Source of the DNA: Flavobacteriales bacterium
Lineage (GTDB): Bacteria; Bacteroidota; Bacteroidia; Flavobacteriales_F; PHOS-HE28
Assembly: GCA_041391785.1 (NCBI GenBank)
Contig: JAWKNI010000011.1
Span: forward strand, 1,330 to 65,329
DNA length: 64,000 nucleotides
Direction: 5' to 3'
Below the pieces are notes generated by a model. It worked only from the letters and a program-made list of their open reading frames with translations. It ran no database searches and was not told the DNA's origin. The position numbers and the translations under genes are program-made. Below, piece after piece: positions 1 through 64,000 of this stretch. Each line of letters begins with the position of its first letter. Position 1 is the first letter of the stretch.

Positions 1-3000
1 AGGCGTTGGACGTCGGCCAGCACACGGCTGTTCGCCTCCAACTGGTCACGTAGGTCGGTGTCGTTCCTGCGCAGGTCGGCGTTCTCCAGCTCGAGGGCGT
101 TCACCTTCGCGCTCAATTCCTGCACGGCATTGATCAGCAGAAAGGTGTAGGCCTGGTTGTTCACCTCACGCAGATCGTGGATGTCACCGTGCTCGGTGGT
201 GCTCACCATGTAGGGCGCCAACTCCTCCAACTCCTGGGCGATGATGCCCACCTGCTCTCCTTTTGCTTCAAAGGGCGCATCGGCATTGTAGGTGAACACC
301 ACAGGGCGCATGCGGTCGATGACCGAAAGGCCATCGGTGAACTCACGCCGGACGGTCTTGATGCGGGCATCGCTGAAGACGCCCCAGCTGCCAGTGCTGT
401 TGTTGGCCGTGCCATTCACCGAGAGTTTGGCGGTGGGGCCGTCCGTTCCGATCCCTACAGAACCTCCAGCGGTTATGGCGATCCTCGAGTCGGTGAAGTT
501 CGACCCCGTGTAGAAACGAAGATGGTCGTTCGCGTAGGTGGCACCGATAATGGCCTGCTTGGCTGTTCCATTCTCACCGAACACCAGCGCTACTTCATTG
601 GGACTGTTCGGAAAAGTTCCATTCTGTGCCTCGTTATCCAGGAACAATCCTGTGCGCTGAAGTATGGTACCCCCCGGTGAGGCGCTGATGCTGGAATGGA
701 GCCTTGCGATGGGCGCGTCCGTTCCGACCCCCAGGTAGCCGTTGGATGCCAATCGCATGCGTTCCGGGGTGGTACTCGAGCCGGAATAGAATTTCAAGTC
801 AGAGCCGATGAGGAGCATGGGTCGAAATTGGTTCCCTTCGTTCTTCGCCTCGATGCGCAATCCTTCACTGGAAGAGAAGCGGAACTTGCCCCAATGGGCG
901 TTGGACAAACTCAACCTGAACTCGCTGGCACTGGCATCGCGCACGTCGAGCAGTGCTGAAGGCGCAGCGGTACCGATCCCCACCTTGCCATCCGCCTTGA
1001 TCGTCATACGGTCCGAATTATCGGTGAACAAGGGCAGGTCGAACGCGCCGAACGTACCAATGCCACCTGTGAATCCGCCGGTGGGATCGGGCGCGATCAG
1101 GCTCAACGCGGACCCATCGTCCGTGTCCTGCAGCCGGATCCCGGCACTTGTTCCCGCGATATGAAGCTTGGCGAGCGGCGTGCTGGACCCTATGCCCACG
1201 TTGCCGTTCTGCAGCAAGGTCATTTGCGCATTCCCATTGTTGGTGGCGAATTGGAGCGGGTGGTCGGTGTGGGTCTGCAGGAAAGCTCCATTCGCGTTGT
1301 CCACGTATGTTCCAACGGCGATCGTGCTGTCCAAGCTCCGATGTCCGAAGGCCTGGCCATCTGCCCGGAGGTCCAACAGATGGGTCGGCGTTGCCGTGCC
1401 GATACCCAGATACCCATTGGTATCCACGGTCATCCGCAAGGACCCGGAAGTGAAGAAGGAGAGCGGATGTGCGCTCACGCTACCCAGTTGCATACGTTCG
1501 GCACCCGGTGTGGAACGCGCATCCAGCACACCTTTCACGGCGTTGCTTTTCATCGTGAGGCGGGCGTGTTCTCCGGCATCATCCACCAAGCCCAGGTCCG
1601 TGCCGGTAAGCAGCGCATTCGGGTCACTGGTACCGATGCCGACCTTTCTATCCAGGGTGTACAGCGTGTCCTCTGACATCTCCCAGCCCAAAGTGGTCGT
1701 ACCGAATTGTCCGGTCGCGGGGTTGTAGCCCATGGGCAGGGCCTCGTCGCAGAACAGTTGGATCACCTTCATATCGTCCGGATCACTATCCAGCACATAG
1801 GCGTAATTGCCTGAAAGGGCCACGGAAAGCACATTCGGTCCGAGCGCAAGACCACCTGCGAGGGTGGGCCCCGTTGGGTCACTGATGTCGATCACCTGTA
1901 GCCCGTTGGAATTTTGTGCCACACACGCGTAGTCGCCCGATACGGCCACGGAGTTGGAGCCGGTTCCGATCGCCAGAGCGCCTGCCAGGGTGGGCGTGGT
2001 CGGGTCACTGATGTCGATCACCTTCAGTCCGCTGGCATTTTGCACCACGTACGCATGGTTGCCTGAAACGGTCACGGAGCCGGTGCCTGGTCCGATCCCC
2101 AGAGCGCCAGCCAGGGTGGGCGTGGTCGGGTCACTGATGTCGATCACCTTCAGGTCATTGGAACCGGCATCCACCACATAGGCGTAGCTGCCAGAAACGG
2201 CCAGGGAGATAGGGTTCGATCCAAGTACCAAGCTGCCTGCCTGAACGGGTGAGGCCGGATCGCTGATGTCCATCACGACGAGGGAGTGGGAAGCGAGTTC
2301 GAGGATGTGGACGTAGTTCCCTGATATCGCCACTTTAAGCGCCAATCCTCCGGAGAATGGACCGCCAGCCAGGGTGGGCGTGGTCGGGTCGCTGATGTCG
2401 ATCAACTGGAAGTACCTGGAACCGACTCCCCCTACACAGGCGTAGTTGCTCGAAACGGCCAGGGAGAAATTGCCTGGCCCGACCCCGAAACTGCTTGCCG
2501 AGATCGACCCGGCGGGGTCGCTGATATCGATCACCTCAAGGTCTCCGTCGAACTGGTCCAGCACATAGGCGTAATTGCCTGAAACGGCCACGGCTATTGG
2601 GCTCTGTCCATTATCCAGGCTGGTTGCGATACGGAGGCATGAAATGTCCGGCGCGGGCACGTTGCCATTTCCGAACAAGCCCGCCGCGCTCAACTCCTGC
2701 CAACTCGCGTTGCCATCGGCGTCGCTGGTCAGGATCAGCTTGTCACCCTGGGTACCGTCCTGGTACTTCAGTTTACCGGATACATGCAGCGTGGTGTCCG
2801 GAGAAGCCGTGCCGATACCCACGCGCTTGGCACCATTATGCAATGTATCTGCACTCACCTGCCAGCCTTCCACCGCCACGAACGCACCGGTCACCGGGTC
2901 ATAGGCCAATTGTTGCTGTGCGCTGGGGCAGAAGAGCTCGATCACCTTCAGGTCATCGGAACCGGCATCAGCCACGTAAGCGAAGTAACCCGAAACCGCC

Positions 3001-4470
3001 ACGGATCGTGGGTCCGGCCCTATCGATAGGCTACCACTGAGGACCGGGCTTGCAGGATCGCTGATGTCGATCACCTTCAGATCATCGGCATCACGGTCCA
3101 CCACATAGGCATAGCTGCTGGAAACGACCAAGGAAAATGGTTCTGTTCCTATGCCAATGCTCCCAATGAGAGCTGGGCTTGCGGGACTGCTGACGTCGAT
3201 CACCTTCAGATCGTCGGTATCGGGATCGATCACATAGGCGTAATTGCCAGAAACAGCTACGGATATTGGGAACGTTCCGATCCCGAGGCTGCCAGTGAGC
3301 ACCGGATCAGCCGGGTTGCTGACATCGATCACTTTCAGGTCGTCGGAAGTGATGTCCACTACGTAGGCGTAATTTCCAGAGACGGCAACGAAGATCGGAT
3401 CCGATCCGACCCCGAGGCTGCCGGTCAGCACCGGGCTGGAAGGGCTGCTGATATCGATCACCTTCAGGTCGGAGGTCCCTTGGCCCACCACATAGGCGTA
3501 GCTGCCAGAGACGGCTACACATGCTGGAGCCGGCCCGACCCCGAGGCTGCCACTGAGCACCGGGCTGCCAGGACTGCTGATATCGATCACCTTCAGATCA
3601 CCGGCGCCTTGGCCCACCACGTAGGCGTAGTTGCCGGAGACAGCTACGGATACCGGGAGTGAACCGACCCCCAGGCTACCACTGAGCACCGGACTATCGG
3701 GGCTGCTGATATCGATCACCTGCAGACCTGCGGAAGCAAAGTCCACCACGTAGGCGTAGTTGCCAGAGACCGCGACGGACGTTGGTCCTGTACCTATTCC
3801 CAGGCTGCCGGCAATGCCGAGGCAGGACAGGTCATAACTCGATGCAGGTGGGAGGTTCCCGACACCGAGCAAGATTTCTGCGCTCAAGTCCTGCCAACTC
3901 GCGTTGCCATCGGCATCACTGGTCAGGATCTTCTTGTCGCCCTGGGTTCCGTCCTTCAACTGGAAGGTGCCTTCCACATCCAGGTCATGGCTGGGGGTGC
4001 TGGTACCGATGCCCACCCGCCGGCCATTGCTATGCACGGTGTCACCGCTCAGCACCCAGTCGCCATCATCGGCCATGTCGGCGGTCTTGGCGTGCAAGGC
4101 ATAGGGTACGCTGAGCAATTGCTGGGTGCCCACGCTCGCGTAGCTGCTCCGCCCGCAGGGTCCATCCCCACACCTCCAGGAAGTAGGGCCGGCGCTCCAG
4201 TCGATGGCCGCGAAGGTCTCCGCACCCGGCGTGCCATTGCCCACTTCCGGGAGAAGAGGCCCAGCTGTCGTTCGTGGTCGGGCTGTGCGTCTCGAATACA
4301 CCACCATTGCCGGCCTCCTGGTGCAGCTGGAATTGCACACCGATGGCGGTGTTCACCAGGCATCACCACCGGCATCGCGTGCCACGCCCTGGTAGTTGAA
4401 GGATTCCGGTGTTTGGGCCAGCAGGCTGGTTCCGAGCAGCAGGACGATCGATAGCGCGCAGGTCTCATGT
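1..4470 (-). pseudogene. Very large tail-fiber-like surface protein, >1,450 aa; the 3' end runs off the window start. It has a signal peptide ('LSIVLLLGTSLLAQT'), a 'PESFNYQGVARD' N-terminal region, about 15 repeats of ~40 aa of LVIVD/beta-propeller type ('DLKVIDIS.P..P.L.GSLG.G..P..VAVSGNYAYVV'), and a C-terminal peptidase S74 intramolecular-chaperone domain ('SDARIKTVRREFTDGLSVIDRMRPVVFTYNADAPFEAKGEQVGIIAQELEELAPYMV...') followed by a coiled coil. The body from ~4,255 down to 1 is one open frame. The N-terminal 250 bp (4,200-4,470) needs at least three frame changes.
   Basis: Manual translation of the reverse strand. The repeat unit is visible in the DNA as recurring 'ctgatatcgatcaccttcag'. 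The S74 motif SDxR(I/L)K, the hydrophobic core and the terminal coiled coil were read directly. The 'NYQ(A/G)VARD' start is typical of Bacteroidota tail-fiber-domain proteins. No stop was found in the main frame across more than 4 kb. Confidence 0.7.
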
Positions 4471-4611
4471 CCGTATGGTCTATTCGTTGGTGGTCGATCG
4501 GCAGTACGATCGTGATGGAACAAAGCAGCACCATATGGGCCGCGGCATCAATCGTTGGTTCCAATGAGATCGTGCCGAACCGCGCTGAACCTTTATCTTG
4601 AACGCTGCGTC

Positions 4612-7600
4612 ATGTTCGCGCGTTGAACATCCTCTACCTGCTGCTCTCAGCGTCGGTCTTCGGTCAGTTGATCGAGCAGGAGGTGCGCTACGATGCGGCC
4701 CGCATCACCATCGACGATGGCCTGCCGCAGGGCATGGTGCAGGACATCCTGCAGGACCGGCAGGGCTATCTCTGGTTCACCACCAAGGATGGCCTTGCGC
4801 GCAGCGATGGGTATGCCTTCACCATCTTCCAGCACGACCCCGAGGACCCGGCCAGCATCGCGGGCAACCACAGCGACCTGCTCTTCGAGGACCGCAACGG
4901 CGGCTTGTGGATCGCGGTGTTCGGCGAGGGTCTGGACCGCTACGATGCGCACCGGACGCTTCGATCGTGTGCACTTCCCGGTCGGCACGCCGCGCCGAAG
5001 CCTTTCTGGACGTGGACCGGATGCGTAGAAGGGCCGCAGGGCAGGATCGCGGTTCACCTCGGTCGGGGAATACCTGTACGTGGTGGACCCGAAGGACCCA
5101 GAACTGCTGGCGCAGCCGCACGAACGATGTACCCGAAGAGCGCACATCCCGACGCGGGTCAGCTACTTCGAGTTCGATGCCACTGGCGCGTTATGGGTCA
5201 TGAACAGCGACAGCGTGGTGTGTGATCCATCACTGCGTGGATGAGAACGGATGCTGCCCGTCTGGCGGATCCCTCACCGTTCCACCCGCAATGGGACCCT
5301 GGAGAAACACCCGATGGTGTACTGGCAGCAGGGGCACAAGGTGGTGGTCTCCATACCGTCCATGCTGCTGCTCATCGATACGGACATGCATGCCGTGGAT
5401 ACACTGCACGTTCCTGTTGATGGCCACGTGTGGTTCACGCAGCTGGTGGATGATGCCGGACGCCTCTGGTACCGCACGGACGACAACCGCATCTGGCGCG
5501 TGGACCTGCGCACGGGCCGCTTCGAGCCGCTGCACTTCACCGCCGATGGCAAGGACGTGTATCTGGAGTTCCAGACCGTGCTGTTCCGGTGTCAGGACCG
5601 CAGTGGCAACCTGTGGGGAGGCAGCAAGGGCTACGGCGTGTTCAAGCTGGGCCGCACCAGCGCGCTCGGCGACGCGCCTCGGTGAGATGGACGGCTACTA
5701 CGTGGACGCACTGCATCCTCGGGCACCGCCAGATACGCCATGACGCGCCATGCCTTCCGGGAGGACCCGGCGCCTGCCCCTGGCTGGCTGCGGTACACGA
5801 TCGGCACCACCGTGAACGGCAGGAACTGGATCGGAGCGGTCACCGATACCGGGGCCGCACCTGGGGTGTGCTCGCGGACGGGACGTTCAGCCGGCCGTGC
5901 TGGGTTACCTGGACACGGGAGGCGCCTTCCATACCGCCGACCTCCTGGAGGATGCCCCAGTCGCGTGTTCCATGGCCGTGGGTCGCAGAGTCGGGTGGTA
6001 ACTTCCGGTGGCCGGAGACCTGGAATCTGCCGGTGGACCTGGTGTGCATCGATACTGACGCCATGTACATGTGATCGGGCCACCATTCCTTTCCGGTGGA
6101 TTTCCTGCTCTCGAAGTACTGGCCCATCTCGCAATGGTCGGTGGCACCCGATGGCAGCATCGGATGGCCACCATGGAAGGGCTGCTCACGTTGGATCCGG
6201 AGAAGAACGCCTGGCACCTTCCAGCACGGCCCGCCGATCGACCAGCCTGCCGGGAACCTGCTCTTCTCCCTGTGCCGGACCCGGACAGGCCGGACCACTT
6301 CATATGGGTGGGCACGGAAAGCGCCGGTATGGCGAGGCTGGACAAGCGCACTGGAGTTGCACACGGGTCTCCACCGTCGATGGTCTGCCGAACAACGTGA
6401 TGCGGCATCCTCCCCGATGCGGAGGGACGGCTCTGGGTCGGCACCAATTTGGGCCTTTGCCGCTACGATCCCCGCACAGGGGCCGCGCGCACCTTCACGA
6501 AGGACGATGGCATCGCGGGGAACGAGTTCAACCGCTACGGGTCGCTGGTGCTCCCGGACGGGTCCATGTTCTTCGACGGCATGGACGGCGGCACCTCCTT
6601 CCGACCGGCAGATCTGAAGAGCAGCAATGGACCAAGCCCCACGTTGCTCACGGGCATCCGGCTTGCCACCCGGTCCATTGCCATCCACGAATTGCTTGAT
6701 ACGGCTCGTTCATCCTTGTCGATCACTACCGCACAACGAGCCCTTATCACCTTCCGCTTCGCTATGATGGACCACACGGCGCCGAAGCGCAACACCTTCC
6801 GCTACCGTCTGGTCGGATATACGGATCAATGGATCGACGGCAGCACGCGCAATGAGGCCACCTTCACCAATCTGGACCCCGGCGACTACACCTTCGAGGT
6901 GCAGGGCACCGACCATGAAGGGATGGTCGATCCCCATCTCGCATCCATCCATCTTTCCATCCTGCCGCCTTGGTGGCGCACTTGATAGTTCCGCGCAGCC
7001 TTGGCGCTGCTGATCATGGGCTCCGTGTATGCCTTGTACCGGATCCGTCTTGAGCAACAACTGCGCGGCTCCGTTTGCGGGAGCACATCGCACGCGACCT
7101 GCATGACGAGATCGGCTCCACCCTGAGCAGTGTGGCGCTCTACGGGGCTGTTGCCCGGAAGAAGCTCGCGAACATCGGTCCGGAAGGCGGGCGGCTGCTG
7201 GAACGCATCAGCGAGGCACCACCAGCGCCATGGAATCCATCAACGACATCGTATGGACCGTGAACGCCTCCAAGGACAGCCTGGCCGACCTCGCCGAACG
7301 CATGCGCAGCCGTACCACCCCTTATGCGAAGCACGCGGGGTTACCCTGGACCTGCAGGTGGATGAGGCCTTGTTGCAGGATCGCCTGAACATGGGCCAGC
7401 GCAAGAACCTCTACCTCATCTTCAAAGGAAGCGGTGAACAACGCGATCGAGTATGCCGCGTGCAGCCGCATCTGCCATCCGACTGTCCGGCAGCGGCGGG
7501 CGCCTCACCATGACCATTGCCGATGATGGTCGCGGCTTCGACCCGGAGGTGAACAGCGGTCCGGGACCGGGCGGGAATGGGCTGGGCAACATGCGGGAAC

Positions 7601-7700
7601 GCGGGGCCGAAGCGGGTGGTGTATGTACCATCAGTTCCGAGATCGGCCGCGGCACCACGGTCACCTTCCGCACCCGGGCGGGGACTTGAACGGCGGGCAT
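4612..7700 (+). pseudogene. Sensor histidine kinase. Domains in order: two-component-regulator beta-propeller repeats, a Y_Y_Y domain, a transmembrane helix, a HisKA_3 dimerisation domain ('REHIARDLHDEIGSTLSSVALY') and HATPase_c ('TIADDGRGFDPE...GNGLGNMRERGAEAGG'). It is split across at least 8 frames by indels, including one at the start codon region ('MFAR*' / 'LNILYLLLSASVFGQ').
   Basis: Domain-diagnostic motifs read in successive ORF fragments: 4623, 4693, 5251, 6071, 6449, 7075, 7130 and 7453. Confidence 0.65.
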
Positions 7701-7752
7701 CTCATTGCATCCAATGAGGCGCGGCCCGGAAGCACGATCCTAATTTCGCCCC

Positions 7753-8400
7753 ATGCTGCGCATCGCCATCTTCGACGACCATGCCCAACGGCGGGAGAGC
7801 CTGAGCTGCTGATCGACGCCACCGACGGCATGGTGTGCGTGGGCGCGCCTTCCCCGACTGCCGCGATGTGGTGAAGCACGTGGCTCAATGTGATCGCAGG
7901 TGATCCTCATGGACATCGACATGCCGCATGTGGATGGCGTGGAGGGCGTCACCCTGATCGCAAACAGTTCAAGGATGTGAAGATCCTGATGCAGACCGTG
8001 CTGGAGGACAACGAGCGGCTCTTCGCCTCCATCGTGGCCGGTGCGGATGGTTACCTGCTGAAGCAGACCACGCGAGCGGCTGATCGCGGCCATCCAGGAA
8101 GTACACCAGGGCGGTGCGCCCATGACCCCCACCATCGCCCGCAAGGTGCTGCAGCTGGTGGGTGTCCGCTCAGGAAAGACCGGTGGTGCGCATGACTTCC
8201 ACCTCACCGGGCGCGAGGCAGAGATCCTGGCACTGCTCGTGGACGGACTCAGCTACAAGCAGATCGCCGAGCGCTGCTCCATCAGCTACCCCACGGTGAA
8301 CACGCACATCACGCACATCTATAAGAAGCTGCACGTGGATTCCGTGGCCGCCGCCGTGAAGGTGGCGATGCGAGAAGTTGGTGTGAGTATTCGCTGCGAT
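7753..8400 (+). pseudogene. NarL/FixJ (LuxR-type) response regulator with a REC domain and an HTH_LuxR domain ('LTGREAEILALLVDGLSYKQIAERCSISYPTVNTHITHIYKKLHVDSVAAAVKVAMR'). The REC domain is broken by several frameshifts and stops.
   Basis: 'MLRIAIFDDH...' starts at ATG 7753. 'ILMDIDMPHVDGVEGV' and the HTH were read in different frames. The gene sits immediately downstream of the kinase. Confidence 0.6.
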
Positions 8401-9663
8401 GGCTGCATCACCCTCGCGTTGATGAGCACTTTGCATCCAGATCGTCCATTCAACCATGCGGTGATCCGGCATGTGGATCGTGTCACTGAATCTTGCTCAC
8501 GCGTACGACCCGAGCTGGTGAATCCAGCGGAACGATGCCAGAAGTACGAACCAGGTGGATACTCACCCAGATCGACCTCCACCCTATTTAAGAGCGCACG
8601 ACTTCGCTGCCATGTGAGGCGACCCAGTGCATCCAAGAGTTGCACATCCGCCACCCCGGGTCTCGTGCTGTTCCATTGTACGATCGCCCGGTCCCGGGTG
8701 GGATTGGGGAAGACCGTCACCTGCTGAGCTTCAAACTTTTCGATCCCGATCGCCAACCGCGTGGGCATGGTGCCCGTGATGTAGTGGATCAACCCGCCAA
8801 CGGCGGTTGGTATAGGTCAGCGAACGTACTCCCGTCCGCCGCGATCTCCAACAGGCCGTATTGCCGTTCAAGGTTCCTGCGGCGAAGATGCTGCGACCAT
8901 CCTCGCTCCAGACGGCGTGCTGGTGAAGGTGGCGCTGTCCGTGGGCGCGTTCAGGTGAGCTGCGTCAAGCTGTCCCGTTCAGTTTGATCTTGTAGTAATT
9001 CACCACGTTCAAGCCATATTCCACACCCGCAGCGTAGAGCCCATTACTTCGGCTGAAGAGGATCCATTCGCCATCAGGTGACCACACCGGCCAGGTGTCG
9101 AAGGCGGTATTGGGGATGGGCGTCCGGCCAGTGCCATCGCGGGCCACCGTGAAGAGGATGCGAAGACATTGTGCCCCACCACCAGTCCATCACTCTGCCG
9201 GATGCGCGGTGCATCGTCATCACAGATGCCGCTCATGGTCCCAAGTACCGTGGCGTTATCGAAGCTGTTGTTGTAGATGTTGCAGCCATAGGAGACCGCC
9301 GAAGTGCTATCACTTTCGAACAGGTCGTATCCTACAAGGAAGTCGTTATTGTTGAAGAGGACGAACTCGCTGCCGCCGTTAACGGTGCGACGGACCCATT
9401 GCCCGCTGTTCAAAAGGTTACCGAACCAGCCGTTCGCCAAGGATCCTTTGATGTAGAGCAAATAACGCCCATTCATCACCAACTGCGGGATGGTGGCGGT
9501 ATCCAGCAGCATGGCATCCATACCCAGGCCGTCGTTGATGCGGATGAGCGTGGTCGCCCTCCATGCGTGAGTAGATCAGGTGGTCCTGATAGTCCTGTGC
9601 AGACATCATGGAACAGGTGAAAGCTGCAGTAGCAAGAACGAGGCTGCGCATGGATGACTTCAT
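8400..9663 (-). pseudogene. Secreted protein with a signal peptide ('MKSSMRSLVLATAAFTCSMMSAQ') and a C-terminal T9SS type-A sorting domain ('VTVFPNPTRDRAIVQW...GSYFW'). It is frameshifted at least 3 times.
   Basis: The pieces are ORFs 9418-9663, 9009-9521, 8965-9147 and 8319-8792, all on the minus strand. Confidence 0.5.
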
Positions 9664-9699
9664 GAGGTGTCAAGTGTTGTTCCGTACTACAATGACGTT

Positions 9700-12031
9700 C
9701 AATGGGCGACTTGCGCGGGAAGTGTGAGCGGGGTCCATCCTGCACTGTAAGTCGAAGGAAATAGGTGCCGTTCGCCAACCCGCTCAGGTCGAATGTGACG
9801 GGTGCATTGAACGCGAGCGCGGAGGTCTGCACCATGCGTCCCATCGTATCCATGAGCTTCACATGGACCGTTCGTCCTTCCATCGCCAACCATTGGACCG
9901 TGACAACGTCGCGCGTGGGGTTCGGGAAGAGGATCGGCTTGACGTCCAGGTTCTCTCCGGCTATCACGGTGCTGAGATCGTGGGTCTGCTGGAAACCCTG
10001 CGTGGTGATGAACGTGGCGCTTGTCGCGGTGCTCACGATGAGATCGCCCGGTGTATTCCAATTGGATGGATCCGGCCGAAGCCAGCGTACCGCCGCAGGA
10101 TGCGAGCGGCGTTCCAACTGCACCTGGGGATGCGCGATGCAAGCCAGGAGAATAGCTGAACAGGTGATCTCTGCTCTCATGGTCTCTGTGTACTCAAAGT
10201 TTCCACCAAGGACCGCAGCCGGACGATCTCGGATGCGTCGTTCTTCGTCCCTCGCCTGCAGTTCATCCACCATGACCGCCAGTTCCTGCACGGCTTTCAC
10301 AGGGGCACAACAGGGTCTCGTAGCTCAGGGAGTACACCTCCTTGTCGCTCTTCGGCAGGTGCAGGCCGCTGAAGTCATAGCCTGTCTCCTTGGCGGCCTG
10401 TTCCACTTCCTGCGCCAGAAAGCCACTGAAGAGGATCTTTTCGATGTCGTACTTCTCCGGGTAGTCCGCGTGGGCTTGTTCCCGGTCAGTTCGGCGTGCC
10501 GGTCGATATCGCGATGGTAGGTGACCGGTCGCAGACGCGTAATGAAATCCAGCCCGTGCACGCCGTCGCCAACCATCCGCTTCACGCGTGCATCCGAGAG
10601 AAGGTCGACCAGGTGACATTGCCGCCATTCCAGGTCGTGCTCAGGTTGCCGATGAATGCCTGATCACTGAACGCGTTCAAGTAACCATAGTTGCCGATAC
10701 TGATCGTGTTCGTGAAGCTGGCTGTCGTTCCGGAACCCCAACCAACGGCTACATTATCGTCCCCGGTCACATTGTCGCTCAGCGCGAGGTTCCCAATGGC
10801 CGTGTTGAAGTATCCTGAGGTGTTCTCGGATTGAGCTTGATGCGAGCCGTTCTCCCGGTCGCGTTCTTCAATGCATCGTTGCCGATGGCGACATTGAAAC
10901 TCCATGAGTTGAACATGACGCCTGTCTACCAAGGCCAACATGGGTGCGGTAGTGTTGTTCAGCAACGCGAACTGTCCGATCGCGGTGTTGTGCGATCCGT
11001 GGTATTGTAGCGCAAGGTGAGGGCCCCGACACCGCAATTGCCTTGCCCCGTCGTGTTGAGGGCGGAGTGCCTCCGAACCGATAGCCGTGTTCTCGTCGCC
11101 GTTGCTGAATTCAAGCGCGTTTCGCCGAGCGCTGAGTTCCCGTAGCCGGTGGTGTTCGTGAAAAGGCTTCGGTATCCCACTGCCGTGTTCCCGGATGCGC
11201 TCCCGTTGGCCGCAAGAGCCAACGAACCGATCACTGTGTTCCCGCTTGCCATGTTCGCGTACAAGGCACCGGTACCGATCGCCGTGTTGTCATTGCCGGT
11301 CGTGTTGAATGAAAGGGCGGCCTGGCCCACGGAAGTATTGCTGGATCCTGAACTGTTGTATCGTCCAGCATAACCACCCACCGCGGTGTTGTTCCCGCCC
11401 GTTGTGTTGGACGTTAACGCATTGGCCCCGAAGGCACTGTTCACCGTTCCGGATGTGTTGTCCAGCATGGCATTCGCGCCCAGGCTCGTATTTCCTGTGC
11501 CGACCAGATCGATCCTTCCGGCCTCAACGCCGGCCACTTTGAACACCAGCGGCTGCGCGTCGCTCGTACCGATGAAGTCCGTGTTGGGATCCGTACCCGA
11601 ATTGCCATTCAACCCCCAACCGGTCGAACCACTTCCGCTGCTTTCCGCATACTTGGCATAAGGCACGCTCACCAGTTGCTGGGCACCCAGGTCCACATAC
11701 CCACCTCCGGGTTCGCTTCCACCTGCAGCCAGTAGCTGCCGGTGCCATGCGATGCCAGCTATCAGAGCCGTTCACCCCACGGTGCCACCGCCCACCTGCG
11801 CGTTGAACACGCCGAAGGCATTCGTGGTGACAGCATGCGTCTCGCGATACACGTTGGTACCGGTGGCACTTCCCTGCCGCACGGTAAAGCGCACCGTCAG
11901 GCCCGAGTTCGCGAGGATGTTGCCGCCCCATCGCGCGCGGCCGCCTGGTAGTTCATCAGGTCAGGCGACTGAGCATGGAGCAGGGCCAGGGCCAGCATGA
12001 GGGACAGCGCAAGAGTGTTGAGGTGCTTCAT
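9700..12031 (-). pseudogene. Second tail-fiber-like protein. It has a signal peptide plus 'MNYQAAARDG', Asn/Thr-rich 'NTAIG/NTAVG' fibre repeats, a peptidase S74 chaperone domain ('SDARVKRMVGDGVHGLDFITRLRPVTYHRD...YPEKYDIEKILFSGFLAQEVEQAAKETGYDFSGL') and a T9SS type-A C-terminal domain ('ILFPNPTRDVVTVQW...NGTYFLRLTVQDG'). There are at least 5 frameshifts.
   Basis: Fragments 11897-12082, 11524-11931, 10959-11696, 10582-11037, 10325-10585, 10263-10628 and 9476-10300 on the minus strand chain together into one architecture. Confidence 0.6.
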
Positions 12032-12150
12032 CGCCTGGGATTGATGTTCGCCTGTGCCAAAGCACATACGATCGTCCCGCACGATCCTTCACATCTTGAT
12101 GCTACCTGCCTGGTCTCGATCGATCGCACACGGCAGCGCACCTTTGTTGG

Positions 12151-14010
12151 ATGATGCGGAGCCTTGTCCTCATGATCCTGTTGTTGCTCTGTGCTGGCGA
12201 TGCGCTCCATGCCCAACGCACCGACCTGGACAGCCTTGTGCAGGCCATCGGCCGCTGGGAGAAGGATCGTGAGCCCGGTGATACGGCGGGGCTGATCCAG
12301 ATGAACCGCGCAGCAGTGGTCTACACCATGCGCATGAAGGGTGACGAGGTGGTGGAGATGGCCCGGCGCACGGCCGCGGTCGCGTCGAAGGAAATGGGGG
12401 CGCTTCCTGAAGGTGCGTTGCGCAAAGGGGTGAGGAAGCAGCTGATCATCGCGCTCAATTTCCTGGGGGACGGGTTGGTGTACCAGGGTGATGCGTCCGG
12501 AGGGATGGAAACCCTGCAGCGATGTTACGCGCTCTCCTGGAAGCAGGTGATCGGTCGAACGCGGCCACGGCATGCATGCGGCTCGGTTACGCCTGCCGCA
12601 AAGCGCAGGACCGGAAGTGCGCCCGGGATTGGCTCCGCAAGGGCCTGGCCGTGCTGCCGCCTGCGGATACAACGGGACGAGTGACCGCCCACGCCGAGAT
12701 GGGCAATGTGCTCTACGGTCTGGGCGACATGGACATTGCACGCTATCACTGGCAGGAGAGCATCCGGATCGGCGAGCAGCGCCGCTCCTTCAGCCCGCTC
12801 TTCGATGCCTACAGCGGCATGGCTCTGCTCGCGCTACGATGCGGCGCGAATGACGAAGCGAACAAGTTCCTGCGGAAGGCTCGCGCGTCCTTCGAGCAGG
12901 ACGAGCAAACAGGGCAGTGCCATGCTCAATGCCCTCGAGGGATTCAGCGCATCGCCCTGCGCGATGCGCAAGGCACTGCCGTTCCTTGCGCGCGCGGATT
13001 CCTTCGCCGTGGCGCACGGCAAGCACGGCGCCCGCTTCTTTGCGCAGCAGTTCATAGCGGTCTCCCATGCGTTGCGAGGCGATATGAACGCCCAGCCTGA
13101 GCGCGGCGGACTCGGCAGCCTCGGCCTTGATCGCCGACCTCGGCATCGAGGAGGCCAAGCGTACCGCCTTCGCACAGGCCCGATACGAGCGATGTGGCCC
13201 AGCGCCTCGCGGATGCACGATTGCAGGCGCAACGCAGGCTCAACGCGGTACTCTTCGTGGCCGCAACAGCACTGGTGATCGCAGCTTTGGTCCTGTTGGA
13301 ACTCTACCATAGGTCGAAGCGGACTAGCCGCTCACTACATGCAGCGAATGTGGAATTGGTACGGACCCGGGAGAAGCTCGTGAAGGCCGAGCGCGAGCAC
13401 GAGGCGGAGACCCTGCGCACCCGTATCGCCCGGGACATCCACGATGAATTGGGCGGCAGCCTCACGAAGGTGGCGCTCCTCGGCGAACTGCTCGCGAGTG
13501 GCGGTGGTGCACAGGCCGAGAAGAAGTATCGCTGAGAGCCTTGTCTGAGCATGCGCGCAGCGTGAAGGCGGGGCTGAGCGACGTGGTCTGGGCCGTGGAC
13601 CCGACGTCCGATACCGCTCAAGGCTTGTTCGATCGCCTCACCGACCGCTTGGTCGAACTGTATCGCCGGATCTTCCAGCTACGCTCACATTGGACCTGAA
13701 GGCCGACCACCCTTCTCGCGCCATATCCCCGGATGTGAAGCGGGCCTTGTACCTCATGATCAACGAAGCAGCGACTAATGCGCTCAGACATGCGAAGGCA
13801 AGGATGGTCATGGTCTCCTACTGATCGAGAGCGACCGCCATGAGGTGCGTATCACTGACGACGGATCGGTTTCACGCCAAGGACTGCCAGTGGCAAAGGC
13901 AGCGGGCTGTCGAACATGCGGCATCGTATGGCAGCCATTGGCGCCGGGATCGATGTGGAGAGCGCACCGGGCAGGGGCACCACCATCATCGCGAGCGGAG
14001 CACTGTGAGG
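12151..14010 (+). pseudogene. Sensor histidine kinase with a signal peptide, TPR-like periplasmic repeats, a transmembrane helix, HisKA_3 ('RTRIARDIHDELGGSLTKVALLGELL') and HATPase_c ('LYLMINEAATNALRHA...GTTIIAS'). It is frameshifted.
   Basis: ORFs 12151, 12522 and 13194, then kinase-domain motifs read in shifted frames between 13540 and 14010. Confidence 0.55.
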
Positions 14011-14042
14011 ACGTGAAGCTCCTGCGATGTGGCGAGTGCGGT

Positions 14043-14712
14043 CAGGATCGTGGGCGATAAGCGCATACGCACAGCGATCGTGGAGGATGACCGCGACTTG
14101 CGCGCCATCCTCGTGGCCGGGCTGCGAAGGACCCACGTGTCGACGTGCTCGCCGTGTACGCCAGCGGCGATGCCTTCCTGAAGGAGTTGGAACACCTGGA
14201 CGCGGATGTGGTGATCGTGGACATCAATATGCCGGGCACGAACGGAATTGAATGTGTGCGGCTGGCCAACCCCGTAAACCGGCCACGCAGTTCCTCATGA
14301 GCACGGTGTTCGAGAATGCGGCCTACATCTACCAAGCGCTCTGTGCAGGCGCCACAGGGTACTTGGTGAAGAGCGCGCCAAGCATGGCGCTGGCCGATGC
14401 AGTGTGCGAGATCACGCAGGCGGCTCACAGACACCCGCGATCGCCCGGCTGGTGGTCCTCTCCATGCAAGGTGATCCCGCCGCCACCATGCATCAGAACT
14501 GCTCACCGATCATTGAGAAGGAAGTGCTCGATGGCCTGGCCGCCGGACTCATGTACAAGGAGATCGCCGCGAAAGGCGATGTGAACATCAATACGGTTCG
14601 CTCTCACGTCCGCAGCATCTATGAGAAGCTGCAGGTGCACTCGCGGCGGAGGCTGTGCGCAAGGCGTTCCCAGGGAGGGTGGGGATCGTCTTCCTTCTCC
14701 GCACTGATCGAC
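14043..14712 (+). pseudogene. LuxR-type response regulator (REC 'KRIRTAIVEDDRDLRAIL...DADVVIVDINMPGTNGIECV' plus HTH_LuxR 'LDGLAAGLMYKEIAAKGDVNINTVRSHVRSIYEKLQV'). There are at least 3 frameshifts; one is a 1-nt loss near 'RRTH/DVDVL'.
   Basis: Manual three-frame translation of 14040-14712. Confidence 0.55.
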
Positions 14713-14959
14713 AGGAGGTGCATCCTCTGATTCGATCCCAAGAGATGCGGATGCAGCCATGGGAACCGGCACCAGGACCACATGCCCGCCACGATGATCC
14801 TCGGTGGGCGAGAACTCATTGACGCGACCAGGCACGCTGACCTGGGGATAGCGGGGGCGCGGCACGCTGACCCGGCCGCCACTTTCAGTTCGTCGATTCC
14901 CTTTGAGCTGCCATTTCAAGCCAATCAGGAGTGATCAGATGATCGCTGTGCAGGATCGT

Positions 14960-15070
14960 ACTGCACCATCAGCTACCCCACGGTGAACACGCACATCACC
15001 CACATCCACAGAAGCTTCACGTGGATTCCGTGGCCGCTGCTGTGAAGGTGGCGATGCAGGAGGGATTGGT
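14960..15070 (+). other. Relic of a LuxR-type HTH C-terminus ('SYPTVNTHITHIHRSFTWIPWPLL..' / 'KVAMQEGLV'). It is about 85% identical at the DNA level to 8281-8380.
   Basis: Direct alignment of 14969-15060 with 8281-8372. This is an internal partial duplicate of the response-regulator gene. Confidence 0.6.
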
Positions 15071-15102
15071 GAGGGCGTTCCGGGCTTCGAATTCCAGACG
15101 GG

Positions 15103-15654
15103 TTATAGTGGTCCGGCCAGGATGACCGAGTACCCCCCCCCAACGCAAAGCGGCCCCGGTTCCCCGGGGCCGCTGCCATCAGACGCGCTGCTGCGCGGTA
15201 GCTGCGTGGTCCTTAGCGCACCATCGACTGCGCCGGATGGCTCCCACGCTGGTACCTGCCGTGCCGAGTGGCCGACACGCGGAACCAGCTGGGCTTCGCC
15301 CGCATCAAGCCCGGAGACGGAATACCTGGAGCGGGTGGTCACACCCACCAGTTCCCAGGCGTTCGCATCATCCGGTGAAACGCGGTTCACCTGAACGTGG
15401 TAGGTCACCGCACCACGCGTGGGGTCCCAGTCCAGGCTCACCTTGCCGGGATGGGCGGTCAGCACCGCGCGCAATCCCTTGGGTGTGCCGGCTCGGGCAT
15501 CGGCGTGTTCGGCTGCCGCACCGGTAAAACCGCTGCTCAGGATCGCCAGTTCGTTGCCCTCGGCAACGCTGCTCACGTAACCAGCAGCTGGTCCAGCAGT
15601 TGCTTCAGTTCGAAAAGCGGGCCTTGCGGATCGCGAGTGCCGTGCGCCCACCAT
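15103..15654 (-). CDS. Hypothetical protein, possibly a fibronectin-III-like fragment ('KVSLDWDPTRGAVTYHVQVNRVSPDDANAWELVGVTTRSRYSVSGLDAGE').
   Basis: ORF only. It is GC-rich and contains a C9 run and a GC hairpin, so it may be spurious. Confidence 0.25.
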   Translation of the reverse strand: MVGARHSRSARPAFRTEATAGPAAGYVSSVAEGNELAILSSGFTGAAAEHADARAGTPKGLRAVLTAHPGKVSLDWDPTRGAVTYHVQVNRVSPDDANAWELVGVTTRSRYSVSGLDAGEAQLVPRVGHSARQVPAWEPSGAVDGALRTTQLPRSSASDGSGPGEPGPLCVGGGYSVILAGPL

Positions 15655-16364
15655 CCACCGCTGGTGATGGCTGTTTCCAGCGCCTCACGCGCCGCCGCGA
15701 TGGCGGCCACAGAGGGCACGGGATCGGGAAGGCGGCATGCCGGTCATCCGTTGTTCGTGGAAACGCGCACGGTCCACCAATCCATTGGGGCGCAGGCGCG
15801 AGAGGTTCTTGATGATGCTGCTCATGAGAAAGGGGTCTTCAGGTCGTGGTCCAAAAGGCACGTCCATGCCCTACCCTGGGGCGTTTGTTGTACTTCGTGG
15901 TTCCAAAGGCGGGACGGATGTGATCACCCGACCCGGTGCTACGCCTTGCCGGCGGCGGGCGTGGCAGGCAGGTACAGGTGGCGCCAGCCACACGCTGTGC
16001 CGCTTCTCCGATTGTGCCAGAGTCAGCAGGAGCGGCGACAAGATGATCGGCCATGTGCCGGCATAGAGCTGCCGACCCATCAGCACGAAATGCACACCCA
16101 ACAGATAGAACGCCTCCTTCGGTCGGTCCAGCAACTTGCAGCGGATGCAGACGATCGCGAAGTCCTGGTCGAAAGCCGCCAACGGGCTATCCCGTGCGGG
16201 CATCTTGCCGAGGAACAGGAGCTTAAGAACGAACTCCAAATATGCGGTGTAGACCGCCGCTGCGTGAACCTGTCCGGTGCGATAAGCGCTTCGGCCAAGC
16301 GCAAGGCACTGCGATCGAAGGTCACGAGAACCTGCTCAAAGACCACCTGACTCAGAACGTCCAT
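15590..16364 (-). pseudogene. Frameshifted hypothetical gene ('MDVLSQVVFEQVLVTFDRSALRLAEALIAPDRFTQ...LEFVLKLLFLGKMPARDSPLAAFDQDFAIVCIRCKLLDRPKEAFYLLGVHFVLMG...LFELKQLLDQLLVT*'). It may be a mobile-element remnant, but I cannot place it in a family.
   Basis: Four ORF fragments on the minus strand (16080-16364, 15871-16239, 15839-16054, 15685-15867) join by frame changes. Confidence 0.3.
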
Positions 16365-16374
16365 CGTCGATACG

Positions 16375-16745
16375 CGGCGCGTCCGCTTTTCGGAGAGAGT
16401 CGCCTGTTTCTCGGCGTGAGTCGTCTGCTTCTCGGAAAAAGTCGCCTGTTTCTCGGCGTGAGTCGTCTGCTTCTCGGAAAAAGTCGCCTGCTTCTCGGCG
16501 TGAGTCGCCCGCTTCTCGGGAAAAGTCGCCTGCTTCTCGGCGTGAGTCGCCCGCTTCTCGGGAAAAAGTCGCCTGCTTCTCGGCGTGAGTCGTCTGCTTC
16601 TTGGAAAAAGTCGCCTGCTTCTCGACGAGAGTTGCCTGCTTCTCGGAAAAAGTCGCCCGCTTCTCGACGTGAGTCGCCCGCTTCACAGGAAATGTCGCCT
16701 GCTTTCCAGATGAGTTGCCTGCTTTTCGACGCAAGTCGCCTGCTT
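16375..16745. repeat. Tandem direct repeat of about 17.5 copies of a 21-bp unit. Two alternating subtypes ('gtcgcctg(t/c)ttctcggcgtga' and 'gtcgtctgcttctcggaaaaa') form a 42-bp super-unit.
   Basis: The units can be counted directly in the sequence. There are no unique spacers, so this is not CRISPR. The array lies immediately upstream of the minus-strand gene that starts at 16364. Confidence 0.9.
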
Positions 16746-17148
16746 TTGGTAGAGGATCGTCCGTCAAAAGCCGCAATTCGTCCGGTGAAATGCGGGGAGT
16801 CGTCCGCTTCCTTATGAGCCAGTCGTATCAGGGCTTTGATCCAACGGTCTACGGACTTCATTGGTCGATCGCCGAACGGTCTTCACCGTCCCCTGCACCG
16901 CCTTGCGCGGGCGGCGCACCGCCCGGTATCCAGGGCCGCAGTCGCAATCACTCGTTGACCGTTTCTTCGTCATGATCGTCGGTAGTAAGATTTATGTCAG
17001 AATGGTCATATGCGGTAGGTGGCGTGATGCATTCTTTCCACGATCGATCGTGCGTATGTCAGGGTGTTAGAAGACCTCTCCTACCCTTTTGATCCTGGCC
17101 GATCACTGGCCACGTTGAATACCGCATCTCCAACGCGATGAACGTGTA

Positions 17149-17505
17149 GTGCCGGATCAACTGGCCGGCCGAACGGTGCACGACCGATCGGCCAGCGACG
17201 TATTCAACAGCGGCCAGCCCCATGCCCGTTGTGCGAATGGTCCAACCCGATATCTTGTCGGGCAGATGGAAATGGAGCAGAAGATGGGATCGACACTGAC
17301 GAAGAACGAAGAGCGCTTGCTGGAACTACTGGCGGAACATGACAGCCTCGGGCCGGTCGCCGCTGCGGCCGGCCGGCTGGTGATCCCGATGCGGATCCTC
17401 GATGCATCCGTGTTGGATGTGCACCACCTGCGGGATGGTGTGTACAACGCAACGGTGTCCACGGGCGATGAACGAAAGTCCCGCCGATTCGTCGTGCAAC
17501 ATTAG
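17149..17505 (+). CDS. Hypothetical small protein.
   Basis: ORF only; nothing recognisable. Confidence 0.2.
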   Translation: MPDQLAGRTVHDRSASDVFNSGQPHARCANGPTRYLVGQMEMEQKMGSTLTKNEERLLELLAEHDSLGPVAAAAGRLVIPMRILDASVLDVHHLRDGVYNATVSTGDERKSRRFVVQH

Positions 17506-17522
17506 GGATCGTTTGATGCACG

Positions 17523-18557
17523 TCATCCGTACTGCATGCTCCGCGCGATGCGAACCAGGTGCAACATGATGGGCACCTCGATGAGCACCCCCACCACGGT
17601 GACCAGCGCAGCCCCGCTGTTGAGGCCGAAAAGGGCGATCGCCACGGCAACCGCCAGTTCAAAGAAATTGCTGGCGCCGATCATGCTGGCCGGTGCGCAG
17701 GTGCTGTAGTCGAGACCCAGCCATCGGCCGCCCTTCCAACTGATCAGGAAGATGATGTACGTCTGTAGTGCGAGGGGTAGGGCGATGAGAACGATGAGGA
17801 AGGGGTTCTGGAGGATGCGCTGCCCTTGGAAGGCGAACAGGAGGACGAGCGTGACGAGCAGCGCGGTGATGGAAAGTGGCCTCAACGCCGGCAGAAAACG
17901 TGACTTGAGCCAGACATCTCCTTTTGTACGCGTAAGCCAGCGGTGGGTGAGGTAGCCGGCCACAAGTGGTATCACCACGAATACGAGGACCGTGGTACTG
18001 AGCACGCCCCACGGGATGGCGATGCCTGTGATCCCCAGCAGCAGCTGCACGATGGGGATGAAGAGTACGAGAAGGAGAAGGTCGTTCACGCTGACCTGTA
18101 CCAGGGTGTAGTTCGGGTCACCTCCACAGAGGTAGCTCCAAACGAAGACCATGGCCGTGCATGGTGCTGCACCCAACAGGACGGCCCCGGCGATGTATTC
18201 TTTCGCAAGCTCCGGTGTGATCCATGCCGCGTATAGCCTGCTGAAGAAGAGCCACGCGAAGAAGGCCATGGTAAAAGGCTTGATGAGCCAATTGACAAAC
18301 ACCGTAAGGCCGATCCCCTTCAGCTGTGGTCCCAGAGTGCGAATGCTGCCGAAGTCCACTTGCACCATCATGGGAAAGATCATCAGCCAGATAAGGATCG
18401 CCACGGGTATGTTCACGTGATGCAGCTCGAGACGGGCTATGACCTGCATGCTGGAGCCCGACCAGGTACCGAGGGCGATGCCTGCCACAATGCAGAGCAA
18501 CACCCATATGGTAAGGTGCTTCTCAAAGAAGCCGATACCCACGGTCTTGGTACTCAT
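17523..18557 (-). CDS. acr3: Arsenite efflux transporter of the ACR3 family, 344 aa and about 10 TM.
   Basis: 'MSTKTVGIGFFEKHLTIWVLLCIVAGIALG...' and the family-typical TM pattern. The start ATG at 18557 overlaps the arsC stop as ATGA. The longer listed ORF extension is GC-rich and spurious. Confidence 0.9.
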   Translation of the reverse strand: MSTKTVGIGFFEKHLTIWVLLCIVAGIALGTWSGSSMQVIARLELHHVNIPVAILIWLMIFPMMVQVDFGSIRTLGPQLKGIGLTVFVNWLIKPFTMAFFAWLFFSRLYAAWITPELAKEYIAGAVLLGAAPCTAMVFVWSYLCGGDPNYTLVQVSVNDLLLLVLFIPIVQLLLGITGIAIPWGVLSTTVLVFVVIPLVAGYLTHRWLTRTKGDVWLKSRFLPALRPLSITALLVTLVLLFAFQGQRILQNPFLIVLIALPLALQTYIIFLISWKGGRWLGLDYSTCAPASMIGASNFFELAVAVAIALFGLNSGAALVTVVGVLIEVPIMLHLVRIARSMQYG

Positions 18558-19228
18558 TCGGAAGCTCGCTCCATCGTGTACCACAGCTCCGCAGCGATCT
18601 GGAGGCAGCACTCGTCGTAGCGTGCGGCCTCCTCCGGCGTCCCATCCGCCTCTTTGGGGTCGTTGTACGGCAGGCTGAGGCGATCCAGCGCCCCGAACAC
18701 GATCGGGCAGTTCTTGTCCGCCTCCGAGCAGGTCATTACGGCGCAGAAGTCCTTCTGCGGGTTCGCCGGGTCGTCGTACTTCTTGCTCCAGCAGCGTTCG
18801 TCGGCGCGGTCCTTCGCGAAGGACACTTCGTACATCGGATCCTTTCCTTCGCCCTTCACCACCTGGAAGCCCGCGCGTTCCAAGGCGGCCACGGCGCGTG
18901 GGTCGAAGGCCGTGGCCTCGGTGCCCCCGCTGAAGGTGCGCACATGGTCCTGCGCATGATACCAGGCAGCCGTGGCAGCCCAAAGCTGGCTCAGGTGGCT
19001 GCGACGGCTGTTGTGGGTGCAGATGAAGGTGAGGTCCGCAGTGGCGCCGGCGGCCTTTCGCTCCTTCAAGAATGCAGCGATCCGGTCCAGGCTTTCCTTG
19101 CGCTCCACTGGGATCTCCGCCATGGCTGGTACCACGCGTTCATCCACGTAGTGTTGGAGCTCGGGATGGAGGGTTCGGTCCATCGGTGGTCCATGCTGAA
19201 GCAGGGATATGAGCAGCAAAGGGTTCAT
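18554..19228 (-). CDS. arsC: Arsenate reductase of the LMW-PTP family (CX5R motif 'CTHNSRRS') with an N-terminal extension.
   Basis: The catalytic P-loop was read directly, and the gene sits between arsM and acr3. The ATG at 19228 was chosen because the ORF's first start is TTG. Confidence 0.8.
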   Translation of the reverse strand: MNPLLLISLLQHGPPMDRTLHPELQHYVDERVVPAMAEIPVERKESLDRIAAFLKERKAAGATADLTFICTHNSRRSHLSQLWAATAAWYHAQDHVRTFSGGTEATAFDPRAVAALERAGFQVVKGEGKDPMYEVSFAKDRADERCWSKKYDDPANPQKDFCAVMTCSEADKNCPIVFGALDRLSLPYNDPKEADGTPEEAARYDECCLQIAAELWYTMERASE

Positions 19229-19238
19229 GTTGATGGGT

Positions 19239-20108
19239 TCAGCAGCAATTGCTCCCACTTCCGCAGCAGGCGGCTTTCAACTCGGCCTTGTCCGCCTTCA
19301 CGCCCGGTTTGGTCGCGCTCACAGTGATGCTGAAGATCCCTGCCCCGCTTGCCTTGTATGCGGCGATCTGCTCCTCGCTCAGGTACCTGCCAAGGATGTC
19401 TTCCGGTACGATGATGGACTTGCGTTCCTGCACGCTTACCTGCTCGAAGCCCAGGTCGTGGATGATGCCGAGGTAATCGCTTTCGGGCAACGCGCCCGCA
19501 ACGCAGCCGGCGTACATCTCCGCACTTTCCCTCAGGAGCTGCGGTATCTCACCGCGCAGCACCACGTCGCTGATGCTGAAATGACCGCCGGGCTTGAGAA
19601 CTCTCAAGACTTCGGCGAAGGCCCGGCGTTTGTCGGGCACCAGGTTGAGCACGCAATTGCTCACCACCACATCGACGATACCACTCGTGAGGGGAAGTGC
19701 TTCGATATCGCCCTGTCGGAATTCCACGTTCTGGTACCCGAGTTTCAAGGCATTCTCCTTCGCCTTGGAGACCATCTCCGGGGTGAAGTCCACACCGATC
19801 ACACGACCATCAGGGCCGGTCTCATGACGCGCCACGAAACAATCGTTGCCCGCACCGCTGCCCAGGTCGAGCACGGTGTCCCCCGATGCGATCCCTGCGA
19901 ATGCCGTCGGCAGCCCGCACCCCAGTCCGAGGTCGGCATCCGGCGCGTAACCCTTCAGGTCGGCGTAGCCATCGGTCATGATGTTGTACACCTCCGTGCT
20001 GCACCCGCCGGCCCCGCAGCAGCTGCTCGTGTTGGTGGCCTTGTCCTGCATGGCGATCTCGGCGTACTTGCTGCGGACAAGGTCCTTCAGTTCTTGGTCG
20101 GTTCTCAT
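19239..20108 (-). CDS. arsM: Arsenite S-adenosylmethionine methyltransferase.
   Basis: SAM-binding 'VLDLGSGAGND', the conserved Cys pairs ('SSCCGAGGC', C-terminal 'CCGSGSNCC') and a length of 289 aa. Confidence 0.9.
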   Translation of the reverse strand: MRTDQELKDLVRSKYAEIAMQDKATNTSSCCGAGGCSTEVYNIMTDGYADLKGYAPDADLGLGCGLPTAFAGIASGDTVLDLGSGAGNDCFVARHETGPDGRVIGVDFTPEMVSKAKENALKLGYQNVEFRQGDIEALPLTSGIVDVVVSNCVLNLVPDKRRAFAEVLRVLKPGGHFSISDVVLRGEIPQLLRESAEMYAGCVAGALPESDYLGIIHDLGFEQVSVQERKSIIVPEDILGRYLSEEQIAAYKASGAGIFSITVSATKPGVKADKAELKAACCGSGSNCC

Positions 20109-20142
20109 CGTTCGTTCGTTTTGATCCAGGACAGGGAGCTGC

Positions 20143-20475
20143 TCAACAGTGGTCAGTGTCCAAGGGAGTGTACTTGTTGAAGAGTTTATTGAAGGCCGTT
20201 TGCGCCTTGCTCCAGGCTTTCGGTTCGATGCAGTAGCACACGCTGGTGCCTTCCACTGTACCGGTGATGAGGCCGCATTCCTTCAACTCCCGCAGGTGCT
20301 GACTGATCGTGGCTTGTGCCAGGCCAAGCTCATCCACCAGGCTCCCACAGATGCATGATCGTTCCTTCAGCATGTACTGCAGGATGGCGATGCGTGCCGG
20401 ATGTCCCAGGGCCTTGGCCCAAGTGGCGATCCGGTTCTGGCCGCCGGTGAAGAGTTCGGTCTTGGTGATCCCCAT
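20143..20475 (-). CDS. arsR: ArsR/SmtB family metalloregulator.
   Basis: HTH 'ICGSLVDELGLAQATISQHLRELKECGLI' with a metal-binding 'CIC' motif. It is the first gene of the operon. Confidence 0.9.
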   Translation of the reverse strand: MGITKTELFTGGQNRIATWAKALGHPARIAILQYMLKERSCICGSLVDELGLAQATISQHLRELKECGLITGTVEGTSVCYCIEPKAWSKAQTAFNKLFNKYTPLDTDHC

Positions 20476-20636
20476 GTGCGTTGAAATGAACGTAAAGATA
20501 CGATTGATATGTAATAATGCAATAATACGATAAAGAAAGTCCGATGATGCGCTTCATGCCTCCACTTCGCGTGCCGTCCGGACGCCTTTCGGACCGGTGT
20601 CGGGGGATATGGTTCCTGCGCTAGCTTCGTGCGACC
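20476..20636. promoter_or_regulatory. AT-rich divergent intergenic region carrying the ars operon promoter/operator on the minus strand and the crp-like promoter on the plus strand. It contains a 'TATCTTTA' element, which resembles the Bacteroidota -7 promoter motif.
   Basis: A sharp local GC drop (20490-20545) between divergent genes. Confidence 0.4.
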
Positions 20637-21221
20637 ATGGACCATGAGCTGGAACCGCTGTTCCGCGCATTCGGCCCCTTGACGGAGCAGGAGGGAGCGA
20701 TCGTGGCGGCCGCCGTGACCACACATACCGTGGGCAAGGGAACCATCCTGCTGGATGTGGGTGCGGTCTGTGACCAGGCCTACCTGGTGGTGAGCGGTGG
20801 GTTGCGCACCCTCTTCTGGGATCCGAAGGGGAAGGAGGTGACGCGCTACGTGGCCTTGCAGGGACAGGTCTGCACCGTGCTGGACAGCTTCATATCACGC
20901 GAGGAAAGCAGGGAGAGCATCGAGGCCTTCCTGGACAGCACCGTGATCATATGGGACCGCGACACGCAGGACCGGCTGCGGCGCACCATACCCAGCTGGA
21001 ACGAGGCGTACATCCGCATCCTGGAGCGTGCGCAGGTGCTCAATGCCTGGCGCTTGGTGGGCCTGTTGGGCATGAACGCAGCGCAACGTTACGCGGCGTT
21101 GCTGGAGGAGTGGCCGGAGATGGTGCGCGACGTGCCTGACCGCATCATCGCGAGCTACCTGGGCATGGCTCCCGAATACCTCAGTCGCTTGAAGGCGAGG
21201 GTGTTGCACGGCCTTTCTTGA
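20637..21221 (+). CDS. Crp/Fnr family transcriptional regulator with a cNMP-binding domain and a C-terminal HTH.
   Basis: 'GTILLDVGAVCDQAYLVVSGGLR' beta-roll and the HTH 'RIIASYLGMAPEYLSRL'. Confidence 0.8.
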   Translation: MDHELEPLFRAFGPLTEQEGAIVAAAVTTHTVGKGTILLDVGAVCDQAYLVVSGGLRTLFWDPKGKEVTRYVALQGQVCTVLDSFISREESRESIEAFLDSTVIIWDRDTQDRLRRTIPSWNEAYIRILERAQVLNAWRLVGLLGMNAAQRYAALLEEWPEMVRDVPDRIIASYLGMAPEYLSRLKARVLHGLS

Positions 21222-21267
21222 CAATGGTCAACGCGGCGTCGGTCGCCCCTGGCGGATCTTTGCAGCG

Positions 21268-21666
21268 ATGAATGGAACGATAGAGACCACTGCCGCCGTT
21301 ATCGGTGCCACAGGGCCGGATACCGTGGAGGTACGCTTCAAGGAAGGGGTCCCGTTGACGACCGAGGACGTGACGGAAGCACTCGAGGCCCGCAGCCGCC
21401 ATTTCAACGCACCGCACCACGTGGTGATGGTGGCCCCCACGGACCTGGACTTCGACATCCAGGTGATGAGCACGGACCATTGCGGCAAGAGCGAGGCTGA
21501 GGGCATCACACGGTCCATCACCTGGGTGGCGAACTCCGAGTTCAACGTGCAGTTGCTCAACATCTACTACGCTTACTTTCCCAGCAAAGTGCCCTTGAAT
21601 GTGTTCGAGCAGGAGGAGGAGGCGCTGGCCTGGCTCGCGGATCCGGCGCGGTACTCGCTGAACTGA
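21268..21666 (+). CDS. Hypothetical protein, possibly a STAS/SpoIIAA-like fold.
   Basis: ORF with plausible composition, co-directional with the crp-like gene. Confidence 0.4.
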   Translation: MNGTIETTAAVIGATGPDTVEVRFKEGVPLTTEDVTEALEARSRHFNAPHHVVMVAPTDLDFDIQVMSTDHCGKSEAEGITRSITWVANSEFNVQLLNIYYAYFPSKVPLNVFEQEEEALAWLADPARYSLN

Positions 21667-21672
21667 TCGGCC

Positions 21673-22752
21673 TCACTTCGGCGCCCGGCGGTAGATCGCG
21701 ACGCCCACCAGGAAGAAGAGGACGTTCGGCACCCACACGGCCAGCAACGGATCCAACCCGGCGTTCGTCGCGGCCACGGTCATGAGGCGCATGGCGAACA
21801 CGTACAGCAGGATGAGGCCCACCCCTAATGCGAGGTGCAGTCCCGTGCCTCCGCGCACCTTGCGGCTCGCGATGCTCACACCGATCAACGTGAAGACGTA
21901 CGTAGCGAAAGGGTAGGAGGTACGCTGGTACTTCTCGATGAGGTAGGGCATCACGGTGCCATCCCCCTGTGCCTGCTTCTCCTTGATGTACGCGTTCAGT
22001 TCGCCCCAACCCATGGACATCGCCGTTTCCCACCGCTGCCCGAGGTCCGACGGGACAAGGTCGATCAGCGTATCGAGTTCATTTCCGCGGATCAACACTT
22101 CAGGCGTGCGGTCCATGCGCCGGAGCACGTAGTCGCTCACGTGCCAGGTGCCTTTCAGACTGTCGTAGGTGGCACGGTCGGCGGTCAGCTTGGCGCGCAG
22201 TTCACCGTCCTCCCAATGGGACAGGCTGAAGCGATGACCGGTGCCCTGCTGCACGTTGAAGGATTCCATGTACGCGATGGTGCCCGGCACGATCTCGCGG
22301 TGCAGGTGCTTGGCATCCACGAAATACGTGGCCCTGATGTGCTCCTCCTCGAAGGCCAGCCGCACCTTGTTGGCGGCCGGCAGCACCAGGTGGTTCACCA
22401 CCAGCGAAACACCCGTGAGCAGGGTGGCGGCCAGGAAATAGGGCCACATGATGCGCGGAAAGCTCACGCCGCTGCTCAGCATGGCGATCACCTCCGTGCG
22501 ATGCGCCAGGCGGCTGGTGAAGAGCAGCACGCTGAGGAAGATGAACAACCCGCTGAACAGGTTGCTGTAGTAGATGATGAAGTTGAGGTAGTAGTCGAAC
22601 ACGATCTCACTTCCGGTGGCATCCATCGTGGCGAAATCCTCGGTCTTCTCGCTGATGTCGAAGACCACCGCGATGAGCATGATCACCACCAGCAGGAAGA
22701 TGAAGGTCCCGAGGAACTGCCGGATGATGTATCGGTCGAGGGTCCTGAGCAC
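21673..22752 (-). CDS. LPS export ABC permease of the LptF/LptG (YjgP/YjgQ) family; GTG start.
   Basis: 'MLRTLDRYIIRQFLGTFIFLLVVIMLIAVVFD', 6 TM and a periplasmic beta-jellyroll region. Confidence 0.8.
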   Translation of the reverse strand: MLRTLDRYIIRQFLGTFIFLLVVIMLIAVVFDISEKTEDFATMDATGSEIVFDYYLNFIIYYSNLFSGLFIFLSVLLFTSRLAHRTEVIAMLSSGVSFPRIMWPYFLAATLLTGVSLVVNHLVLPAANKVRLAFEEEHIRATYFVDAKHLHREIVPGTIAYMESFNVQQGTGHRFSLSHWEDGELRAKLTADRATYDSLKGTWHVSDYVLRRMDRTPEVLIRGNELDTLIDLVPSDLGQRWETAMSMGWGELNAYIKEKQAQGDGTVMPYLIEKYQRTSYPFATYVFTLIGVSIASRKVRGGTGLHLALGVGLILLYVFAMRLMTVAATNAGLDPLLAVWVPNVLFFLVGVAIYRRAPK

Positions 22753-22782
22753 GTTGACGTCGTTCTATGGCCGGTATGGCAC

Positions 22783-23913
22783 CTAGTTCCTCACCTTCAG
22801 TTTCGGGAGCAGCGCATTCTTCCAGTGCGTGAAGCTACCGTCCATGATCCGGGTGCGGGCCTCCTTCATCAACGCCAGGTAGAAGCCCAGGTTGTGCAGG
22901 CTGGCGATCTGCTGGCCCAGCATCTCGTTGCTTTGGAAGAGGTGTCGGACGAATGCGCGGCTGTATGCCGTATCCACCCAACTGTGGGCATCGGGGTCCA
23001 GGGGAGAATGATCATCGTTCCACTGCTTGTTCTTGATGTTCACCACACCGGCCATGGTGAAGAGCATGCCGTTCCGCCCGTTCCGCGTGGGCATCACGCA
23101 ATCGAACATGTCCACACCGCAGGCGATGTTCTCCAGCAGGTTCCACGGGGTGCCCACGCCCATGAGGTAGCGTGGCCGGTCCTGCGGGAGGATGTCACAG
23201 CACAACTCGGCCATGGCATACATCTCCTCCTCCGGTTCGCCCACGCTGAGCCCGCCGATCGCGTTGCCCGGCATCCCCTTGGTGGCGATGTATTCCGCCG
23301 AGCGCTGGCGCAGCTCCGGAAAGGTGCTGCCCTGCACGATGGGGAAGAGGGCCTGCTCATGGCCGTACTTCGGCGCGGTGGCATTGAAGCGCGCGATGCA
23401 ACGGTCCAGCCAGCGGTGGGTGAGGTCCAGGCTTTTCGCTGCATAGGCCTCTTCGCATGGCCAGGGCGTGCACTCGTCGAAGGCCATCATGATGTCCGCG
23501 CCGATGGTGCGCTGGGTGTCCATCACGCTCTCCGGGGTGAAGAGGTGTCTGCTGCCATCGATGTGACTGCTGAAGCGCACACCTTCCTCGGTGATCTTGC
23601 GGATGTCGCTGAGCGAGTGCACCTGGAAGCCGCCGCTGTCCGTCAGGATCGGGCGGTCCCAACCGTTGAAGCGGTGCAGGCCACCGGCATGCTCGATCAC
23701 TTCCATGCCCGGCCGCAGGTAGAGGTGATAGGTGTTGCTGAGCATGATCGGGGCGTTCAGTTCCTGCTTCAGTTCGCGGGGATGAACGGCTTTCACGGCG
23801 CCCAGGGTGCCCACCGGCATGAAGACCGGTGTCGGGACCTGCCCATGGTCGGTGTGGAGCAGTCCGGCGCGGGCCTTGGAGGCGGGATCCTGGGATAGGA
23901 GGTCGAAGTGCAT
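22783..23913 (-). CDS. tgt: Queuine tRNA-ribosyltransferase.
   Basis: 'ARAGLLHTDHGQVPTPVFMPVGT', the zinc site 'CxCxxC...H' and 376 aa from ATG 23913. The longer upstream ORF extension was rejected. Confidence 0.92.
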   Translation of the reverse strand: MHFDLLSQDPASKARAGLLHTDHGQVPTPVFMPVGTLGAVKAVHPRELKQELNAPIMLSNTYHLYLRPGMEVIEHAGGLHRFNGWDRPILTDSGGFQVHSLSDIRKITEEGVRFSSHIDGSRHLFTPESVMDTQRTIGADIMMAFDECTPWPCEEAYAAKSLDLTHRWLDRCIARFNATAPKYGHEQALFPIVQGSTFPELRQRSAEYIATKGMPGNAIGGLSVGEPEEEMYAMAELCCDILPQDRPRYLMGVGTPWNLLENIACGVDMFDCVMPTRNGRNGMLFTMAGVVNIKNKQWNDDHSPLDPDAHSWVDTAYSRAFVRHLFQSNEMLGQQIASLHNLGFYLALMKEARTRIMDGSFTHWKNALLPKLKVRN

Positions 23914-24048
23914 GCGGCCGCGAAGTTCGGGCATCCGCGGCACCGGGCATCCACGCGCGCGGTGTTCATAACTGCATCCGTGGGGTGCCTGCTCCCATGG
24001 GCCTTCCGGATAGCTTCGCCAGCGGTGCCGGGCAGCCGGCCATGTCCC

Positions 24049-25149
24049 ATGTGGTCCATTGAATTCGCAGTGCTCATCGGCGCGATCGCCGTGCTCCTCT
24101 TCTTCCACGGGTTGATGTTCGCGCGGCTCGCCTTCCGCCGCCCCACCGTGGAGCCGGACCGCACCCTGCCCGTGAGCGTGGTGATCTGCGCACGCAGCGA
24201 GGCCCGGCGCCTGGAGGAGCTGATCCCCCTGCTCATGGAACAGGACCACCGCGAGTTCGAAGTGGTGGTGGTGAACGACCGTTCGGAGGATGATACCTGG
24301 GAAGTGCTGCAGTGGATGAAACCGCATCACGCACGGTTGCGCCCGGTCAATATCCAGGCGGATGAGAAGTTCAACTACGGCAAGAAGATCGCACTGGGAG
24401 TGGGCATCCGCGCGGCACGGTACGAGCATGTGCTCCTCACCGATGCGGACTGCCTGCCGCAGGGCAGGGACTGGATCAGCACCATGGCCTCCGGATTCCG
24501 GAACGGGCGTAAGATCGTGGTGGGCCACAGCCCCTATGCACTGCAACCCGGCATCGCCAATGTACTGGAGCGGTATGATGGCACGGTGAAGACCATGCAG
24601 TACATGAGCTTCGCGATGGCCGGATTCCCGTACATGGGCGTGGGGCGCAACCTGGGGTACTCCAGCGAGCTCTTCTTCAATGCCAAGGGGCCGCGCCGGC
24701 ATGGGCAGCTCATGAGCGGTGATGACGACCTGTTCATCAACGAGGTGGCGCGCGCAGGCAACACGGCGGTGGTCGCCGACCCGCGGTCCTTCATGACCAC
24801 AACGCCCACCCCGGACCTGGGCACCTGGGTGCGCCGCAAACGCAGGCATTACACCACGGCGAAGCACTACCGGTTCGGCCACCAGGTGCTGCTCACCCTG
24901 CTTCCGTTCGCGCGGCTCGTGTTCTGGGCGGTGCTCATCTGGTGCGCGGTGCGGGGCCTGTGGCGCGAGGTGGCCGTGGGTGCCGGCGTGGAGCTGTGCG
25001 TGCTCCTGCCGATCACCGTGGCCGCCATGAAACGCCTGCACGCAGGGGCGTTGGCGTGGTTCGCCCTACCCCTTGAATGGTTGTTCCTACTTTTGGATCC
25101 ACTGCTGTACACCAGCACGATCCTGGTCAAGCCCAAGCGATGGAAGTGA
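24049..25149 (+). CDS. Membrane glycosyltransferase of family 2.
   Basis: 'LPVSVVICARSEARRLEELIPLLMEQDHREFEVVVVNDRSEDDT' and a 'DADC' motif. Confidence 0.8.
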   Translation: MWSIEFAVLIGAIAVLLFFHGLMFARLAFRRPTVEPDRTLPVSVVICARSEARRLEELIPLLMEQDHREFEVVVVNDRSEDDTWEVLQWMKPHHARLRPVNIQADEKFNYGKKIALGVGIRAARYEHVLLTDADCLPQGRDWISTMASGFRNGRKIVVGHSPYALQPGIANVLERYDGTVKTMQYMSFAMAGFPYMGVGRNLGYSSELFFNAKGPRRHGQLMSGDDDLFINEVARAGNTAVVADPRSFMTTTPTPDLGTWVRRKRRHYTTAKHYRFGHQVLLTLLPFARLVFWAVLIWCAVRGLWREVAVGAGVELCVLLPITVAAMKRLHAGALAWFALPLEWLFLLLDPLLYTSTILVKPKRWK

Positions 25150-25748
25150 ACGAGAACCTCAGCGAGAAAGCCCGGTACGACTATGTCCTCGTGCGCAGGG
25201 CCGTGGACAAGCACGACCAGAAGGCCTACGCCGAATTGATGGGGCGTTATCGCGACTCCATCTACTTCATGTTGTTGAAGATGATCAACAACAAGGACGA
25301 CGCTGAGGACCTGACGATCGAAGCCTTCGGCAAGGCCTTCCACCGGTTGAAGCAGTACACGCCGAACTACGCATTCAGCACATGGCTGTTCAAGATCGCC
25401 TCGAACAACTGCATCGACTGGATCCGGAAGCAGAAGAAGAAGACCTTCTCCATCGACAATCCCATCGGCACGGATGATGGCGATGAGATGACCATCGAGC
25501 TGAAGAGCCATGGCATGGACCCGGCGGAGATCGCCATCAAGGAGCAGAAGAACGAGATCATGCGCGATGTGGTGGAGAAGCTGAAGCCGCGCTACCGCAC
25601 CCTGGTGGAACTGCGCTACTACAAGGAGTACAGTTACGAGGAGATCGCCGAGGAACTGGACCTGCCCCTGGGTACGGTGAAAGCCCAGTTGTTCCGGGCA
25701 CGGGAATTCCTGCTGAACCTGATGGAGAGTCGGAAGGACCACATTTAA
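25140..25748 (+). CDS. ECF-type RNA polymerase sigma-70 factor.
   Basis: Region 2 ('DAEDLTIEAFGKAF', 'STWLFKIASNNCIDWIRK') and region 4 ('SYEEIAEELDLPLGTVKAQLFRAR'). The start overlaps the GT2 gene end by 10 nt. Confidence 0.85.
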   Translation: MEVNENLSEKARYDYVLVRRAVDKHDQKAYAELMGRYRDSIYFMLLKMINNKDDAEDLTIEAFGKAFHRLKQYTPNYAFSTWLFKIASNNCIDWIRKQKKKTFSIDNPIGTDDGDEMTIELKSHGMDPAEIAIKEQKNEIMRDVVEKLKPRYRTLVELRYYKEYSYEEIAEELDLPLGTVKAQLFRAREFLLNLMESRKDHI

Positions 25749-25915
25749 GTGCGCATGTGCCCATGTGGACAGGTGCCCATGTCAACATGAAGGATACCTC
25801 CTCGGTGCAGGTCGACCGTATTGCGCGTCCTCTCATTTCCACACCACGACATGCTCTGGCAGTACGGCACGCATAGAACGGCCATGAGCACATGGTCACC
25901 TGGTCTTATACGCAT

Positions 25916-26536
25916 ATGAACACTGTCGGTCCCGACCTCCTGCTTCGGTACTTCCCAGCGCTTAGCGCTCAGCAGCGTGCGCGTTTCGAGCGCTTGGGCG
26001 CACTCTATCCGGAGTGGAACGAGCGGGTGAACCTGATCTCGCGCAAGGACATGGACAACCTCTACGAGCGGCACATCCTGCACTCGCTGGGCATCGCCAA
26101 GGTCGTCCGGTTCGCGCCGGGCACGCGCATCGTGGATGTGGGCACCGGTGGCGGTTTTCCGCTGGTCCCGCTGGCGATCCTCTTCCCGGAAAGCACCTTC
26201 CACGGCATCGATGGCATCGGTAAGAAGATCACTGCGGTGAAAGGCGTTGTGGAAGGCTTGGGCATCACCAATTGCACCGCGGAACAGGTGCGCAGCACCG
26301 AGCACAAGCAGCGTTACGATGTGATCGTGAGCCGCGCGGTCACGACACTGCCGGAATTCATCCGGATGACCAAGCATCTTGTTCCCAAGAGGAGCGGTAC
26401 GTTGTACTATCTCAAAGGCGGCGAACTGGCGGATGAGGTCCTGCCGCTGAAGCAACCCATCACGGTCTTCGAACTGAAGGAGTTCTTCGAGGAGGAGTTC
26501 TTCGCGACGAAGAAGGTGGTGGAGGTGGGACTGTGA
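25916..26536 (+). CDS. rsmG: 16S rRNA (guanine527-N7)-methyltransferase.
   Basis: 'RVNLISRKDMDNLYERHILHSL', 'VDVGTGGGFP'. Confidence 0.9.
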   Translation: MNTVGPDLLLRYFPALSAQQRARFERLGALYPEWNERVNLISRKDMDNLYERHILHSLGIAKVVRFAPGTRIVDVGTGGGFPLVPLAILFPESTFHGIDGIGKKITAVKGVVEGLGITNCTAEQVRSTEHKQRYDVIVSRAVTTLPEFIRMTKHLVPKRSGTLYYLKGGELADEVLPLKQPITVFELKEFFEEEFFATKKVVEVGL

Positions 26537-26537
26537 G

Positions 26538-28412
26538 TCAGGTTCGATCGAACTGCAACCGGCTTAAGGAGTGGTACAACCCGTCCACATCCGCGATCAA
26601 CTCATCGTGCGGGCCGCTTTGCACCACGGTCCCTTTGTCCAGCACCAGGATCTTGTCGGCATTGCGCACCGTGCTCAAGCGGTGGGCGATCACGATGCTC
26701 GTGCGGCCTTTCATCAGGGCATCCAATGCGTCCTGCACCAGTTTTTCGCTTGCCGTGTCCAGGGAACTCGTCGCTTCATCGAGGATCAGGATGGCCGGGT
26801 CCTTCAACACCGCGCGGGCGATGGCGATGCGTTGGCGTTGACCACCGCTCAACTGGACCCCGCGCTCACCGACCACTGTTCCATAGCCTTCCGGAAAGCG
26901 CTCGATGAATTCATGCGCGTTGGCCTTGCGCGCCGCTTCCTCCACCTCGGCATCCGATGCGCCGGGCCTTCCGTAGGCGATGTTCTCGCGGATGCTTCCA
27001 CCAAAGAGAAGCACCTCTTGCGGCACGATGCCCATACGTTCCCGCAACGCGGTAAGGTCGAATTCCCGGGCATCCTTTCCATCGATGGTGATGCTGCCCG
27101 ACACCGGGTCATAGAATCGCAGGATCAGTGACGCGATGGTGCTCTTCCCAGCGCCGCTCGGGCCGACCAGCGCCACGCGTTCGCCGGCCTTCACCGTGAG
27201 GTCCACATTCCGAAGCACAGGCACATCCGGCCGTGTGGTGTAGTGGAACGAGACATCCTCGAAGGCCAGGTCGCCGGTGATCGGGAGGCGTTGGGCATGT
27301 TCTTCGAGGGTGATGTCCTCCGGTGTCTCCTCCTGCAGGTCCATCAATCGTTCGGTGGCGCCGATGGCTTTCAACAGGGTGGTGATCAACTCCGGAACGC
27401 TGCCGATGGAAGCGCCGATCATGATGGACAGGCCGATGAACGAGGTGATGTCGCCCACGTCCAGTTTCCCTTCAGCACGCAAATGGACCGCGCGCCACAC
27501 GATGAAGACCACCACACCGAACATGGCGAAGATGATGAACGAGATGAACACGCCGCGCCAGCGCACCCCTTTCAATGCCAGGTGCAGTGCTTGTGCCACG
27601 CTGTTCCCATAGCGCTTCACCTCGTACCCTTCATTCGAGAACGATTTCACGTTCTGGATGCCCTGGAGGGTCTCCTCCACGATCACGCTGGTGTCCGCGA
27701 TCTTGTCCTGCACCTGCTTGCTGAGCTTCTGGATGAAGCGACCGAAGAACACCGCGATCAGTGCCACCACGGGCAGCGTGGCCAGCATGGTCAAGGTCAG
27801 TTGCACGCTCACGTAGGTGAGCAGCGTGATGCCGATGCCGATCGTCACGAACTGCCTTAGGAATTCCGCGAGCACGGTGGTCATGCCTTCCTGAAGCAGC
27901 GAGACGTCCGCGGTGATCCGGCTGTTCAGTTCACCTACCCGGCGTTGCGCAAAGAACAGCATCGGCATGCGGATCAGATGCGCGTACGTGTCCTTTCGGA
28001 TGTTCGCCAGGGCATGTTCCGAGACGTAGCCGAAGGTCCAGATGCGCAGGTACCCGAAGAAGGCCTGCAGCGCGAATATGATCAGCAGGAGCTTGGCGAT
28101 GGAATCGATGTTGCCAAGGTCGGTCAGCGGTGCTTCCCAGAACCCCGTGCGCGCCTCGGCATTCACGAGGTCCCCCAGCAATAACGGGAATGTGAGGCTC
28201 AGCAAGCTGGTGATCAGCAGGCAGCACAGACCGAATGCGAAGGTCCAGCGGTGCGGCTTGAGGTAGCGGAAGATGCGGACCGCTTTGCGCAGGGTGGCCT
28301 TGTTCAGCTTCGGTCGCGGCGCATCACCGAAGGCTTTGGAAGCAGGGCGGGATGCCATGGGGCGCAAAGATCGGGAACGCTTCTGTACCCGACTGATCCC
28401 ACGCAACCCCAT
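26538..28412 (-). CDS. ABC exporter of the MsbA type with fused permease and ATPase. The alternative start at 28358 is also an ATG.
   Basis: Walker A 'GPSGAGKST', signature 'LSGGQRQRIAIARA', Walker B 'ILILDEAT', and 6 TM at the N-terminus. Confidence 0.9.
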   Translation of the reverse strand: MGLRGISRVQKRSRSLRPMASRPASKAFGDAPRPKLNKATLRKAVRIFRYLKPHRWTFAFGLCCLLITSLLSLTFPLLLGDLVNAEARTGFWEAPLTDLGNIDSIAKLLLIIFALQAFFGYLRIWTFGYVSEHALANIRKDTYAHLIRMPMLFFAQRRVGELNSRITADVSLLQEGMTTVLAEFLRQFVTIGIGITLLTYVSVQLTLTMLATLPVVALIAVFFGRFIQKLSKQVQDKIADTSVIVEETLQGIQNVKSFSNEGYEVKRYGNSVAQALHLALKGVRWRGVFISFIIFAMFGVVVFIVWRAVHLRAEGKLDVGDITSFIGLSIMIGASIGSVPELITTLLKAIGATERLMDLQEETPEDITLEEHAQRLPITGDLAFEDVSFHYTTRPDVPVLRNVDLTVKAGERVALVGPSGAGKSTIASLILRFYDPVSGSITIDGKDAREFDLTALRERMGIVPQEVLLFGGSIRENIAYGRPGASDAEVEEAARKANAHEFIERFPEGYGTVVGERGVQLSGGQRQRIAIARAVLKDPAILILDEATSSLDTASEKLVQDALDALMKGRTSIVIAHRLSTVRNADKILVLDKGTVVQSGPHDELIADVDGLYHSLSRLQFDRT

Positions 28413-28828
28413 AGTGTTTACCCGGGGGCTCTACTTCCAGACCTTTGCCCAACAGGCGATGTCGAGATACGGGGTACAGGGCCATCGGATCCAGTTGCCC
28501 TGCGTATCAAGGCTGAACGCGCGCGGAACGCCGGCATGACAAATGGCACGGGAAGTCGGACTTGAGGCCCTCAAAACCCGGAACTATCTCTGTCATATTT
28601 CCAATCATTCAGGAATGAACGGCAATCGAAAGCGGTCTATTCCTATTCATCAACGCCTTTTGTGCATGAAGTAGCAGCGGATCCGCCGTCGGCGGATCTC
28701 TCTGGTGCGGACGCCTACTGGAAAAGAACTCACGCGAGCAACAGGGTAAAGACCCGATTGCCCTGATCCGGGAATCGTATCCTATAAATATTTCAGACTT
28801 ACGCGTCCGACTCGGACACCACTTTCCC

Positions 28829-29156
28829 ATGATTATGTTTTCCACCACGGACCCGACTCGCAAGCGGCTTGCTTGGTTCGCATTGACACTCCTGCTCCTT
28901 TGGATCGCATGCAGTATTGTCCATGGGCCGATATCACACGGGGAAACCCGTATGTGTTATTGCCTTGATCTGGGGTCTTGGTTATTGCTTCATCCGCTAC
29001 AGGAAGGGTGCGAGACCGGCTTTTACCGAGCGTTGGGGATGGATATTGGGTGGGATCCTCACGGTAGTCCTGCTTGTGATGTTGCTGCATCGCGAGGTGA
29101 AATACCAAGAGCGCAAGGTGGTCCTAGGTCGAGCTGTGGAGGCCGTGGATCCGTAG
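28829..29156 (+). pseudogene. Small membrane protein, frameshifted once.
   Basis: ORFs 28829 and 28917 are hydrophobic fragments in adjacent frames. Confidence 0.2.
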
Positions 29157-29428
29157 AACAAGGTGAGGGAGGGAATGTGCAGGACAAGAATGCCACTGCT
29201 CCCTGCTAACTCCTCTCTCGTGCACGCCAACGTGGGATCTTTCCGCTTGCTGTGGGCATGGCTGCACAAGGCCGGATGCCATGGCACATCCCTCAGGGCC
29301 CTCGGGCATGGTCCAGCAGGTCCCAACCGCCTGAGCGGAACCAAGCGGAACGTACTTTGGATCGTTCCGAAGGTCGCATTGGAAACATCCGGTGCATGAA
29401 GGTCAAGGCGGGATACAGGTTGCCCGTT

Positions 29429-29863
29429 TCAAGCAAGGACCCGATTGTCGGGCTTGTACAGGGTGAATAGTAGCTTGGCCGATACAGGACGCTTGATTAT
29501 CCATTGTGCAACAGGGTTGTCCGCAGGTGGATAACCCGATGTGATCCTGTCCATGTGATATACCTTGACAAGGCTGTTCCTACCGGAAAGTCGCCACCTG
29601 TTCATGGTATTGCGCTTGAGCAGCCATTCGCCCTTGTGCCAGGGGTAGTCGAGGCGTTCTATTGGGACCTTAAGGTCATACTCGCCCTTGCATTCAAGTT
29701 CGTTCGTCGAGAGGCTGGTATCGCCTGCAAGGATGAAGTCATCCAGGCCAGGAAGCTCGGTCGCCTGTAGGATCCATACGCCTCCGTTGCAGGACCGCAT
29801 GCCAAGGTGGCTGTTCAATTCATCCACGCGCTTTCTCTGGATCGCACCCAGAAGGGTACACAT
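29429..29863 (-). CDS. Hypothetical protein, possibly orphan immunity or cargo. It lies in a lower-GC stretch downstream of the DUF4123 gene.
   Basis: ORF only. Confidence 0.3.
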   Translation of the reverse strand: MCTLLGAIQRKRVDELNSHLGMRSCNGGVWILQATELPGLDDFILAGDTSLSTNELECKGEYDLKVPIERLDYPWHKGEWLLKRNTMNRWRLSGRNSLVKVYHMDRITSGYPPADNPVAQWIIKRPVSAKLLFTLYKPDNRVLA

Positions 29864-29905
29864 CCTTTGATGGTCAATGATCGCATGGTAAGTGGTGGTG
29901 TTGGA

Positions 29906-30505
29906 CTAGTACCCGAAATCCCAGTTCTTCTTCCGCGCCACCTGCCCTTCGTCACTACCGCGCTCCTCGATCACCCCTGGAGGTCCTCCTGAGAGATAGC
30001 TCACAAGCTTCTTGCCCGTCTCCACTACTTCCAAGGTGCCTTGATCCGTGAGGGTGAACTCCACCACCAGTCCATTCACATCCTCCGCGAGGAACATCGC
30101 GATGGGGCCGAAGAAGGCGGCCAACTGTTCCGGCTCGCAAGTGGGCAGGAACACCCGCAGCACCCTTGGGTCGTAGTATCGGAAGTACATCTCGCGCCCG
30201 TCCTCGCCCTCCACGATCAGGAAACTGCGCAGGTGCTTGTAGAGTTTCACCGGATCCGCATCGCTTTGGAACACCACACCCCAGCTTTGGCCAGCACCGT
30301 TCTCCACAAGCCACTGGGCGAACGGGCTGTGCGGTGCAAGGCTGAAGAGCCATGGTGCCACAGCGGAAAGAAAGCGCTCACTATCCCCTTCGTACAAGCA
30401 GGTATGCTCCGGGTTCAACTCCCGAGCGCGGTGGATGTCGCCATGCATACGTGCGGCATCGAGCAGGAGGAAGGAGTTCGTAGCCAATGTCCGGTGAGGA
30501 TGCAT
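29906..30505 (-). CDS. DUF4123-family T6SS adaptor/chaperone (Tap/Tec type).
   Basis: 'LLLDAARMHGDIHRARELNPEHTCLYEG...APWLF', the paralog at 33104-33730 with a shared C-terminal 'WDFGY', and the position 16 bp downstream of the PAAR gene. Confidence 0.7.
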   Translation of the reverse strand: MHPHRTLATNSFLLLDAARMHGDIHRARELNPEHTCLYEGDSERFLSAVAPWLFSLAPHSPFAQWLVENGAGQSWGVVFQSDADPVKLYKHLRSFLIVEGEDGREMYFRYYDPRVLRVFLPTCEPEQLAAFFGPIAMFLAEDVNGLVVEFTLTDQGTLEVVETGKKLVSYLSGGPPGVIEERGSDEGQVARKKNWDFGY

Positions 30506-30521
30506 TAATGCCGTGGCAGGT

Positions 30522-31010
30522 TCAGGTCGGCAGTGAAGCCACCGCTACGAACGTCGCTCCATCGGTAGCGGCCTGTTGCATGGCAAGGGTCACTTGGGCG
30601 GTTTCCTTGGCCTTCGCCTCGACCGCCCCGTCGCCTCCAGCGGCTTGGTCCACTTGCTTCTGGAACTCTTGCATGATCGGCGCCATCACCACGGGCGTCA
30701 CCGGTCCCCCCGGGCTCATCTCACCGATCAACACGGTCGGGCACCCCACCACGATGGTTCCACCGTGCGCGCACATATCACCCATGCGTGCCGCCGGCTT
30801 GCCACCGATCAGCACACCCGTGGAACCCAGCACAATGGTATCTGGTGGTCCTACACAGGTACACATATCCCCCATCACGGCAGCGGGCATGCCGCCGATC
30901 AGCACGGTGGGCACGCCGGGGCCGGTCACCGGGCCGCCCACATGGGGCTTGGGACCATCGAACATGGGGCACACATGCATGTCGCCGAGACGGGCTGCGG
31001 GTTTGGACAT
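30522..31010 (-). CDS. PAAR-domain spike-tip protein with a roughly 50-aa Ala/Gln-rich C-terminal tail.
   Basis: 'MSKPAARLGDMHVCPM', repeated 'GxPxxxxGDMCxxGG' PAAR motifs. Confidence 0.85.
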   Translation of the reverse strand: MSKPAARLGDMHVCPMFDGPKPHVGGPVTGPGVPTVLIGGMPAAVMGDMCTCVGPPDTIVLGSTGVLIGGKPAARMGDMCAHGGTIVVGCPTVLIGEMSPGGPVTPVVMAPIMQEFQKQVDQAAGGDGAVEAKAKETAQVTLAMQQAATDGATFVAVASLPT

Positions 31011-31082
31011 GGTAGCTCGGTTTGGTATGGGCTAATGTAATATGTGCCAGGCATGCTCTATGCGAGCCTCATACTTGGTCCT

Positions 31083-31631
31083 TCAGGATCCCCCGTACTC
31101 CTTGGTCAGGAAGAAACCCTCCACGTCGGCCAGCTTCTTTTCTATGTGGAAGCAGTTGTTCTGGGGTTCGTCGTGATAGTCGCTCACGGGATACGGTCTG
31201 TAGCTCTTCAGGGTCTTCCTGAATTCATTCTTGTCGCTGATGGAGGCGAACGGGATGTCGAGGACGTTCACGAACGATGTGTCCACACAATGTTTGGTGA
31301 CATTACTGGGCCCGAGCTCTTTGATCTTCGCGTACATGGCATCGATCACCCCGGCCTTGTCCTTTCCCACTTTCACTGACTTCTCATACTCGGCGATGAC
31401 CATGTCACTGTGCTGACCATACACCTTGTACTGCTTCGCTGTTCCGGTCCTGTTACAATTGTTGTACATGACTCGCGCCTGATCGTAAGGGCTGCTGGCC
31501 ATTCTGGAAACTTCGATGCGCCCGTTGCCGGAAGCAGCGCCGAGGATCTTGAGCAGCTCAATGGCTTGGGCGGTCACGCCCTCATGGTTCACGCCATCAC
31601 GGGAAAGTATGGAGACCTCATCGGTGCGCAT
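31083..31631 (-). CDS. Hypothetical protein directly upstream of the PAAR gene. It is a candidate effector or immunity protein. It has lower GC, and its start could be as far upstream as 31736.
   Basis: ORF with a compositional shift; no motif recognised. Confidence 0.4.
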   Translation of the reverse strand: MRTDEVSILSRDGVNHEGVTAQAIELLKILGAASGNGRIEVSRMASSPYDQARVMYNNCNRTGTAKQYKVYGQHSDMVIAEYEKSVKVGKDKAGVIDAMYAKIKELGPSNVTKHCVDTSFVNVLDIPFASISDKNEFRKTLKSYRPYPVSDYHDEPQNNCFHIEKKLADVEGFFLTKEYGGS

Positions 31632-31741
31632 GAACGAAGTTGGTTTGATGAGTATGCCCGACCGAAAGATTAATGTAATCGGAACACGTATGCGCCGCTT
31701 TGCTATGTTCGTAGGCCATCCATCTCCCCTACGCATACGCC

Positions 31742-33094
31742 ATGGTGTTCCGTACTGTTTCTTCAGTCAGCTTACTGGCTATGGCGGTGATGGCCAAAGG
31801 TCAGTTCGGGATGGGGCTTGCCGGGGGATCATGGGAAGGGATCTGGGGGCTGCATCACCAACCAGCGAGCATCCTGTTGAACCAGGACAGGATGGAGGTG
31901 AATGTGTTCCGTGCGGGTATCGACGCATACGCGAATTTCCTTGAGATCGACCCCAACCGCTTCGGGATCTTGAATTTCAATGATGGGTTGGTCCTGGACA
32001 AGGAAGGACCGCAGGTGCACGGTACCGACCGCCTGGGTGAGAATAGCTTGTTCGATTTGCGCACATTGGGTCCGTCTCTGGCCAGGCGTGTGGGCAAGCA
32101 TGGGGCATGGGCGTTCACCACCGCTGGCCGGGTGATTTATACTGGGCTCGACCCGCGTGCCACCACTGGACGATTCGGCTTGGATACTCTGCTTCTTCGA
32201 GCGGGAGAAGAGCGGTTGATGGAAGCGGTGGACATGCGAGCAAACACGGCTACCTGGGCTGAAGCGGGTCTCACGTATGGCAGGACCTTCAATGATGCAG
32301 GTAAGGTGCGCATCCATGCAGCAGCTACGGGGAAGTTCATCGTGGGTGGGAGAGCCGGGTACCTTGTGGTATCCCCTCCTGTGGTCGAGGGTATGACCGA
32401 TTCCACCACGGCCATTGCGCAAGTGGACATTGACCATGCGTTGGCGTTACCCCACGACTGGAACACAGCGGGTCGCGGTTGGAACGCGGACCTGGGTGCG
32501 ATCATCGAAGTCATGAGGCGGGACTGGGCGCCGGATATGCGGCCATACCGGTTGCGTTTCGGTGTGGCATTCACCGACCTTGGATCGGTCAACTATAAGG
32601 AAGGGGCCGGCGTGTATCGGATCAGGAACGGCACCACCACCTCAGATCAACTGGCCGCATTGCAGGTGGATAATGTCGCTGGGTTGGATACTGCACTGAG
32701 CAGCTTGCTCCTCGGTGATCCGGTCCGGTCGCGCGTCGGAACCGCCTTCAAGTTGGGGTTGCCGGCCGCCTTGCACCTCAGCTTGGAGTTCTGCCCTGCT
32801 CAGCACTGGGCCGTTCGGGCCGAAGGCGTGTTGAATATGCGGCATCCGCCTGAGGCTCTGTCCACACGCGAACAGATCGCCATCACCCCGCGATTCGAGA
32901 CCCGTATGCTCATGGTCGCTGTTCCGTTCACCATGGACCGGTACGGTACGCGCGGGCTGGGGCTATGCCTTCGGTTGGGTGGCGCAATGCTCGGTAGCGA
33001 TCGCCTTGGTGGGCTCATCGGCATGGAGAACGGCGTAGGGGCCGACTTCTACTGCGGCATCAAGCTCCGGTTCAAAGAAAAGGAGCCCGAATAA
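31742..33094 (+). CDS. Secreted or outer-membrane-like protein of 450 aa with a signal peptide ('MVFRTVSSVSLLAMAVMAKGQ'). Its C-terminus ('YCGIKLRF') resembles that of the 37921-39318 protein.
   Basis: The ORF has non-spurious composition. The shared 'GIKL' C-terminal motif links it to the 37921 gene. Confidence 0.45.
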   Translation: MVFRTVSSVSLLAMAVMAKGQFGMGLAGGSWEGIWGLHHQPASILLNQDRMEVNVFRAGIDAYANFLEIDPNRFGILNFNDGLVLDKEGPQVHGTDRLGENSLFDLRTLGPSLARRVGKHGAWAFTTAGRVIYTGLDPRATTGRFGLDTLLLRAGEERLMEAVDMRANTATWAEAGLTYGRTFNDAGKVRIHAAATGKFIVGGRAGYLVVSPPVVEGMTDSTTAIAQVDIDHALALPHDWNTAGRGWNADLGAIIEVMRRDWAPDMRPYRLRFGVAFTDLGSVNYKEGAGVYRIRNGTTTSDQLAALQVDNVAGLDTALSSLLLGDPVRSRVGTAFKLGLPAALHLSLEFCPAQHWAVRAEGVLNMRHPPEALSTREQIAITPRFETRMLMVAVPFTMDRYGTRGLGLCLRLGGAMLGSDRLGGLIGMENGVGADFYCGIKLRFKEKEPE

Positions 33095-33103
33095 AGCAGC
33101 GCC

Positions 33104-33730
33104 TCAGTAGCCGAAATCCCAGCCCTTGGAGGGTGGCCGTTGCTCCCGTATGGGCTCCGGTTCCTGCACGATCGCGGTTTGGGTGGCCTCCTCTGGGATT
33201 TGTTCAGCGCGCAGCTTGGGCACACCGGTGGTGCCGGTAGCGAGTCCTTCGAGGCTGCCCTCCAGTTCGGCATACAGCAACTCGTTGTCCGATAGGGCGT
33301 ACTCCACCAACAGCCCATTCTCGTCCTCGGCCACGAATGCCGTGATCGGGCCGAAGAACTCCCGGAGCTGGTCCTTGTCGCAGGTGGGCAGGAACACGCG
33401 CAGGACACGGGGATCATAGTAGCGGAAGTAAAGCTCCTTGCCCTCCTCGGTCTGGATGATAAGGAAACGCCGCAGGTGTTTATACAGTCGCACGGGTTCC
33501 ACTTCGCTCCTGAACAGGATACCCCAACTGTTCCCTTTGCCCTGCCGCACGGCCCACCGGGCGAAATCGCTCCCGGGCTCGAAGGCGAACAACCAGGGTG
33601 CCACAGCGGCCAGGAATTTCTCACTGTCGCCCTCGTACAAGCACGTGTGGTCCGGGTTCAGGTCGCGGGCCTCCTGGATGGCGCCGTTCATGCGCGCCGC
33701 ATCGAGCAGGATGTAGTTGGCCTTCTTCAT
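33104..33730 (-). CDS. Second DUF4123-family T6SS adaptor paralog.
   Basis: 'ILLDAARMNGAIQEARDLNPDHTCLYEGDSEKFLAAVAPWLF'. Confidence 0.7.
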   Translation of the reverse strand: MKKANYILLDAARMNGAIQEARDLNPDHTCLYEGDSEKFLAAVAPWLFAFEPGSDFARWAVRQGKGNSWGILFRSEVEPVRLYKHLRRFLIIQTEEGKELYFRYYDPRVLRVFLPTCDKDQLREFFGPITAFVAEDENGLLVEYALSDNELLYAELEGSLEGLATGTTGVPKLRAEQIPEEATQTAIVQEPEPIREQRPPSKGWDFGY

Positions 33731-34143
33731 TTGCTTGCATCCGATATGTCCCTGGGCGCAGCAACGCCCATGCCACCCAACACCCTTGCCCGGTTCGAGG
33801 AAAGATCATGGATCGCGATCGGGGCGGTGCTTCCCCGAAGTGCCAGAAGGTGGGCCGGCCAGTGTGGCAATTCGGCCTTGTTGATGGTCGTGAGCGGCGG
33901 TAGCCCTGTCGTAGGTTCAATGGCCTCCGCGCCGTCGCTTGCTGCCGTCCGGAGTTGTGAGATAAAGGTGTGGTGCGGGCCCTCAGACATCACATGCGCA
34001 TTCGTTGAACGAAAGAACAGGCATTTTCACAAAGGTGTCGCGCAAGGCCCAGAGGTGAACTCTCGGCTTGGGGTTTTATCCTCACATATGGATGTTAGTT
34101 CGTCCGAATCGCTATTTTCGACCACACCTACACGACCGCATGC

Positions 34144-34701
34144 ATGAAGCCGATCAATGCTGCCCAGCGCCGGGGCCAGTTCCTTCGTTTTGTCCTACTC
34201 TTTCTGCTGGCGATGACACCGGTGGTGGTGTTCATGTACCTCCTTGGACGGAACGACAGCAAGGCATATGAAGCGCTCAAGAACGAGCGGAACGAACTTC
34301 ATCAAAAGGCCAAAGTACATATGGGCCATGCTGAATTGGTCGGGAAGGTTGCTCGAGCGAGCCGCTTGTTCCAACAGAGCGTGTTTGAGAAGGAGCCGGA
34401 CTTTCTGGGGTTCACTACAAAAGTAGACGGCGTGTTTCTCAATGCGATCAGGGACTTGGAAGAGGCATCAGATTCTCTTAAGGAGAAGGGAGGAGGGGCG
34501 AGCAGTGATAAAGAGCTTGTTGCGATCGCACAGGATTATGCTGCGACATCCAAGAAACTTCTGGAAGTGTACGTGGGCGGATTCGCTGAGATCGGTAGAC
34601 TTCGAAAAGATTATGCACAATGTGATAAAAGCCTTACCGAAAAAACGGTCGAGGTGACAGCGCTTACCACTAGTTTAGAGAATTGTAAGCGTTCCAGGTA
34701 A
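34144..34701 (+). CDS. Single-pass membrane protein with an N-terminal TM and a coiled coil. Candidate Bacteroidota-specific T6SS membrane-complex subunit (TssO/TssP-like?).
   Basis: TM 'FLRFVLLFLLAMTPVVVFMYLL'. It is the first gene of a plus-strand cluster inside the T6SS locus. The assignment is inference only. Confidence 0.4.
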   Translation: MKPINAAQRRGQFLRFVLLFLLAMTPVVVFMYLLGRNDSKAYEALKNERNELHQKAKVHMGHAELVGKVARASRLFQQSVFEKEPDFLGFTTKVDGVFLNAIRDLEEASDSLKEKGGGASSDKELVAIAQDYAATSKKLLEVYVGGFAEIGRLRKDYAQCDKSLTEKTVEVTALTTSLENCKRSR

Positions 34702-34731
34702 GGGCACATACCATACAATCCAGCTGATCAC

Positions 34732-35949
34732 ATGAAGGGACCTATCATTGCCTTTTTCGTGGTATTGGTCGTGCTTCTCACCGGTCTGCTCCTTTGGATG
34801 GACGACTCGATCATTGGAGCAATCCATGTGAAGGCTGGTAGTGATTCTGTTCCGAACAGTTCCTTGGTGATTGGGCAAGAGTATTATTTGCAGCCGGGGG
34901 ATGAGGTGGACGTGAGTGACTCCGAAGGTTTGCTTTGGCTTGTTCGGTCGGGCAACAATGATGAATTGGGCGATGTATTTGGACAAGAAATGTCCGTCCC
35001 GGTCTACAACTTTGGGGATACCGGCCGGTACTACATTGAATGCTCCCGCAACGCAAAGGTCATAGCGGTGGATTCCGTCTACGTGCGGCAGGGTGATCGG
35101 TTCGCGAGCCTGGGAGCCTGGTCTTCCTCGCCGGCCGATACGGCGGGTGCGTCCATTTATTTGACGAACAATTCGCAGAACGTCGCGGAGTGGAGATGGC
35201 GTGTGCATCGCCAAGGGACCCTTGTTGCCGAAGAAGGCGGTCAGAGCTGGAACTGGACCCCGATCGACACGGGGAGCCACATGGTGCGTTTGGACGTGCA
35301 GATGCGGTCGGGTGCCACCCATGCCGACTCCATGCTCGTGGCCATTGCGCCACCACCGCCCAAGTCGGCGGTGGCACCGAAGCCCAAGCCAACGCCAACA
35401 CCACCTGCACCCAGGCCCAAACCTGCACCCAAGCCCAAACCCACACCCAAGCCGAAGGTAGATCTCGCACCGCCACCCCCACTTGCTGGTGCATGCTTTG
35501 GAGCGAACCGGGCCCTATCCAGCACGAGCAAGGCCGATATGCCCGACCCGAAACGCGCCGATGTGCGCTGGGAGAAGGGAACAACGGAGTTCATCCTGGA
35601 TGTACATACCGATTGCAAGCTGAAGGACTTTCCACACTTCGCCAATTCCGAAGTTGCGGGCAACAAGGTGGCTGTCACCGTTGAGTGCATCAGCGAGGGC
35701 TGTACCGGAGAGAGCAGGTACACACGTTATTTCACCCCGGCGTTCGACAGCCAGAAGTGGGCCTCAAGGAGTGTGAACCTGCCCCTGCTCCTGGCAGGCA
35801 AGCGCTACCGTGTACGTGTGCAGCCCCAGGGGGACACCGACTATCTCGGCTACTTCGGCATCACATCGCAAGTGGTGAACACACCCTGCGCCACCATCAC
35901 CTTCCAACAGAACACCAGTTGCGTGTTCGATCTGGGTTTCCAGCACTAA
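34732..35949 (+). CDS. Single-pass membrane protein with a periplasmic domain and a Pro/Lys-rich linker ('PKPKPTPTPPAPRPKPAPKPKPTPKPK'). Candidate TssO/TssP-like subunit.
   Basis: TM 'IIAFFVVLVVLLTGLLLWM'; the linker is visible in the DNA as a 'cccaagcc' periodicity. Confidence 0.4.
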   Translation: MKGPIIAFFVVLVVLLTGLLLWMDDSIIGAIHVKAGSDSVPNSSLVIGQEYYLQPGDEVDVSDSEGLLWLVRSGNNDELGDVFGQEMSVPVYNFGDTGRYYIECSRNAKVIAVDSVYVRQGDRFASLGAWSSSPADTAGASIYLTNNSQNVAEWRWRVHRQGTLVAEEGGQSWNWTPIDTGSHMVRLDVQMRSGATHADSMLVAIAPPPPKSAVAPKPKPTPTPPAPRPKPAPKPKPTPKPKVDLAPPPPLAGACFGANRALSSTSKADMPDPKRADVRWEKGTTEFILDVHTDCKLKDFPHFANSEVAGNKVAVTVECISEGCTGESRYTRYFTPAFDSQKWASRSVNLPLLLAGKRYRVRVQPQGDTDYLGYFGITSQVVNTPCATITFQQNTSCVFDLGFQH

Positions 35950-35960
35950 CACCGTTGGCC

Positions 35961-37916
35961 ATGAACCGTCCATTGATCCTTTCCGCACTCGCGCCGACCG
36001 TTCAGTGTTACTCCGGCCTGCCCCGCATGGTGATGGGGTTGGTGCTGTGCATAACTGCGGCGGGTATACGGGGGCAGGAAATCACGATCACCGGCGTGGA
36101 GCCAGACCCGGTTTGCGCAGGGGGGGGCTTGGCGGTGGCGTTCGAGTTGAATGATCCGTTCAATGGGGGCAACGAGTTCACCGTTTGGCTCAGCGATGCA
36201 AGCGGTGACTTTGGCAGTGAACAGCAGATCGGGTCGCTTGCAGGTAATGTGTCCGAGACGATCGATGCGGTTGTTCCTCTCGGTGTAATGGCCGGATCAG
36301 GATTCCGGGTCAGGGTGAAAAGCACGGATCCGGAGGTCATCTCGGATGGGTCGGGTCCCTTTGAGGTCATTGCCTTATTAGTTTTCCCCGGTAGCTATGG
36401 TCCGTTCTGCAGCAATGGACCTGCGATCACCCTGGGTGGCACACCGTCGGGTGGTGTGTGGACGGGTATAGGTGTGAGCGGAAATGGTCCGTACACCTTC
36501 AACCCTTCGGTGGGCACCCAGACGCTCACCTATACCGCGACCAGCGGTAGCTGCAGCGACAGTGCGCAGACAACCATAACAGTCAACACCGCCCCTGCGC
36601 AACCGGATCCGGGGACATACGGCCCGCTTTGCAGCAATGATGACCCCATCGATCTTGCAGGTGATCCAGAAGGCGGAACCTGGACCGGTATAGGAGTCAC
36701 CGGCAACCAGTTCAACCCGAGTGTGGGGACACAAGCGCTCACCTATTCGATCACGAACGCGAGCAACTGTACCAGTAGCGCATCAACCACGGTGACGGTG
36801 ACCAATGCATCAGATGCGTCCATCACCTACAACGGATCTCCTTTCTGTGCATCGATCGGTTCAGCCGCGGTCACACAAAGTGGTTCGGATGGAGGGTCGT
36901 ATACCGCTTCGCCGTTTGGTCTTATTATTAATGTCAACACCGGTGAATTGGACCCCGAAGCCAGTACTCCAGGTACATACACGGTCACGTATGAGGTGCC
37001 TGCGAACGGAGTGTGTCCGATTTTCACTACCTCCACTACCGTCACCATCGTGTCCGTTCCGGAGCTTCCAATAGTTGCCGATCTGGGTGCCGATACGTTG
37101 TGCCACGGCCAGGTCACCTCTCTTTTTCTGGGGAACGACTATCCAGCGGGAACATCCTATTCCTGGTCCACCAGTGGTCCTGCCGAAATACTCAGCGGTG
37201 CCGACGAACCTATTTGTACGCTGGAATGGACGCATGCACCACCGTCCACCGGTCCAACTGGAAGTGGGGTTGCAGGGAGCTATACGGTCGCGGTGAATGT
37301 CGGTGGGTGTGCGAATCAGGTGTCAGGAACGATCACTGTGCTGGATTACTATGCCTCCTGTCCCAAAGGCATCGTTTTCTTCGAGCCGTACGGACTGGCC
37401 GTGATCGATCCGGTGGCGAACCATTTTCAGTGGGGCGCCATGGATGCCACAGGCGCGACTTTCACACCGATCGTGGGCGAGGTGGACCAAATCATGTTCC
37501 GGCCCGCGCTCGCATCCTTGGCAGGCGGTCTCCCGGTGGCTCCTCCTTATGTGGTCCGCAGTTCCATCTACGCCGATAAGTGTTTCTCGTACACGGCCCG
37601 GTGGGTGGATCAACCGGGGCTTGATCGGGAATGTTTGGTACCCACCTCAGGCATGACCACGGAGCCGGGCCATACGATCTACCCCAACCCGGGGGACGGC
37701 AAGTCGCTCACGGTGGAGGCTACGGGACCTCCGCTGGAGGAACCCATATGGTTCGAATTGTACGATATGCAAGGCCAGCAGGTGCATGCCGAACAAGTGT
37801 TGGTGCGGCCCGTCGCCCGGCTCGCTGCGGATCTTTCCGGTCTTGGACGGGGCATGTACGTGGTGCGCCTGCATAGCAGTGGCATGGAAGAGAACTTGAA
37901 ACTGATACTCGACTGA
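35961..37916 (+). CDS. T9SS-sorted surface protein with a signal peptide, at least 5 Ig-like repeats ('GP(L/F)CSN..PI.L.G.P.GG.WTG.GV.GN.FNPSVGTQ.LTY') and a type-A C-terminal domain ('TIYPNPGDGKSLTVEA...GMYVVRLHSSGMEENLKLILD').
   Basis: Repeats and C-terminal domain read directly. The start at ATG 35961 ('MNRPLILSALAP') was chosen over the upstream ORF extension. Confidence 0.7.
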   Translation: MNRPLILSALAPTVQCYSGLPRMVMGLVLCITAAGIRGQEITITGVEPDPVCAGGGLAVAFELNDPFNGGNEFTVWLSDASGDFGSEQQIGSLAGNVSETIDAVVPLGVMAGSGFRVRVKSTDPEVISDGSGPFEVIALLVFPGSYGPFCSNGPAITLGGTPSGGVWTGIGVSGNGPYTFNPSVGTQTLTYTATSGSCSDSAQTTITVNTAPAQPDPGTYGPLCSNDDPIDLAGDPEGGTWTGIGVTGNQFNPSVGTQALTYSITNASNCTSSASTTVTVTNASDASITYNGSPFCASIGSAAVTQSGSDGGSYTASPFGLIINVNTGELDPEASTPGTYTVTYEVPANGVCPIFTTSTTVTIVSVPELPIVADLGADTLCHGQVTSLFLGNDYPAGTSYSWSTSGPAEILSGADEPICTLEWTHAPPSTGPTGSGVAGSYTVAVNVGGCANQVSGTITVLDYYASCPKGIVFFEPYGLAVIDPVANHFQWGAMDATGATFTPIVGEVDQIMFRPALASLAGGLPVAPPYVVRSSIYADKCFSYTARWVDQPGLDRECLVPTSGMTTEPGHTIYPNPGDGKSLTVEATGPPLEEPIWFELYDMQGQQVHAEQVLVRPVARLAADLSGLGRGMYVVRLHSSGMEENLKLILD

Positions 37917-37920
37917 AGCC

Positions 37921-39318
37921 ATGCGCAACCATAGCCTACTCCATACGCTCGCGGCCGTGTTCGTACTGGGCATTACCCAGGCAGTGATGGCCAGCACGCC
38001 GTCGGCCACCCCGCTGGGAGCCGATTCGGTAAAGGACAAGGCCGTTGCCCTATTGGAACGTAACCTGGCATCGCTACGTGAGCATCGCACCAGTGGGGGG
38101 CAATACGCCGCCACCTTCGCTGAAGGCGCCCGGGTCTATTGCGATGTATGTGTACCACCGGCCCCCATGCCCTTTGAGCAGTATTATTTCCAAGTGACGG
38201 GCACCTTCCCGAACGGACTGGACCTCATGTATACGATCCATCATGGGCGGATCGAAATGGAACGGGTGGATGTGGAATACCATGTTACTATCCCATTCAC
38301 AAAGGATGTCCCCGCAATGGGTGCAGGAGGTCCTATTCCGGGCAAGCGCCAGCGATCCCATTTGAAAGCCCTCGTGGTCTATAATTTCACGAACGGCTAC
38401 CTCAGGATCAAGCAAATAGAACTGGACCAGGCACCGGGTTCCAACCTTTGGATGTTGGATGTTTCGCCCATGTTGGCGGTCGGCAAACCGGAGTTGGGTG
38501 CGCTGGCCGATCTGGCACCGAGTTGGAACGGGAACATGTTCCAAGTGGGGCTGATGCGCTACATGTACCCGGGCAAGGGCACCAACCGGGGCAACATGTG
38601 GCTCAAGGCCGGCTTGCGTGCCGGGCTGCGACAAGTACGGTTGCAGGCCGATGGTGTGGCGTACGAGACCACCGGCATCGCTCTACGGCCCACGAGCTCG
38701 GGCTTGCCAGCCGGTTCGGCGGTGCAGCATCACCTGGACCTTTCACAGCGCGTGTCCGACATCAACGAAAAGGTGACCAGTATGACCTTGGAAGTCCCTG
38801 TTGGATTGAGCAAGCGTTGGGCCATGTCGCGCAAGGCCGACCTGAGCCTTGAACTGGAACTCGGGATCGGCATGGAGCTCACCCGTAGCGTCAATGGCGA
38901 TTACACCATGGACCAGCTTGGAATGCATACGTTCACCTGGGCTGATGGGGTGGATCCGGTGACCAGCTCCGGAGCTGACCTGACCTATGACCAACGCCAT
39001 CAAGCCGTGACCGCTGCATCGGGTACGGAGTACAGCTTCTTTCAGGACGACCGCATGGTGCTGGACGATCTGGAGAGCAAAGCCAGACCCTACTTTTTCT
39101 GGGGCATCAACCCATCCGTATTCGTCCGGGGACTGAATGACCAGGTCAAGTACCAGTTCGGTCTGCGCGTGGCCATGGTGGGGACCAACCGCAATAGCGC
39201 CGTGGTGGACGGAACATACTTCGCCGACCAGGATGATCATGCGCGTCCGGCCCTGACCACCTTGGTGGATGGGCGCTTTCAGCCCTTTGTCGGTGTCTTG
39301 TTCGGGATCAAACTTTGA
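37921..39318 (+). CDS. Outer-membrane-like protein with a signal peptide; paralog of the 31742-33094 product.
   Basis: 'MRNHSLLHTLAAVFVLGITQAVMAS' and the C-terminus 'GVLFGIKL'. Confidence 0.5.
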   Translation: MRNHSLLHTLAAVFVLGITQAVMASTPSATPLGADSVKDKAVALLERNLASLREHRTSGGQYAATFAEGARVYCDVCVPPAPMPFEQYYFQVTGTFPNGLDLMYTIHHGRIEMERVDVEYHVTIPFTKDVPAMGAGGPIPGKRQRSHLKALVVYNFTNGYLRIKQIELDQAPGSNLWMLDVSPMLAVGKPELGALADLAPSWNGNMFQVGLMRYMYPGKGTNRGNMWLKAGLRAGLRQVRLQADGVAYETTGIALRPTSSGLPAGSAVQHHLDLSQRVSDINEKVTSMTLEVPVGLSKRWAMSRKADLSLELELGIGMELTRSVNGDYTMDQLGMHTFTWADGVDPVTSSGADLTYDQRHQAVTAASGTEYSFFQDDRMVLDDLESKARPYFFWGINPSVFVRGLNDQVKYQFGLRVAMVGTNRNSAVVDGTYFADQDDHARPALTTLVDGRFQPFVGVLFGIKL

Positions 39319-39323
39319 ACCTC

Positions 39324-41852
39324 ATGCGCATCCGTTTGCTTGTCGCGATCCCCGCGCTGCTGTGGCTGGTCGGCACGACCATGGCACAAAAGCCTGAAAA
39401 TGTGCTCTTCAAGCCGGTCAACTGGTTCCAGGTCAGGTATGATCATGAGAACGACCGGTTCTATAACGACCAGGGAGAACAGCTCAATGAGGAGTATTGG
39501 ACCTTCGCGTCGGGCAAGGGCGACAAGAGCCAGCGGTGGACCGTTTTCACCGATCGTGCGGGCGTGCTTCTGCGCAGTGAGCCACAAGCCGAAGCCGCAC
39601 CCACCTCATCCGCCGCGTTGCCTTTCGCGCAGGTGTTGTACGTGTTCAAGGAGGAGAAGGGATGGCTGTTGGTCGGGCGTGAATCGAACAGATCTGAGGG
39701 CTGGTGCGACAAGCGGCACCTCGTATTGTGGGACAAGCCGCTCGCCGAACATCGCACACGTATCGAGTTGAAGGCCTTTCTCGTCAACACGCTGACGGGC
39801 ATTGGAACAGAGCGCGGATCCGTACAGGGAGATCTCAAGCAGAAGTACGAGGTGTTCGATGGCCCCGGGTCGCGGGCCGAACGAAGGGAAACGAACTACC
39901 TCTACGATGTCTTCTACATCTACAAATACGATAAGGAGGGTGAGCGATGGCTTATTGGGCCGAATGAGATCTATAGCCAAAGTCCCTTGCTTGGCTGGGT
40001 GAATGCGCGCAAAGTGAAAGTGTGGGCGACCCGTCTGTGCCTGGAACCCAACTGGGAGGAGGCAGCGAAGGCCGAGCGCCGGGAAAAGAACGTCCGGGCG
40101 AGGCTGCTTCCATGGAACTCCACCCAGGTACAACAGCGCGCGTATCTACAGTCCGGTAATGGTGAGGGGCTGGTGGATGGGGATGAGAGCGAGCCGGCGT
40201 TCGATCGCTCGGGTCTGACCGGTGATCGGATGGACGCACGGCTGTTCCGTTATCCTGTGCTCGGCGCGCAAATGGAGGGCGATGCGAATTGCAGGTTCTT
40301 CACCGGGGTATCGGGTGTGATGAACGTCGGTGGCAGCGGAACGCTTGAGGGCTTCCGGAATGGGGACTATCTGAGAGTGCGCCGGTATTACGAGGCGTTG
40401 CGGGAGCAGAAGGATGTGCTCTGTGTCGTGTTCGTGCTTGAAGGAAGTGCTGATATGCGCACGCACATCGGCACCGTGAAGGAGACCATTGCCGCGCTGC
40501 AGCAGGAGTGCAAGAAGACAGGCATGACCGCCCGGTATGGGGTGGTCCAGTATTTCAATGAGTACGCTTCCGACAAAAAGGAGCCCGAATCGGCCTACAT
40601 GGAACAGCTCCCATTGACCAACGATGCCATGCAGGTGTTGGAATGGCTGGACAAGCGCATTTGCGAGGATAGGGGGGACAAAAGCGAAGCGCGCGCGGCC
40701 TACCTGGCATTGGCCCGTGGCATGGCCATGATGGAGAAGGGGCGGACCAATGTGCTCGTCCACCTCTGCAGCAGGCCCGACAATGGACGTGATGACCCAA
40801 CCTTCGGAGGTAAGTCCCAAACGGATCCCACGGACCTGGTGGCCGGCTTGGAAATGGGCAGGGCAACGCACTACCTGGGCTATGTCCTCAGCGGTGGTAC
40901 CACCGGGCCAACGGAACGGAAAGAAGCGTTCAACGGCATGGCCGAGGATGTGATGCCGGAATTGTCGACCGCGATCAGCAATCAGCTCAAGGGTATCGTC
41001 GAATTGGCCCGTGATGCGAAAGGGCGGGCATTGGCGCCCACGGTCGCCAGGACCAAAAAAGATGGTTCGGAAACGGCACGCATGGACCAATTCCATTTCA
41101 TGATGAAAGCCACCATGCTGGCCGATGGTACGAGCGATCTGCCACGTATGATCGTCGCGGATGTGGCCAATTCCGTGGAGAGCAGCAGGCAGGCCCTTGC
41201 AGCACTGGAAGGGATCGTGGACGATCGTTCGATGATCAAGGACCATGCACCCAGTTTCAGCTACTTCTATGGGCAGTTGACCGCGCAGGATGGGGTCGAT
41301 CGGGAAACACTGGACTTCCTTGCTCGGGAGAAGGTGCACGTGTTCACCAATGCGGCCACCTGGCATCGGGTCACGGGCATGCAACACCCGCTCTTCCGGT
41401 ATGTCCTGTTCTACGATGACCGCAGTTTGAACGCTGAGATCATTGCGCTCGATGAGTTGATCCGGGCCATGGAAACGATCAACATCGACGAATCCCGTGA
41501 ACAGTTGAGGACCCTTTGGCGGAAACGTGCGCAGGATGTCATCGGGTCCAAATACAGTGATAAGGTTCCTTTGGATGAGGTAAGGGCCAAGATGATGGGT
41601 GTTCATGACCTGAACATGGTCAAGCCCTTTGAAGATGCTTCCTTGCTCAAGGGGCTCACGTTGAACGATCTGGATAACAAGACCAAGTTCAACCAGACCG
41701 TGTTGGATGGTTACAAGAAGGCCGCGATCGCGAACAAAGAGGCCTTGAACGCGATAAAGACCCAGGGCCAGTACTACCAGGCTCCGGGCCATGAAGAACG
41801 GAAGGATGAGCGCCGTTACTACTGGATTCCCATTGAGTATTTGTTCAATTGA
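39324..41852 (+). CDS. Large secreted protein (~842 aa) with a vWA-like domain carrying a degenerate MIDAS ('VLCVVFVLEGSADM', 'NVLVHLCSRPDNG'). It is the first member of a tandem paralog pair.
   Basis: Signal peptide 'MRIRLLVAIPALLWLVGTTMAQ'. It aligns by eye along its whole length with the next gene (shared 'IELKAFL', 'LLGWVN.(R/T)KVKVWATRLCLEPN', 'LFRYPVLGA', C-terminal 'YWIPIEYLFN'). Confidence 0.6.
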   Translation: MRIRLLVAIPALLWLVGTTMAQKPENVLFKPVNWFQVRYDHENDRFYNDQGEQLNEEYWTFASGKGDKSQRWTVFTDRAGVLLRSEPQAEAAPTSSAALPFAQVLYVFKEEKGWLLVGRESNRSEGWCDKRHLVLWDKPLAEHRTRIELKAFLVNTLTGIGTERGSVQGDLKQKYEVFDGPGSRAERRETNYLYDVFYIYKYDKEGERWLIGPNEIYSQSPLLGWVNARKVKVWATRLCLEPNWEEAAKAERREKNVRARLLPWNSTQVQQRAYLQSGNGEGLVDGDESEPAFDRSGLTGDRMDARLFRYPVLGAQMEGDANCRFFTGVSGVMNVGGSGTLEGFRNGDYLRVRRYYEALREQKDVLCVVFVLEGSADMRTHIGTVKETIAALQQECKKTGMTARYGVVQYFNEYASDKKEPESAYMEQLPLTNDAMQVLEWLDKRICEDRGDKSEARAAYLALARGMAMMEKGRTNVLVHLCSRPDNGRDDPTFGGKSQTDPTDLVAGLEMGRATHYLGYVLSGGTTGPTERKEAFNGMAEDVMPELSTAISNQLKGIVELARDAKGRALAPTVARTKKDGSETARMDQFHFMMKATMLADGTSDLPRMIVADVANSVESSRQALAALEGIVDDRSMIKDHAPSFSYFYGQLTAQDGVDRETLDFLAREKVHVFTNAATWHRVTGMQHPLFRYVLFYDDRSLNAEIIALDELIRAMETINIDESREQLRTLWRKRAQDVIGSKYSDKVPLDEVRAKMMGVHDLNMVKPFEDASLLKGLTLNDLDNKTKFNQTVLDGYKKAAIANKEALNAIKTQGQYYQAPGHEERKDERRYYWIPIEYLFN

Positions 41853-41863
41853 CCATCGTGTTC

Positions 41864-44437
41864 ATGCTAACGTTTAGTAGTTCAACTAAGGTAAGATCGG
41901 CGGTTCTTTCCGTCCGAACCATCCGGATAGGTGTGGTCTCCTTGGCCTTGTTCGTTGGGACTATCGTTCGAGGGCAAAACTTCCAGAGGTTACCCGAGAC
42001 GTGGACGAGCGTCCGGTATGATCACAATACCCATGAGTATTACTTTGACAAGAACCCTAAGAAGGACTATGCTGCCGAAAAAAGTTCGACCAAGGTCACC
42101 CAATCGGCTTGGCTGGTCTTTTCGGATCGCGAAGGAACCGAGCTTTTCAACAAGCACCCTGGAAAGGGTGGTGAGCCCATAGGGCGACGGTTACGCTTCG
42201 GTGAGTTGCTGTATGTGTATGCGGAAGCGGGTCGGTGGATGCAGGTCGGCAAGAATGATTCCGGGCCTGAGGGCTGGTGTAAAAAGGACGACCTGGTCTT
42301 GTGGTCCAGGCCACTGAACGACCAACTGACCGGTATCGAGTTGAAGGCCTTTCTGATCAACCGGATCACTGCCGACGGAAAGTTGGACAAGCGGGAGTAC
42401 GATGGTGACTTGAAACAGCGCTACGAAGTATTCGATGGGCCTGATCCGGGCGCCAAGGTGATCGGTAATGAGTTGCTGTACGATGTGTTGTACATCTACA
42501 AGCACAGTGATGATGGGAAAGGCGGTGAGCGCTGGCTCGTGAGCGGCTATCATGGCTTGGGGCCGGCCACGCCGTTATTGGGCTGGGTGAACAAGACCAA
42601 GGTGAAAGTGTGGGCTACACGCCTCTGTTTGGAACCCAATTTTGACGATGCTGCCAGGTTGGAACGCCGCGATCGCGGGATACGGGCCAAATTGTACCCG
42701 CTATTGCAGCAGGACCAAACAGAGGAATACCTCAAAAGCGGCAAGGGTGAGAAGGGTTTGGTGGATGGAGCAGGTAGGGACCCTGCCTTCCATGATGACC
42801 AGTTGTCCTCGACCAGGATGGACGGTAAACTCTTTCGCTATCCAGTACTTGGCGCAACCATGATCGGCACGGATAACTGCCAGTTCTACACCGGTGTCTC
42901 GGCGCGCATGAACGTGGCCGCGACGGGATCCCTGGAAGGCTTCAACGAGGAGGTTTATCTACAAGCTCGAAAGGAATATGAAGCGCTGAAGGAGAGGAAG
43001 GATAAAGTGGGGGTCGTGTTCGTGATCGAAGGAAGCGCGGGTATGCAAGGAGTTCCAGATATTGTGAAACGGGCCATTCAGAGCATTCGTGGGCAGCATG
43101 GTGGTGAGAAGGTCATGCGGTTCGGTGCGGTGTATTACAGGAACGAATTCGCTCACCTACCTGCGGATGAGGATCCGGAGACAGGATACCTTGAAGTACT
43201 ACCGTTGAGTGATGATGTTGCGAAAGTGTTGGGCTGGATCGGTAAACGCAGTGCGCAGAATTGGGGTGATCACAATGACCAACGGGCGGCACACCTGGCC
43301 TTGCAACGCGGATTGGCCTTGTTGCAGCGCTATGAGACCAATGTCATTGTCCATATAGCGGCACGGCCCGACAATACCGAGGACCCCACATTCGGTGGCA
43401 AGACCTTGGTGGACCTTGTCGAGTTGGGCCGTGGCCTGGGATTGGGGTATTCAGCTCATTACCTGGGGTATGTGCTTCCGGCTGTGGAGCATGACACGGT
43501 CAATTTTGTAAGAGCAGCTGCTTATGAGGGGCAGCGCCAGGTCATGTCGGAATTGGCGGTGGCGCTGAACAATCAGTTGAAAGGGTTGGCCCAGTTCGGG
43601 TTGGATGTGACAGGCAAGGGAAGGGCTATTGCGCCGGAGGAGATCGAGGTCACCGGCTCGGATGGGTGGAAGGTGTCGAGCCTGGATGGGTTCTACTTCG
43701 TCATGAAGGCACATTTGCTACCGACCACGGCCTCTGCCTTGGATACCAGGATCGCCAACGACGTGTCCGAGTGCCTGGCCATGAGCCAACGTACGCTCGA
43801 TGGGATCGGTGCCGTGGTGGAAGATGAGTCGTTCGTTAGTGACAGGACCACGGACATCACCTTCTCAGTAAGTGAACTACTTGGCCTCAGCCCTGAAGCG
43901 AGGAGCACGTATGACCACCTTGCCAGACACAAGGTGCACATTTACCAAGACGCGCGCACGTACTATCGCGTCGCAGATCTTCAGCAACCGATCTTCAGAT
44001 ATGTCCTTTTTTACCGGGACCTGGACTTCGAAAGAGAGATCGCGGAACTACAGCGATTGGTCACATCCCTGGCAGGCCACAATGCGGACGATTCCGTGGA
44101 GAAGCTCGCGCAACTGTGGCAGGCAAGGGCAGAGTCGACCCTTGGCACCAATTACGACAAGCAGAAGACCACCCTGGCCGACATTCAGGAGAAGCTGATG
44201 GGCATCCATAAGATATCGATGGTCAAGCCCTTCCGTGATGCATCGATCCTGGCGGACATTCAGTTCAAGGATCTGATGGATCGTAAGATCGATAGAAAGA
44301 AGCTCGGTGATTATCAGAAGGCTGCTGAGGCCAACCTCGAGAAATTGAAAGCCATAAAGAGCCAGGGTGTGAGCTACACCATTCCGGGCAAGGATAGCAA
44401 GTTCTACTGGGTGCCTGTGGAATATCTGTTCAACTGA
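41864..44437 (+). CDS. Large secreted vWA-like protein (~857 aa), second member of the tandem paralog pair.
   Basis: See the previous feature; 'VGVVFVIEGSAGMQG', 'NVIVHIAARPDNT', C-terminal 'FYWVPVEYLFN'. Confidence 0.6.
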   Translation: MLTFSSSTKVRSAVLSVRTIRIGVVSLALFVGTIVRGQNFQRLPETWTSVRYDHNTHEYYFDKNPKKDYAAEKSSTKVTQSAWLVFSDREGTELFNKHPGKGGEPIGRRLRFGELLYVYAEAGRWMQVGKNDSGPEGWCKKDDLVLWSRPLNDQLTGIELKAFLINRITADGKLDKREYDGDLKQRYEVFDGPDPGAKVIGNELLYDVLYIYKHSDDGKGGERWLVSGYHGLGPATPLLGWVNKTKVKVWATRLCLEPNFDDAARLERRDRGIRAKLYPLLQQDQTEEYLKSGKGEKGLVDGAGRDPAFHDDQLSSTRMDGKLFRYPVLGATMIGTDNCQFYTGVSARMNVAATGSLEGFNEEVYLQARKEYEALKERKDKVGVVFVIEGSAGMQGVPDIVKRAIQSIRGQHGGEKVMRFGAVYYRNEFAHLPADEDPETGYLEVLPLSDDVAKVLGWIGKRSAQNWGDHNDQRAAHLALQRGLALLQRYETNVIVHIAARPDNTEDPTFGGKTLVDLVELGRGLGLGYSAHYLGYVLPAVEHDTVNFVRAAAYEGQRQVMSELAVALNNQLKGLAQFGLDVTGKGRAIAPEEIEVTGSDGWKVSSLDGFYFVMKAHLLPTTASALDTRIANDVSECLAMSQRTLDGIGAVVEDESFVSDRTTDITFSVSELLGLSPEARSTYDHLARHKVHIYQDARTYYRVADLQQPIFRYVLFYRDLDFEREIAELQRLVTSLAGHNADDSVEKLAQLWQARAESTLGTNYDKQKTTLADIQEKLMGIHKISMVKPFRDASILADIQFKDLMDRKIDRKKLGDYQKAAEANLEKLKAIKSQGVSYTIPGKDSKFYWVPVEYLFN

Positions 44438-44442
44438 GCAAG

Positions 44443-45189
44443 ATGGTACCTGCATTCCATCTGAAGCACCTGGCCTTGGGCTACGACGGAACGGAGGTGC
44501 TCAGGGTGCCGGAACTGGTCATACCAAGCGGGGGCATGGTCTTCGTGATCGGGCGCAGTGGAACAGGCAAGAGCACCTTGTTGGAGTCCATCGGGCTCAT
44601 GTCCGACACCTTCCTTCGGCGGCCGGGTGTAAAGCCCGAGTTGCACATCGAAGGCAGCTCTTTCGATCCGGTGGCACTTTGGGACCATGACAGGGAGCAG
44701 CTTGCCCGGATCCGGCGCGAGCGGTTCAGCTTCATCTTCCAGAGCACCAACTTGATGCCCAACTTCACCATCGGTGAGAACATTCGGATGGCTGCTTTTT
44801 CGCACGGTATGGATGAGCAGGCCACGCAGGATGGCATAGCCGCGCTGTTGGAGGCACTGGGGCTCCCGCATGGCACCCTTGAGAAACCGGCGCATGCCGT
44901 TTCCGGCGGGCAGCGGCAGCGGGTGGCCTTCATTCGTGCCTTGATCAAGGACTTCTCCGTACTGCTGGCCGACGAGCCCACGGGCAATTTGGATGCGGCG
45001 AATGCGAACACGCTGTTCCAGGTGCTCAAGAACGAGGTGACCCGCCGGAAGGCCACGGCCGTGGTGGTCACCCATCATCTGGAACTTGCCGAGCGGTTCG
45101 GAGACCTTATTCTGGACCTACGCATCCCGGACAATGGTGGAGCCCAAAGTGCCGAGGTACACATACACCGGAGCGGTGTGTCCGCTTAG
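44443..45189 (+). CDS. ABC transporter ATP-binding protein of the LolD/MacB/FtsE type.
   Basis: 'GRSGTGKSTL', 'VSGGQRQRVAFIRAL', 'LLADEPTGNLD'. Confidence 0.85.
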   Translation: MVPAFHLKHLALGYDGTEVLRVPELVIPSGGMVFVIGRSGTGKSTLLESIGLMSDTFLRRPGVKPELHIEGSSFDPVALWDHDREQLARIRRERFSFIFQSTNLMPNFTIGENIRMAAFSHGMDEQATQDGIAALLEALGLPHGTLEKPAHAVSGGQRQRVAFIRALIKDFSVLLADEPTGNLDAANANTLFQVLKNEVTRRKATAVVVTHHLELAERFGDLILDLRIPDNGGAQSAEVHIHRSGVSA

Positions 45190-45195
45190 CCTGCC

Positions 45196-46773
45196 ATGCA
45201 ACAAGCAGCAGGAATGATCGACAAGGTGCAACGCAGGCTTTTCCTTACCCGGGAGTATGAGGCCATCCGGGGTAAAGGGGGGTATGTGTTCTGGATGCTT
45301 TACGCCATCATGTTGGTGGCGCTGGCCGCTGTGGCGATCGGCCGCACCGGTCTGGAGCATCTGCAAGGTCGCATGGACGACCCATTCACCACATGGGTCG
45401 ATATACCCGCATCCAACACGACCGTGGGCGACCATTACGACGAGCTGCGGGCGTACCTCAACGACTGTGCCCGTACGGGCCGCTTCCATGCACGAAGCAC
45501 TTCCGGTAGTTACGCCTTCAGTGTGCAGGGATTGGTGGTCGGGGAGGAGCCTTATTGGGACTACCTGCGATTGCAGAGCTTTGGTTTCCATGCGGATAGT
45601 GCCCTGCTCAGGGCTGTTCTGGGCGAAGGCAATCTGATCACCGAGCTGGTGGACACGGATGCATTGAGCAGTCCTACCGCATACAAGGATGGTATCATCA
45701 TCACGGCCAATGCATTGAAGGAGTTGGGTTACGACTTACAAGACCTGCGGGAAAAGAAGATCATCCTGCGCAATTCGATGTACCATGTGCCGGTGCGTGT
45801 CCTTGCCGTGGTACAAGCCGTTCCGGGCCGACGCGATGTCTTCATGGAGCACCATCTCCTGAAAGGGATCCAGGAGGCCGAGGAACGGAAATTCCTTTCC
45901 ACAACGGTCGACACGACCCATGTGCTGTTGGGCTTTGCGAACCAAGGGGAGGCACGTGCTGCTGCAAGCACGATCGGGCAGTTGTTCGGTGTAGGGCCCC
46001 AGGCGGTGGATGTGGTACCCGATACGTCGACCCTGACGCATGCATGGCGGGTCCGCTGTGTGGGCTGTGGTCTGCCATTGTTGACGGAGCGGAGCATAGC
46101 TCAGGGTCAGTTGGCGATCCATCGCGAACTGAAAGGCTTCATGCCGGTGGTACTCCATGAGGTGAACTACCGGACATCGGATCCGTCCGACAGCCACGGG
46201 GAGACCTTGGATTCATGGTTCGACCATCTGACCATCACGTTCTCGGACCTGGATTCCATTGCTTCCTTCCAGCGTGACCTGGTGGACAAGTTCAAAGTGG
46301 AGTTGGACCTCGACCGGGTGCGCTCCATGGAGAATTTCGGGTTCATCGCGGGACTGTCCAGGTTCCTGGTGGCGGCCTTGGTCCTTTTCGCCGTGCTTTC
46401 CATCCTGTTGTTCCTTTACAATCTGCTCCAGAACCACCTGGAGCGGATCAAGATGAACCTTGGCACCTTCATGGCATTCGGCCTCCCGGAGCATTTTCTC
46501 TACCGGGGCTACCTCCGCATCATCGGTAAGCTGCTCCTTCGCGCGATGCTGGCGGCAATGGCCACGCTCGCCATCCTTCAGGCTCTGGTATGGTTGGTAC
46601 AGCGTATGGGCGTGCAATTGCCGGACCTGATCGCCACGCTCTCGGTGATCGGAAATCCCTGGCTCTATGTGACCCTGCTAGCCCTGTCGCTTGCCGGTTT
46701 CATCATCTTCCGCTGGCAGTTGCGTCGCTTTCTGGCCAGCACACCCGGAGACCTGATCTATGCCCGACGATGA
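45196..46773 (+). CDS. FtsX/MacB-type ABC permease with an N-terminal TM, a large periplasmic domain and a C-terminal 3-TM bundle.
   Basis: Topology read from hydrophobic segments; the stop overlaps the next gene's ATG (ATGA). Confidence 0.7.
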   Translation: MQQAAGMIDKVQRRLFLTREYEAIRGKGGYVFWMLYAIMLVALAAVAIGRTGLEHLQGRMDDPFTTWVDIPASNTTVGDHYDELRAYLNDCARTGRFHARSTSGSYAFSVQGLVVGEEPYWDYLRLQSFGFHADSALLRAVLGEGNLITELVDTDALSSPTAYKDGIIITANALKELGYDLQDLREKKIILRNSMYHVPVRVLAVVQAVPGRRDVFMEHHLLKGIQEAEERKFLSTTVDTTHVLLGFANQGEARAAASTIGQLFGVGPQAVDVVPDTSTLTHAWRVRCVGCGLPLLTERSIAQGQLAIHRELKGFMPVVLHEVNYRTSDPSDSHGETLDSWFDHLTITFSDLDSIASFQRDLVDKFKVELDLDRVRSMENFGFIAGLSRFLVAALVLFAVLSILLFLYNLLQNHLERIKMNLGTFMAFGLPEHFLYRGYLRIIGKLLLRAMLAAMATLAILQALVWLVQRMGVQLPDLIATLSVIGNPWLYVTLLALSLAGFIIFRWQLRRFLASTPGDLIYARR

Positions 46774-47273
46774 AAGACACACGTAAGCCATCCTTGCTAC
46801 TTGCATCGACCTGCATCCTGCTGTGCGGAACACTCCTATGGTCGACAAGCTGCAACAGCTCGGACCAGCGCACCAGCGACCCAACGGTCACCAACGAGAC
46901 CGCCACGAAGGTCCTGGAGCAACTTGACCAGGAAGCTGCCGAAGCGCGCCAGGCGGCCGAGAAGGCGGGGGTACCGGAAGAGACCATCGAAGCGATGGAA
47001 CAGTCGCAGGAGGACAGGCGCAGCCGGTTGGAGCAACAGAACAGCGACTCACCCTATAAGGGGCTTTCAGGGGCTGAGATCGAGGCCATGATGGAAGAAC
47101 TTCTGGAAAAGTACCTGGCCGATCCATCCACCGGTACCTATGAAACGGTCATGAACACGTTCCGGGAGCCCATGGTCAAGCAGTACTACGACAACAACGG
47201 CCCGGAGGTGAAGGCCCGACGGAAGGCGATCGTGGATAGGATGAAGGCGGCTAAGGCTGGAGGCTCCGAGTAG
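46772..47273 (+). CDS. Lipoprotein of 167 aa ('LLLASTCILLCGTLLWSTSC' lipobox-like) with an acidic helical body.
   Basis: Signal plus Cys; translationally coupled to the permease. Confidence 0.55.
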
Positions 47274-47280
47274 ATCGGGA

Positions 47281-47862
47281 TCAGTGCTGGAACGTCCTTC
47301 GCTGCCTATGCTCTTGTAGAATTCGTTCGTTCAAGGGCAGTATCGTGTTCAAGACTTTGAGTATTCGGTCTATGGCCTCCTTGTTCGTATCGCAGCGCTT
47401 GTTCAGTTCCTGTCGGGCCATTTCGTCGAAGTGAGGTTGGCTGCTGAAAAACTCGAAGAAGAAGCTCTTTGCGACCAAGGTCTTTCCCAACGCAATTAGC
47501 GCATCACATTGGTCCGGCAATTGCGACATGCGCTGTTTCTCTTCGCGCATGGCGGTCACGGCCTGGTTGGTCGCCAAGGCCGAAAAGGCGTTCACACCGA
47601 AATGGATCTGCATCCTTTCTTCATCCATTCGGGATAATGGTACTATGCGTCTTTCGTACATCAATTCGCTGATCGCGATCAGGGCGACCAGATCATCGTT
47701 CGCATTGGTCCAAATATTCTCGAAAGGACGACTGCTATACGACCTGATCTTTCGCTCCAGGTCGCCAGAGGGCTTGCCTTTTACTTTATCGATCACCATT
47801 GGGCCACCAGCAGAGATCAACTCGCCGATCAACTCACAGATTATCTTGGTTTGTGGTCGCAT
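47281..47862 (-). CDS. Hypothetical cytoplasmic protein. It is the last gene of the hcp-proximal cargo cluster and may be an immunity protein.
   Basis: ORF; lower GC than the T6SS core. Confidence 0.4.
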   Translation of the reverse strand: MRPQTKIICELIGELISAGGPMVIDKVKGKPSGDLERKIRSYSSRPFENIWTNANDDLVALIAISELMYERRIVPLSRMDEERMQIHFGVNAFSALATNQAVTAMREEKQRMSQLPDQCDALIALGKTLVAKSFFFEFFSSQPHFDEMARQELNKRCDTNKEAIDRILKVLNTILPLNERILQEHRQRRTFQH

Positions 47863-47940
47863 TGAAAGAGGGGATGGGCTTTTGAGCTTTGTGCAGCCAG
47901 CTCCAGAATTATGGCAACATTGATGCGGCGGGCATCCTTC

Positions 47941-48690
47941 TCAGTCGAATGCTTTCAGGTTATCCTTCAGGTCCATACCTGCGAACAGGGTGGCGATCAC
48001 TGCACCGGGCCCTCCAAGAAGGACTCGCTGTCCATGCTCGGTCAGGATCCTTTTCGACCTTTCCTGGGCCACGGCGAACACTATCCCAGTGCCCGTTCCT
48101 TTGAAGGCCAGCACATCCGCTTTCCGTGGGTCGCTGATCACATTGATGGCTTCGGTCGCCGCTGTATAGCCGGTGGCGATCGCGGATCCAGCTCCGGGAG
48201 TGAACACGGAGATCCACGCAACACCCGTATCGGCACCGGCCTTGACCACGGAGTAGGCTCGGCCCCATTTAGCGGCCAAGTCGCCTTCACGGGCGTTGTG
48301 TTGCATCACTTCCTTCCGCAGTTCTTCCATGGCATGCTGCAACTGGCGGGTCCGTTCCCCCAGGCGGTTGATGAAGCCCACGTATTCCGCCCATCCCACA
48401 CCGGGCCGGTTGAGATGATCCGTTACCCGGGACTGCACCTTCCACTGGTACTCCTTTTTCAATCGGCCGTACAGGGTCATGTCGATGTCGAGGTTCTTCA
48501 GGCCTGAGATGGTGCCAAAGGAAAATGCCTTGACGATGAACCCTGCCTTTTCAAAGGTCACCTTGTACGAATCATGCAGGGCCTGTATCGTGATGTACCG
48601 GTTGATCGCAGCCTTGTCCCTGTCCAGGTCGACCACGACCGCGTTCAACTTCAGTCCCTGGTTTCTGGGATCGGTCCGGGTGTTTGCCAT
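47941..48690 (-). CDS. Hypothetical protein with a glycine-zipper-rich hydrophobic segment ('GADTGVAWISVFTPGAGSAIATGYTAA', 'GTGTGIVFAVAQ', 'LLGGPGAVIATLFAG'). Candidate membrane-targeting T6SS effector.
   Basis: GxxxG/GxxxA arrays were read directly; the gene is in the hcp-linked cluster. Confidence 0.4.
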   Translation of the reverse strand: MANTRTDPRNQGLKLNAVVVDLDRDKAAINRYITIQALHDSYKVTFEKAGFIVKAFSFGTISGLKNLDIDMTLYGRLKKEYQWKVQSRVTDHLNRPGVGWAEYVGFINRLGERTRQLQHAMEELRKEVMQHNAREGDLAAKWGRAYSVVKAGADTGVAWISVFTPGAGSAIATGYTAATEAINVISDPRKADVLAFKGTGTGIVFAVAQERSKRILTEHGQRVLLGGPGAVIATLFAGMDLKDNLKAFD

Positions 48691-49052
48691 GGTATCACTG
48701 CTTTTGACTTACTCGAGCTTGTTCAGTGTGCCGAGTGTGAGAGGTCTTTCAGGCTGTCGGATCTTCACATGTCATGGAATGCGTCAGGAGGTTTGGTCCA
48801 ATGGGTGCTCCAGATCCCACTCGGATCAAGGGTCATGGTGCATACAACTTCCTCACAAGTATAGACCTGTTTGGTCCATATGGCCCAAGTAAATTGCAGT
48901 CCATCGAAAGCGCCAGCCCCCTGCCGAACTGTCCGAATATCCGCTGAGTGCGATTAGTCCGGCAAAAACTCCATTGGTGAGGTTGGACTTACGGAGAGCA
49001 TGCACTATATGTCTTTATAGATGGACTCATATGCGACTTACCAAAGGCGATC

Positions 49053-49715
49053 TCATGATCTGAATTTATATGCGGTTCTGATCATACTATCGATACCGAT
49101 ACGGGCTTCCTGGCTGTTGATACCGTGGTGCCCGAAGAATTTCACCAACCGTTCGATCCCCGATAGATCTTCCGGTCCGCTGGGTGGAAGTTGGCCAGCA
49201 AGTTTGGCACATATCATCCAACTCATCGTACGACGCTGGCGTACAGTATTTGCGGTGAATCGAGGGTCGCTTGACGCCTTTTCAAAGGTGGAGCCCCATT
49301 TTTGGTTCGCCATAGATGGTATGGCCTCAATGCGCACGAGATCTGTACTATGTGGTGCCCTTGCTTTGTTGAGGAGGTGGTCGACGTCATAACCTGACAG
49401 ATCCTCCTTGGCTACGGACAAACCGTATGCTGCCTGTATGAATGACCTATACGCGTTCCTATAGTCCTTGTAACCCGCAGCCACCCAAACGGACCAGGTA
49501 CTGTCCCTGTTGTTGCCGCCTCGAACCATGATACAAGACGAATCGGATCGTCGGCCAACACGAGCCATTTTGGCCTCACTCTTATTAATGTCGAGGTATT
49601 GTATATGTTGGAGAGCGGATGGAGATTCCACGATGACTTGGACCAACGGGTTATGCACCCATTGCATCAGCAGCGATCGTTGCCGTGCTTGGATGATGGA
49701 AACGATGTCCGACAT
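49053..49715 (-). CDS. Hypothetical protein with no signal peptide; possible cargo or immunity protein.
   Basis: ORF; lower GC. Confidence 0.35.
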   Translation of the reverse strand: MSDIVSIIQARQRSLLMQWVHNPLVQVIVESPSALQHIQYLDINKSEAKMARVGRRSDSSCIMVRGGNNRDSTWSVWVAAGYKDYRNAYRSFIQAAYGLSVAKEDLSGYDVDHLLNKARAPHSTDLVRIEAIPSMANQKWGSTFEKASSDPRFTANTVRQRRTMSWMICAKLAGQLPPSGPEDLSGIERLVKFFGHHGINSQEARIGIDSMIRTAYKFRS

Positions 49716-49847
49716 GGTTGATCACTACTTAACGCAGCATGTATTGTCTCGAAAGGGCCTCGCTAAATGGGCCTCTGCGAAGGCTCTGTTGTTACCCTAA
49801 ACGCGCAGTACAACGCAGTGAATTTATCGGGACTATTGATCGAACCG

Positions 49848-50273
49848 TCAGAAACAGGCTTCCCAGATTTCAGTGGGGTTGATCATCGCACCATCTTTGG
49901 TGATTTCGATATGCACATGATTAGTTATCCCGTTGTATCTTGCAGAAAGGTCTTGGGCATATCCGATTAGGCTGCCTGCCTGCACTTCTCCGGATAGGAT
50001 GCCTTCTACGTAGAACATCTTCACGATATATCCCTCCCATTCACCGGTGCCTACAATTAGAAGGCCACGGAACCTTGGGTCATCTTTATACGGGATGGCC
50101 TCGCGTGTAATAATCCCGTTGATGGGTGAATAGACACGGCCACCTGCATTGACCTTTATATCGAGACCATGATGTTTCCTATTACCCCGCGATGCACCGA
50201 AGTGACCATCTCCATGGCGGTCACGCACACGGCTGACTTGAGGTAGAACTATGCTGGCGCCTAACGGTTTCAT
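49848..50273 (-). CDS. M23/LytM-family metallopeptidase domain protein of 141 aa, catalytic domain only, with no signal peptide. Candidate Hcp-delivered peptidoglycan endopeptidase effector.
   Basis: 'HHGLD' (HxxxD) and 'HVHIE' (HxH) zinc-ligand motifs read directly. The gene lies 94 bp downstream of hcp. Confidence 0.65.
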   Translation of the reverse strand: MKPLGASIVLPQVSRVRDRHGDGHFGASRGNRKHHGLDIKVNAGGRVYSPINGIITREAIPYKDDPRFRGLLIVGTGEWEGYIVKMFYVEGILSGEVQAGSLIGYAQDLSARYNGITNHVHIEITKDGAMINPTEIWEACF

Positions 50274-50367
50274 CGGGATTTCTGTATTGTACGTGTACTT
50301 AGGATTCCCACCCCCGCAGGGTCTCGCCGAAGCGGACCCTGCGGAAGGTTGGAAGATCGAACGTTGC

Positions 50368-50757
50368 TTACATCGGCCACTCGTTCTGCAGCTCTTCGCT
50401 GCCGAGGGTCAGCTTCTGGGCCGAGAGGGTGAACGAGGTGGTCATGGGGTTGCCGCCCACGGAGTCGAAGTTCTCGCTGAGCTGTACCACGTAGGCAGTG
50501 GTGAACTTCAACTCCTTCATCTTGGCGTCCTCGTCACGCTTCTTGAATACGATGCTGCCGTCCACGCTCTTGAACTGGGCGATCATCAGATCCCACAGGG
50601 AGGTGTCGTCGGTGCTTTCGATCTCGAAGCTGATGGTACCACCTTTCACTTCGCTGCTGGGGCGGCCGGTGGGGTCGATGTCACGGTTCAAGGCGTAGCT
50701 GCAGTGCAGCAGGCGGTAGGTCTTGCCGTTCATCGTGAGGTCTGCGCGGAATGCCAT
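50368..50757 (-). CDS. hcp: Hcp (TssD) T6SS inner-tube protein, Bacteroidota type, 129 aa.
   Basis: 'MAFRADLTMNGKTYRLLHCSYALNRDIDPTGRPSSEVKGGTISFEIEST' from ATG 50757. A 430-bp promoter region lies upstream. Confidence 0.85.
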   Translation of the reverse strand: MAFRADLTMNGKTYRLLHCSYALNRDIDPTGRPSSEVKGGTISFEIESTDDTSLWDLMIAQFKSVDGSIVFKKRDEDAKMKELKFTTAYVVQLSENFDSVGGNPMTTSFTLSAQKLTLGSEELQNEWPM

Positions 50758-51188
50758 GTTCGTTGTTGTTTGGGTTTGTGAATGGTTGCTTGTCCGTGAT
50801 GCAAACCTGGACCATACGGGCGTGGAGCGGTGCCCGGAATCAATGAGCGCAGCACCCTGCTCCGGTGAACGGTCCGTTTGGGTCAACGAACGACATGGGA
50901 GAACTGGGGCCTGCCAGGAAGCAACGGGCCGCGGACCGAATACCATATGGCCAATTGCTGGGACGGCGGAGAAGGTCCGGACGCACGGGATGTGGGGTCA
51001 ATTCGGGTCCAAGAGGGTTCAGGGCCGTAGCATTTCCCCTCGCACTCTTTCGTGCACGCTTTGACCACAGAACAGACCGGTTCTTTGTCACCGTCTTAGC
51101 AGAGCTATCTGGCGGCGATGAAGCACGCTGCCTACGCCATTGGGACCAATGAGGTCACCATGGCCGATGCGCTCCTGCCGGAGGTTGA

Positions 51189-52370
51189 TCAGAAATCCCA
51201 GCCGCTGGCCGGTTTCTGTGGCTTTGGGGCGGATATGGGCACCTGCCGTGGTGACGCGGACCGCTGTGTGGTGGACGTGTCCTGCGCGATGAAGATGTCC
51301 TTGTCCTTCTTCTGTCCGATATAGTCCAGTCCTACCCACATATCGAACAGCTTCTTATGGGTACGGCAGAAACGGGTCACGGTGCCCAAAGCGCCGCGCA
51401 GATCGCCATGATCGTAGGTAAGGTCCAGGAGGCCGGTGATCGTGGCCACATGCTCGGCTGATTTCAGACCCGTATGCTCACGCACATAGTCCAACAGGGC
51501 GTCCTTCCCCCGGCCTGTAAGCAGCTCAATGGCGTGGTGCAGCGTGCGGGCGAACTGCGCGGCGTGCATCACGATCTCCCGCGGCCGTATGGCCGTCCCG
51601 GCGATGACGATCGGTGCGATGCCCGTTTCCAGGAAGCGCAGGCTGCTGCGGCAGAGAAAGTCAACGGAGGTCTGTAGTTCGGTCAGATCCTTGACCACAT
51701 TGAGCTTGATCACGATCCGCATCAGGTCCCGCTCAACGTCCTTGAGGAACTTGGCATACTCCCGAACGAACTCCTCCAACTGCGGCATGCTGGACATGAA
51801 GAGTGCCGCAGGGATGTGGTCATGGTCCTGCTCCAGTTCATTCTTGACCACACGCATCCGCGCAATGGTGAGGTGACCACTGCCATTGCTTTGCCGCAAC
51901 TCCTTCACAGGCGCCATTTCGATGGTCCACGCCGGACGGAGGAAGGGGTGCCGGATGGGCGACTCGGCCGGGTCAGGGGTGCCCAATGGCTCCTTCAGCG
52001 TGGATGAGGCCCGCAGGACGATGTCGAAGGCGTCGCCCTCCACCATCAGTTGTTCCGGAACCTCGCCATTAAGGCGCAACGGGGTGTCGCTGGAGAGCAG
52101 TTCCACCCGGCTGCCGGCTGGTGTAACGGCACGGCATTGGCGCAATTCGACCAGGTATTTGGACCGCCCCTCGAACGAAAGCGAAAGGTCCAATGCCGCT
52201 TCGCCACCCGGTCCGGTGCCCAGCAGCCCATGGTCCATGAACGGGTCGTGCAGGCCACGTGCATCGCTGAGCCGGTCTTCCACCGCCTGTTGCATCTGCA
52301 AAAGGTGGGTCTTGGACATTTTCATGCCGTCCACCCAGTTCACATAACCGCTTCGGATAAGGTCGCTCAT
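51189..52370 (-). CDS. tssK: T6SS baseplate protein TssK.
   Basis: N-terminal 'VNWVDGMKMSKTHLLQMQQ' resembles the TssK 'NW.EGM.L.PQHFQQ' start. Size and position support the call. ATGA overlap with the upstream gene. Confidence 0.6.
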   Translation of the reverse strand: MSDLIRSGYVNWVDGMKMSKTHLLQMQQAVEDRLSDARGLHDPFMDHGLLGTGPGGEAALDLSLSFEGRSKYLVELRQCRAVTPAGSRVELLSSDTPLRLNGEVPEQLMVEGDAFDIVLRASSTLKEPLGTPDPAESPIRHPFLRPAWTIEMAPVKELRQSNGSGHLTIARMRVVKNELEQDHDHIPAALFMSSMPQLEEFVREYAKFLKDVERDLMRIVIKLNVVKDLTELQTSVDFLCRSSLRFLETGIAPIVIAGTAIRPREIVMHAAQFARTLHHAIELLTGRGKDALLDYVREHTGLKSAEHVATITGLLDLTYDHGDLRGALGTVTRFCRTHKKLFDMWVGLDYIGQKKDKDIFIAQDTSTTQRSASPRQVPISAPKPQKPASGWDF

Positions 52371-53284
52371 GACTGTTCGGTTGCCTGGTGAACGCGCTCG
52401 AAGAATACATCGCAGTCTCGTGTGATCTTGTTCTGTGCGATCGTCAACCTTGGGTCGAGGATGGCTTTTCCCCACGGCCATTTGCGCTGCTTACGGAGAA
52501 GATAATGCGGCTTGCGGAATACCCAACCTATGCTTCCATCGTCGTTCCGAAGGCTCATTATTGGGCTATTGGGGAACCTGTTCTCGTTGTAGTCCTTGAT
52601 GAACAAATAGGCCAGTTCGCCCAGCTCAGCATCCTCCGGTAGTTTGACGTTCACGGTGGTGAAGATGTCCTCTTGTTCTTTCCGCTTGAAGTGGAAGTTG
52701 GCGATCACGATCCGGTCCCTGTTCCAGGTGTGCTGCTGTTCCCTGTAGTTCTTTGGATAGTGCCAAAGCTCGTACCGCTTCGGCTCCAGCGCCATGGCGG
52801 CCCGGAAGGCCCAGACCAAAAGCGTGGGCAGTAACACAGCTATGGCGGTAGGGGCAACGATCCAGGTGAACGCACTGCTGCCCAAATCGAGGAGACCAGG
52901 AAGGAGCAGATGCGTGAGGGCGATGCCGACCCCCACCATCAAGGCACCCAATGCGGCCACGCCCAGTTCACTCCATACATGCCTTTCTTCCTCTGGAAGG
53001 CGGCTGGCCTTGAGGGCGAGGTGGATGCCAATTCCAAGGGATCCCAGCGCCGAGATGATCAGGACAGCCCGTGGTATGTGAATGGCCGTGGGCATGAAGG
53101 GGTCAAGCAGGGCCATGCATCCCATGAGCGCCCCCAACAGGAACAGGACCAGGAAGAACAGGAACGGTTTCCCACCCAAAGCTTGCGCCTTGCCGGCGCC
53201 AGCCTTCGCTTTGGCCGCTCCGCTCATGCCTTTGGATGCACCGCTTTGTGCATCCCTGAACGCTGATCCCTGTACTTGGCTCAT
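52367..53284 (-). CDS. Polytopic inner-membrane protein with a cytoplasmic C-terminal domain. Candidate TssN, the type-iii replacement for the membrane complex.
   Basis: At least 4 TM ('FLFFLVLFLLGALMGCMALL', 'AVLIISALGSLGIGIHLAL', ...). It sits between tssG and tssK. The family assignment is inferred from context. Confidence 0.5.
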   Translation of the reverse strand: MSQVQGSAFRDAQSGASKGMSGAAKAKAGAGKAQALGGKPFLFFLVLFLLGALMGCMALLDPFMPTAIHIPRAVLIISALGSLGIGIHLALKASRLPEEERHVWSELGVAALGALMVGVGIALTHLLLPGLLDLGSSAFTWIVAPTAIAVLLPTLLVWAFRAAMALEPKRYELWHYPKNYREQQHTWNRDRIVIANFHFKRKEQEDIFTTVNVKLPEDAELGELAYLFIKDYNENRFPNSPIMSLRNDDGSIGWVFRKPHYLLRKQRKWPWGKAILDPRLTIAQNKITRDCDVFFERVHQATEQS

Positions 53285-53306
53285 ATCCCCACCAGACCCA
53301 TCCGGG

Positions 53307-54257
53307 TCAATTCAATATGGATGAGACGCCTAATCTACATGAAACCCCTTCCTCCTCCAGTCTGGACCCGCTGGCAGATGGTGATACTTCGATGTCCAGT
53401 ACCCAGAGTTGGTCCCCAGCAGCAAAATACTCCATGAGCTTGTGGACCTTGGCTTCACCAGGTTGCTCCTGCCCGAAGGTATTCGCCTGGTCGGGGTCCA
53501 AGGGCCCGATGATGACATGCAGGAAACGCTCCACCGTGCTCATTGGCCCGTGCAACAATGTGTCCACACCGAGGTGCAGGGTATCCAGGGCCGGGGTGTC
53601 AGGAGGTGGGTCCCAATGGTCGTGGGCGTACCTATGGTCGATCCGGACCGGCAGGTCCAGGATCTCCCCGATCGCATCGGCCATGGCCACCAGGTCGCCT
53701 GTGATCCGGTGGCATTGGGGGAGGATCATCAGCAGGCGGCCAAGTTCCGCTCCAGAGAAGACCTTCGGTGGGTCCCAGAATCCTTTGACACCCTTGCCCG
53801 TGCGATCCTTCAACAGTTCGGCCGTGAGCCTCCGCTCGTTCAGTTCGACCTGCAGGCGTGTGCGCAGCAGTTCATGGTCCAAGGGGAGGAAGAAGGTGCG
53901 TGCGGCCTCCTCGATGGCGTTGTTGTGGCGGATCTCCTTCACGGCATCGTCTGCCCCGATGAACGGGCGCGAACGCTGCACCGGATGGAAAAGCCCTTCG
54001 GGGAGCAGATCATAGAGCCCGAGCCTGTTCACTTCAACAACAGGCTTGTTCCCTGCCCATTCCACCGTACCCCCAGGATGCATACGTGCGATGTCCGTAC
54101 TGGATGTTCGGCCAAAGCCGCCGTTTGGCCATTGAATGAACCCATCGGGGCCAATGGCGGCGGTCAATAGGAGTTCTGCGAGTACGGCCTCTGCCCGAAG
54201 GTCCACGCCATCGGACCGGAGCAAGCCATCCCAATATTCCCAGTTCCCGGCACTCAT
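53307..54257 (-). CDS. tssG: T6SS baseplate protein TssG.
   Basis: Position immediately after tssF with a 4-nt overlap; about 316 aa. Confidence 0.6.
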   Translation of the reverse strand: MSAGNWEYWDGLLRSDGVDLRAEAVLAELLLTAAIGPDGFIQWPNGGFGRTSSTDIARMHPGGTVEWAGNKPVVEVNRLGLYDLLPEGLFHPVQRSRPFIGADDAVKEIRHNNAIEEAARTFFLPLDHELLRTRLQVELNERRLTAELLKDRTGKGVKGFWDPPKVFSGAELGRLLMILPQCHRITGDLVAMADAIGEILDLPVRIDHRYAHDHWDPPPDTPALDTLHLGVDTLLHGPMSTVERFLHVIIGPLDPDQANTFGQEQPGEAKVHKLMEYFAAGDQLWVLDIEVSPSASGSRLEEEGVSCRLGVSSILN

Positions 54258-56044
54258 TGCAATCGTAAGGGCACACTGAGGGCCGATGCACTGTTCAATT
54301 CGGTTCGGAGCCGCTCCCTGAAGTACGCCGCATCACTGGTCGAAGTGGTCCTATCATCAAAGGTCAGCGTGATATCCAGGCAGCGCACCAGGCCCTGAAC
54401 AGGGTCGGCCGATGGCATGATCCCGCTTTCCACTGTGACGTTCTTGAGCTTGGCGCCACAGACCATTCGGCAATGCTCCATGATATCGCGCCGGGTCACC
54501 AGGCGTCCCCGTGATAGCACGGCCGCTCTGTACTGTTGCACCAGTTCCCTGCGCGATCCCCGGACACGGGCACCGATGGTGTTGGTCACCAATTGGATGG
54601 TGCCGCGCACGGCGATGTTCTGCCCTTTGCCCCTCAACAGGGTGCCGGCCGGAATGCCATTGGCCGCTTCACCATCGGTGGTCCAATAATGCAGATGTGC
54701 CGTTTCCGTGCGATCGAAGGGTCGCATGGCCACGTAGGCACGGGCTTGACCGGTGTTGGTCTCCTGCAACCGCCGCTCGATCCGTGAGAGGGCCTGCCCG
54801 ATCGAACGCAGATCGGTCACGGTAGACGCCACATCCATGGAGGCGAATGCTCTCGATTCCTCGCGGACCTGGTCCACAGCGTGCTGGAGCAATTCACTTC
54901 CGTCCCGCTCATCGTAGCGGGCGGTCGCTCCATGGCGCACCGTATAACTCCCCGGCGTGCTGTCCACCTGTTCGGCCGAAGGCACTTCGGCATAGGTCTG
55001 CCCCTTGTTGCTTTCTGCCTTTTCCATACCGAGAAAGGTCCCGGTGGCATCAAGTTGTTTGATGTTGAGTTCGTGCTGTAGACGGTAGATGGCCTTCTCC
55101 AGTCTGCGATTGATCACCGGCACGCATTGATCGAGCAATACCGCTTCATGGAGGAGTTGCGGGGAGATGTCCGATGGAAGATCGATCCTCAACCATCGTA
55201 TCGCTCCGGGGTCATCAAGGCCTGCTTCTTCGAGCGCCTCGGTGAAGCTTTCGGGTGGTGTACCGGGAAGGTGCCCGGTCCTGATCCGAACGAAGCGCTC
55301 ATGGTAGTAGGCACGCACACGCCTTTCAAGCAGGAACGACAGATCCGTATCCCCGGCCGCTTCCAAGGCCGTGTCCGACAGGGCAACACCGGTACCGCAG
55401 GGCAAGGGGGCGCCCTCCATATCATGCGCTGTGATCCGCGGCAGGGCCAACAGGCACCGTTCACGGGCCGAACTCCCCGGCCAGTCAAAGTAGAGGCGCA
55501 CCACCTCGTCCTCCTGGATGTCCCCATCGAAACCGAGGTACATGGCCTGGGGCTCCATGGCCTGCGGGAGGTTGGCCGCTGCGGTCCATCGGGATCCTTC
55601 CAGGGTGGCCAGCTCACTGCCCCAAACACGACAAACCAGCCGGATCCCGCCCAGTGGGACATCGCCGGCAACGGAAAAGCAGAACTCGCGTGTCTCGGGC
55701 CGGTTCATATTCTCCTTGCGGCGCACGGTCTGCTCGTAGGTCATCTCTTCATACCGCGTAGCTGTCAACCTCTTTTCCGGCTGAAGCCGCACAATACCAT
55801 GGGCCGGCTCGGCAATGGTGAGCACTTCGGGCAATAGGTACCGGGCGATGCGCTCGAACACCCGCGCATCGGAATCATGGATGGCATGGCCGATGCGTTC
55901 GACCTCCAGGGACATGGCTCCGAACAGCAGGTTCACCAGGGGGTCCACCTGGCCTGTCCGGATACCGGGCATGTTCCATACCTCGGCCGCCATACGCAGC
56001 AGCCGTTCCTTCACCTCGTCCCGTGATCCTCCGGCGTACTTCAT
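54254..56044 (-). CDS. tssF: T6SS baseplate protein TssF.
   Basis: About 596 aa between tssE and tssG, with typical size and order. Confidence 0.65.
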   Translation of the reverse strand: MKYAGGSRDEVKERLLRMAAEVWNMPGIRTGQVDPLVNLLFGAMSLEVERIGHAIHDSDARVFERIARYLLPEVLTIAEPAHGIVRLQPEKRLTATRYEEMTYEQTVRRKENMNRPETREFCFSVAGDVPLGGIRLVCRVWGSELATLEGSRWTAAANLPQAMEPQAMYLGFDGDIQEDEVVRLYFDWPGSSARERCLLALPRITAHDMEGAPLPCGTGVALSDTALEAAGDTDLSFLLERRVRAYYHERFVRIRTGHLPGTPPESFTEALEEAGLDDPGAIRWLRIDLPSDISPQLLHEAVLLDQCVPVINRRLEKAIYRLQHELNIKQLDATGTFLGMEKAESNKGQTYAEVPSAEQVDSTPGSYTVRHGATARYDERDGSELLQHAVDQVREESRAFASMDVASTVTDLRSIGQALSRIERRLQETNTGQARAYVAMRPFDRTETAHLHYWTTDGEAANGIPAGTLLRGKGQNIAVRGTIQLVTNTIGARVRGSRRELVQQYRAAVLSRGRLVTRRDIMEHCRMVCGAKLKNVTVESGIMPSADPVQGLVRCLDITLTFDDRTTSTSDAAYFRERLRTELNSASALSVPLRLQ

Positions 56045-56049
56045 GCGGT

Positions 56050-56496
56050 TCAGTCGTGGGAGAAGGGAGCCACCATCATGGTGTCCATGAAATGAAAGGT
56101 TTCATTCGTTCTGGCCAGCCGGGCATGGAGCGTGATCCTGAGCCTTCGCTTGAGGCGACCGGCCACATGGTTCCCCTGCTTCTGCTTGAATTCGGCCTGG
56201 TCCACTTCAGCTTTCACATGCACATCGGTGAGCCGGCCCTCATAGCGCTCGATCATTTCCTTCATGTGCTGCGCCATGCGGTCCATCCAGACGGCCGATG
56301 CCTGCACGGTGCTGAACTGATGATCCCACAATTCGCACCCGTACTCCGGGTCAGGTGGGTACTCGTCCTTCGCGGTGGTCAGTAGTAGATAGATGTGGTT
56401 GGCGATGCTCGCATCCTCGGGCACCACCGGGAAGGCTCCCTCTTCAAGGAACCCCAGCACGTCCATGGGCATGCCCGATGCGGTTCCCGGCTCCAT
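56050..56496 (-). CDS. tssE: T6SS baseplate wedge protein TssE (gp25-like).
   Basis: About 148 aa; 'IANHIYLLLTTAKDEYPPDPEYGCELWD' resembles gp25/GPW. Confidence 0.7.
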   Translation of the reverse strand: MEPGTASGMPMDVLGFLEEGAFPVVPEDASIANHIYLLLTTAKDEYPPDPEYGCELWDHQFSTVQASAVWMDRMAQHMKEMIERYEGRLTDVHVKAEVDQAEFKQKQGNHVAGRLKRRLRITLHARLARTNETFHFMDTMMVAPFSHD

Positions 56497-56500
56497 GCGA

Positions 56501-58282
56501 TCAATTGATCTTCACAAGGGATCCCTTTACCTGTGTCACCGCACTTGCGCTCAACTCGGAGGTGGCACCCTTCAAGGCCAGTTGACCGGTCGCTACCAAC
56601 TCAACGTTCCCGGCCGCCGTGACCTCGGCATTGGCCATGGCGCTCATTTTCACATTGCTTCGCGATTCCACGCTGAAATCACCACCAGATTCGACCAGGA
56701 GATCCTGACCAGCTGTCATTTTGATGTCTCCCCCGGCCTCAAGGGTCAGGCCATTGCCCGCCTTGAGGATGAGTTCCCCATCCGTGCGAATGGTCAAGGT
56801 ACCCGATGAATCACAATTCAATTCCAATGTGTTCTTTTCGTTCTGGATGGTGATGATGCCATTGTCATTGAAGATGATCTCATTCCCGGAACGCGTTCGA
56901 ATGGCCTTCAGTTCATTCTTGTCACCGGCCATTCCTGGTTGTCCATGCTGCCCATTGTACAGAGACCCCACTATGTACGGGGAGCGATCCCTTCCCATTT
57001 CAAAGGCTACCATGACCTCGTCGCCGAGTTCTGGCACGAAGTAGAATCCCCTGTCATCGCCGGCATGTGGCTGGAGCATGCGAAGCCACGGGGAGTGGGC
57101 CGATCCCCATTCGAAGGCTACGCGAACGCGGCCCAATTTTTCCGGATCCTCATTCAACACCACAGTTGCCCGGGAACTCTCGATCCGCGGTGACGCGATC
57201 CGGATCGATGCCGGGATACTTGCTCCCGACGGGACGGCTTGGAAATAGTTCTGGTAGTTATCGCGGCCACGGCAGGTATGGGTCACCTGGGTCACCACAT
57301 ATTCTCCGCTGTGTGCGAAGCCATCGAGCTTGATCGTGGCACCCACCTGGATCTCCGCCAGATCACTTGATCCCACGATCTTGTGGGTGTCGTTGGCCTG
57401 GCCCTGTCGCATCCGGTCCATCGTCGCTCGGATCGTATCCCGCTTGGGCTGGCCCTCCTCGCCATCGGCGAAAGAGGGGAACGGATGGTTCACGTTCTTG
57501 TCGCTCGCTGCGGGATAGAGTTCATCGGACTTCTTGAGGATCTTCGAGGCGATGCTGTCCGAATGGCTGGGTTCGGCTCCCTGAAGCTCCACTTTTTCGT
57601 TCGCCAGATAATCCCATGCTGATAGGGTAGGGGGCGGCTGTGTGGTAGAGAAGGTGAAGTCAAGTGATTGGACACGCTGGAGGCCCAGGTTCAATGCGGG
57701 GGCATCGGAAATGCCCAAACGGATCTTCTGTCCATCATAGTAGAACCATTCACCATGCTCATGCATGATCCGGCACATGAAGTCGAAGTCCGTTTCGTTG
57801 TATTGCACTACGAATGGGAGCTTCTCCTTGAAGGTGAGATGGTCCTCCGCCTTGAGCTTTTCGCTCAGGTTGCTGCCGTTCGCCTGGTCGTACAACTCTT
57901 TCAGGCCCACCTCGGCGTACGTATCTGAATTCGGCGCCGAATCCATGAGGATCGTGGGGCTCTTACCGGTGATCGTCACCAGCATGTGGTCCTTCTGTTG
58001 TCCGCTTACCGATACGTCCATCACGATCCCCTTGAAAGAAGATCGGTCCGTACCCTTGCTCTCCTTTTTGGACAGGCTCGTTTCCCAATCGATCAGGATG
58101 GTCTCCCCGATAAGGTCGGGAAGTTTATCGAACAACTGATCGCTCTTTGGCTCAATGGAGGCGCTGGGCACCACCACCTCGAAAGAGTGGTGTCCGAAGA
58201 TGGTCTGAACAACGTTAACGCTGCGCACACTGAGCAGCTCCTTGTCGTTCACGGAGACCTTCAGGAAGATCTTCTCTGCCAT
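56501..58282 (-). CDS. vgrG: VgrG (TssI) spike protein of 593 aa with no C-terminal toxin extension.
   Basis: gp27/gp5-like architecture; 'VTQVTHTCRGRDNYQNYFQAVP', beta-helix repeats near the C-terminus. Confidence 0.8.
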   Translation of the reverse strand: MAEKIFLKVSVNDKELLSVRSVNVVQTIFGHHSFEVVVPSASIEPKSDQLFDKLPDLIGETILIDWETSLSKKESKGTDRSSFKGIVMDVSVSGQQKDHMLVTITGKSPTILMDSAPNSDTYAEVGLKELYDQANGSNLSEKLKAEDHLTFKEKLPFVVQYNETDFDFMCRIMHEHGEWFYYDGQKIRLGISDAPALNLGLQRVQSLDFTFSTTQPPPTLSAWDYLANEKVELQGAEPSHSDSIASKILKKSDELYPAASDKNVNHPFPSFADGEEGQPKRDTIRATMDRMRQGQANDTHKIVGSSDLAEIQVGATIKLDGFAHSGEYVVTQVTHTCRGRDNYQNYFQAVPSGASIPASIRIASPRIESSRATVVLNEDPEKLGRVRVAFEWGSAHSPWLRMLQPHAGDDRGFYFVPELGDEVMVAFEMGRDRSPYIVGSLYNGQHGQPGMAGDKNELKAIRTRSGNEIIFNDNGIITIQNEKNTLELNCDSSGTLTIRTDGELILKAGNGLTLEAGGDIKMTAGQDLLVESGGDFSVESRSNVKMSAMANAEVTAAGNVELVATGQLALKGATSELSASAVTQVKGSLVKIN

Positions 58283-58318
58283 GGCCGTATCGATTCAAAG
58301 GGTGGTACGCCTTGCCGA

Positions 58319-59677
58319 TCACTCCTGTGCATATTCCGACTGCCATTCGGCGCTGTCGGGGTCGTCGCCCTTCTGACCGTCCAGTTTGAACACGTAGTTC
58401 TTGGCCGGGAAGTAGGGGGTCATGTGGATGTCCAGGAAGATCCGGTCCTTTTGGTTGGGGTCTTGTTCGAAGCGCAAGATCTTGAACTTCTCGATCAGCT
58501 TGCCCGGTCCGCAAACGCCGTCCAGGAACTTCACGATCTGCGAACGGATCTCGCGCTGGGTCTTCGAGTTGAAGTTCTCGAAGGCGCGGCGGTTCAGGAA
58601 ATCCATGAGCACCTTGGAGATGTAGTCGAACACGCGGACCACCGAGTAGGTCTGCAGGCCGATATTGTCCCCATTGAAGAGGGTCTTTGCCGAGAAGGCC
58701 ATCACCTTGCCGTACTCGTTCACCATGGGCACCAAGCCCATCTTCTCCATGGCGGCCACTTCGCTTTTGCGCAGATCGAAGGCCACGGAATCCACCTCGT
58801 TCATGGAACCATGCTTCTTCCCGGCGGTGACCTGCGACATCAGCGTGTTGTAGATCTTGCCGGCCAGGGCCCCGGAAGGCGGAACGAAAAGATGTTCTTC
58901 CTCGCCGACCTCTGCGGCCTTGTCTCGACCCACCAGCCAGTTGGCGGCCATCACCACGTTGCTCTTGTACACGTCGCCACCGGACAGGTTGGCATTGGCG
59001 AACATGGCCATTACATCGTCGGGTGTGTCCAGGTGTTGGAAGTCCGTCACCAAGGTCGCCTTGTTCTTGTGGCAGAACTTCGCCCATTTCTCCACCACCT
59101 TGTTGGAGCCGAGGTAGCCGGGAATGCAAACGATGCCGTAGTTGTCGCGCAGGTCGAGCCTGTCATAGCAATCCTTCAATTCCTGCTCCACGGAATCAAT
59201 GAACGTGGTGTTGTCCAGATCGGATAGTTGCTCCATGGACGCGTTCATGATGTTCACGTTCTTGAGCTTGTCGCTTTCGGTGTTCTTGTAGAAAAGGGCC
59301 ACCGAGCGATAGCTCCGCTCCATATCCGCTGTGGTGTTCAATGCGGTGAGCAGGTTCTGGCGGTAGAGCTTATCAGTGGCTTCGCTTTTCTCTTCACAAC
59401 CGCGGATCACCTCTCCAACATCGTCCGATGAGGTGAGCGTATCGATCCACAGCTTCAATTTGCCCGCGAGTTGTTTGCGTTCATCGGTGTACTGTGCCTC
59501 GTTCAGGAAGATGTTGCGGCGGGCCTTGCTCTCGGGGTTCAGGTTCGCCACACCGTCCACGACGGCGCTAAGCAGATCGAAGCCGCCGAATTTGGCGAGG
59601 GCATCCAGGTGGTCCTTCAGGCCGCCTTCCCGGAGTTTCTCCGCCGACTTGGTCTCCTTTTGGTTCTCGGTGCTCAT
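58319..59677 (-). CDS. tssC: T6SS sheath large subunit TssC (VipB).
   Basis: 452 aa with a TssC-like core, adjacent to tssB. Confidence 0.8.
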   Translation of the reverse strand: MSTENQKETKSAEKLREGGLKDHLDALAKFGGFDLLSAVVDGVANLNPESKARRNIFLNEAQYTDERKQLAGKLKLWIDTLTSSDDVGEVIRGCEEKSEATDKLYRQNLLTALNTTADMERSYRSVALFYKNTESDKLKNVNIMNASMEQLSDLDNTTFIDSVEQELKDCYDRLDLRDNYGIVCIPGYLGSNKVVEKWAKFCHKNKATLVTDFQHLDTPDDVMAMFANANLSGGDVYKSNVVMAANWLVGRDKAAEVGEEEHLFVPPSGALAGKIYNTLMSQVTAGKKHGSMNEVDSVAFDLRKSEVAAMEKMGLVPMVNEYGKVMAFSAKTLFNGDNIGLQTYSVVRVFDYISKVLMDFLNRRAFENFNSKTQREIRSQIVKFLDGVCGPGKLIEKFKILRFEQDPNQKDRIFLDIHMTPYFPAKNYVFKLDGQKGDDPDSAEWQSEYAQE

Positions 59678-59714
59678 GGAAGTAGATTGGAGCTAATTGG
59701 TGGATGGCGGTCGG

Positions 59715-60164
59715 TTATTTCTGGTCCAGTTCGGCGGCCAGTTCTTTCAAGGCTTCGATCACGGCGGCCTTGGCCGAAGGGTCCTGCATGGCGGCCACGA
59801 AGCGTTTGTTGCTCCGGAGCTGTTTCACCACCTTCATCAGTTCGGTCTGTTGCAGGTTGAGGTCCTGGAGGAAGCCGCTTTGTTTGGTGAGTCCTTTCGG
59901 ACCGAAATCACCCAGGTTGCCGAAGCTCAGTTCCTCCTTCACCTCGGCACCATCGGCACCGGTGAAGGCCGCTTCGACCTTCGGCTTGAAGTGGGCGAAG
60001 ACCGCTTCCACGTTCGTGAGACCTTCCACCACCTGTGGCCGCACGGGATCATCGCCGGTGAGCTTCTGGATCATCAGGGTCTTGTTCTGCGGAAGGTCGG
60101 CGAACGCCTCGCTTGCATCAACCGGGCGCTCGGTGCCGCCGATGCCATATTCGAACTCTGCCAT
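59715..60164 (-). CDS. tssB: T6SS sheath small subunit TssB (VipA).
   Basis: 149 aa, immediately upstream of tssC. Confidence 0.75.
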   Translation of the reverse strand: MAEFEYGIGGTERPVDASEAFADLPQNKTLMIQKLTGDDPVRPQVVEGLTNVEAVFAHFKPKVEAAFTGADGAEVKEELSFGNLGDFGPKGLTKQSGFLQDLNLQQTELMKVVKQLRSNKRFVAAMQDPSAKAAVIEALKELAAELDQK

Positions 60165-60181
60165 GGTAAGGGAATGGTTGT

Positions 60182-62653
60182 TTAAACGATGTTGAACTGG
60201 AAGTCGCCGTCCTTCAGGGTGGTATGGATGGTCTGTCCTTTGGTCACCTGCTGGCCGATGATCATGCGGGAAATGGGTCTGCGCAACCGATTGCGGATCA
60301 CATTGCGTAAGGGTCGCGCACCATATTGGGGGGTGAAGCCCTCCATGGCCAGTGCGCGTCGGGTATCCGGATCGAGCGCGAGATGGATCCCTTGCAGTTC
60401 GAGTGCTTTTTCAAGCTGCTTCAACTGGATGTTGAAGATAAGCTCCACGGTCTCTTCACTGATCGGGCGGAATGGCAATATCTCCGTCAATCGGGCCAGG
60501 AATTCGGGCCTGAAGTGGCGCGACATGATCTCCATCAGGTCGGTCGATCCAGGGATCCGCCCCGAGGCGAACTCCTCGATGATATGCTGGCTGCCGATGT
60601 TGGAGGTGAACAGGATCACCGCGTTCGAGAAATCGCCCTCCCGTCCCAGCCGGTCGTGGAGCTTGCCTTCGTCCAGGATCTGCAGGAACAGATCGAACAC
60701 CGAAGGGTGGGCCTTCTCGATCTCGTCGAAGAGCACGATCGCATAAGGCTGCTGCCGGATCTTGTTCACGAGCAGGCCACCTTCCTTATAGCCCACGTAT
60801 CCGGGAGGCGCACCGTACAAGAGAGCCGCGCTGTGCTCCTCCTTGAACTCGCTCATGTCGAAGCGGATCAGGCTGTTCTCATCGGCGAACAACAGTTCGG
60901 CCAGGGCTTTGGCCAGTTCCGTCTTACCCGTACCGGTTGGGCCCAGGAAGAAGAAGGAGCCGATGGGTAGACCGGCCTTGTTCAACCCGGAACGGCTTTC
61001 CAGTATGGAATCCGCAAGGATCTTGATCGCGTGGTCCTGGCCGATCACCCGCTTCTTCAAGATCCCTTCGATACCCATCAGGCGTTCCTGTTCCTGGGCC
61101 TGCACCTTGCCGATGGGGATCCCTGTCTTGTGGGACACGATAGCGGCGATATCCTCCTTATCCACACCGGTCTTCTTGGTCCCGGCAAGGTTTTCCAGGC
61201 GCTCCAGCATACCGGATAGATGCTCCCTGACGGCTTGAGCGGCCTCAAGCTTGGCCACATCGACCTCATCGTTGAGCATGCCCAGGAAAACCGGGCTCAA
61301 CGTGCCGGTCATCTCGGAGTGCAGGTGGCGAAGCTCCTCCAGTTCAGCGGTGTCGCCCGTCTCTCCAAGGCCTTGCAGCCTGTCCTTCAATTGACCCACC
61401 TGGTCGGCCGATGTCTCGTTCATCATCCGGATGGAGGCGAGGGTACGGTCGATCAGGTCGATGGCGGCATCGGGCAGGCGTCGTTCCTTGAGGTACCTCC
61501 GCGACAGACGGATCGACTCGTCAAGGCCGTTCTCGTGCACCTCGATACCGTGGTGCGACACGTACAAGGGGACCACGGTCTTGAGCATCTGCTTGCACAC
61601 CGCGTCGGTGGGTTCTTCCACCCGCACCACTTCGAAGCGGCGCATGAAGGCCTCTTCACCCTCCAGGAATTCCCGGTATTCGTCGTTCGTGGTGGCTCCG
61701 ATCACGGTCAGTTCGCCCCGGGCCAGTTCGGGTTTCAGCAGATTGGCACAGCCGGCCAGGCCCCTGTTCTCGTCGAAAAGGGCGTGGATCTCGTCAATGA
61801 ACAGGATCGCCTTTTCATGCCCCTTCACCCCGCCAATGACGTTCTTGATCCGGTCCTCCACTTCCCCTTTGTAGGAAGCTCCGGCGACCAAAGCGCCCAG
61901 GTCCAGTTCCAGCAGCCGGGCTCCTTTCAGGTGCGGGGGCACCTTGCCCGCCTGAAGGTCCAAGGCGAATCCTTCCACCAGTGCGGTCTTGCCTACGCCG
62001 GGATCACCCAATATGATCACGTTGGGCTTCGATCGCCGACCAAGGATCTCGGTCATCATACGCACTTCCTTGTCGCGCCCGATGATGGGATCGATCTTGC
62101 CTGCAGCCGCCAGTGCCACCTTGTCGATGCAATAGGCACCGAGCGCCTTGGAAGAGCCAGGAGATGATCCGTTGTCCGTCACTATTCCGTTCGGCAGGCC
62201 TGTCCCATGGCCGTCCGCACCGAGCTTGGGCGCGTCCACATGGTCCATGATCTCCTGCCTGTTCAACGGGAAGGATTTCAGCTGCTCGTAGCTGAACCCG
62301 ACCCCAGGTGTACAAAGGGCGGTAAGCAGGCACAAGGCATCCACCTCGCTCCGGCCGAATTTGATCTTCACGTAATCGGCTTCCCGGATAACCGAATCCA
62401 CCTGCGTGTCGGTGCCCGGTGTGCTGACAGGCCCGGACGCCTTGGGGTAGGCCTCGATGCGCATGTCGGCCCATTCGCGCATGTAGCCCACATCCTTCTG
62501 CATACTGTCCAGAAAGGGCGAAAGTCCATGTTCCTTGTGCAACACGGCCTTAAGCACATGACAAGCACCAATGGAGCCATGGCCATGATCCTTGGCGATC
62601 AATCCAGCCATCGACAGGGCTTCGCCCACAGGGGCGTTGAGGGTAGTGCTCAT
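60182..62653 (-). CDS. clpV: ClpV (TssH) AAA+ ATPase.
   Basis: Two AAA modules (Walker A 'GDPGVGKT' and 'GPTGTGKT') and a Clp N-domain; 823 aa. Confidence 0.9.
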
Positions 62654-62678
62654 TGGGCTGTGCCTGCTATGGACAAGG

Positions 62679-63023
62679 TTACGATATTTTTCCCATCAAT
62701 TGCGCGGAAAGCATGTCCACCGGGGGGAGTACGATGGCCATGCTTTTCTCCGACACCTCCATGGGGTCCCCTTTTCCATAAAAATGAACGAGATCCTCAT
62801 GCAGGCGTTGCAGGTCGCGCAACAACTGCTGGGTCTTGGGGTCCCTGCGCTGTTCACCTGGAAGCCTGAACTTGAAATGTCTGATACTCTCGTCCAGGCG
62901 ACAGAGATGACCGTTCGCGACGGCAATGGCCACAATGGGCAGTTCGCGGGCCGTGGCGTATCTCATTTCCGAGCGGACCTGGCCGATCGACCGTGCTATA
63001 TCGTTGAACGTACTTGACATCAC
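62679..63023 (-). CDS. Hypothetical 114-aa protein between the LytTR regulator and clpV.
   Basis: ORF whose start overlaps the regulator gene's stop by 4 nt. Confidence 0.35.
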   Translation of the reverse strand: MMSSTFNDIARSIGQVRSEMRYATARELPIVAIAVANGHLCRLDESIRHFKFRLPGEQRRDPKTQQLLRDLQRLHEDLVHFYGKGDPMEVSEKSMAIVLPPVDMLSAQLMGKIS

Positions 63024-63769
63024 ACGCCCATCAACAGGGAAAATTCCTTCTTTCTGCTGCGGCCGATCGGGATCAGCTTGTCATCGGACATGATCACGTG
63101 ACCGCCCTCGGTGCGCACCAGGGATCGGATGTGCTCCAGGTTCAGTAGATAGCTCTTGTGAATGCGGAAGAAGCGGTTGTTGTTGAGGCGGGTCTCGAAG
63201 TATTTGAGGTGCTTGCTGATCAGGTGCGTGGATCCCTTGGTCTTGATCCGGGTATACTCGTTGTCGGCCTCGCAATAGATGATCTCGTTCGGTTCAACGA
63301 AGACATGCCCGTTCGTTGTGGGAAGTGCCATCTTCTCGAATACGAAATCTGTCGTCTGGGGGGGCGAGACAGACCAGGGTGCCAGAGGGCGTCCCTGCCC
63401 TTCCACCAGCCGGTTCAATGTGCGGCGGAGTTCAATAGCGTTGATCGGCTTCAGCAGGCAGTCGAACCGGCTTGATTTGATGGGCTGATGCACGTAGGCA
63501 TTTTCCTTGGCCAGGAAGATCATCTTGAAGGAGCGGACCGCAGTGATGCCCAACATTTCCCGACCCGTGAAGAAGGGCATGCCGATATCGATGAAGACCA
63601 CCTGCGGTACCTGCATTTGGATGCGTCTAATACCTTCCTTGAAACAGGTATGTTGTCCCAGCAAAGTGAACTCCTTCGAACGCCTCCGCAACTCCATGGC
63701 CAAGGCATGGTTCGACCGGTCGTCATCATCGATGACCAAGCACGAAATGGGTTTAGTACCGGGCGCCAT
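63020..63769 (-). CDS. LytTR-family response regulator (REC plus LytTR DNA-binding domain).
   Basis: 'ISCLVIDDD', 'QVVFIDIGMP', and a LytTR domain ('IYCEADNEYTRIKTKGSTHLISKHLKYFETRL'). Start at ATG 63769. Confidence 0.8.
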   Translation of the reverse strand: MAPGTKPISCLVIDDDDRSNHALAMELRRRSKEFTLLGQHTCFKEGIRRIQMQVPQVVFIDIGMPFFTGREMLGITAVRSFKMIFLAKENAYVHQPIKSSRFDCLLKPINAIELRRTLNRLVEGQGRPLAPWSVSPPQTTDFVFEKMALPTTNGHVFVEPNEIIYCEADNEYTRIKTKGSTHLISKHLKYFETRLNNNRFFRIHKSYLLNLEHIRSLVRTEGGHVIMSDDKLIPIGRSRKKEFSLLMGV

Positions 63770-64000
63770 GGATAATATTTTTCCAATGACCTGACCGAAA
63801 CGAATATAGCAGGAAGATGACAATGTGCCGTATGCAGATCCGTCAGGTACCGAACTTGAACGGTCGGTTATTGCATAGCATTCACCGGTTGCCTGGGTGC
63901 GGCCAAGCATCGTCCGTGGCCGCCTTGGAACAATGGTTGGACCAGAAGGATAATCGAATATTTACGCCGCTCAAGGGCTGCACCTGGGCCCTCGTTCATC

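Follow-up and report, generated by a model that had tools for sequence, protein, structure and literature searches.

A TssR-encoding operon with a predicted type VII ABC transporter in the T6SS-iii locus of a Flavobacteriales genome

The DNA analysed here, referred to below as the window, is a 64-kb stretch of a high-GC Flavobacteriales MAG that carries a complete T6SS-iii locus. Within this locus lies a plus-strand operon of nine genes, designated G1 to G9, and all nine ORFs are present at the coordinates given below, in a tight arrangement with -4 to +30 nt between neighboring genes. As described in the first-pass annotation, the operon is located between the adaptor and hcp regions, which are encoded on the opposite strand. 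The upstream flank consists of minus-strand genes for DUF4123 adaptors and PAAR, and the downstream flank of minus-strand genes for an M23 peptidase, Hcp, TssK (51189-52481; E 3e-30 to the Bacteroides TssK), TssN (52367-53284; PF17555, E 2.3e-25), TssG (53307-54257), TssF, TssE, VgrG, TssC, TssB, and ClpV. The tssN gene is found outside the nine-gene span among the baseplate genes, between tssK and tssG, the same position that it occupies in canonical loci. An HMM scan of the window identified no second TssO, TssP, or TssR set for T6SS use besides the operon genes, and no gene for a Ser/Thr kinase, PP2C phosphatase, or FHA protein.

The operon products were compared with canonical TssO, TssP, and TssR references drawn from annotated loci of Bacteroides, Capnocytophaga, Tenacibaculum, and Bernardetia. 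The first two genes had been annotated as encoding N-terminally anchored single-TM proteins, and each product indeed contains one N-terminal hydrophobic helix. In G1 (34144-34701, 185 aa) this helix is followed by a helical periplasmic domain, and an alignment of G1 orthologs matched canonical TssO over its full length (hhalign, 96.1%, E 2.8e-9, 154 columns). Matches to the Pfam TssO family (PF17561) were weak in G1 and in its orthologs alike, and the alignment of G1 with TssQ was limited to the N-terminal 72 columns; on these profile comparisons G1 is assigned as a TssO homolog. In the product of G2 (34732-35949, 405 aa), the N-terminal TM helix leads into two PKD-like beta domains, and a Pro-rich linker then precedes a C-terminal domain that contains Cys. 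The G2 family aligned with canonical TssP, the "PKD domain-containing protein" of the four reference genera, at 88% and E 3e-6, with columns 31-193 matching columns 26-180, which correspond to the two PKD-like domains, and with the C-terminal domain unaligned. Since G2 also holds the position of TssP between TssO and TssR and has a fitting topology, it is categorized as a TssP-like protein. No equivalent of TssQ was found; the HMM scan of the window returned a single TssO/Q-family ORF, and profile comparison of G9 with TssQ and with TssO gave no similarity.

The first-pass annotation had described two tandem secreted vWA-like paralogs of about 850 aa, a description that holds for G5 (39315/39324-41852, 842-845 aa) and G6 (41849/41864-44437, ~857-862 aa), which share 43% identity and each carry a signal peptide and a vWA-type domain. 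G5 matched the Pfam TssR_VWA family (PF20782) above threshold (E 3.5e-7), with weak matches to TssR_C, TssR_M, and the TssR N-domain, and G6 matched PF17643 (E 1.4e-5) and PF20782 (E 6e-5). The G5/G6 family aligned with canonical TssR over 664 columns (hhalign, 98.7%, E 1.6e-16), and the hhalign and Pfam results together recover the four-domain TssR architecture (N barrel, M, vWA, and C) in both proteins, which are therefore assigned by sequence as tandem TssR homologs. The second copy has an ortholog in one related locus (L022) and a remnant in another (L005). G5, G6, and all of their orthologs have SPI signal peptides that end in AQ or GQ, with no Cys and no lipobox, whereas canonical TssR proteins carry a lipobox (LAC or IGC). 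Because the signal peptide is of the SPI type without a lipobox, the TssR of the window's clade is predicted not to be a lipoprotein.

Between the tssP-like and tssR genes lie G3 and G4. The longest ORF of G3 begins at 35685 and the signal peptide at 35958, giving a secreted protein of 652 aa (35958-37916) with three Ig-like repeats of ~65 aa each and a T9SS type A C-terminal sorting domain. This domain, which corresponds to residues 665-741 in the numbering of the longest ORF, matched TIGR04183 (E 2.2e-8; 34 bits, cut-off 23) and, right at threshold, PF18962 (E 4.3e-6; 27.4 bits, cut-off 27). The first-pass reading of a T9SS-sorted Ig-repeat protein was thus borne out, and these matches identify G3 as a T9SS substrate; orthologs at the same position carry a T9SS CTD in L001, L005, L019, L036, and L013. 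G4 (37921-39318, 465 aa), previously described as outer-membrane-like, has a signal peptide, beta segments of amphipathic character, and, at the C-terminus, a conserved beta-signal, F-x-G-h-x-h-G-h-x-[LF]. Searches of Pfam and the PDB gave no match to G4, and its barrel fold was assigned indirectly because the AF2 model was unsuccessful (pLDDT 35). Syntenic proteins of ~500 aa from distant TssR-ABC loci, where G4 counterparts are present too, aligned with G4 over 343 columns (hhalign, 96%, E 2.8e-9), and one of these counterparts matched OMP_b-brl_2 (PF13568, E 4.9e-10). G4 is therefore a probable outer-membrane (OM) beta-barrel with an N-terminal periplasmic domain. This indirect route to the barrel and the TssP match at 88% that spans only the PKD-like half of G2 weigh against the reading of the operon that we favor below.

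The last three genes encode an ABC ATPase, a permease, and a lipoprotein, as the first-pass annotation had it. G7 (44443-45189), an ATPase of the LolD/FtsE/MacB type, matched PF00005 (E 7e-22), and its motifs are intact in the translation: Walker A (GRSGTGKST), signature (VSGGQ), Walker B (LLADEP), and H-loop. G8 (45196-46773, 525 aa) has the topology TM1, a periplasmic domain of ~310 aa, and TM2-4; by our estimate, this domain exceeds its MacB and LolC counterparts in size. The assignment of G8 as an FtsX permease fared differently by sequence and by structure: no match to Pfam FtsX (PF02687) was found at E <= 0.1, nor any PDB sequence match, while structure prediction gave an FtsX/MacB fold. 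The AF2 model (pLDDT 82) matched MacB (5lil, E 2e-9) and then LolCDE, YbbAP, BceAB, HrtBA, and FtsEX in a Foldseek search of the PDB (E 2e-9 to 1e-3, all with probability 1.0), and a distant homolog of G8 (P0030) gave a weak match to PF02687. On this model, G7 and G8 are predicted to form a type VII ABC transporter of the MacB/LolCDE/FtsEX class. G9 (46770-47273, 167 aa) encodes a small helical lipoprotein with a lipobox Cys that is kept across orthologs. The G8 stop codon and the G9 start codon overlap as ATGA, and G7 and G8 are 6 nt apart, so the ATGA coupling ascribed to the whole trio applies to its second junction only. An MFP and a TolC channel, the usual companions of MacB pumps, are missing, an observation that weighs against the reading of the operon that we favor below.

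The trio could be a dedicated exporter or a Lol-like trafficking device whose cargo might be, for example, G9 itself, a peptide resembling a bacteriocin, or an immunity factor, with no mechanistic link to TssR. The best NCBIfam matches of G7 point in this direction, with TIGR03608 (putative bacteriocin export ATPase) at E 2e-41 and LolD at E 6e-40, followed by the FtsE and MacB ATPases, as do the presence of LolCDE among the top fold matches of G8 and the lipoprotein gene that always follows the permease gene, distant loci included. All of the G7 scores are, however, far under the family cut-offs, and the G9 sequences diverge to the point of showing no conservation between distant loci. No HlyD/MFP or TolC family match was found in the operon with Pfam or NCBIfam, and genes for a peptide precursor or an OM channel are absent. 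Furthermore, in 40 of the 40 related loci with enough upstream sequence, including distant loci without T6SS genes within 10 kb, the gene immediately upstream of the ATPase-permease pair encodes TssR, an adjacency that is hard to reconcile with TssR being irrelevant to the transporter. We consider a TssR-independent exporter very improbable.

Examination of related contigs resulted in ~14 other loci with the whole layout at 23-69% identity, several with the T6SS core alongside. The eight-gene order TssO, TssP, T9SS protein, G4, TssR, ATPase, permease, and lipoprotein was present in L001, L003, L005-L010, L019, L020, L023, L030, and L036, with TssR identities of 29-69% and a G8 identity that falls to ~28% in L036. 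The contigs of L005, L019, L020, L023, and L030 also carry T6SS core genes, and the expected linkage with T6SS genes across relatives is conserved in many related contigs. One of these loci, L010, belongs to the cultured bacterium Cryomorpha ignava QSSC1-22. In L001, L003, L008, and L010, the genes within 10 kb include only PAAR or DUF4123 genes from the T6SS repertoire and not its core, and these four loci count against the favored reading.

More distant loci contain the core of OM barrel, TssR, ABC ATPase, and permease without T6SS genes within 10 kb (L013, L037, L043, L045-L049, L059, and L066), and one of these contigs, which carries a Marinimicrobia GroEL, was assigned to Marinimicrobia. 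These loci support the view that G3, G4, and G7-G9, possibly along with TssR, make up a separate system for surface assembly or adhesin export, co-located with the T6SS by chance and without a role in it; the reliance of G3 on a separate secretion system, the T9SS, fits as well. In the window's clade, by contrast, the genes for TssO, TssP, and TssR are interspersed among these genes in a single tight operon, in an order kept across the ~14 loci, which adjoin PAAR or DUF4123 genes and often the T6SS core. TssR, which is T6SS-essential in Bacteroides, is encoded between G4 and G7, and the T6SS locus of the window is without any alternative TssO, TssP, or TssR genes. Chance co-location is thus improbable. 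The first-pass suggestion of an unrelated surface-assembly system is unsupported for the window locus because TssR lies in the middle of the conserved block, and it keeps a grain of truth in the loci without nearby T6SS genes.

Taken together, these data make it reasonably probable that the operon encodes the periplasm- and OM-facing part of a variant T6SS-iii membrane complex. The proposal that the cluster holds Bacteroidota-specific T6SS envelope components stands for TssO (G1), TssP-like (G2), and two TssR proteins (G5/G6), all by profile comparison, and fails for TssQ. The match that had been drawn between the gene count and TssO, P, Q, and R plus extras is not upheld, as TssQ is missing, TssN is outside the cluster, and five of the nine genes (G3, G4, and G7-G9) are not TssO, P, Q, or R. 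These five genes are without earlier description for T6SS-iii. In the four canonical T6SS-iii loci, those of Bacteroides, Capnocytophaga, Tenacibaculum, and Bernardetia, no ABC transporter is encoded beside TssR, and a literature search returned no description of a TssR-linked ABC transporter in T6SS-iii. The pairing of TssR with a MacB/Lol-type ABC transporter, an OM barrel, and a T9SS-exported surface protein is a version of T6SS-iii undescribed so far.

In the variant complex that we favor, the products of G1, G2, and G5/G6 would act together with TssN, which serves this complex as its inner-membrane hub and is encoded on the opposite strand. As TssR is predicted to have no lipid anchor, it may be kept in place by the OM barrel G4 and/or the lipoprotein G9 on one side and by the large G8 periplasmic domain on the other. 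We infer purely from gene order that TssR is the target of the ABC transporter; G7 and G8 would be an ATP-driven mechanotransducer acting on TssR and turning ATP hydrolysis in the cytoplasm into work in the periplasm, such as assembling, positioning, or opening the TssR part of the complex. The barrel and ABC arrangement might substitute for both the absent TssQ and the absent lipid anchor, and G3, once exported by the T9SS, would be exposed on the cell surface close to the complex, where it may serve in contact or recognition. OM barrel, TssR, and ABC transporter could be an older trans-envelope module that was kept by the T6SS-iii of the window's clade and lost from Bacteroides-type loci, and the occurrence of the same pairing outside secretion-system loci hints at the origin of the T6SS-iii membrane complex.

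The membrane complex of the Bacteroides fragilis T6SS-iii is TssN-Q-O-P-R (Bongiovanni et al. 2024, PMC10781749). The canonical complex is characterized by a TssN with five TM helices and a cytoplasmic domain, a TssQ that resembles TssO as another helical single-TM protein, a TssP whose TM helix precedes two PKD-like domains and a third domain in the periplasm, a TssR that is an OM lipoprotein, and a requirement for each gene in Hcp secretion and sheath assembly. The window shares with it homologs of TssN, TssO, TssP (the PKD-like half), and TssR (all four domains), the joint encoding of TssO-P-R, the tssN position between tssK and tssG, and a cluster that adjoins Hcp genes in a complete T6SS-iii locus. 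Pairwise identity between the window and Bacteroides proteins is at noise level, and the relationship is detected by profile comparisons only. Unlike B. fragilis, the window has no TssQ and no DUF5457 gene after TssR, its TssR occurs in two copies with SPI signals and no lipobox, its TssP-like protein contains a Pro-rich linker and a C-terminal domain that did not align, and it contains the five extra conserved genes, for a T9SS substrate, OM barrel candidate, ABC ATPase, type VII permease, and lipoprotein.

TagQRST, an accessory module of the Pseudomonas aeruginosa H1-T6SS reportedly described by Casabona et al. in 2013, resembles the operon in gene content and in the shared ABC superfamily: both combine a LolD-type ATPase and a LolE/MacB-type permease with a lipoprotein and a periplasmic protein, and both lie within a T6SS cluster. 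To our knowledge, TagR is without a vWA domain. By analogy with TagQRST, which reports envelope damage or cell contact, G7-G9 with TssR might be a sensory or regulatory module that sets when and where the T6SS assembles, and not structural or assembly machinery. TagTS resembles an ABC transporter and falls into the same COG classes (COG1136 and COG4591), TagQ is an OM lipoprotein, TagR is periplasmic, and a T6SS cluster encodes all of them (review, PMC13584744). BceAB, from a group of type VII transporters known as sensors, is among the fold matches of G8. Genes for FHA, FHA-RDD, Ser/Thr kinase, and PP2C proteins, the partner set of PpkA, PppA, and Fha1 in the TagQRST threonine phosphorylation pathway, directly follow distant TssR-ABC loci (L047, L049, L037, L044, and L053), which favors a signalling role over an assembly role. 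Such genes are seen beside these distant relatives only, however, and none was found in the window or in the T6SS-linked relatives. TagQRST also differs in T6SS class (T6SS-i) and phylum, TagR is a COG1262 protein of a family other than TssR (PMC13584744), and TssR is an essential and stoichiometric structural subunit in B. fragilis (PMC10781749). We therefore regard a sensory module as unlikely, while giving it more weight than the other two alternatives.

The remaining comparison is with the type VII ABC transporters (MacAB-TolC, LolCDE, FtsEX, YbbAP, BceAB, and HrtBA), which G8 resembles in predicted fold and G7 in its best matches to LolD, FtsE, and MacB. As in MacB, the ATPase is fused to the permease N-terminus in L048 and L057-L059. 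Unlike these transporters, G8 has no sequence match to Pfam FtsX or any PDB chain, and genes for an MFP, TolC, LolA-type, or EnvC-type partner are absent, the invariant neighbor of the window's transporter being TssR.

The nine plus-strand ORFs of the first-pass annotation's envelope cluster (window 34144-47273; G1 to G9 in order) were confirmed as one operon in which neighbouring genes are -4 to +30 nt apart, and GC3 frame statistics supported all nine frames as coding (window GC ~0.58-0.60). The ATGA coupling proposed for the ABC trio held for G8 and G9, which overlap by this motif, but not for G7 and G8, which are separated by 6 nt. G4, G5, and G8 are identical to the hypothetical proteins R2815_11545, R2815_11550, and R2815_11565, respectively, of one NCBI 'MAG: Flavobacteriales bacterium'. 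The public version of G6 (window 41849-44437, plus strand), R2815_11555, has 743 aa and a start about 119 codons late; in the 862-aa ORF, TssR homology and a signal peptide start near the beginning.

The T6SS-iii locus around the operon is complete and spans about 29.9-63 kb of the window, with housekeeping genes below ~29 kb. Downstream of the operon, all on the minus strand, lie the genes for an M23 peptidase, Hcp, TssK, TssN, TssG, TssF, TssE, VgrG, TssC (PF17541, E 1e-224), TssB, and ClpV; upstream, two DUF4123 adaptors and a PAAR protein are encoded, again on the minus strand. This core, taken outside the operon, is devoid of the Bacteroidota-specific membrane-complex genes for TssO, TssP, TssQ, and TssR. 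A LytTR-domain response regulator is encoded directly past ClpV at the locus edge (window 63020-63910, minus strand) and may regulate transcription of the T6SS. The M23 peptidase domain protein (window 49848-50273, minus strand) adjoins Hcp and probably acts as an effector that degrades peptidoglycan. Between it and G9 are three minus-strand ORFs of 193, 249, and 220 aa (window 47281-49715) that have no Pfam match, the 249-aa ORF having a homolog near the corresponding module of Cryomorpha ignava. A 450-aa DUF5723 protein (PF18990, E 1e-16; window 31742-33094, plus strand) is encoded between the two DUF4123 adaptor genes.

The direct Pfam matches of G1, G5, and G6 were weak: G1 matched TssO at E 0.058, G5 matched TssR_VWA at 3.5e-7 with sub-threshold matches to TssR_C, TssR_M, and the N domain, and G6 matched the TssR N domain at 1.4e-5 and TssR_VWA at 6e-5. 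Searches of G1-G9 with BLAST and phmmer against TssQ, TssO, TssP, and TssR of Bacteroides finegoldii gave matches at noise level only, and profile-profile comparison was therefore needed. Canonical tssQ-O-P-R references were collected from annotated T6SS-iii loci in Bacteroides finegoldii, Capnocytophaga, Tenacibaculum, and Bernardetia plasmid records, and their alignments were compared by hhalign with family alignments of the window genes and their relatives. The G1 family matched TssO over its full length (96%, E 2.8e-9) and TssQ over the N-terminal 72 columns only (93%, E 3.4e-7), the G2 family matched TssP over two PKD-like domains that follow the TM helix (88%, E 3e-6), and the G5/G6 family matched TssR over 664 columns (98.7%, E 1.6e-16). 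When the TssR-family profile was searched against PDB sequences, only collagen VI vWA domains were matched. G9 was considered as a disguised TssQ or TssO and rejected, as the hhalign probability was <2%. With homologs of TssO and TssR and a TssP-like protein in the operon, the earlier proposal that the cluster encodes T6SS envelope components is largely right, but it is incomplete, as five genes are additional and there is no TssQ.

TssR is duplicated in the window, G5 and G6 having 43% identity. Two of the related loci found by homology (L numbers) have the duplication as well: L022, and L005 as a remnant. The second paralog is decaying in these relatives, being reduced to a C-terminal remnant of 124-137 aa at L005 12444-12857 and broken into two ORFs at L022 5100-7736.

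Among the additional genes, G3 has a T9SS type A sorting domain at its C-terminus, G7 encodes an ABC ATPase with intact motifs whose best family matches (LolD, FtsE, and MacB-type ATPases) are all far below the cut-offs, and G9 encodes a small lipoprotein whose lipobox is conserved. The G8 sequence had no match in Pfam, and a search of PDB sequences with the G8-family profile was likewise empty. Its AF2 model (pLDDT 82), however, matched the folds of MacB, LolCDE, YbbAP, BceAB, HrtBA, and FtsEX (best E 2e-9, probability 1.0), and a distant homolog carries the FtsX domain PF02687; together, these results identify G8, as modelled, as a type VII ABC permease whose predicted periplasmic domain is unusually large. 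A MacAB-TolC-type pump was rejected because MFP and TolC genes are absent from the operon. When 1.84 billion representative proteins were searched exhaustively with HMMER, only 17 relatives of G4 were obtained, none of which links it to a named family; the G4-family profile matched nothing among PDB sequences, and the AF2 model of G4, built from a 3-sequence alignment, reached a pLDDT of 35. G4 is homologous to ~500-aa proteins that are syntenic with it in distant loci (hhalign 96%, E 2.8e-9, 343 columns), and one of these proteins contains the Pfam domain OMP_b-brl_2. The G4 sequence itself has amphipathic strands, and a beta-signal is conserved at its C-terminus. With moderate confidence, these sequence features point to a barrel in the outer membrane that carries a periplasmic N-domain. 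A relationship of G4 to the neighbouring DUF5723 protein was also considered; the two have no similarity.

Homologs of this TssR type are scarce (15 clusters in 5.8 billion proteins), and the gene order TssO, TssP-like, T9SS protein, G4, TssR, ATPase, permease, lipoprotein is kept in every contig examined (L001, L003, L005, L006-L010, L019, L020, L023, L030, and L036), including that of the cultured Cryomorpha ignava (L010). As in the window, genes for Hcp, TssK, TssN, TssG, TssF, TssE, and VgrG follow immediately downstream in L005, L019, L020, L023, and L030, and the short downstream flank of L007 holds the Hcp gene only. The first-pass annotation had also allowed for an unrelated surface-assembly system, that is, one merely co-located with the T6SS genes; this is unlikely, because the extra genes are interleaved with those for TssO, TssP, and TssR and the order is conserved. 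We conclude that the operon encodes part of a variant of the known T6SS-iii membrane complex, to which a type VII ABC transporter is probably coupled. An ABC transporter is present in none of four canonical T6SS-iii loci, and none is mentioned for T6SS-iii in the 2024 membrane-complex paper (PMC10781749) or in a 2026 review of T6SS accessory genes (PMC13584744).

A metagenome scan with the G8 alignment resulted in 47 further loci. In each of the 40 loci with sufficient upstream sequence, the TssR gene stands directly before those for the ATPase and permease. L064 had appeared to be an exception to this adjacency, which was traced to an HMM miss; tblastn finds the C-terminus of TssR directly upstream. 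A tblastn search with G8 and G6 gave no match in the plasmid collection. One plasmid, of Hymenobacter volaticus (L015, NZ_CP095063.1), carries a T6SS-iii core of TssG, TssN, TssK-like, TssE, TssF, ClpV, TssB, TssC, and Hcp, with no TssO, TssP, or TssR annotated within 20 kb of it.

If the permease was only 21-30% identical to G8, no T6SS core gene was found within 10 kb. The TssR proteins of these distant loci match all four Pfam TssR domains strongly, as in L047 (VWA 1.6e-30, N domain 6.7e-21) and L049, and some proteins are annotated as TssR by NCBI in Bacteroidales MAGs. Upstream there is often a gene for another TssR paralog, without the vWA domain, and one for a G4-like protein, and in several loci the ATPase and permease are fused into one protein of ~900-1080 aa with MacB architecture (L048 8531-11560; L057 5414-8230; L058 8831-11689; L059 7361-10603; L068 5348-8071). 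In the Saprospiraceae locus L013, genes for a T9SS-sorted protein, a G4-like protein, TssR, the ABC transporter, and the lipoprotein have housekeeping neighbours. In L066, genes for an ATPase, a permease, and a lipoprotein come after that of a TssR above all four Pfam thresholds (395-5963), and GroEL on the same contig is identical to Candidatus Marinimicrobia MAG proteins; TssR is thus not confined to Bacteroidota nor, judging by the 15 kb of this contig, to T6SS loci. Directly downstream of distant TssR-ABC loci are genes for FHA, FHA-RDD, Ser/Thr kinase, and PP2C proteins (L047 11748-16190; L049 12622-21445; also L037, L044, and L053), a partner set that resembles the threonine-phosphorylation pathway of the Pseudomonas T6SS. 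One PP2C is fused to a peptidoglycan-binding domain, and L049 also encodes an alpha/beta-hydrolase-vWA protein. The main rival explanation, a TagQRST-like sensory role of the TssR-ABC module, draws on these adjoining kinase, PP2C, and FHA genes, which are, however, absent from the window.

For the five extra genes (G3, G4, and G7-G9), we infer roles within the coupled complex. Mechanotransmission is a general principle established for MacB, LolCDE, and FtsEX, and on this basis G7/G8 would spend ATP on periplasmic work on TssR, namely its assembly, positioning, or gating. The non-lipidated TssR would be sandwiched between the barrel G4 and/or the lipoprotein G9 on one side and the periplasmic domain of G8 on the other, and G3 would be displayed by T9SS near the membrane complex. 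A Lol-like release of TssR itself was set aside because the window TssR has no lipobox.

These results bear on the origin of TssR. TssR proteins with four above-threshold Pfam domains invariably pair with a MacB/Lol-class ABC transporter, even where no T6SS genes are nearby, and the pair is a tangible candidate for the ancestor of the membrane complex. We consider it possible, rather than probable, that an outer-membrane beta-barrel, TssR, and a type VII ABC transporter form an ancient autonomous trans-envelope machine of Bacteroidota and FCB relatives, that T6SS-iii recruited its membrane complex from this machine, and that the T6SS of the window's Cryomorphaceae-like clade still needs ATP hydrolysis by the transporter to build, gate, or trigger the envelope channel. 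The locus also suggests a link of the T6SS with ABC-driven periplasmic mechanotransmission, possibly also with T9SS; the cultured Cryomorpha ignava carries the module and is suited to testing these ideas.

The T6SS-iii membrane complex was defined in 2024, in Bacteroides only; in Bacteroides fragilis, TssO, TssP, TssQ, and TssR form an essential megadalton complex with TssN (PMC10781749). That study reported no membrane-complex homologs outside T6SS loci, left the origin of the complex open, and described TssO, TssQ, and TssR as 'absent or unidentifiable' in many Flavobacteriales (PMC10781749), which the noise-level pairwise similarity explains. In one Flavobacteriales clade, the gap is now filled by divergent TssO, TssP, and TssR, together with an outer-membrane barrel, an ABC transporter, a lipoprotein, and a T9SS substrate. 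Compared with the Bacteroides complex, the window has no second TssO/Q-type gene, the C-terminal domain of G2 is not alignable with that of TssP, and TssR is present in two copies, both without the lipobox that is found in canonical TssR proteins and is missing from every member of the window subfamily. If the proposed coupling is correct, ATP input to the membrane complex would be a feature without counterpart in any characterised T6SS.

Follow-up and report, generated by a model that had tools for sequence, protein, structure and literature searches.

Tandem predicted copies of the T6SSiii subunit TssR in an uncultured Flavobacteriales lineage

TssR, an envelope-spanning part of the Bacteroidota type VI secretion "crossbow" (T6SSiii), is an already named and experimentally studied protein family. 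This large subunit contains a vWA domain and lies on the periplasmic or outer-membrane side of the TssNQOPR membrane complex, by which the T6SSiii is anchored in the cell envelope. A 2024 study found the Bacteroides fragilis protein to be essential both to killing and to Hcp secretion; it co-purifies with TssN, TssQ, TssO and TssP, and binds TssN, TssO and the TssP periplasmic domain (Bongiovanni et al., PMC10781749). Its functional analogue in proteobacterial T6SSi is TssJ, found on the outer-membrane side of the membrane complex; this small lipoprotein adopts a transthyretin-like fold and has no homology to TssR (general knowledge and review PMC13584744).

A tandem pair of TssR genes

The window analyzed here, a stretch of 64,000 nucleotides from a Flavobacteriales metagenome-assembled genome (MAG), carries two neighboring genes on its forward strand whose products are identified by sequence comparison as diverged copies of TssR. 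The open reading frame tssR-A (39324-41852 including the stop codon, with an alternative start at 39315) codes a protein of 842 amino acids that stands in NCBI, residue for residue, as the hypothetical MAG protein R2815_11550 and matches database protein P0001 at 100%. tssR-B (41864-44437) codes 857 amino acids when counted from the ATG at 41864. A TTG at 41849 is an alternative start that overlaps the tssR-A stop codon, and the two genes are thus separated by 11 nt or overlap by 4 nt. The true start of tssR-B most likely lies within 41849-41864, while its public record (P0005, 743 amino acids) begins 119 codons downstream. The only novelty of the pair is that two tssR copies adjoin in one uncultured Flavobacteriales lineage. 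The account that best explains the data as a whole, and that is probably correct, is that both genes code TssR of a T6SSiii, that they derive from an old tandem duplication, and that copy A is indispensable and copy B accessory.

Pfam describes TssR by an N-terminal barrel (PF17643), TssR_M (PF20780), TssR_VWA (PF20782) and TssR_C (PF20781). The four domains are found in order in TssR-A, where TssR_VWA alone passes the cut-off (30 bits against 25.7) and the matches to the barrel, TssR_M and TssR_C are weak. The barrel (25.5 bits) and TssR_VWA (22.6 bits) of TssR-B lie slightly under the 25.7 cut-off. All close homologs display the Pfam TssR domains in canonical order with scores near the gathering threshold, and an NCBIfam scan of TssR-A and TssR-B returned no matching family. 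A profile of the window's clade retrieved 1375 proteins by hmmsearch, whose full-length matches (780-880 amino acids, E-values of 1e-50 to 1e-70) grade into proteins with strong TssR scores, such as P0065 and P0120. Canonical TssR was represented for hhalign by set A3, composed of 24 proteins that each match the Pfam-defined TssR_VWA, N-terminal barrel and TssR_C. The clade profile aligns to it with a probability of 100% and an E-value of 6e-76 over 719 columns (64-844 against 48-809), at ~20% sequence identity between members of the two groups.

The initial annotation described the two products as full-length paralogs of 40-50% identity, and this holds: BLASTP gives 363 identities over 850 residues (43%; 61% positives; E = 0) in an alignment that is colinear from the signal peptide through the final residue, the similarity being full-length and not confined to low-complexity patches. 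The term giant does not fit proteins of ~850 amino acids, which are only large. Their description as orphan secreted vWA proteins also has to be replaced, as they are TssR, which had been missed, and lie inside a complete T6SS locus.

TssR of B. fragilis GA3 and the two proteins are alike in size (~800-860 amino acids), in domain order, in the YYW(I/V)P motif and in their T6SSiii position after tssO/tssP-type genes, a likeness drawn through the Pfam-defined set A3 and not through the B. fragilis sequence itself. The two systems differ in several traits. B. fragilis TssR is reported to have an SPII lipoprotein signal while both copies have an SPI-type signal, and the vWA pentad D-G-T-x-S of the canonical TssR clade contrasts with E-x-S-x-D/G in the pair. 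B. fragilis tssR is followed by tssD, whereas here two tandem paralogs are followed by an ABC transporter pair.

The T6SSiii locus

The core genes are located on the reverse strand downstream of the pair and were assigned by Pfam and NCBIfam. They code Hcp/TssD (50371-50757), a TssK-like protein (51189-52481), TssN (52367-53284), TssG (53307-54257), TssF (54254-56044), TssE (56050-56496), VgrG (56501-58282), TssC (58319-59677), TssB (59715-60164) and ClpV (60182-62653). The T6SSiii core of the window is complete (TssB, TssC, TssD, TssE, TssF, TssG, ClpV, VgrG, TssK, TssN and PAAR), and the tssK-tssN-tssG order at 51189-54257 fits the T6SSiii pattern of PMC10781749. The core genes, this gene order and a TssO-like gene upstream of the pair together provide the T6SSiii setting of a TssR.

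The genes that surround the pair are all on the forward strand. The TssO-like protein (34144-34701) has a single transmembrane segment and a weak match to TssO (PF17561). It is followed by a 405-amino-acid protein with a single transmembrane segment and a proline-rich linker (34732-35949), a possible TssP analogue by its position; a clear match to TssP or TssQ was not obtained in the window. Related loci repeat the order of these two genes, and locus L001 shows a faint TssO match. Next come an Ig-like protein with a T9SS C-terminal domain (~35964-37916; Por_Secre_tail matches) and a signal-peptide protein of 465 amino acids and of no known family (37921-39318), whose gene ends 5 nt upstream of tssR-A. 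Both are kept upstream of tssR in L001, L002, L006 and L029. Directly downstream of tssR-B lie a LolD/MacB-like ABC ATPase (44443-45189) and, after it, a permease-like protein of 525 amino acids (45196-46773), a pair that comes after tssR in every related locus that reaches past tssR. The NCBIfam scan of the neighbors found no family for the 405-amino-acid, the 465-amino-acid or the permease-like protein.

These components are all encoded in one conserved operon. It is conceivable, if rather doubtful, that the clade builds a distinct T6SSiii membrane complex, with a TssR that is not a lipoprotein and that in some lineages forms an A/B heteromer, the exported 465-amino-acid protein, a surface Ig-like protein delivered by the T9SS and a TagT/TagS-like ABC pair. 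If so, the TssR duplication would alter the subunit composition or the symmetry of the complex on its outer side.

Domains, motifs and ends of the two proteins

The TssR-A vWA domain spans approximately residues 355-560 (40386-41003; Pfam TssR_VWA 355-480) and that of TssR-B, whose limits are approximate and come from the alignment with A, corresponds to 42974-43597. The vWA-like core noticed in the initial annotation is borne out by profile, fold search and structural model. The family profile A2 matches the vWA domains of collagen VI, Med25 and integrins in the PDB. An AlphaFold2 (AF2) model computed from 128 sequences reached a pLDDT of 92.6 and a pTM of 0.87; it replaced an earlier, poor model from 10 sequences (pLDDT 65, pTM 0.41), and pLDDT and secondary structure are the evidence taken from it. 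The top Foldseek matches are vWA proteins (E-values of 1e-7 to 1e-5) and include ITIH1, integrin beta I-like domains and pilus adhesins. Since the match is confined to the vWA part, TM-scores are low (0.14-0.17 of the query).

The MIDAS-equivalent pentads are E373-G-S-A-D377 in TssR-A (40440-40454) and E389-G-S-A-G393 in TssR-B (43028-43042). They were mapped onto DxSxS by profile alignment to the vWA domains of collagen VI (..FLIDGSnn..) and integrin alpha-L (LVFLFDGSMSLQ). As read from these alignments, neither copy has a complete MIDAS (D-x-S-x-S plus the later Thr and Asp), although the later Asp is retained in A as D486, within RPDN. The degenerate MIDAS proposed earlier, ExSxD in A and ExSxG in B, is thus correct, but it is a trait of the whole family, and the possibility that it is peculiar to the pair was rejected. 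By alignment, replacement of D by E and absence of the last Ser both recur across TssR: D-x-[ST]-x-[ST] is found in only 32 of 128 sampled family members, 24 of which carry N in place of the later Asp.

The vWA domain of TssR is most likely a module for protein-protein contacts and not a metal-dependent ligand binder. Such a structural or protein-binding role is plausible and agrees with the published contacts of TssR to TssP, TssN and TssO. The vWA domains of Med25, TFIIH p44 and Ku80, which serve protein-protein contacts, provide parallels: they share with TssR a non-canonical first MIDAS loop. Those of TFIIH p44 and Ku80 are among the fold matches, and Med25 (VVFVIEGTANL) has in this loop the E-G-T of the TssR family consensus. 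These three proteins are eukaryotic and nuclear, and their tie to TssR ends at the common fold; they illustrate only that a vWA domain can function with an incomplete MIDAS. The integrin beta I-like domain and ITIH1, the best Foldseek matches (E-values of 1e-7 to 1e-6), also have a vWA domain inserted in a larger host domain. They differ in having a functional MIDAS, joined in integrins by ADMIDAS and SyMBS, and in metal-mediated ligand binding.

The N-terminal SH3-like barrel and the second (M) domain of TssR-A, delimited by the Pfam TssR and TssR_M matches, are coded by 39513-40052. They include IELKAFL (residues 147-153; 39762-39782) and GWVNARKVKVWATRLCLEPN (39993-40052). The M-domain motifs of TssR-B, IELKAFL (residues 158-164) and GWVNKTKVKVWATRLCLEPN, lie within 42335-42640. 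The second motif, GWVN..KVKVWATRLCLEPN, occupies residues 224-243 of A and 240-259 of B. Among 128 family members K150, W225 and W234 are invariant, and E241, P242 and N243 are nearly so. The N-terminal motifs reported initially are therefore common to both copies and conserved in orthologs, with the reservation that GWVN.R. fits A only, B having GWVNKTK.

The two proteins finish with the closely related motifs YYWIPIEYLFN (TssR-A; 41817-41849) and FYWVPVEYLFN (TssR-B; 44402-44434). The shared YW(I/V)P(I/V)EYLFN end is real, and its YYW(I/V)P part is found family-wide, W834 being invariant in 128 members. The last residue, N in both copies, is not fixed in the family, where N, D, E, F, P and Y all occur. 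In TssR-A the motif is modelled as a strand (832-836) followed by a helix (837-841) at a pLDDT of ~95.

At the opposite end, both N-termini look by eye like signal-peptidase-I signals that end A/G-Q. The signal peptide of TssR-A (39324-39386) reads MRIRLLVAIPALLWLVGTTMA before Q, and its helix 5-19 has low pLDDT in the AF2 model. That of TssR-B (41864-41977), ending in RIGVVSLALFVGTIVRG before Q, has a long n-region, as does the L006 B ortholog. Residues 1-45 of A and of B contain no Cys, and the two proteins thus do not carry the SPII lipoprotein signal reported for B. fragilis TssR; their attachment to the outer membrane must then differ or be indirect. A crude lipobox regular expression flagged only 7 of 155 retrieved family proteins, so that an SPII signal probably does not characterize TssR in general. 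The signal peptides claimed for both proteins are thus apparently present; the accompanying term secreted is right in that the proteins appear exported, but should read as periplasm or outer-membrane side.

Signal peptides, a vWA fold whose best PDB matches include pilus adhesins and integrins, and a conserved extreme C-terminus could also describe free secreted or surface proteins with a structural or adhesive role and a C-terminal sorting motif. This is very improbable for proteins that are homologous to TssR over their full length and whose genes, in all related loci, lie inside a T6SSiii operon. A sorting signal of T9SS or outer membrane protein (OMP) type was rejected. Por_Secre_tail, the T9SS C-terminal domain of ~70-100 amino acids, gave no match in either copy while it does in the neighboring gene. 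The motif sits in a helical domain, as a confidently modelled fold element with a variable last residue, unlike the OMP beta-signal, a terminal aromatic residue that closes a beta-barrel. Furthermore, a VSVG tag at the C-terminus of B. fragilis TssR did not prevent its co-purification with the complex (PMC10781749), showing that a tagged protein assembles.

Returning to the identification as TssR, homology to the B. fragilis protein suggests how the two copies would operate. Each is built of an N-terminal barrel, a second domain and a helical C-terminal domain that hosts the vWA domain and has the C-terminal strand as an integral part, and each would be exported through its signal-peptidase-I-type signal. 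The TssR copies would dock onto the inner-membrane-anchored TssO-like and TssP-like proteins and TssN. We infer that this docking would complete an envelope-spanning channel for firing of the Hcp/VgrG spike.

History and roles of the two copies

Sequence comparison traces the pair to one old tandem duplication within a small clade of uncultured Flavobacteriales, predating the window lineage. In a neighbor-joining (NJ) tree the A sequences (window, L001 and L006) and the B sequences (window and L006) each form a clade with 100% bootstrap. Support for the sister relation of A and B is only 62%, and the single-copy L005 is placed outside at 100%. Copy A is kept in the three lineages that have the duplication (3/3). 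Copy B is intact in the window, has one in-frame TAA in L006-L010/L015, whose loci are 99.97-100% identical and represent one population, and is reduced to a 124-amino-acid relic in L001. A metagenome scan with the clade alignment A1 yielded 13 loci, with no tandem pairs other than that of the L006-type population.

The preferred interpretation is that copy A is the indispensable TssR, retained in every lineage with the duplication, and that copy B would be an accessory paralog still under selection in the window genome. B appears dispensable because sister lineages truncated or lost it; where present, it probably co-assembles with A or replaces A at some positions of the complex.

Copy B might instead be functionally redundant, a duplicate that has simply not yet been inactivated and lacks a separate role, A alone building the complex. 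The near-deletion of B in L001, its in-frame stop in the L006-L010/L015 population and the fact that all other clade members manage with one TssR speak for this, and that two of the three lineages (2/3) have lost B is equally consistent with B having no distinct role. Redundancy is nevertheless unlikely in view of how B has diverged. Despite its 43% identity to A, it retains every invariant column of the 10-sequence clade alignment and of the 128-sequence family alignment, and its orthologs diverged no faster than those of A (54% and 55% identity, respectively). Divergence is uniform from domain to domain. At the 46 positions of clade-fixed A/B differences, outgroups carry the A state at 24 and the B state at 19, a near-symmetry that leaves no sign of relaxed constraint in either copy. 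A duplicate evolving neutrally would not be expected to survive intact over such divergence.

The conservation of both copies end to end, together with the presence at the locus of a PAAR gene and at least two DUF4123 adaptor modules, would also suit alternative subunits that serve two versions of the complex, used under different conditions, with different VgrG, PAAR or effector loads, or in a second T6SS elsewhere. There is little probability of this. The 64-kb window holds one T6SS core set, and a tblastn search of it gave no further tssR. Translational coupling within one operon argues against differential expression of the two genes, and TssR has no known contact to the spike or to effectors (PMC10781749). 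An indispensable A accompanied by an accessory B is the reading retained here.

The general understanding of T6SSiii is unchanged by these findings. For the organism, two "hypothetical proteins" of a Flavobacteriales MAG gain a specific and testable role. For the family, the pair illustrates that TssR can escape routine annotation through divergence, with Pfam scores near threshold and no NCBIfam model. tssR was not identified in 31% of T6SSiii loci (Bongiovanni et al., PMC10781749), and divergent TssR clades may account for some of them. The family-wide degenerate MIDAS and the YYW(I/V)P motif are useful to those who design TssR mutants. Finally, the A/B pair, which has decayed unequally among sister lineages, offers a small natural experiment on the dispensability of a second membrane-complex subunit.

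Two tandem genes coding for divergent TssR proteins

The genes tssR-A (39315/39324-41852, plus strand) and tssR-B (41849-44437, plus strand) code for proteins of 842 and 857 amino acids counted from their ATG codons, at 41864 for tssR-B, whose alternative TTG start at 41849 overlaps the tssR-A stop codon. BLASTP aligns the products, TssR-A and TssR-B (A and B), colinearly, starting in the signal peptide and ending at the final residue (363/850 identities, 43%; 61% positives; E = 0), which bears out the initial annotation of the pair as full-length paralogs. All motifs named there are present in both proteins: IELKAFL (A 147-153; B 158-164), GWVN..KVKVWATRLCLEPN (A 224-243; B 240-259), a pentad at the position of the vWA motif DxSxS (E-G-S-A-D, A 373-377; E-G-S-A-G, B 389-393) and the last eleven residues (YYWIPIEYLFN in A; FYWVPVEYLFN in B). 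The tssR-A product is 100% identical to R2815_11550, annotated as hypothetical in the NCBI MAG 'Flavobacteriales bacterium'. The public TssR-B record (P0005, R2815_11555; 743 amino acids) begins at an internal Met, dropping the signal peptide and ~100 residues alignable to TssR-A and its orthologs (region 41849-42220); the true start most likely lies at 41849-41864. GC skew is markedly positive (+0.13 to +0.17) over positions 40001-44000, across the two tssR genes, while the rest of the window lies at ~0 to +0.06; this is probably a coding-composition effect of the two genes.

In Pfam, A matches TssR_VWA with 30 bits (cut-off 25.7) and, with weaker scores and in the correct order, TssR_C, TssR_M and the TssR N-terminal barrel, while B matches the N-terminal barrel (25.5 bits) and TssR_VWA (22.6 bits). 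The eight closest homologs show the same pattern, and no NCBIfam model matches A or B. As the Pfam scores are at threshold, membership was examined by comparing profiles. Ten clade members were built into a profile and run against 1.84 billion representative proteins, with 1375 matches passing E <= 1e-3 and 349 of them E <= 1e-30; most extend end-to-end over proteins of 780-880 amino acids. Distant matches, like the database proteins P0065 and P0120, are strong for three or all four TssR domains (TssR_VWA 93-96 bits). A canonical set was made of 24 such distant proteins, every one matching TssR_VWA, the N-terminal barrel and TssR_C at E <= 1e-5; hhalign aligned the clade profile to it over 719 columns (64-844 versus 48-809; probability 100%, E 6e-76). 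Judged by these profile comparisons A and B are members of the TssR family, with clade members ~20% identical to canonical TssR in a 128-sequence family alignment.

The AlphaFold2 model of TssR-A derived from the 128 sequences has a mean pLDDT of 92.6 and a pTM of 0.87; a previous one derived from 10 sequences had been of poor quality. Foldseek against the PDB retrieved vWA-containing proteins only, namely ITIH1, integrin beta I-like domains, the pilus adhesins SpaC and PitA, TFIIH p44, Ku80 and CMG2. The vWA-like core initially proposed is thus upheld by a confident model and its structural matches. A family-profile search found no solved TssR structure in the PDB.

The T6SSiii locus around the tssR pair

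The window carries a T6SSiii locus with its core genes on the minus strand: ClpV (60182-62653), TssB (59715-60164), TssC (58319-59677; 747 bits), VgrG (56501-58282), TssE (56050-56496), TssF (54254-56044), TssG (53307-54257), TssN (52367-53284; 90 bits), a TssK-like gene (51189-52481) and Hcp/TssD (50371-50757; 160 bits). This order agrees with the T6SSiii pattern of Bongiovanni et al., in which tssN lies between tssK and tssG and tssR is grouped with tssQ/O/P; tssR was not identifiable in 31% of the T6SSiii loci of that study (PMC10781749). B. fragilis TssR, which has three predicted domains with the vWA fold in the middle, is necessary for interbacterial killing and Hcp secretion, co-purifies with TssN, Q, O and P in a megadalton membrane complex, and has TssN, TssO and the periplasmic domain of TssP as binding partners (PMC10781749).

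A PAAR gene and two DUF4123 adaptor genes (29906-31010 and 33104-33730) are also on the minus strand. The unannotated ORFs adjoining them are probably effector and immunity genes; the related locus L002 has PAAR-Gln_amidase and Imm35 at this position. An M23 peptidase domain protein of 141 amino acids without obvious signal peptide (49848-50273, minus strand) adjoins Hcp and may act as a T6SS effector that degrades peptidoglycan, or remodel the cell wall so that the machine can assemble. A gene for a LytTR-type response regulator (63020-63910, minus strand) directly adjoins clpV where the locus borders other DNA, and its product may control transcription of the T6SS.

The tssR genes belong to a plus-strand operon that starts with a TssO-like gene (34144-34701; weak Pfam match) and a gene at the position of tssP (34732-35949) coding for a single-TM protein of 405 amino acids. 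The latter features a long Pro/Lys/Thr-rich linker (PKPKPTPTPPAPRPKPAPKPKPTPKPK) and has no Pfam or NCBIfam match, although TssP is reportedly near-ubiquitous and well conserved in T6SSiii. An Ig-like protein with a T9SS CTD (about 35964-37916) and, directly 5' of tssR-A, an exported 465-amino-acid protein with a signal peptide and of no known family (37921-39318) follow; both genes are conserved in the related loci L001, L002, L006 and L029. The presence of a T9SS cargo gene within a T6SS operon is unusual.

The amino termini of A and B resemble signal-peptidase-I (SPI) signals, end in A/G followed by Gln, a residue that Bacteroidota SPI substrates typically have at +1, and have no Cys. They differ in this from B. 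fragilis TssR, which has an SPII lipoprotein signal (PMC10781749). The 465-amino-acid protein might be the outer-membrane anchor that a non-lipoprotein TssR lacks.

The operon continues 3' of tssR-B with genes for an ABC ATPase (LolD/MacB-like; 44443-45189) and a 525-amino-acid permease-like protein (45196-46773). Together with a small ORF of ~150 codons they form a trio found directly 3' of tssR in every clade locus reaching past tssR, down to 30% TssR identity (window 44443-47273; L001 12861-15695; L002 12563-15356; L005 5137-7913; L006 9872-12660; L029 10558-13435). The permease-like protein (~525 amino acids) gave no match in a Pfam search and, read by eye, has one amino-terminal and three carboxyl-terminal hydrophobic segments. 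The ABC pair recalls TagT/TagS of the Pseudomonas aeruginosa H1-T6SS, here in a T6SSiii setting. From gene order by itself, it is a speculative and rather improbable reading that the 465-amino-acid protein, the T9SS-CTD Ig protein, the non-lipoprotein TssR(s) and the TagT/TagS-like pair build a distinct membrane-complex architecture.

The MIDAS loop and the carboxyl terminus

In profile-to-PDB alignments the TssR consensus ..NivFViEGTesM.. aligns on ..diiFLiDGSnn.. of collagen VI and LVFLFDGSMSLQ of integrin alpha-L, so that E-x-S-x-D/G was rightly assigned to the D-x-S-x-S position. Among 128 family members, which are the matches closest to the query profile and make the fractions indicative only, the first position is E in 69 and D in 54, the third T in 81 and S in 31, and the fifth S in 47, G in 23 and D in 12. 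D-x-[ST]-x-[ST] is found in only 32/128, with Asn at the later MIDAS Asp position in 24 of these 32. Degeneracy of the MIDAS is spread over this sample and is ruled out as a peculiarity of the A/B pair. Med25 reads VVFVIEGTANL at the loop position, and its vWA domain functions in protein-protein contact with no known metal site. Given the E-G-T loop and metal-free contact role of Med25, the best reading by analogy is that the TssR vWA domain would serve in protein contact, which fits the published contact of B. fragilis TssR with TssP, although Glu is able to coordinate metals.

The carboxyl-terminal motif (Y/F)(Y/F)W(I/V)P, 8-10 residues before the end, occurs in essentially all retrieved family members, with its Trp (W834 in A) unchanged in all 128 aligned sequences. 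Its conservation, seen initially in the pair, is thus family-wide; a function as a sorting signal, raised there as a possibility, found no support. The final residue differs between family members (N, D, E, F, P, Y), Pfam matches the T9SS CTD in neither TssR copy, the motif is predicted to form a strand (832-836) and a helix (837-841) with pLDDT of about 95, and B. fragilis TssR with a carboxyl-terminal VSVG tag still joins the complex (PMC10781749). For these reasons we take it to be part of the core fold of TssR_C or of an interface in that domain, rather than a sorting signal. That A and B are free secreted vWA proteins bearing a sorting tag, as first annotated, is scarcely credible, being contradicted by the TssR family, the T6SSiii context and the predicted structure.

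Duplication and fate of the two copies

Close relatives of the pair are rare: a word-indexed search gave 11 matches, one-genome-per-species GTDB four loci, all from uncultured Flavobacteriales MAGs, and metagenomes 13 loci. According to gene neighbourhoods and tblastn, tssR is single in L002-L005, L011-L014, L016-L018 and L029, and a tandem pair in the window and in L006-L010/L015. The latter six loci are 99.97-100% identical in DNA and therefore represent one metagenomic population sampled six times. Their B copy is colinear with window B (54% identity) and has a single in-frame TAA (L008 7001-7003), which breaks it into two ORFs, of 639 and 215 amino acids. In the sister lineage L001 the A copy is 69% identical to window A and just a 124-residue carboxyl-terminal relic of B remains (12483-12857), its motif decayed to CWAPVHHLIY.

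A neighbour-joining tree groups the A copies of the window, L001 and L006 (100% bootstrap) and the B copies of the window and L006 (100%), joins A and B as sisters (62%) and leaves the single-copy L005 outside (100%). This topology indicates that the duplication predates the split of the three lineages. After that split B was lost in one lineage and interrupted in another, and it stayed intact in the window. Window B shows no sign of decay in its sequence, since it keeps all family-invariant residues, its identity to A is uniform across domains (38-55%), and, of 46 positions at which the two clades carry different fixed residues, A keeps the outgroup state at 24 and B at 19.

Loss of B in other lineages would suit a merely redundant second copy; its long and symmetric conservation makes this unlikely. 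Still less probable is that A and B take each other's place in different versions of the complex, considering their tight operonic coupling and the single core set visible. The reading that we favour, and hold to be probable, is that A and B are exported TssR subunits that would finish the T6SSiii membrane complex on its periplasmic or outer-membrane face. A would be the indispensable copy and B an accessory paralog, probably co-assembling with A or replacing it at some positions. The data above establish the family, the fold, the locus and the history of the duplication, from which the place of A and B in the complex, their partner contacts and their co-assembly are inferred.

TssR as a family, with its vWA domain and role, is already known, published in 2024 and modelled in Pfam. 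What is new is the recognition in uncultured Flavobacteriales of a very divergent TssR clade and of a lineage-restricted tandem duplication with differential decay. To judge from the sequences of this clade, a true TssR can lie very far from the canonical members.
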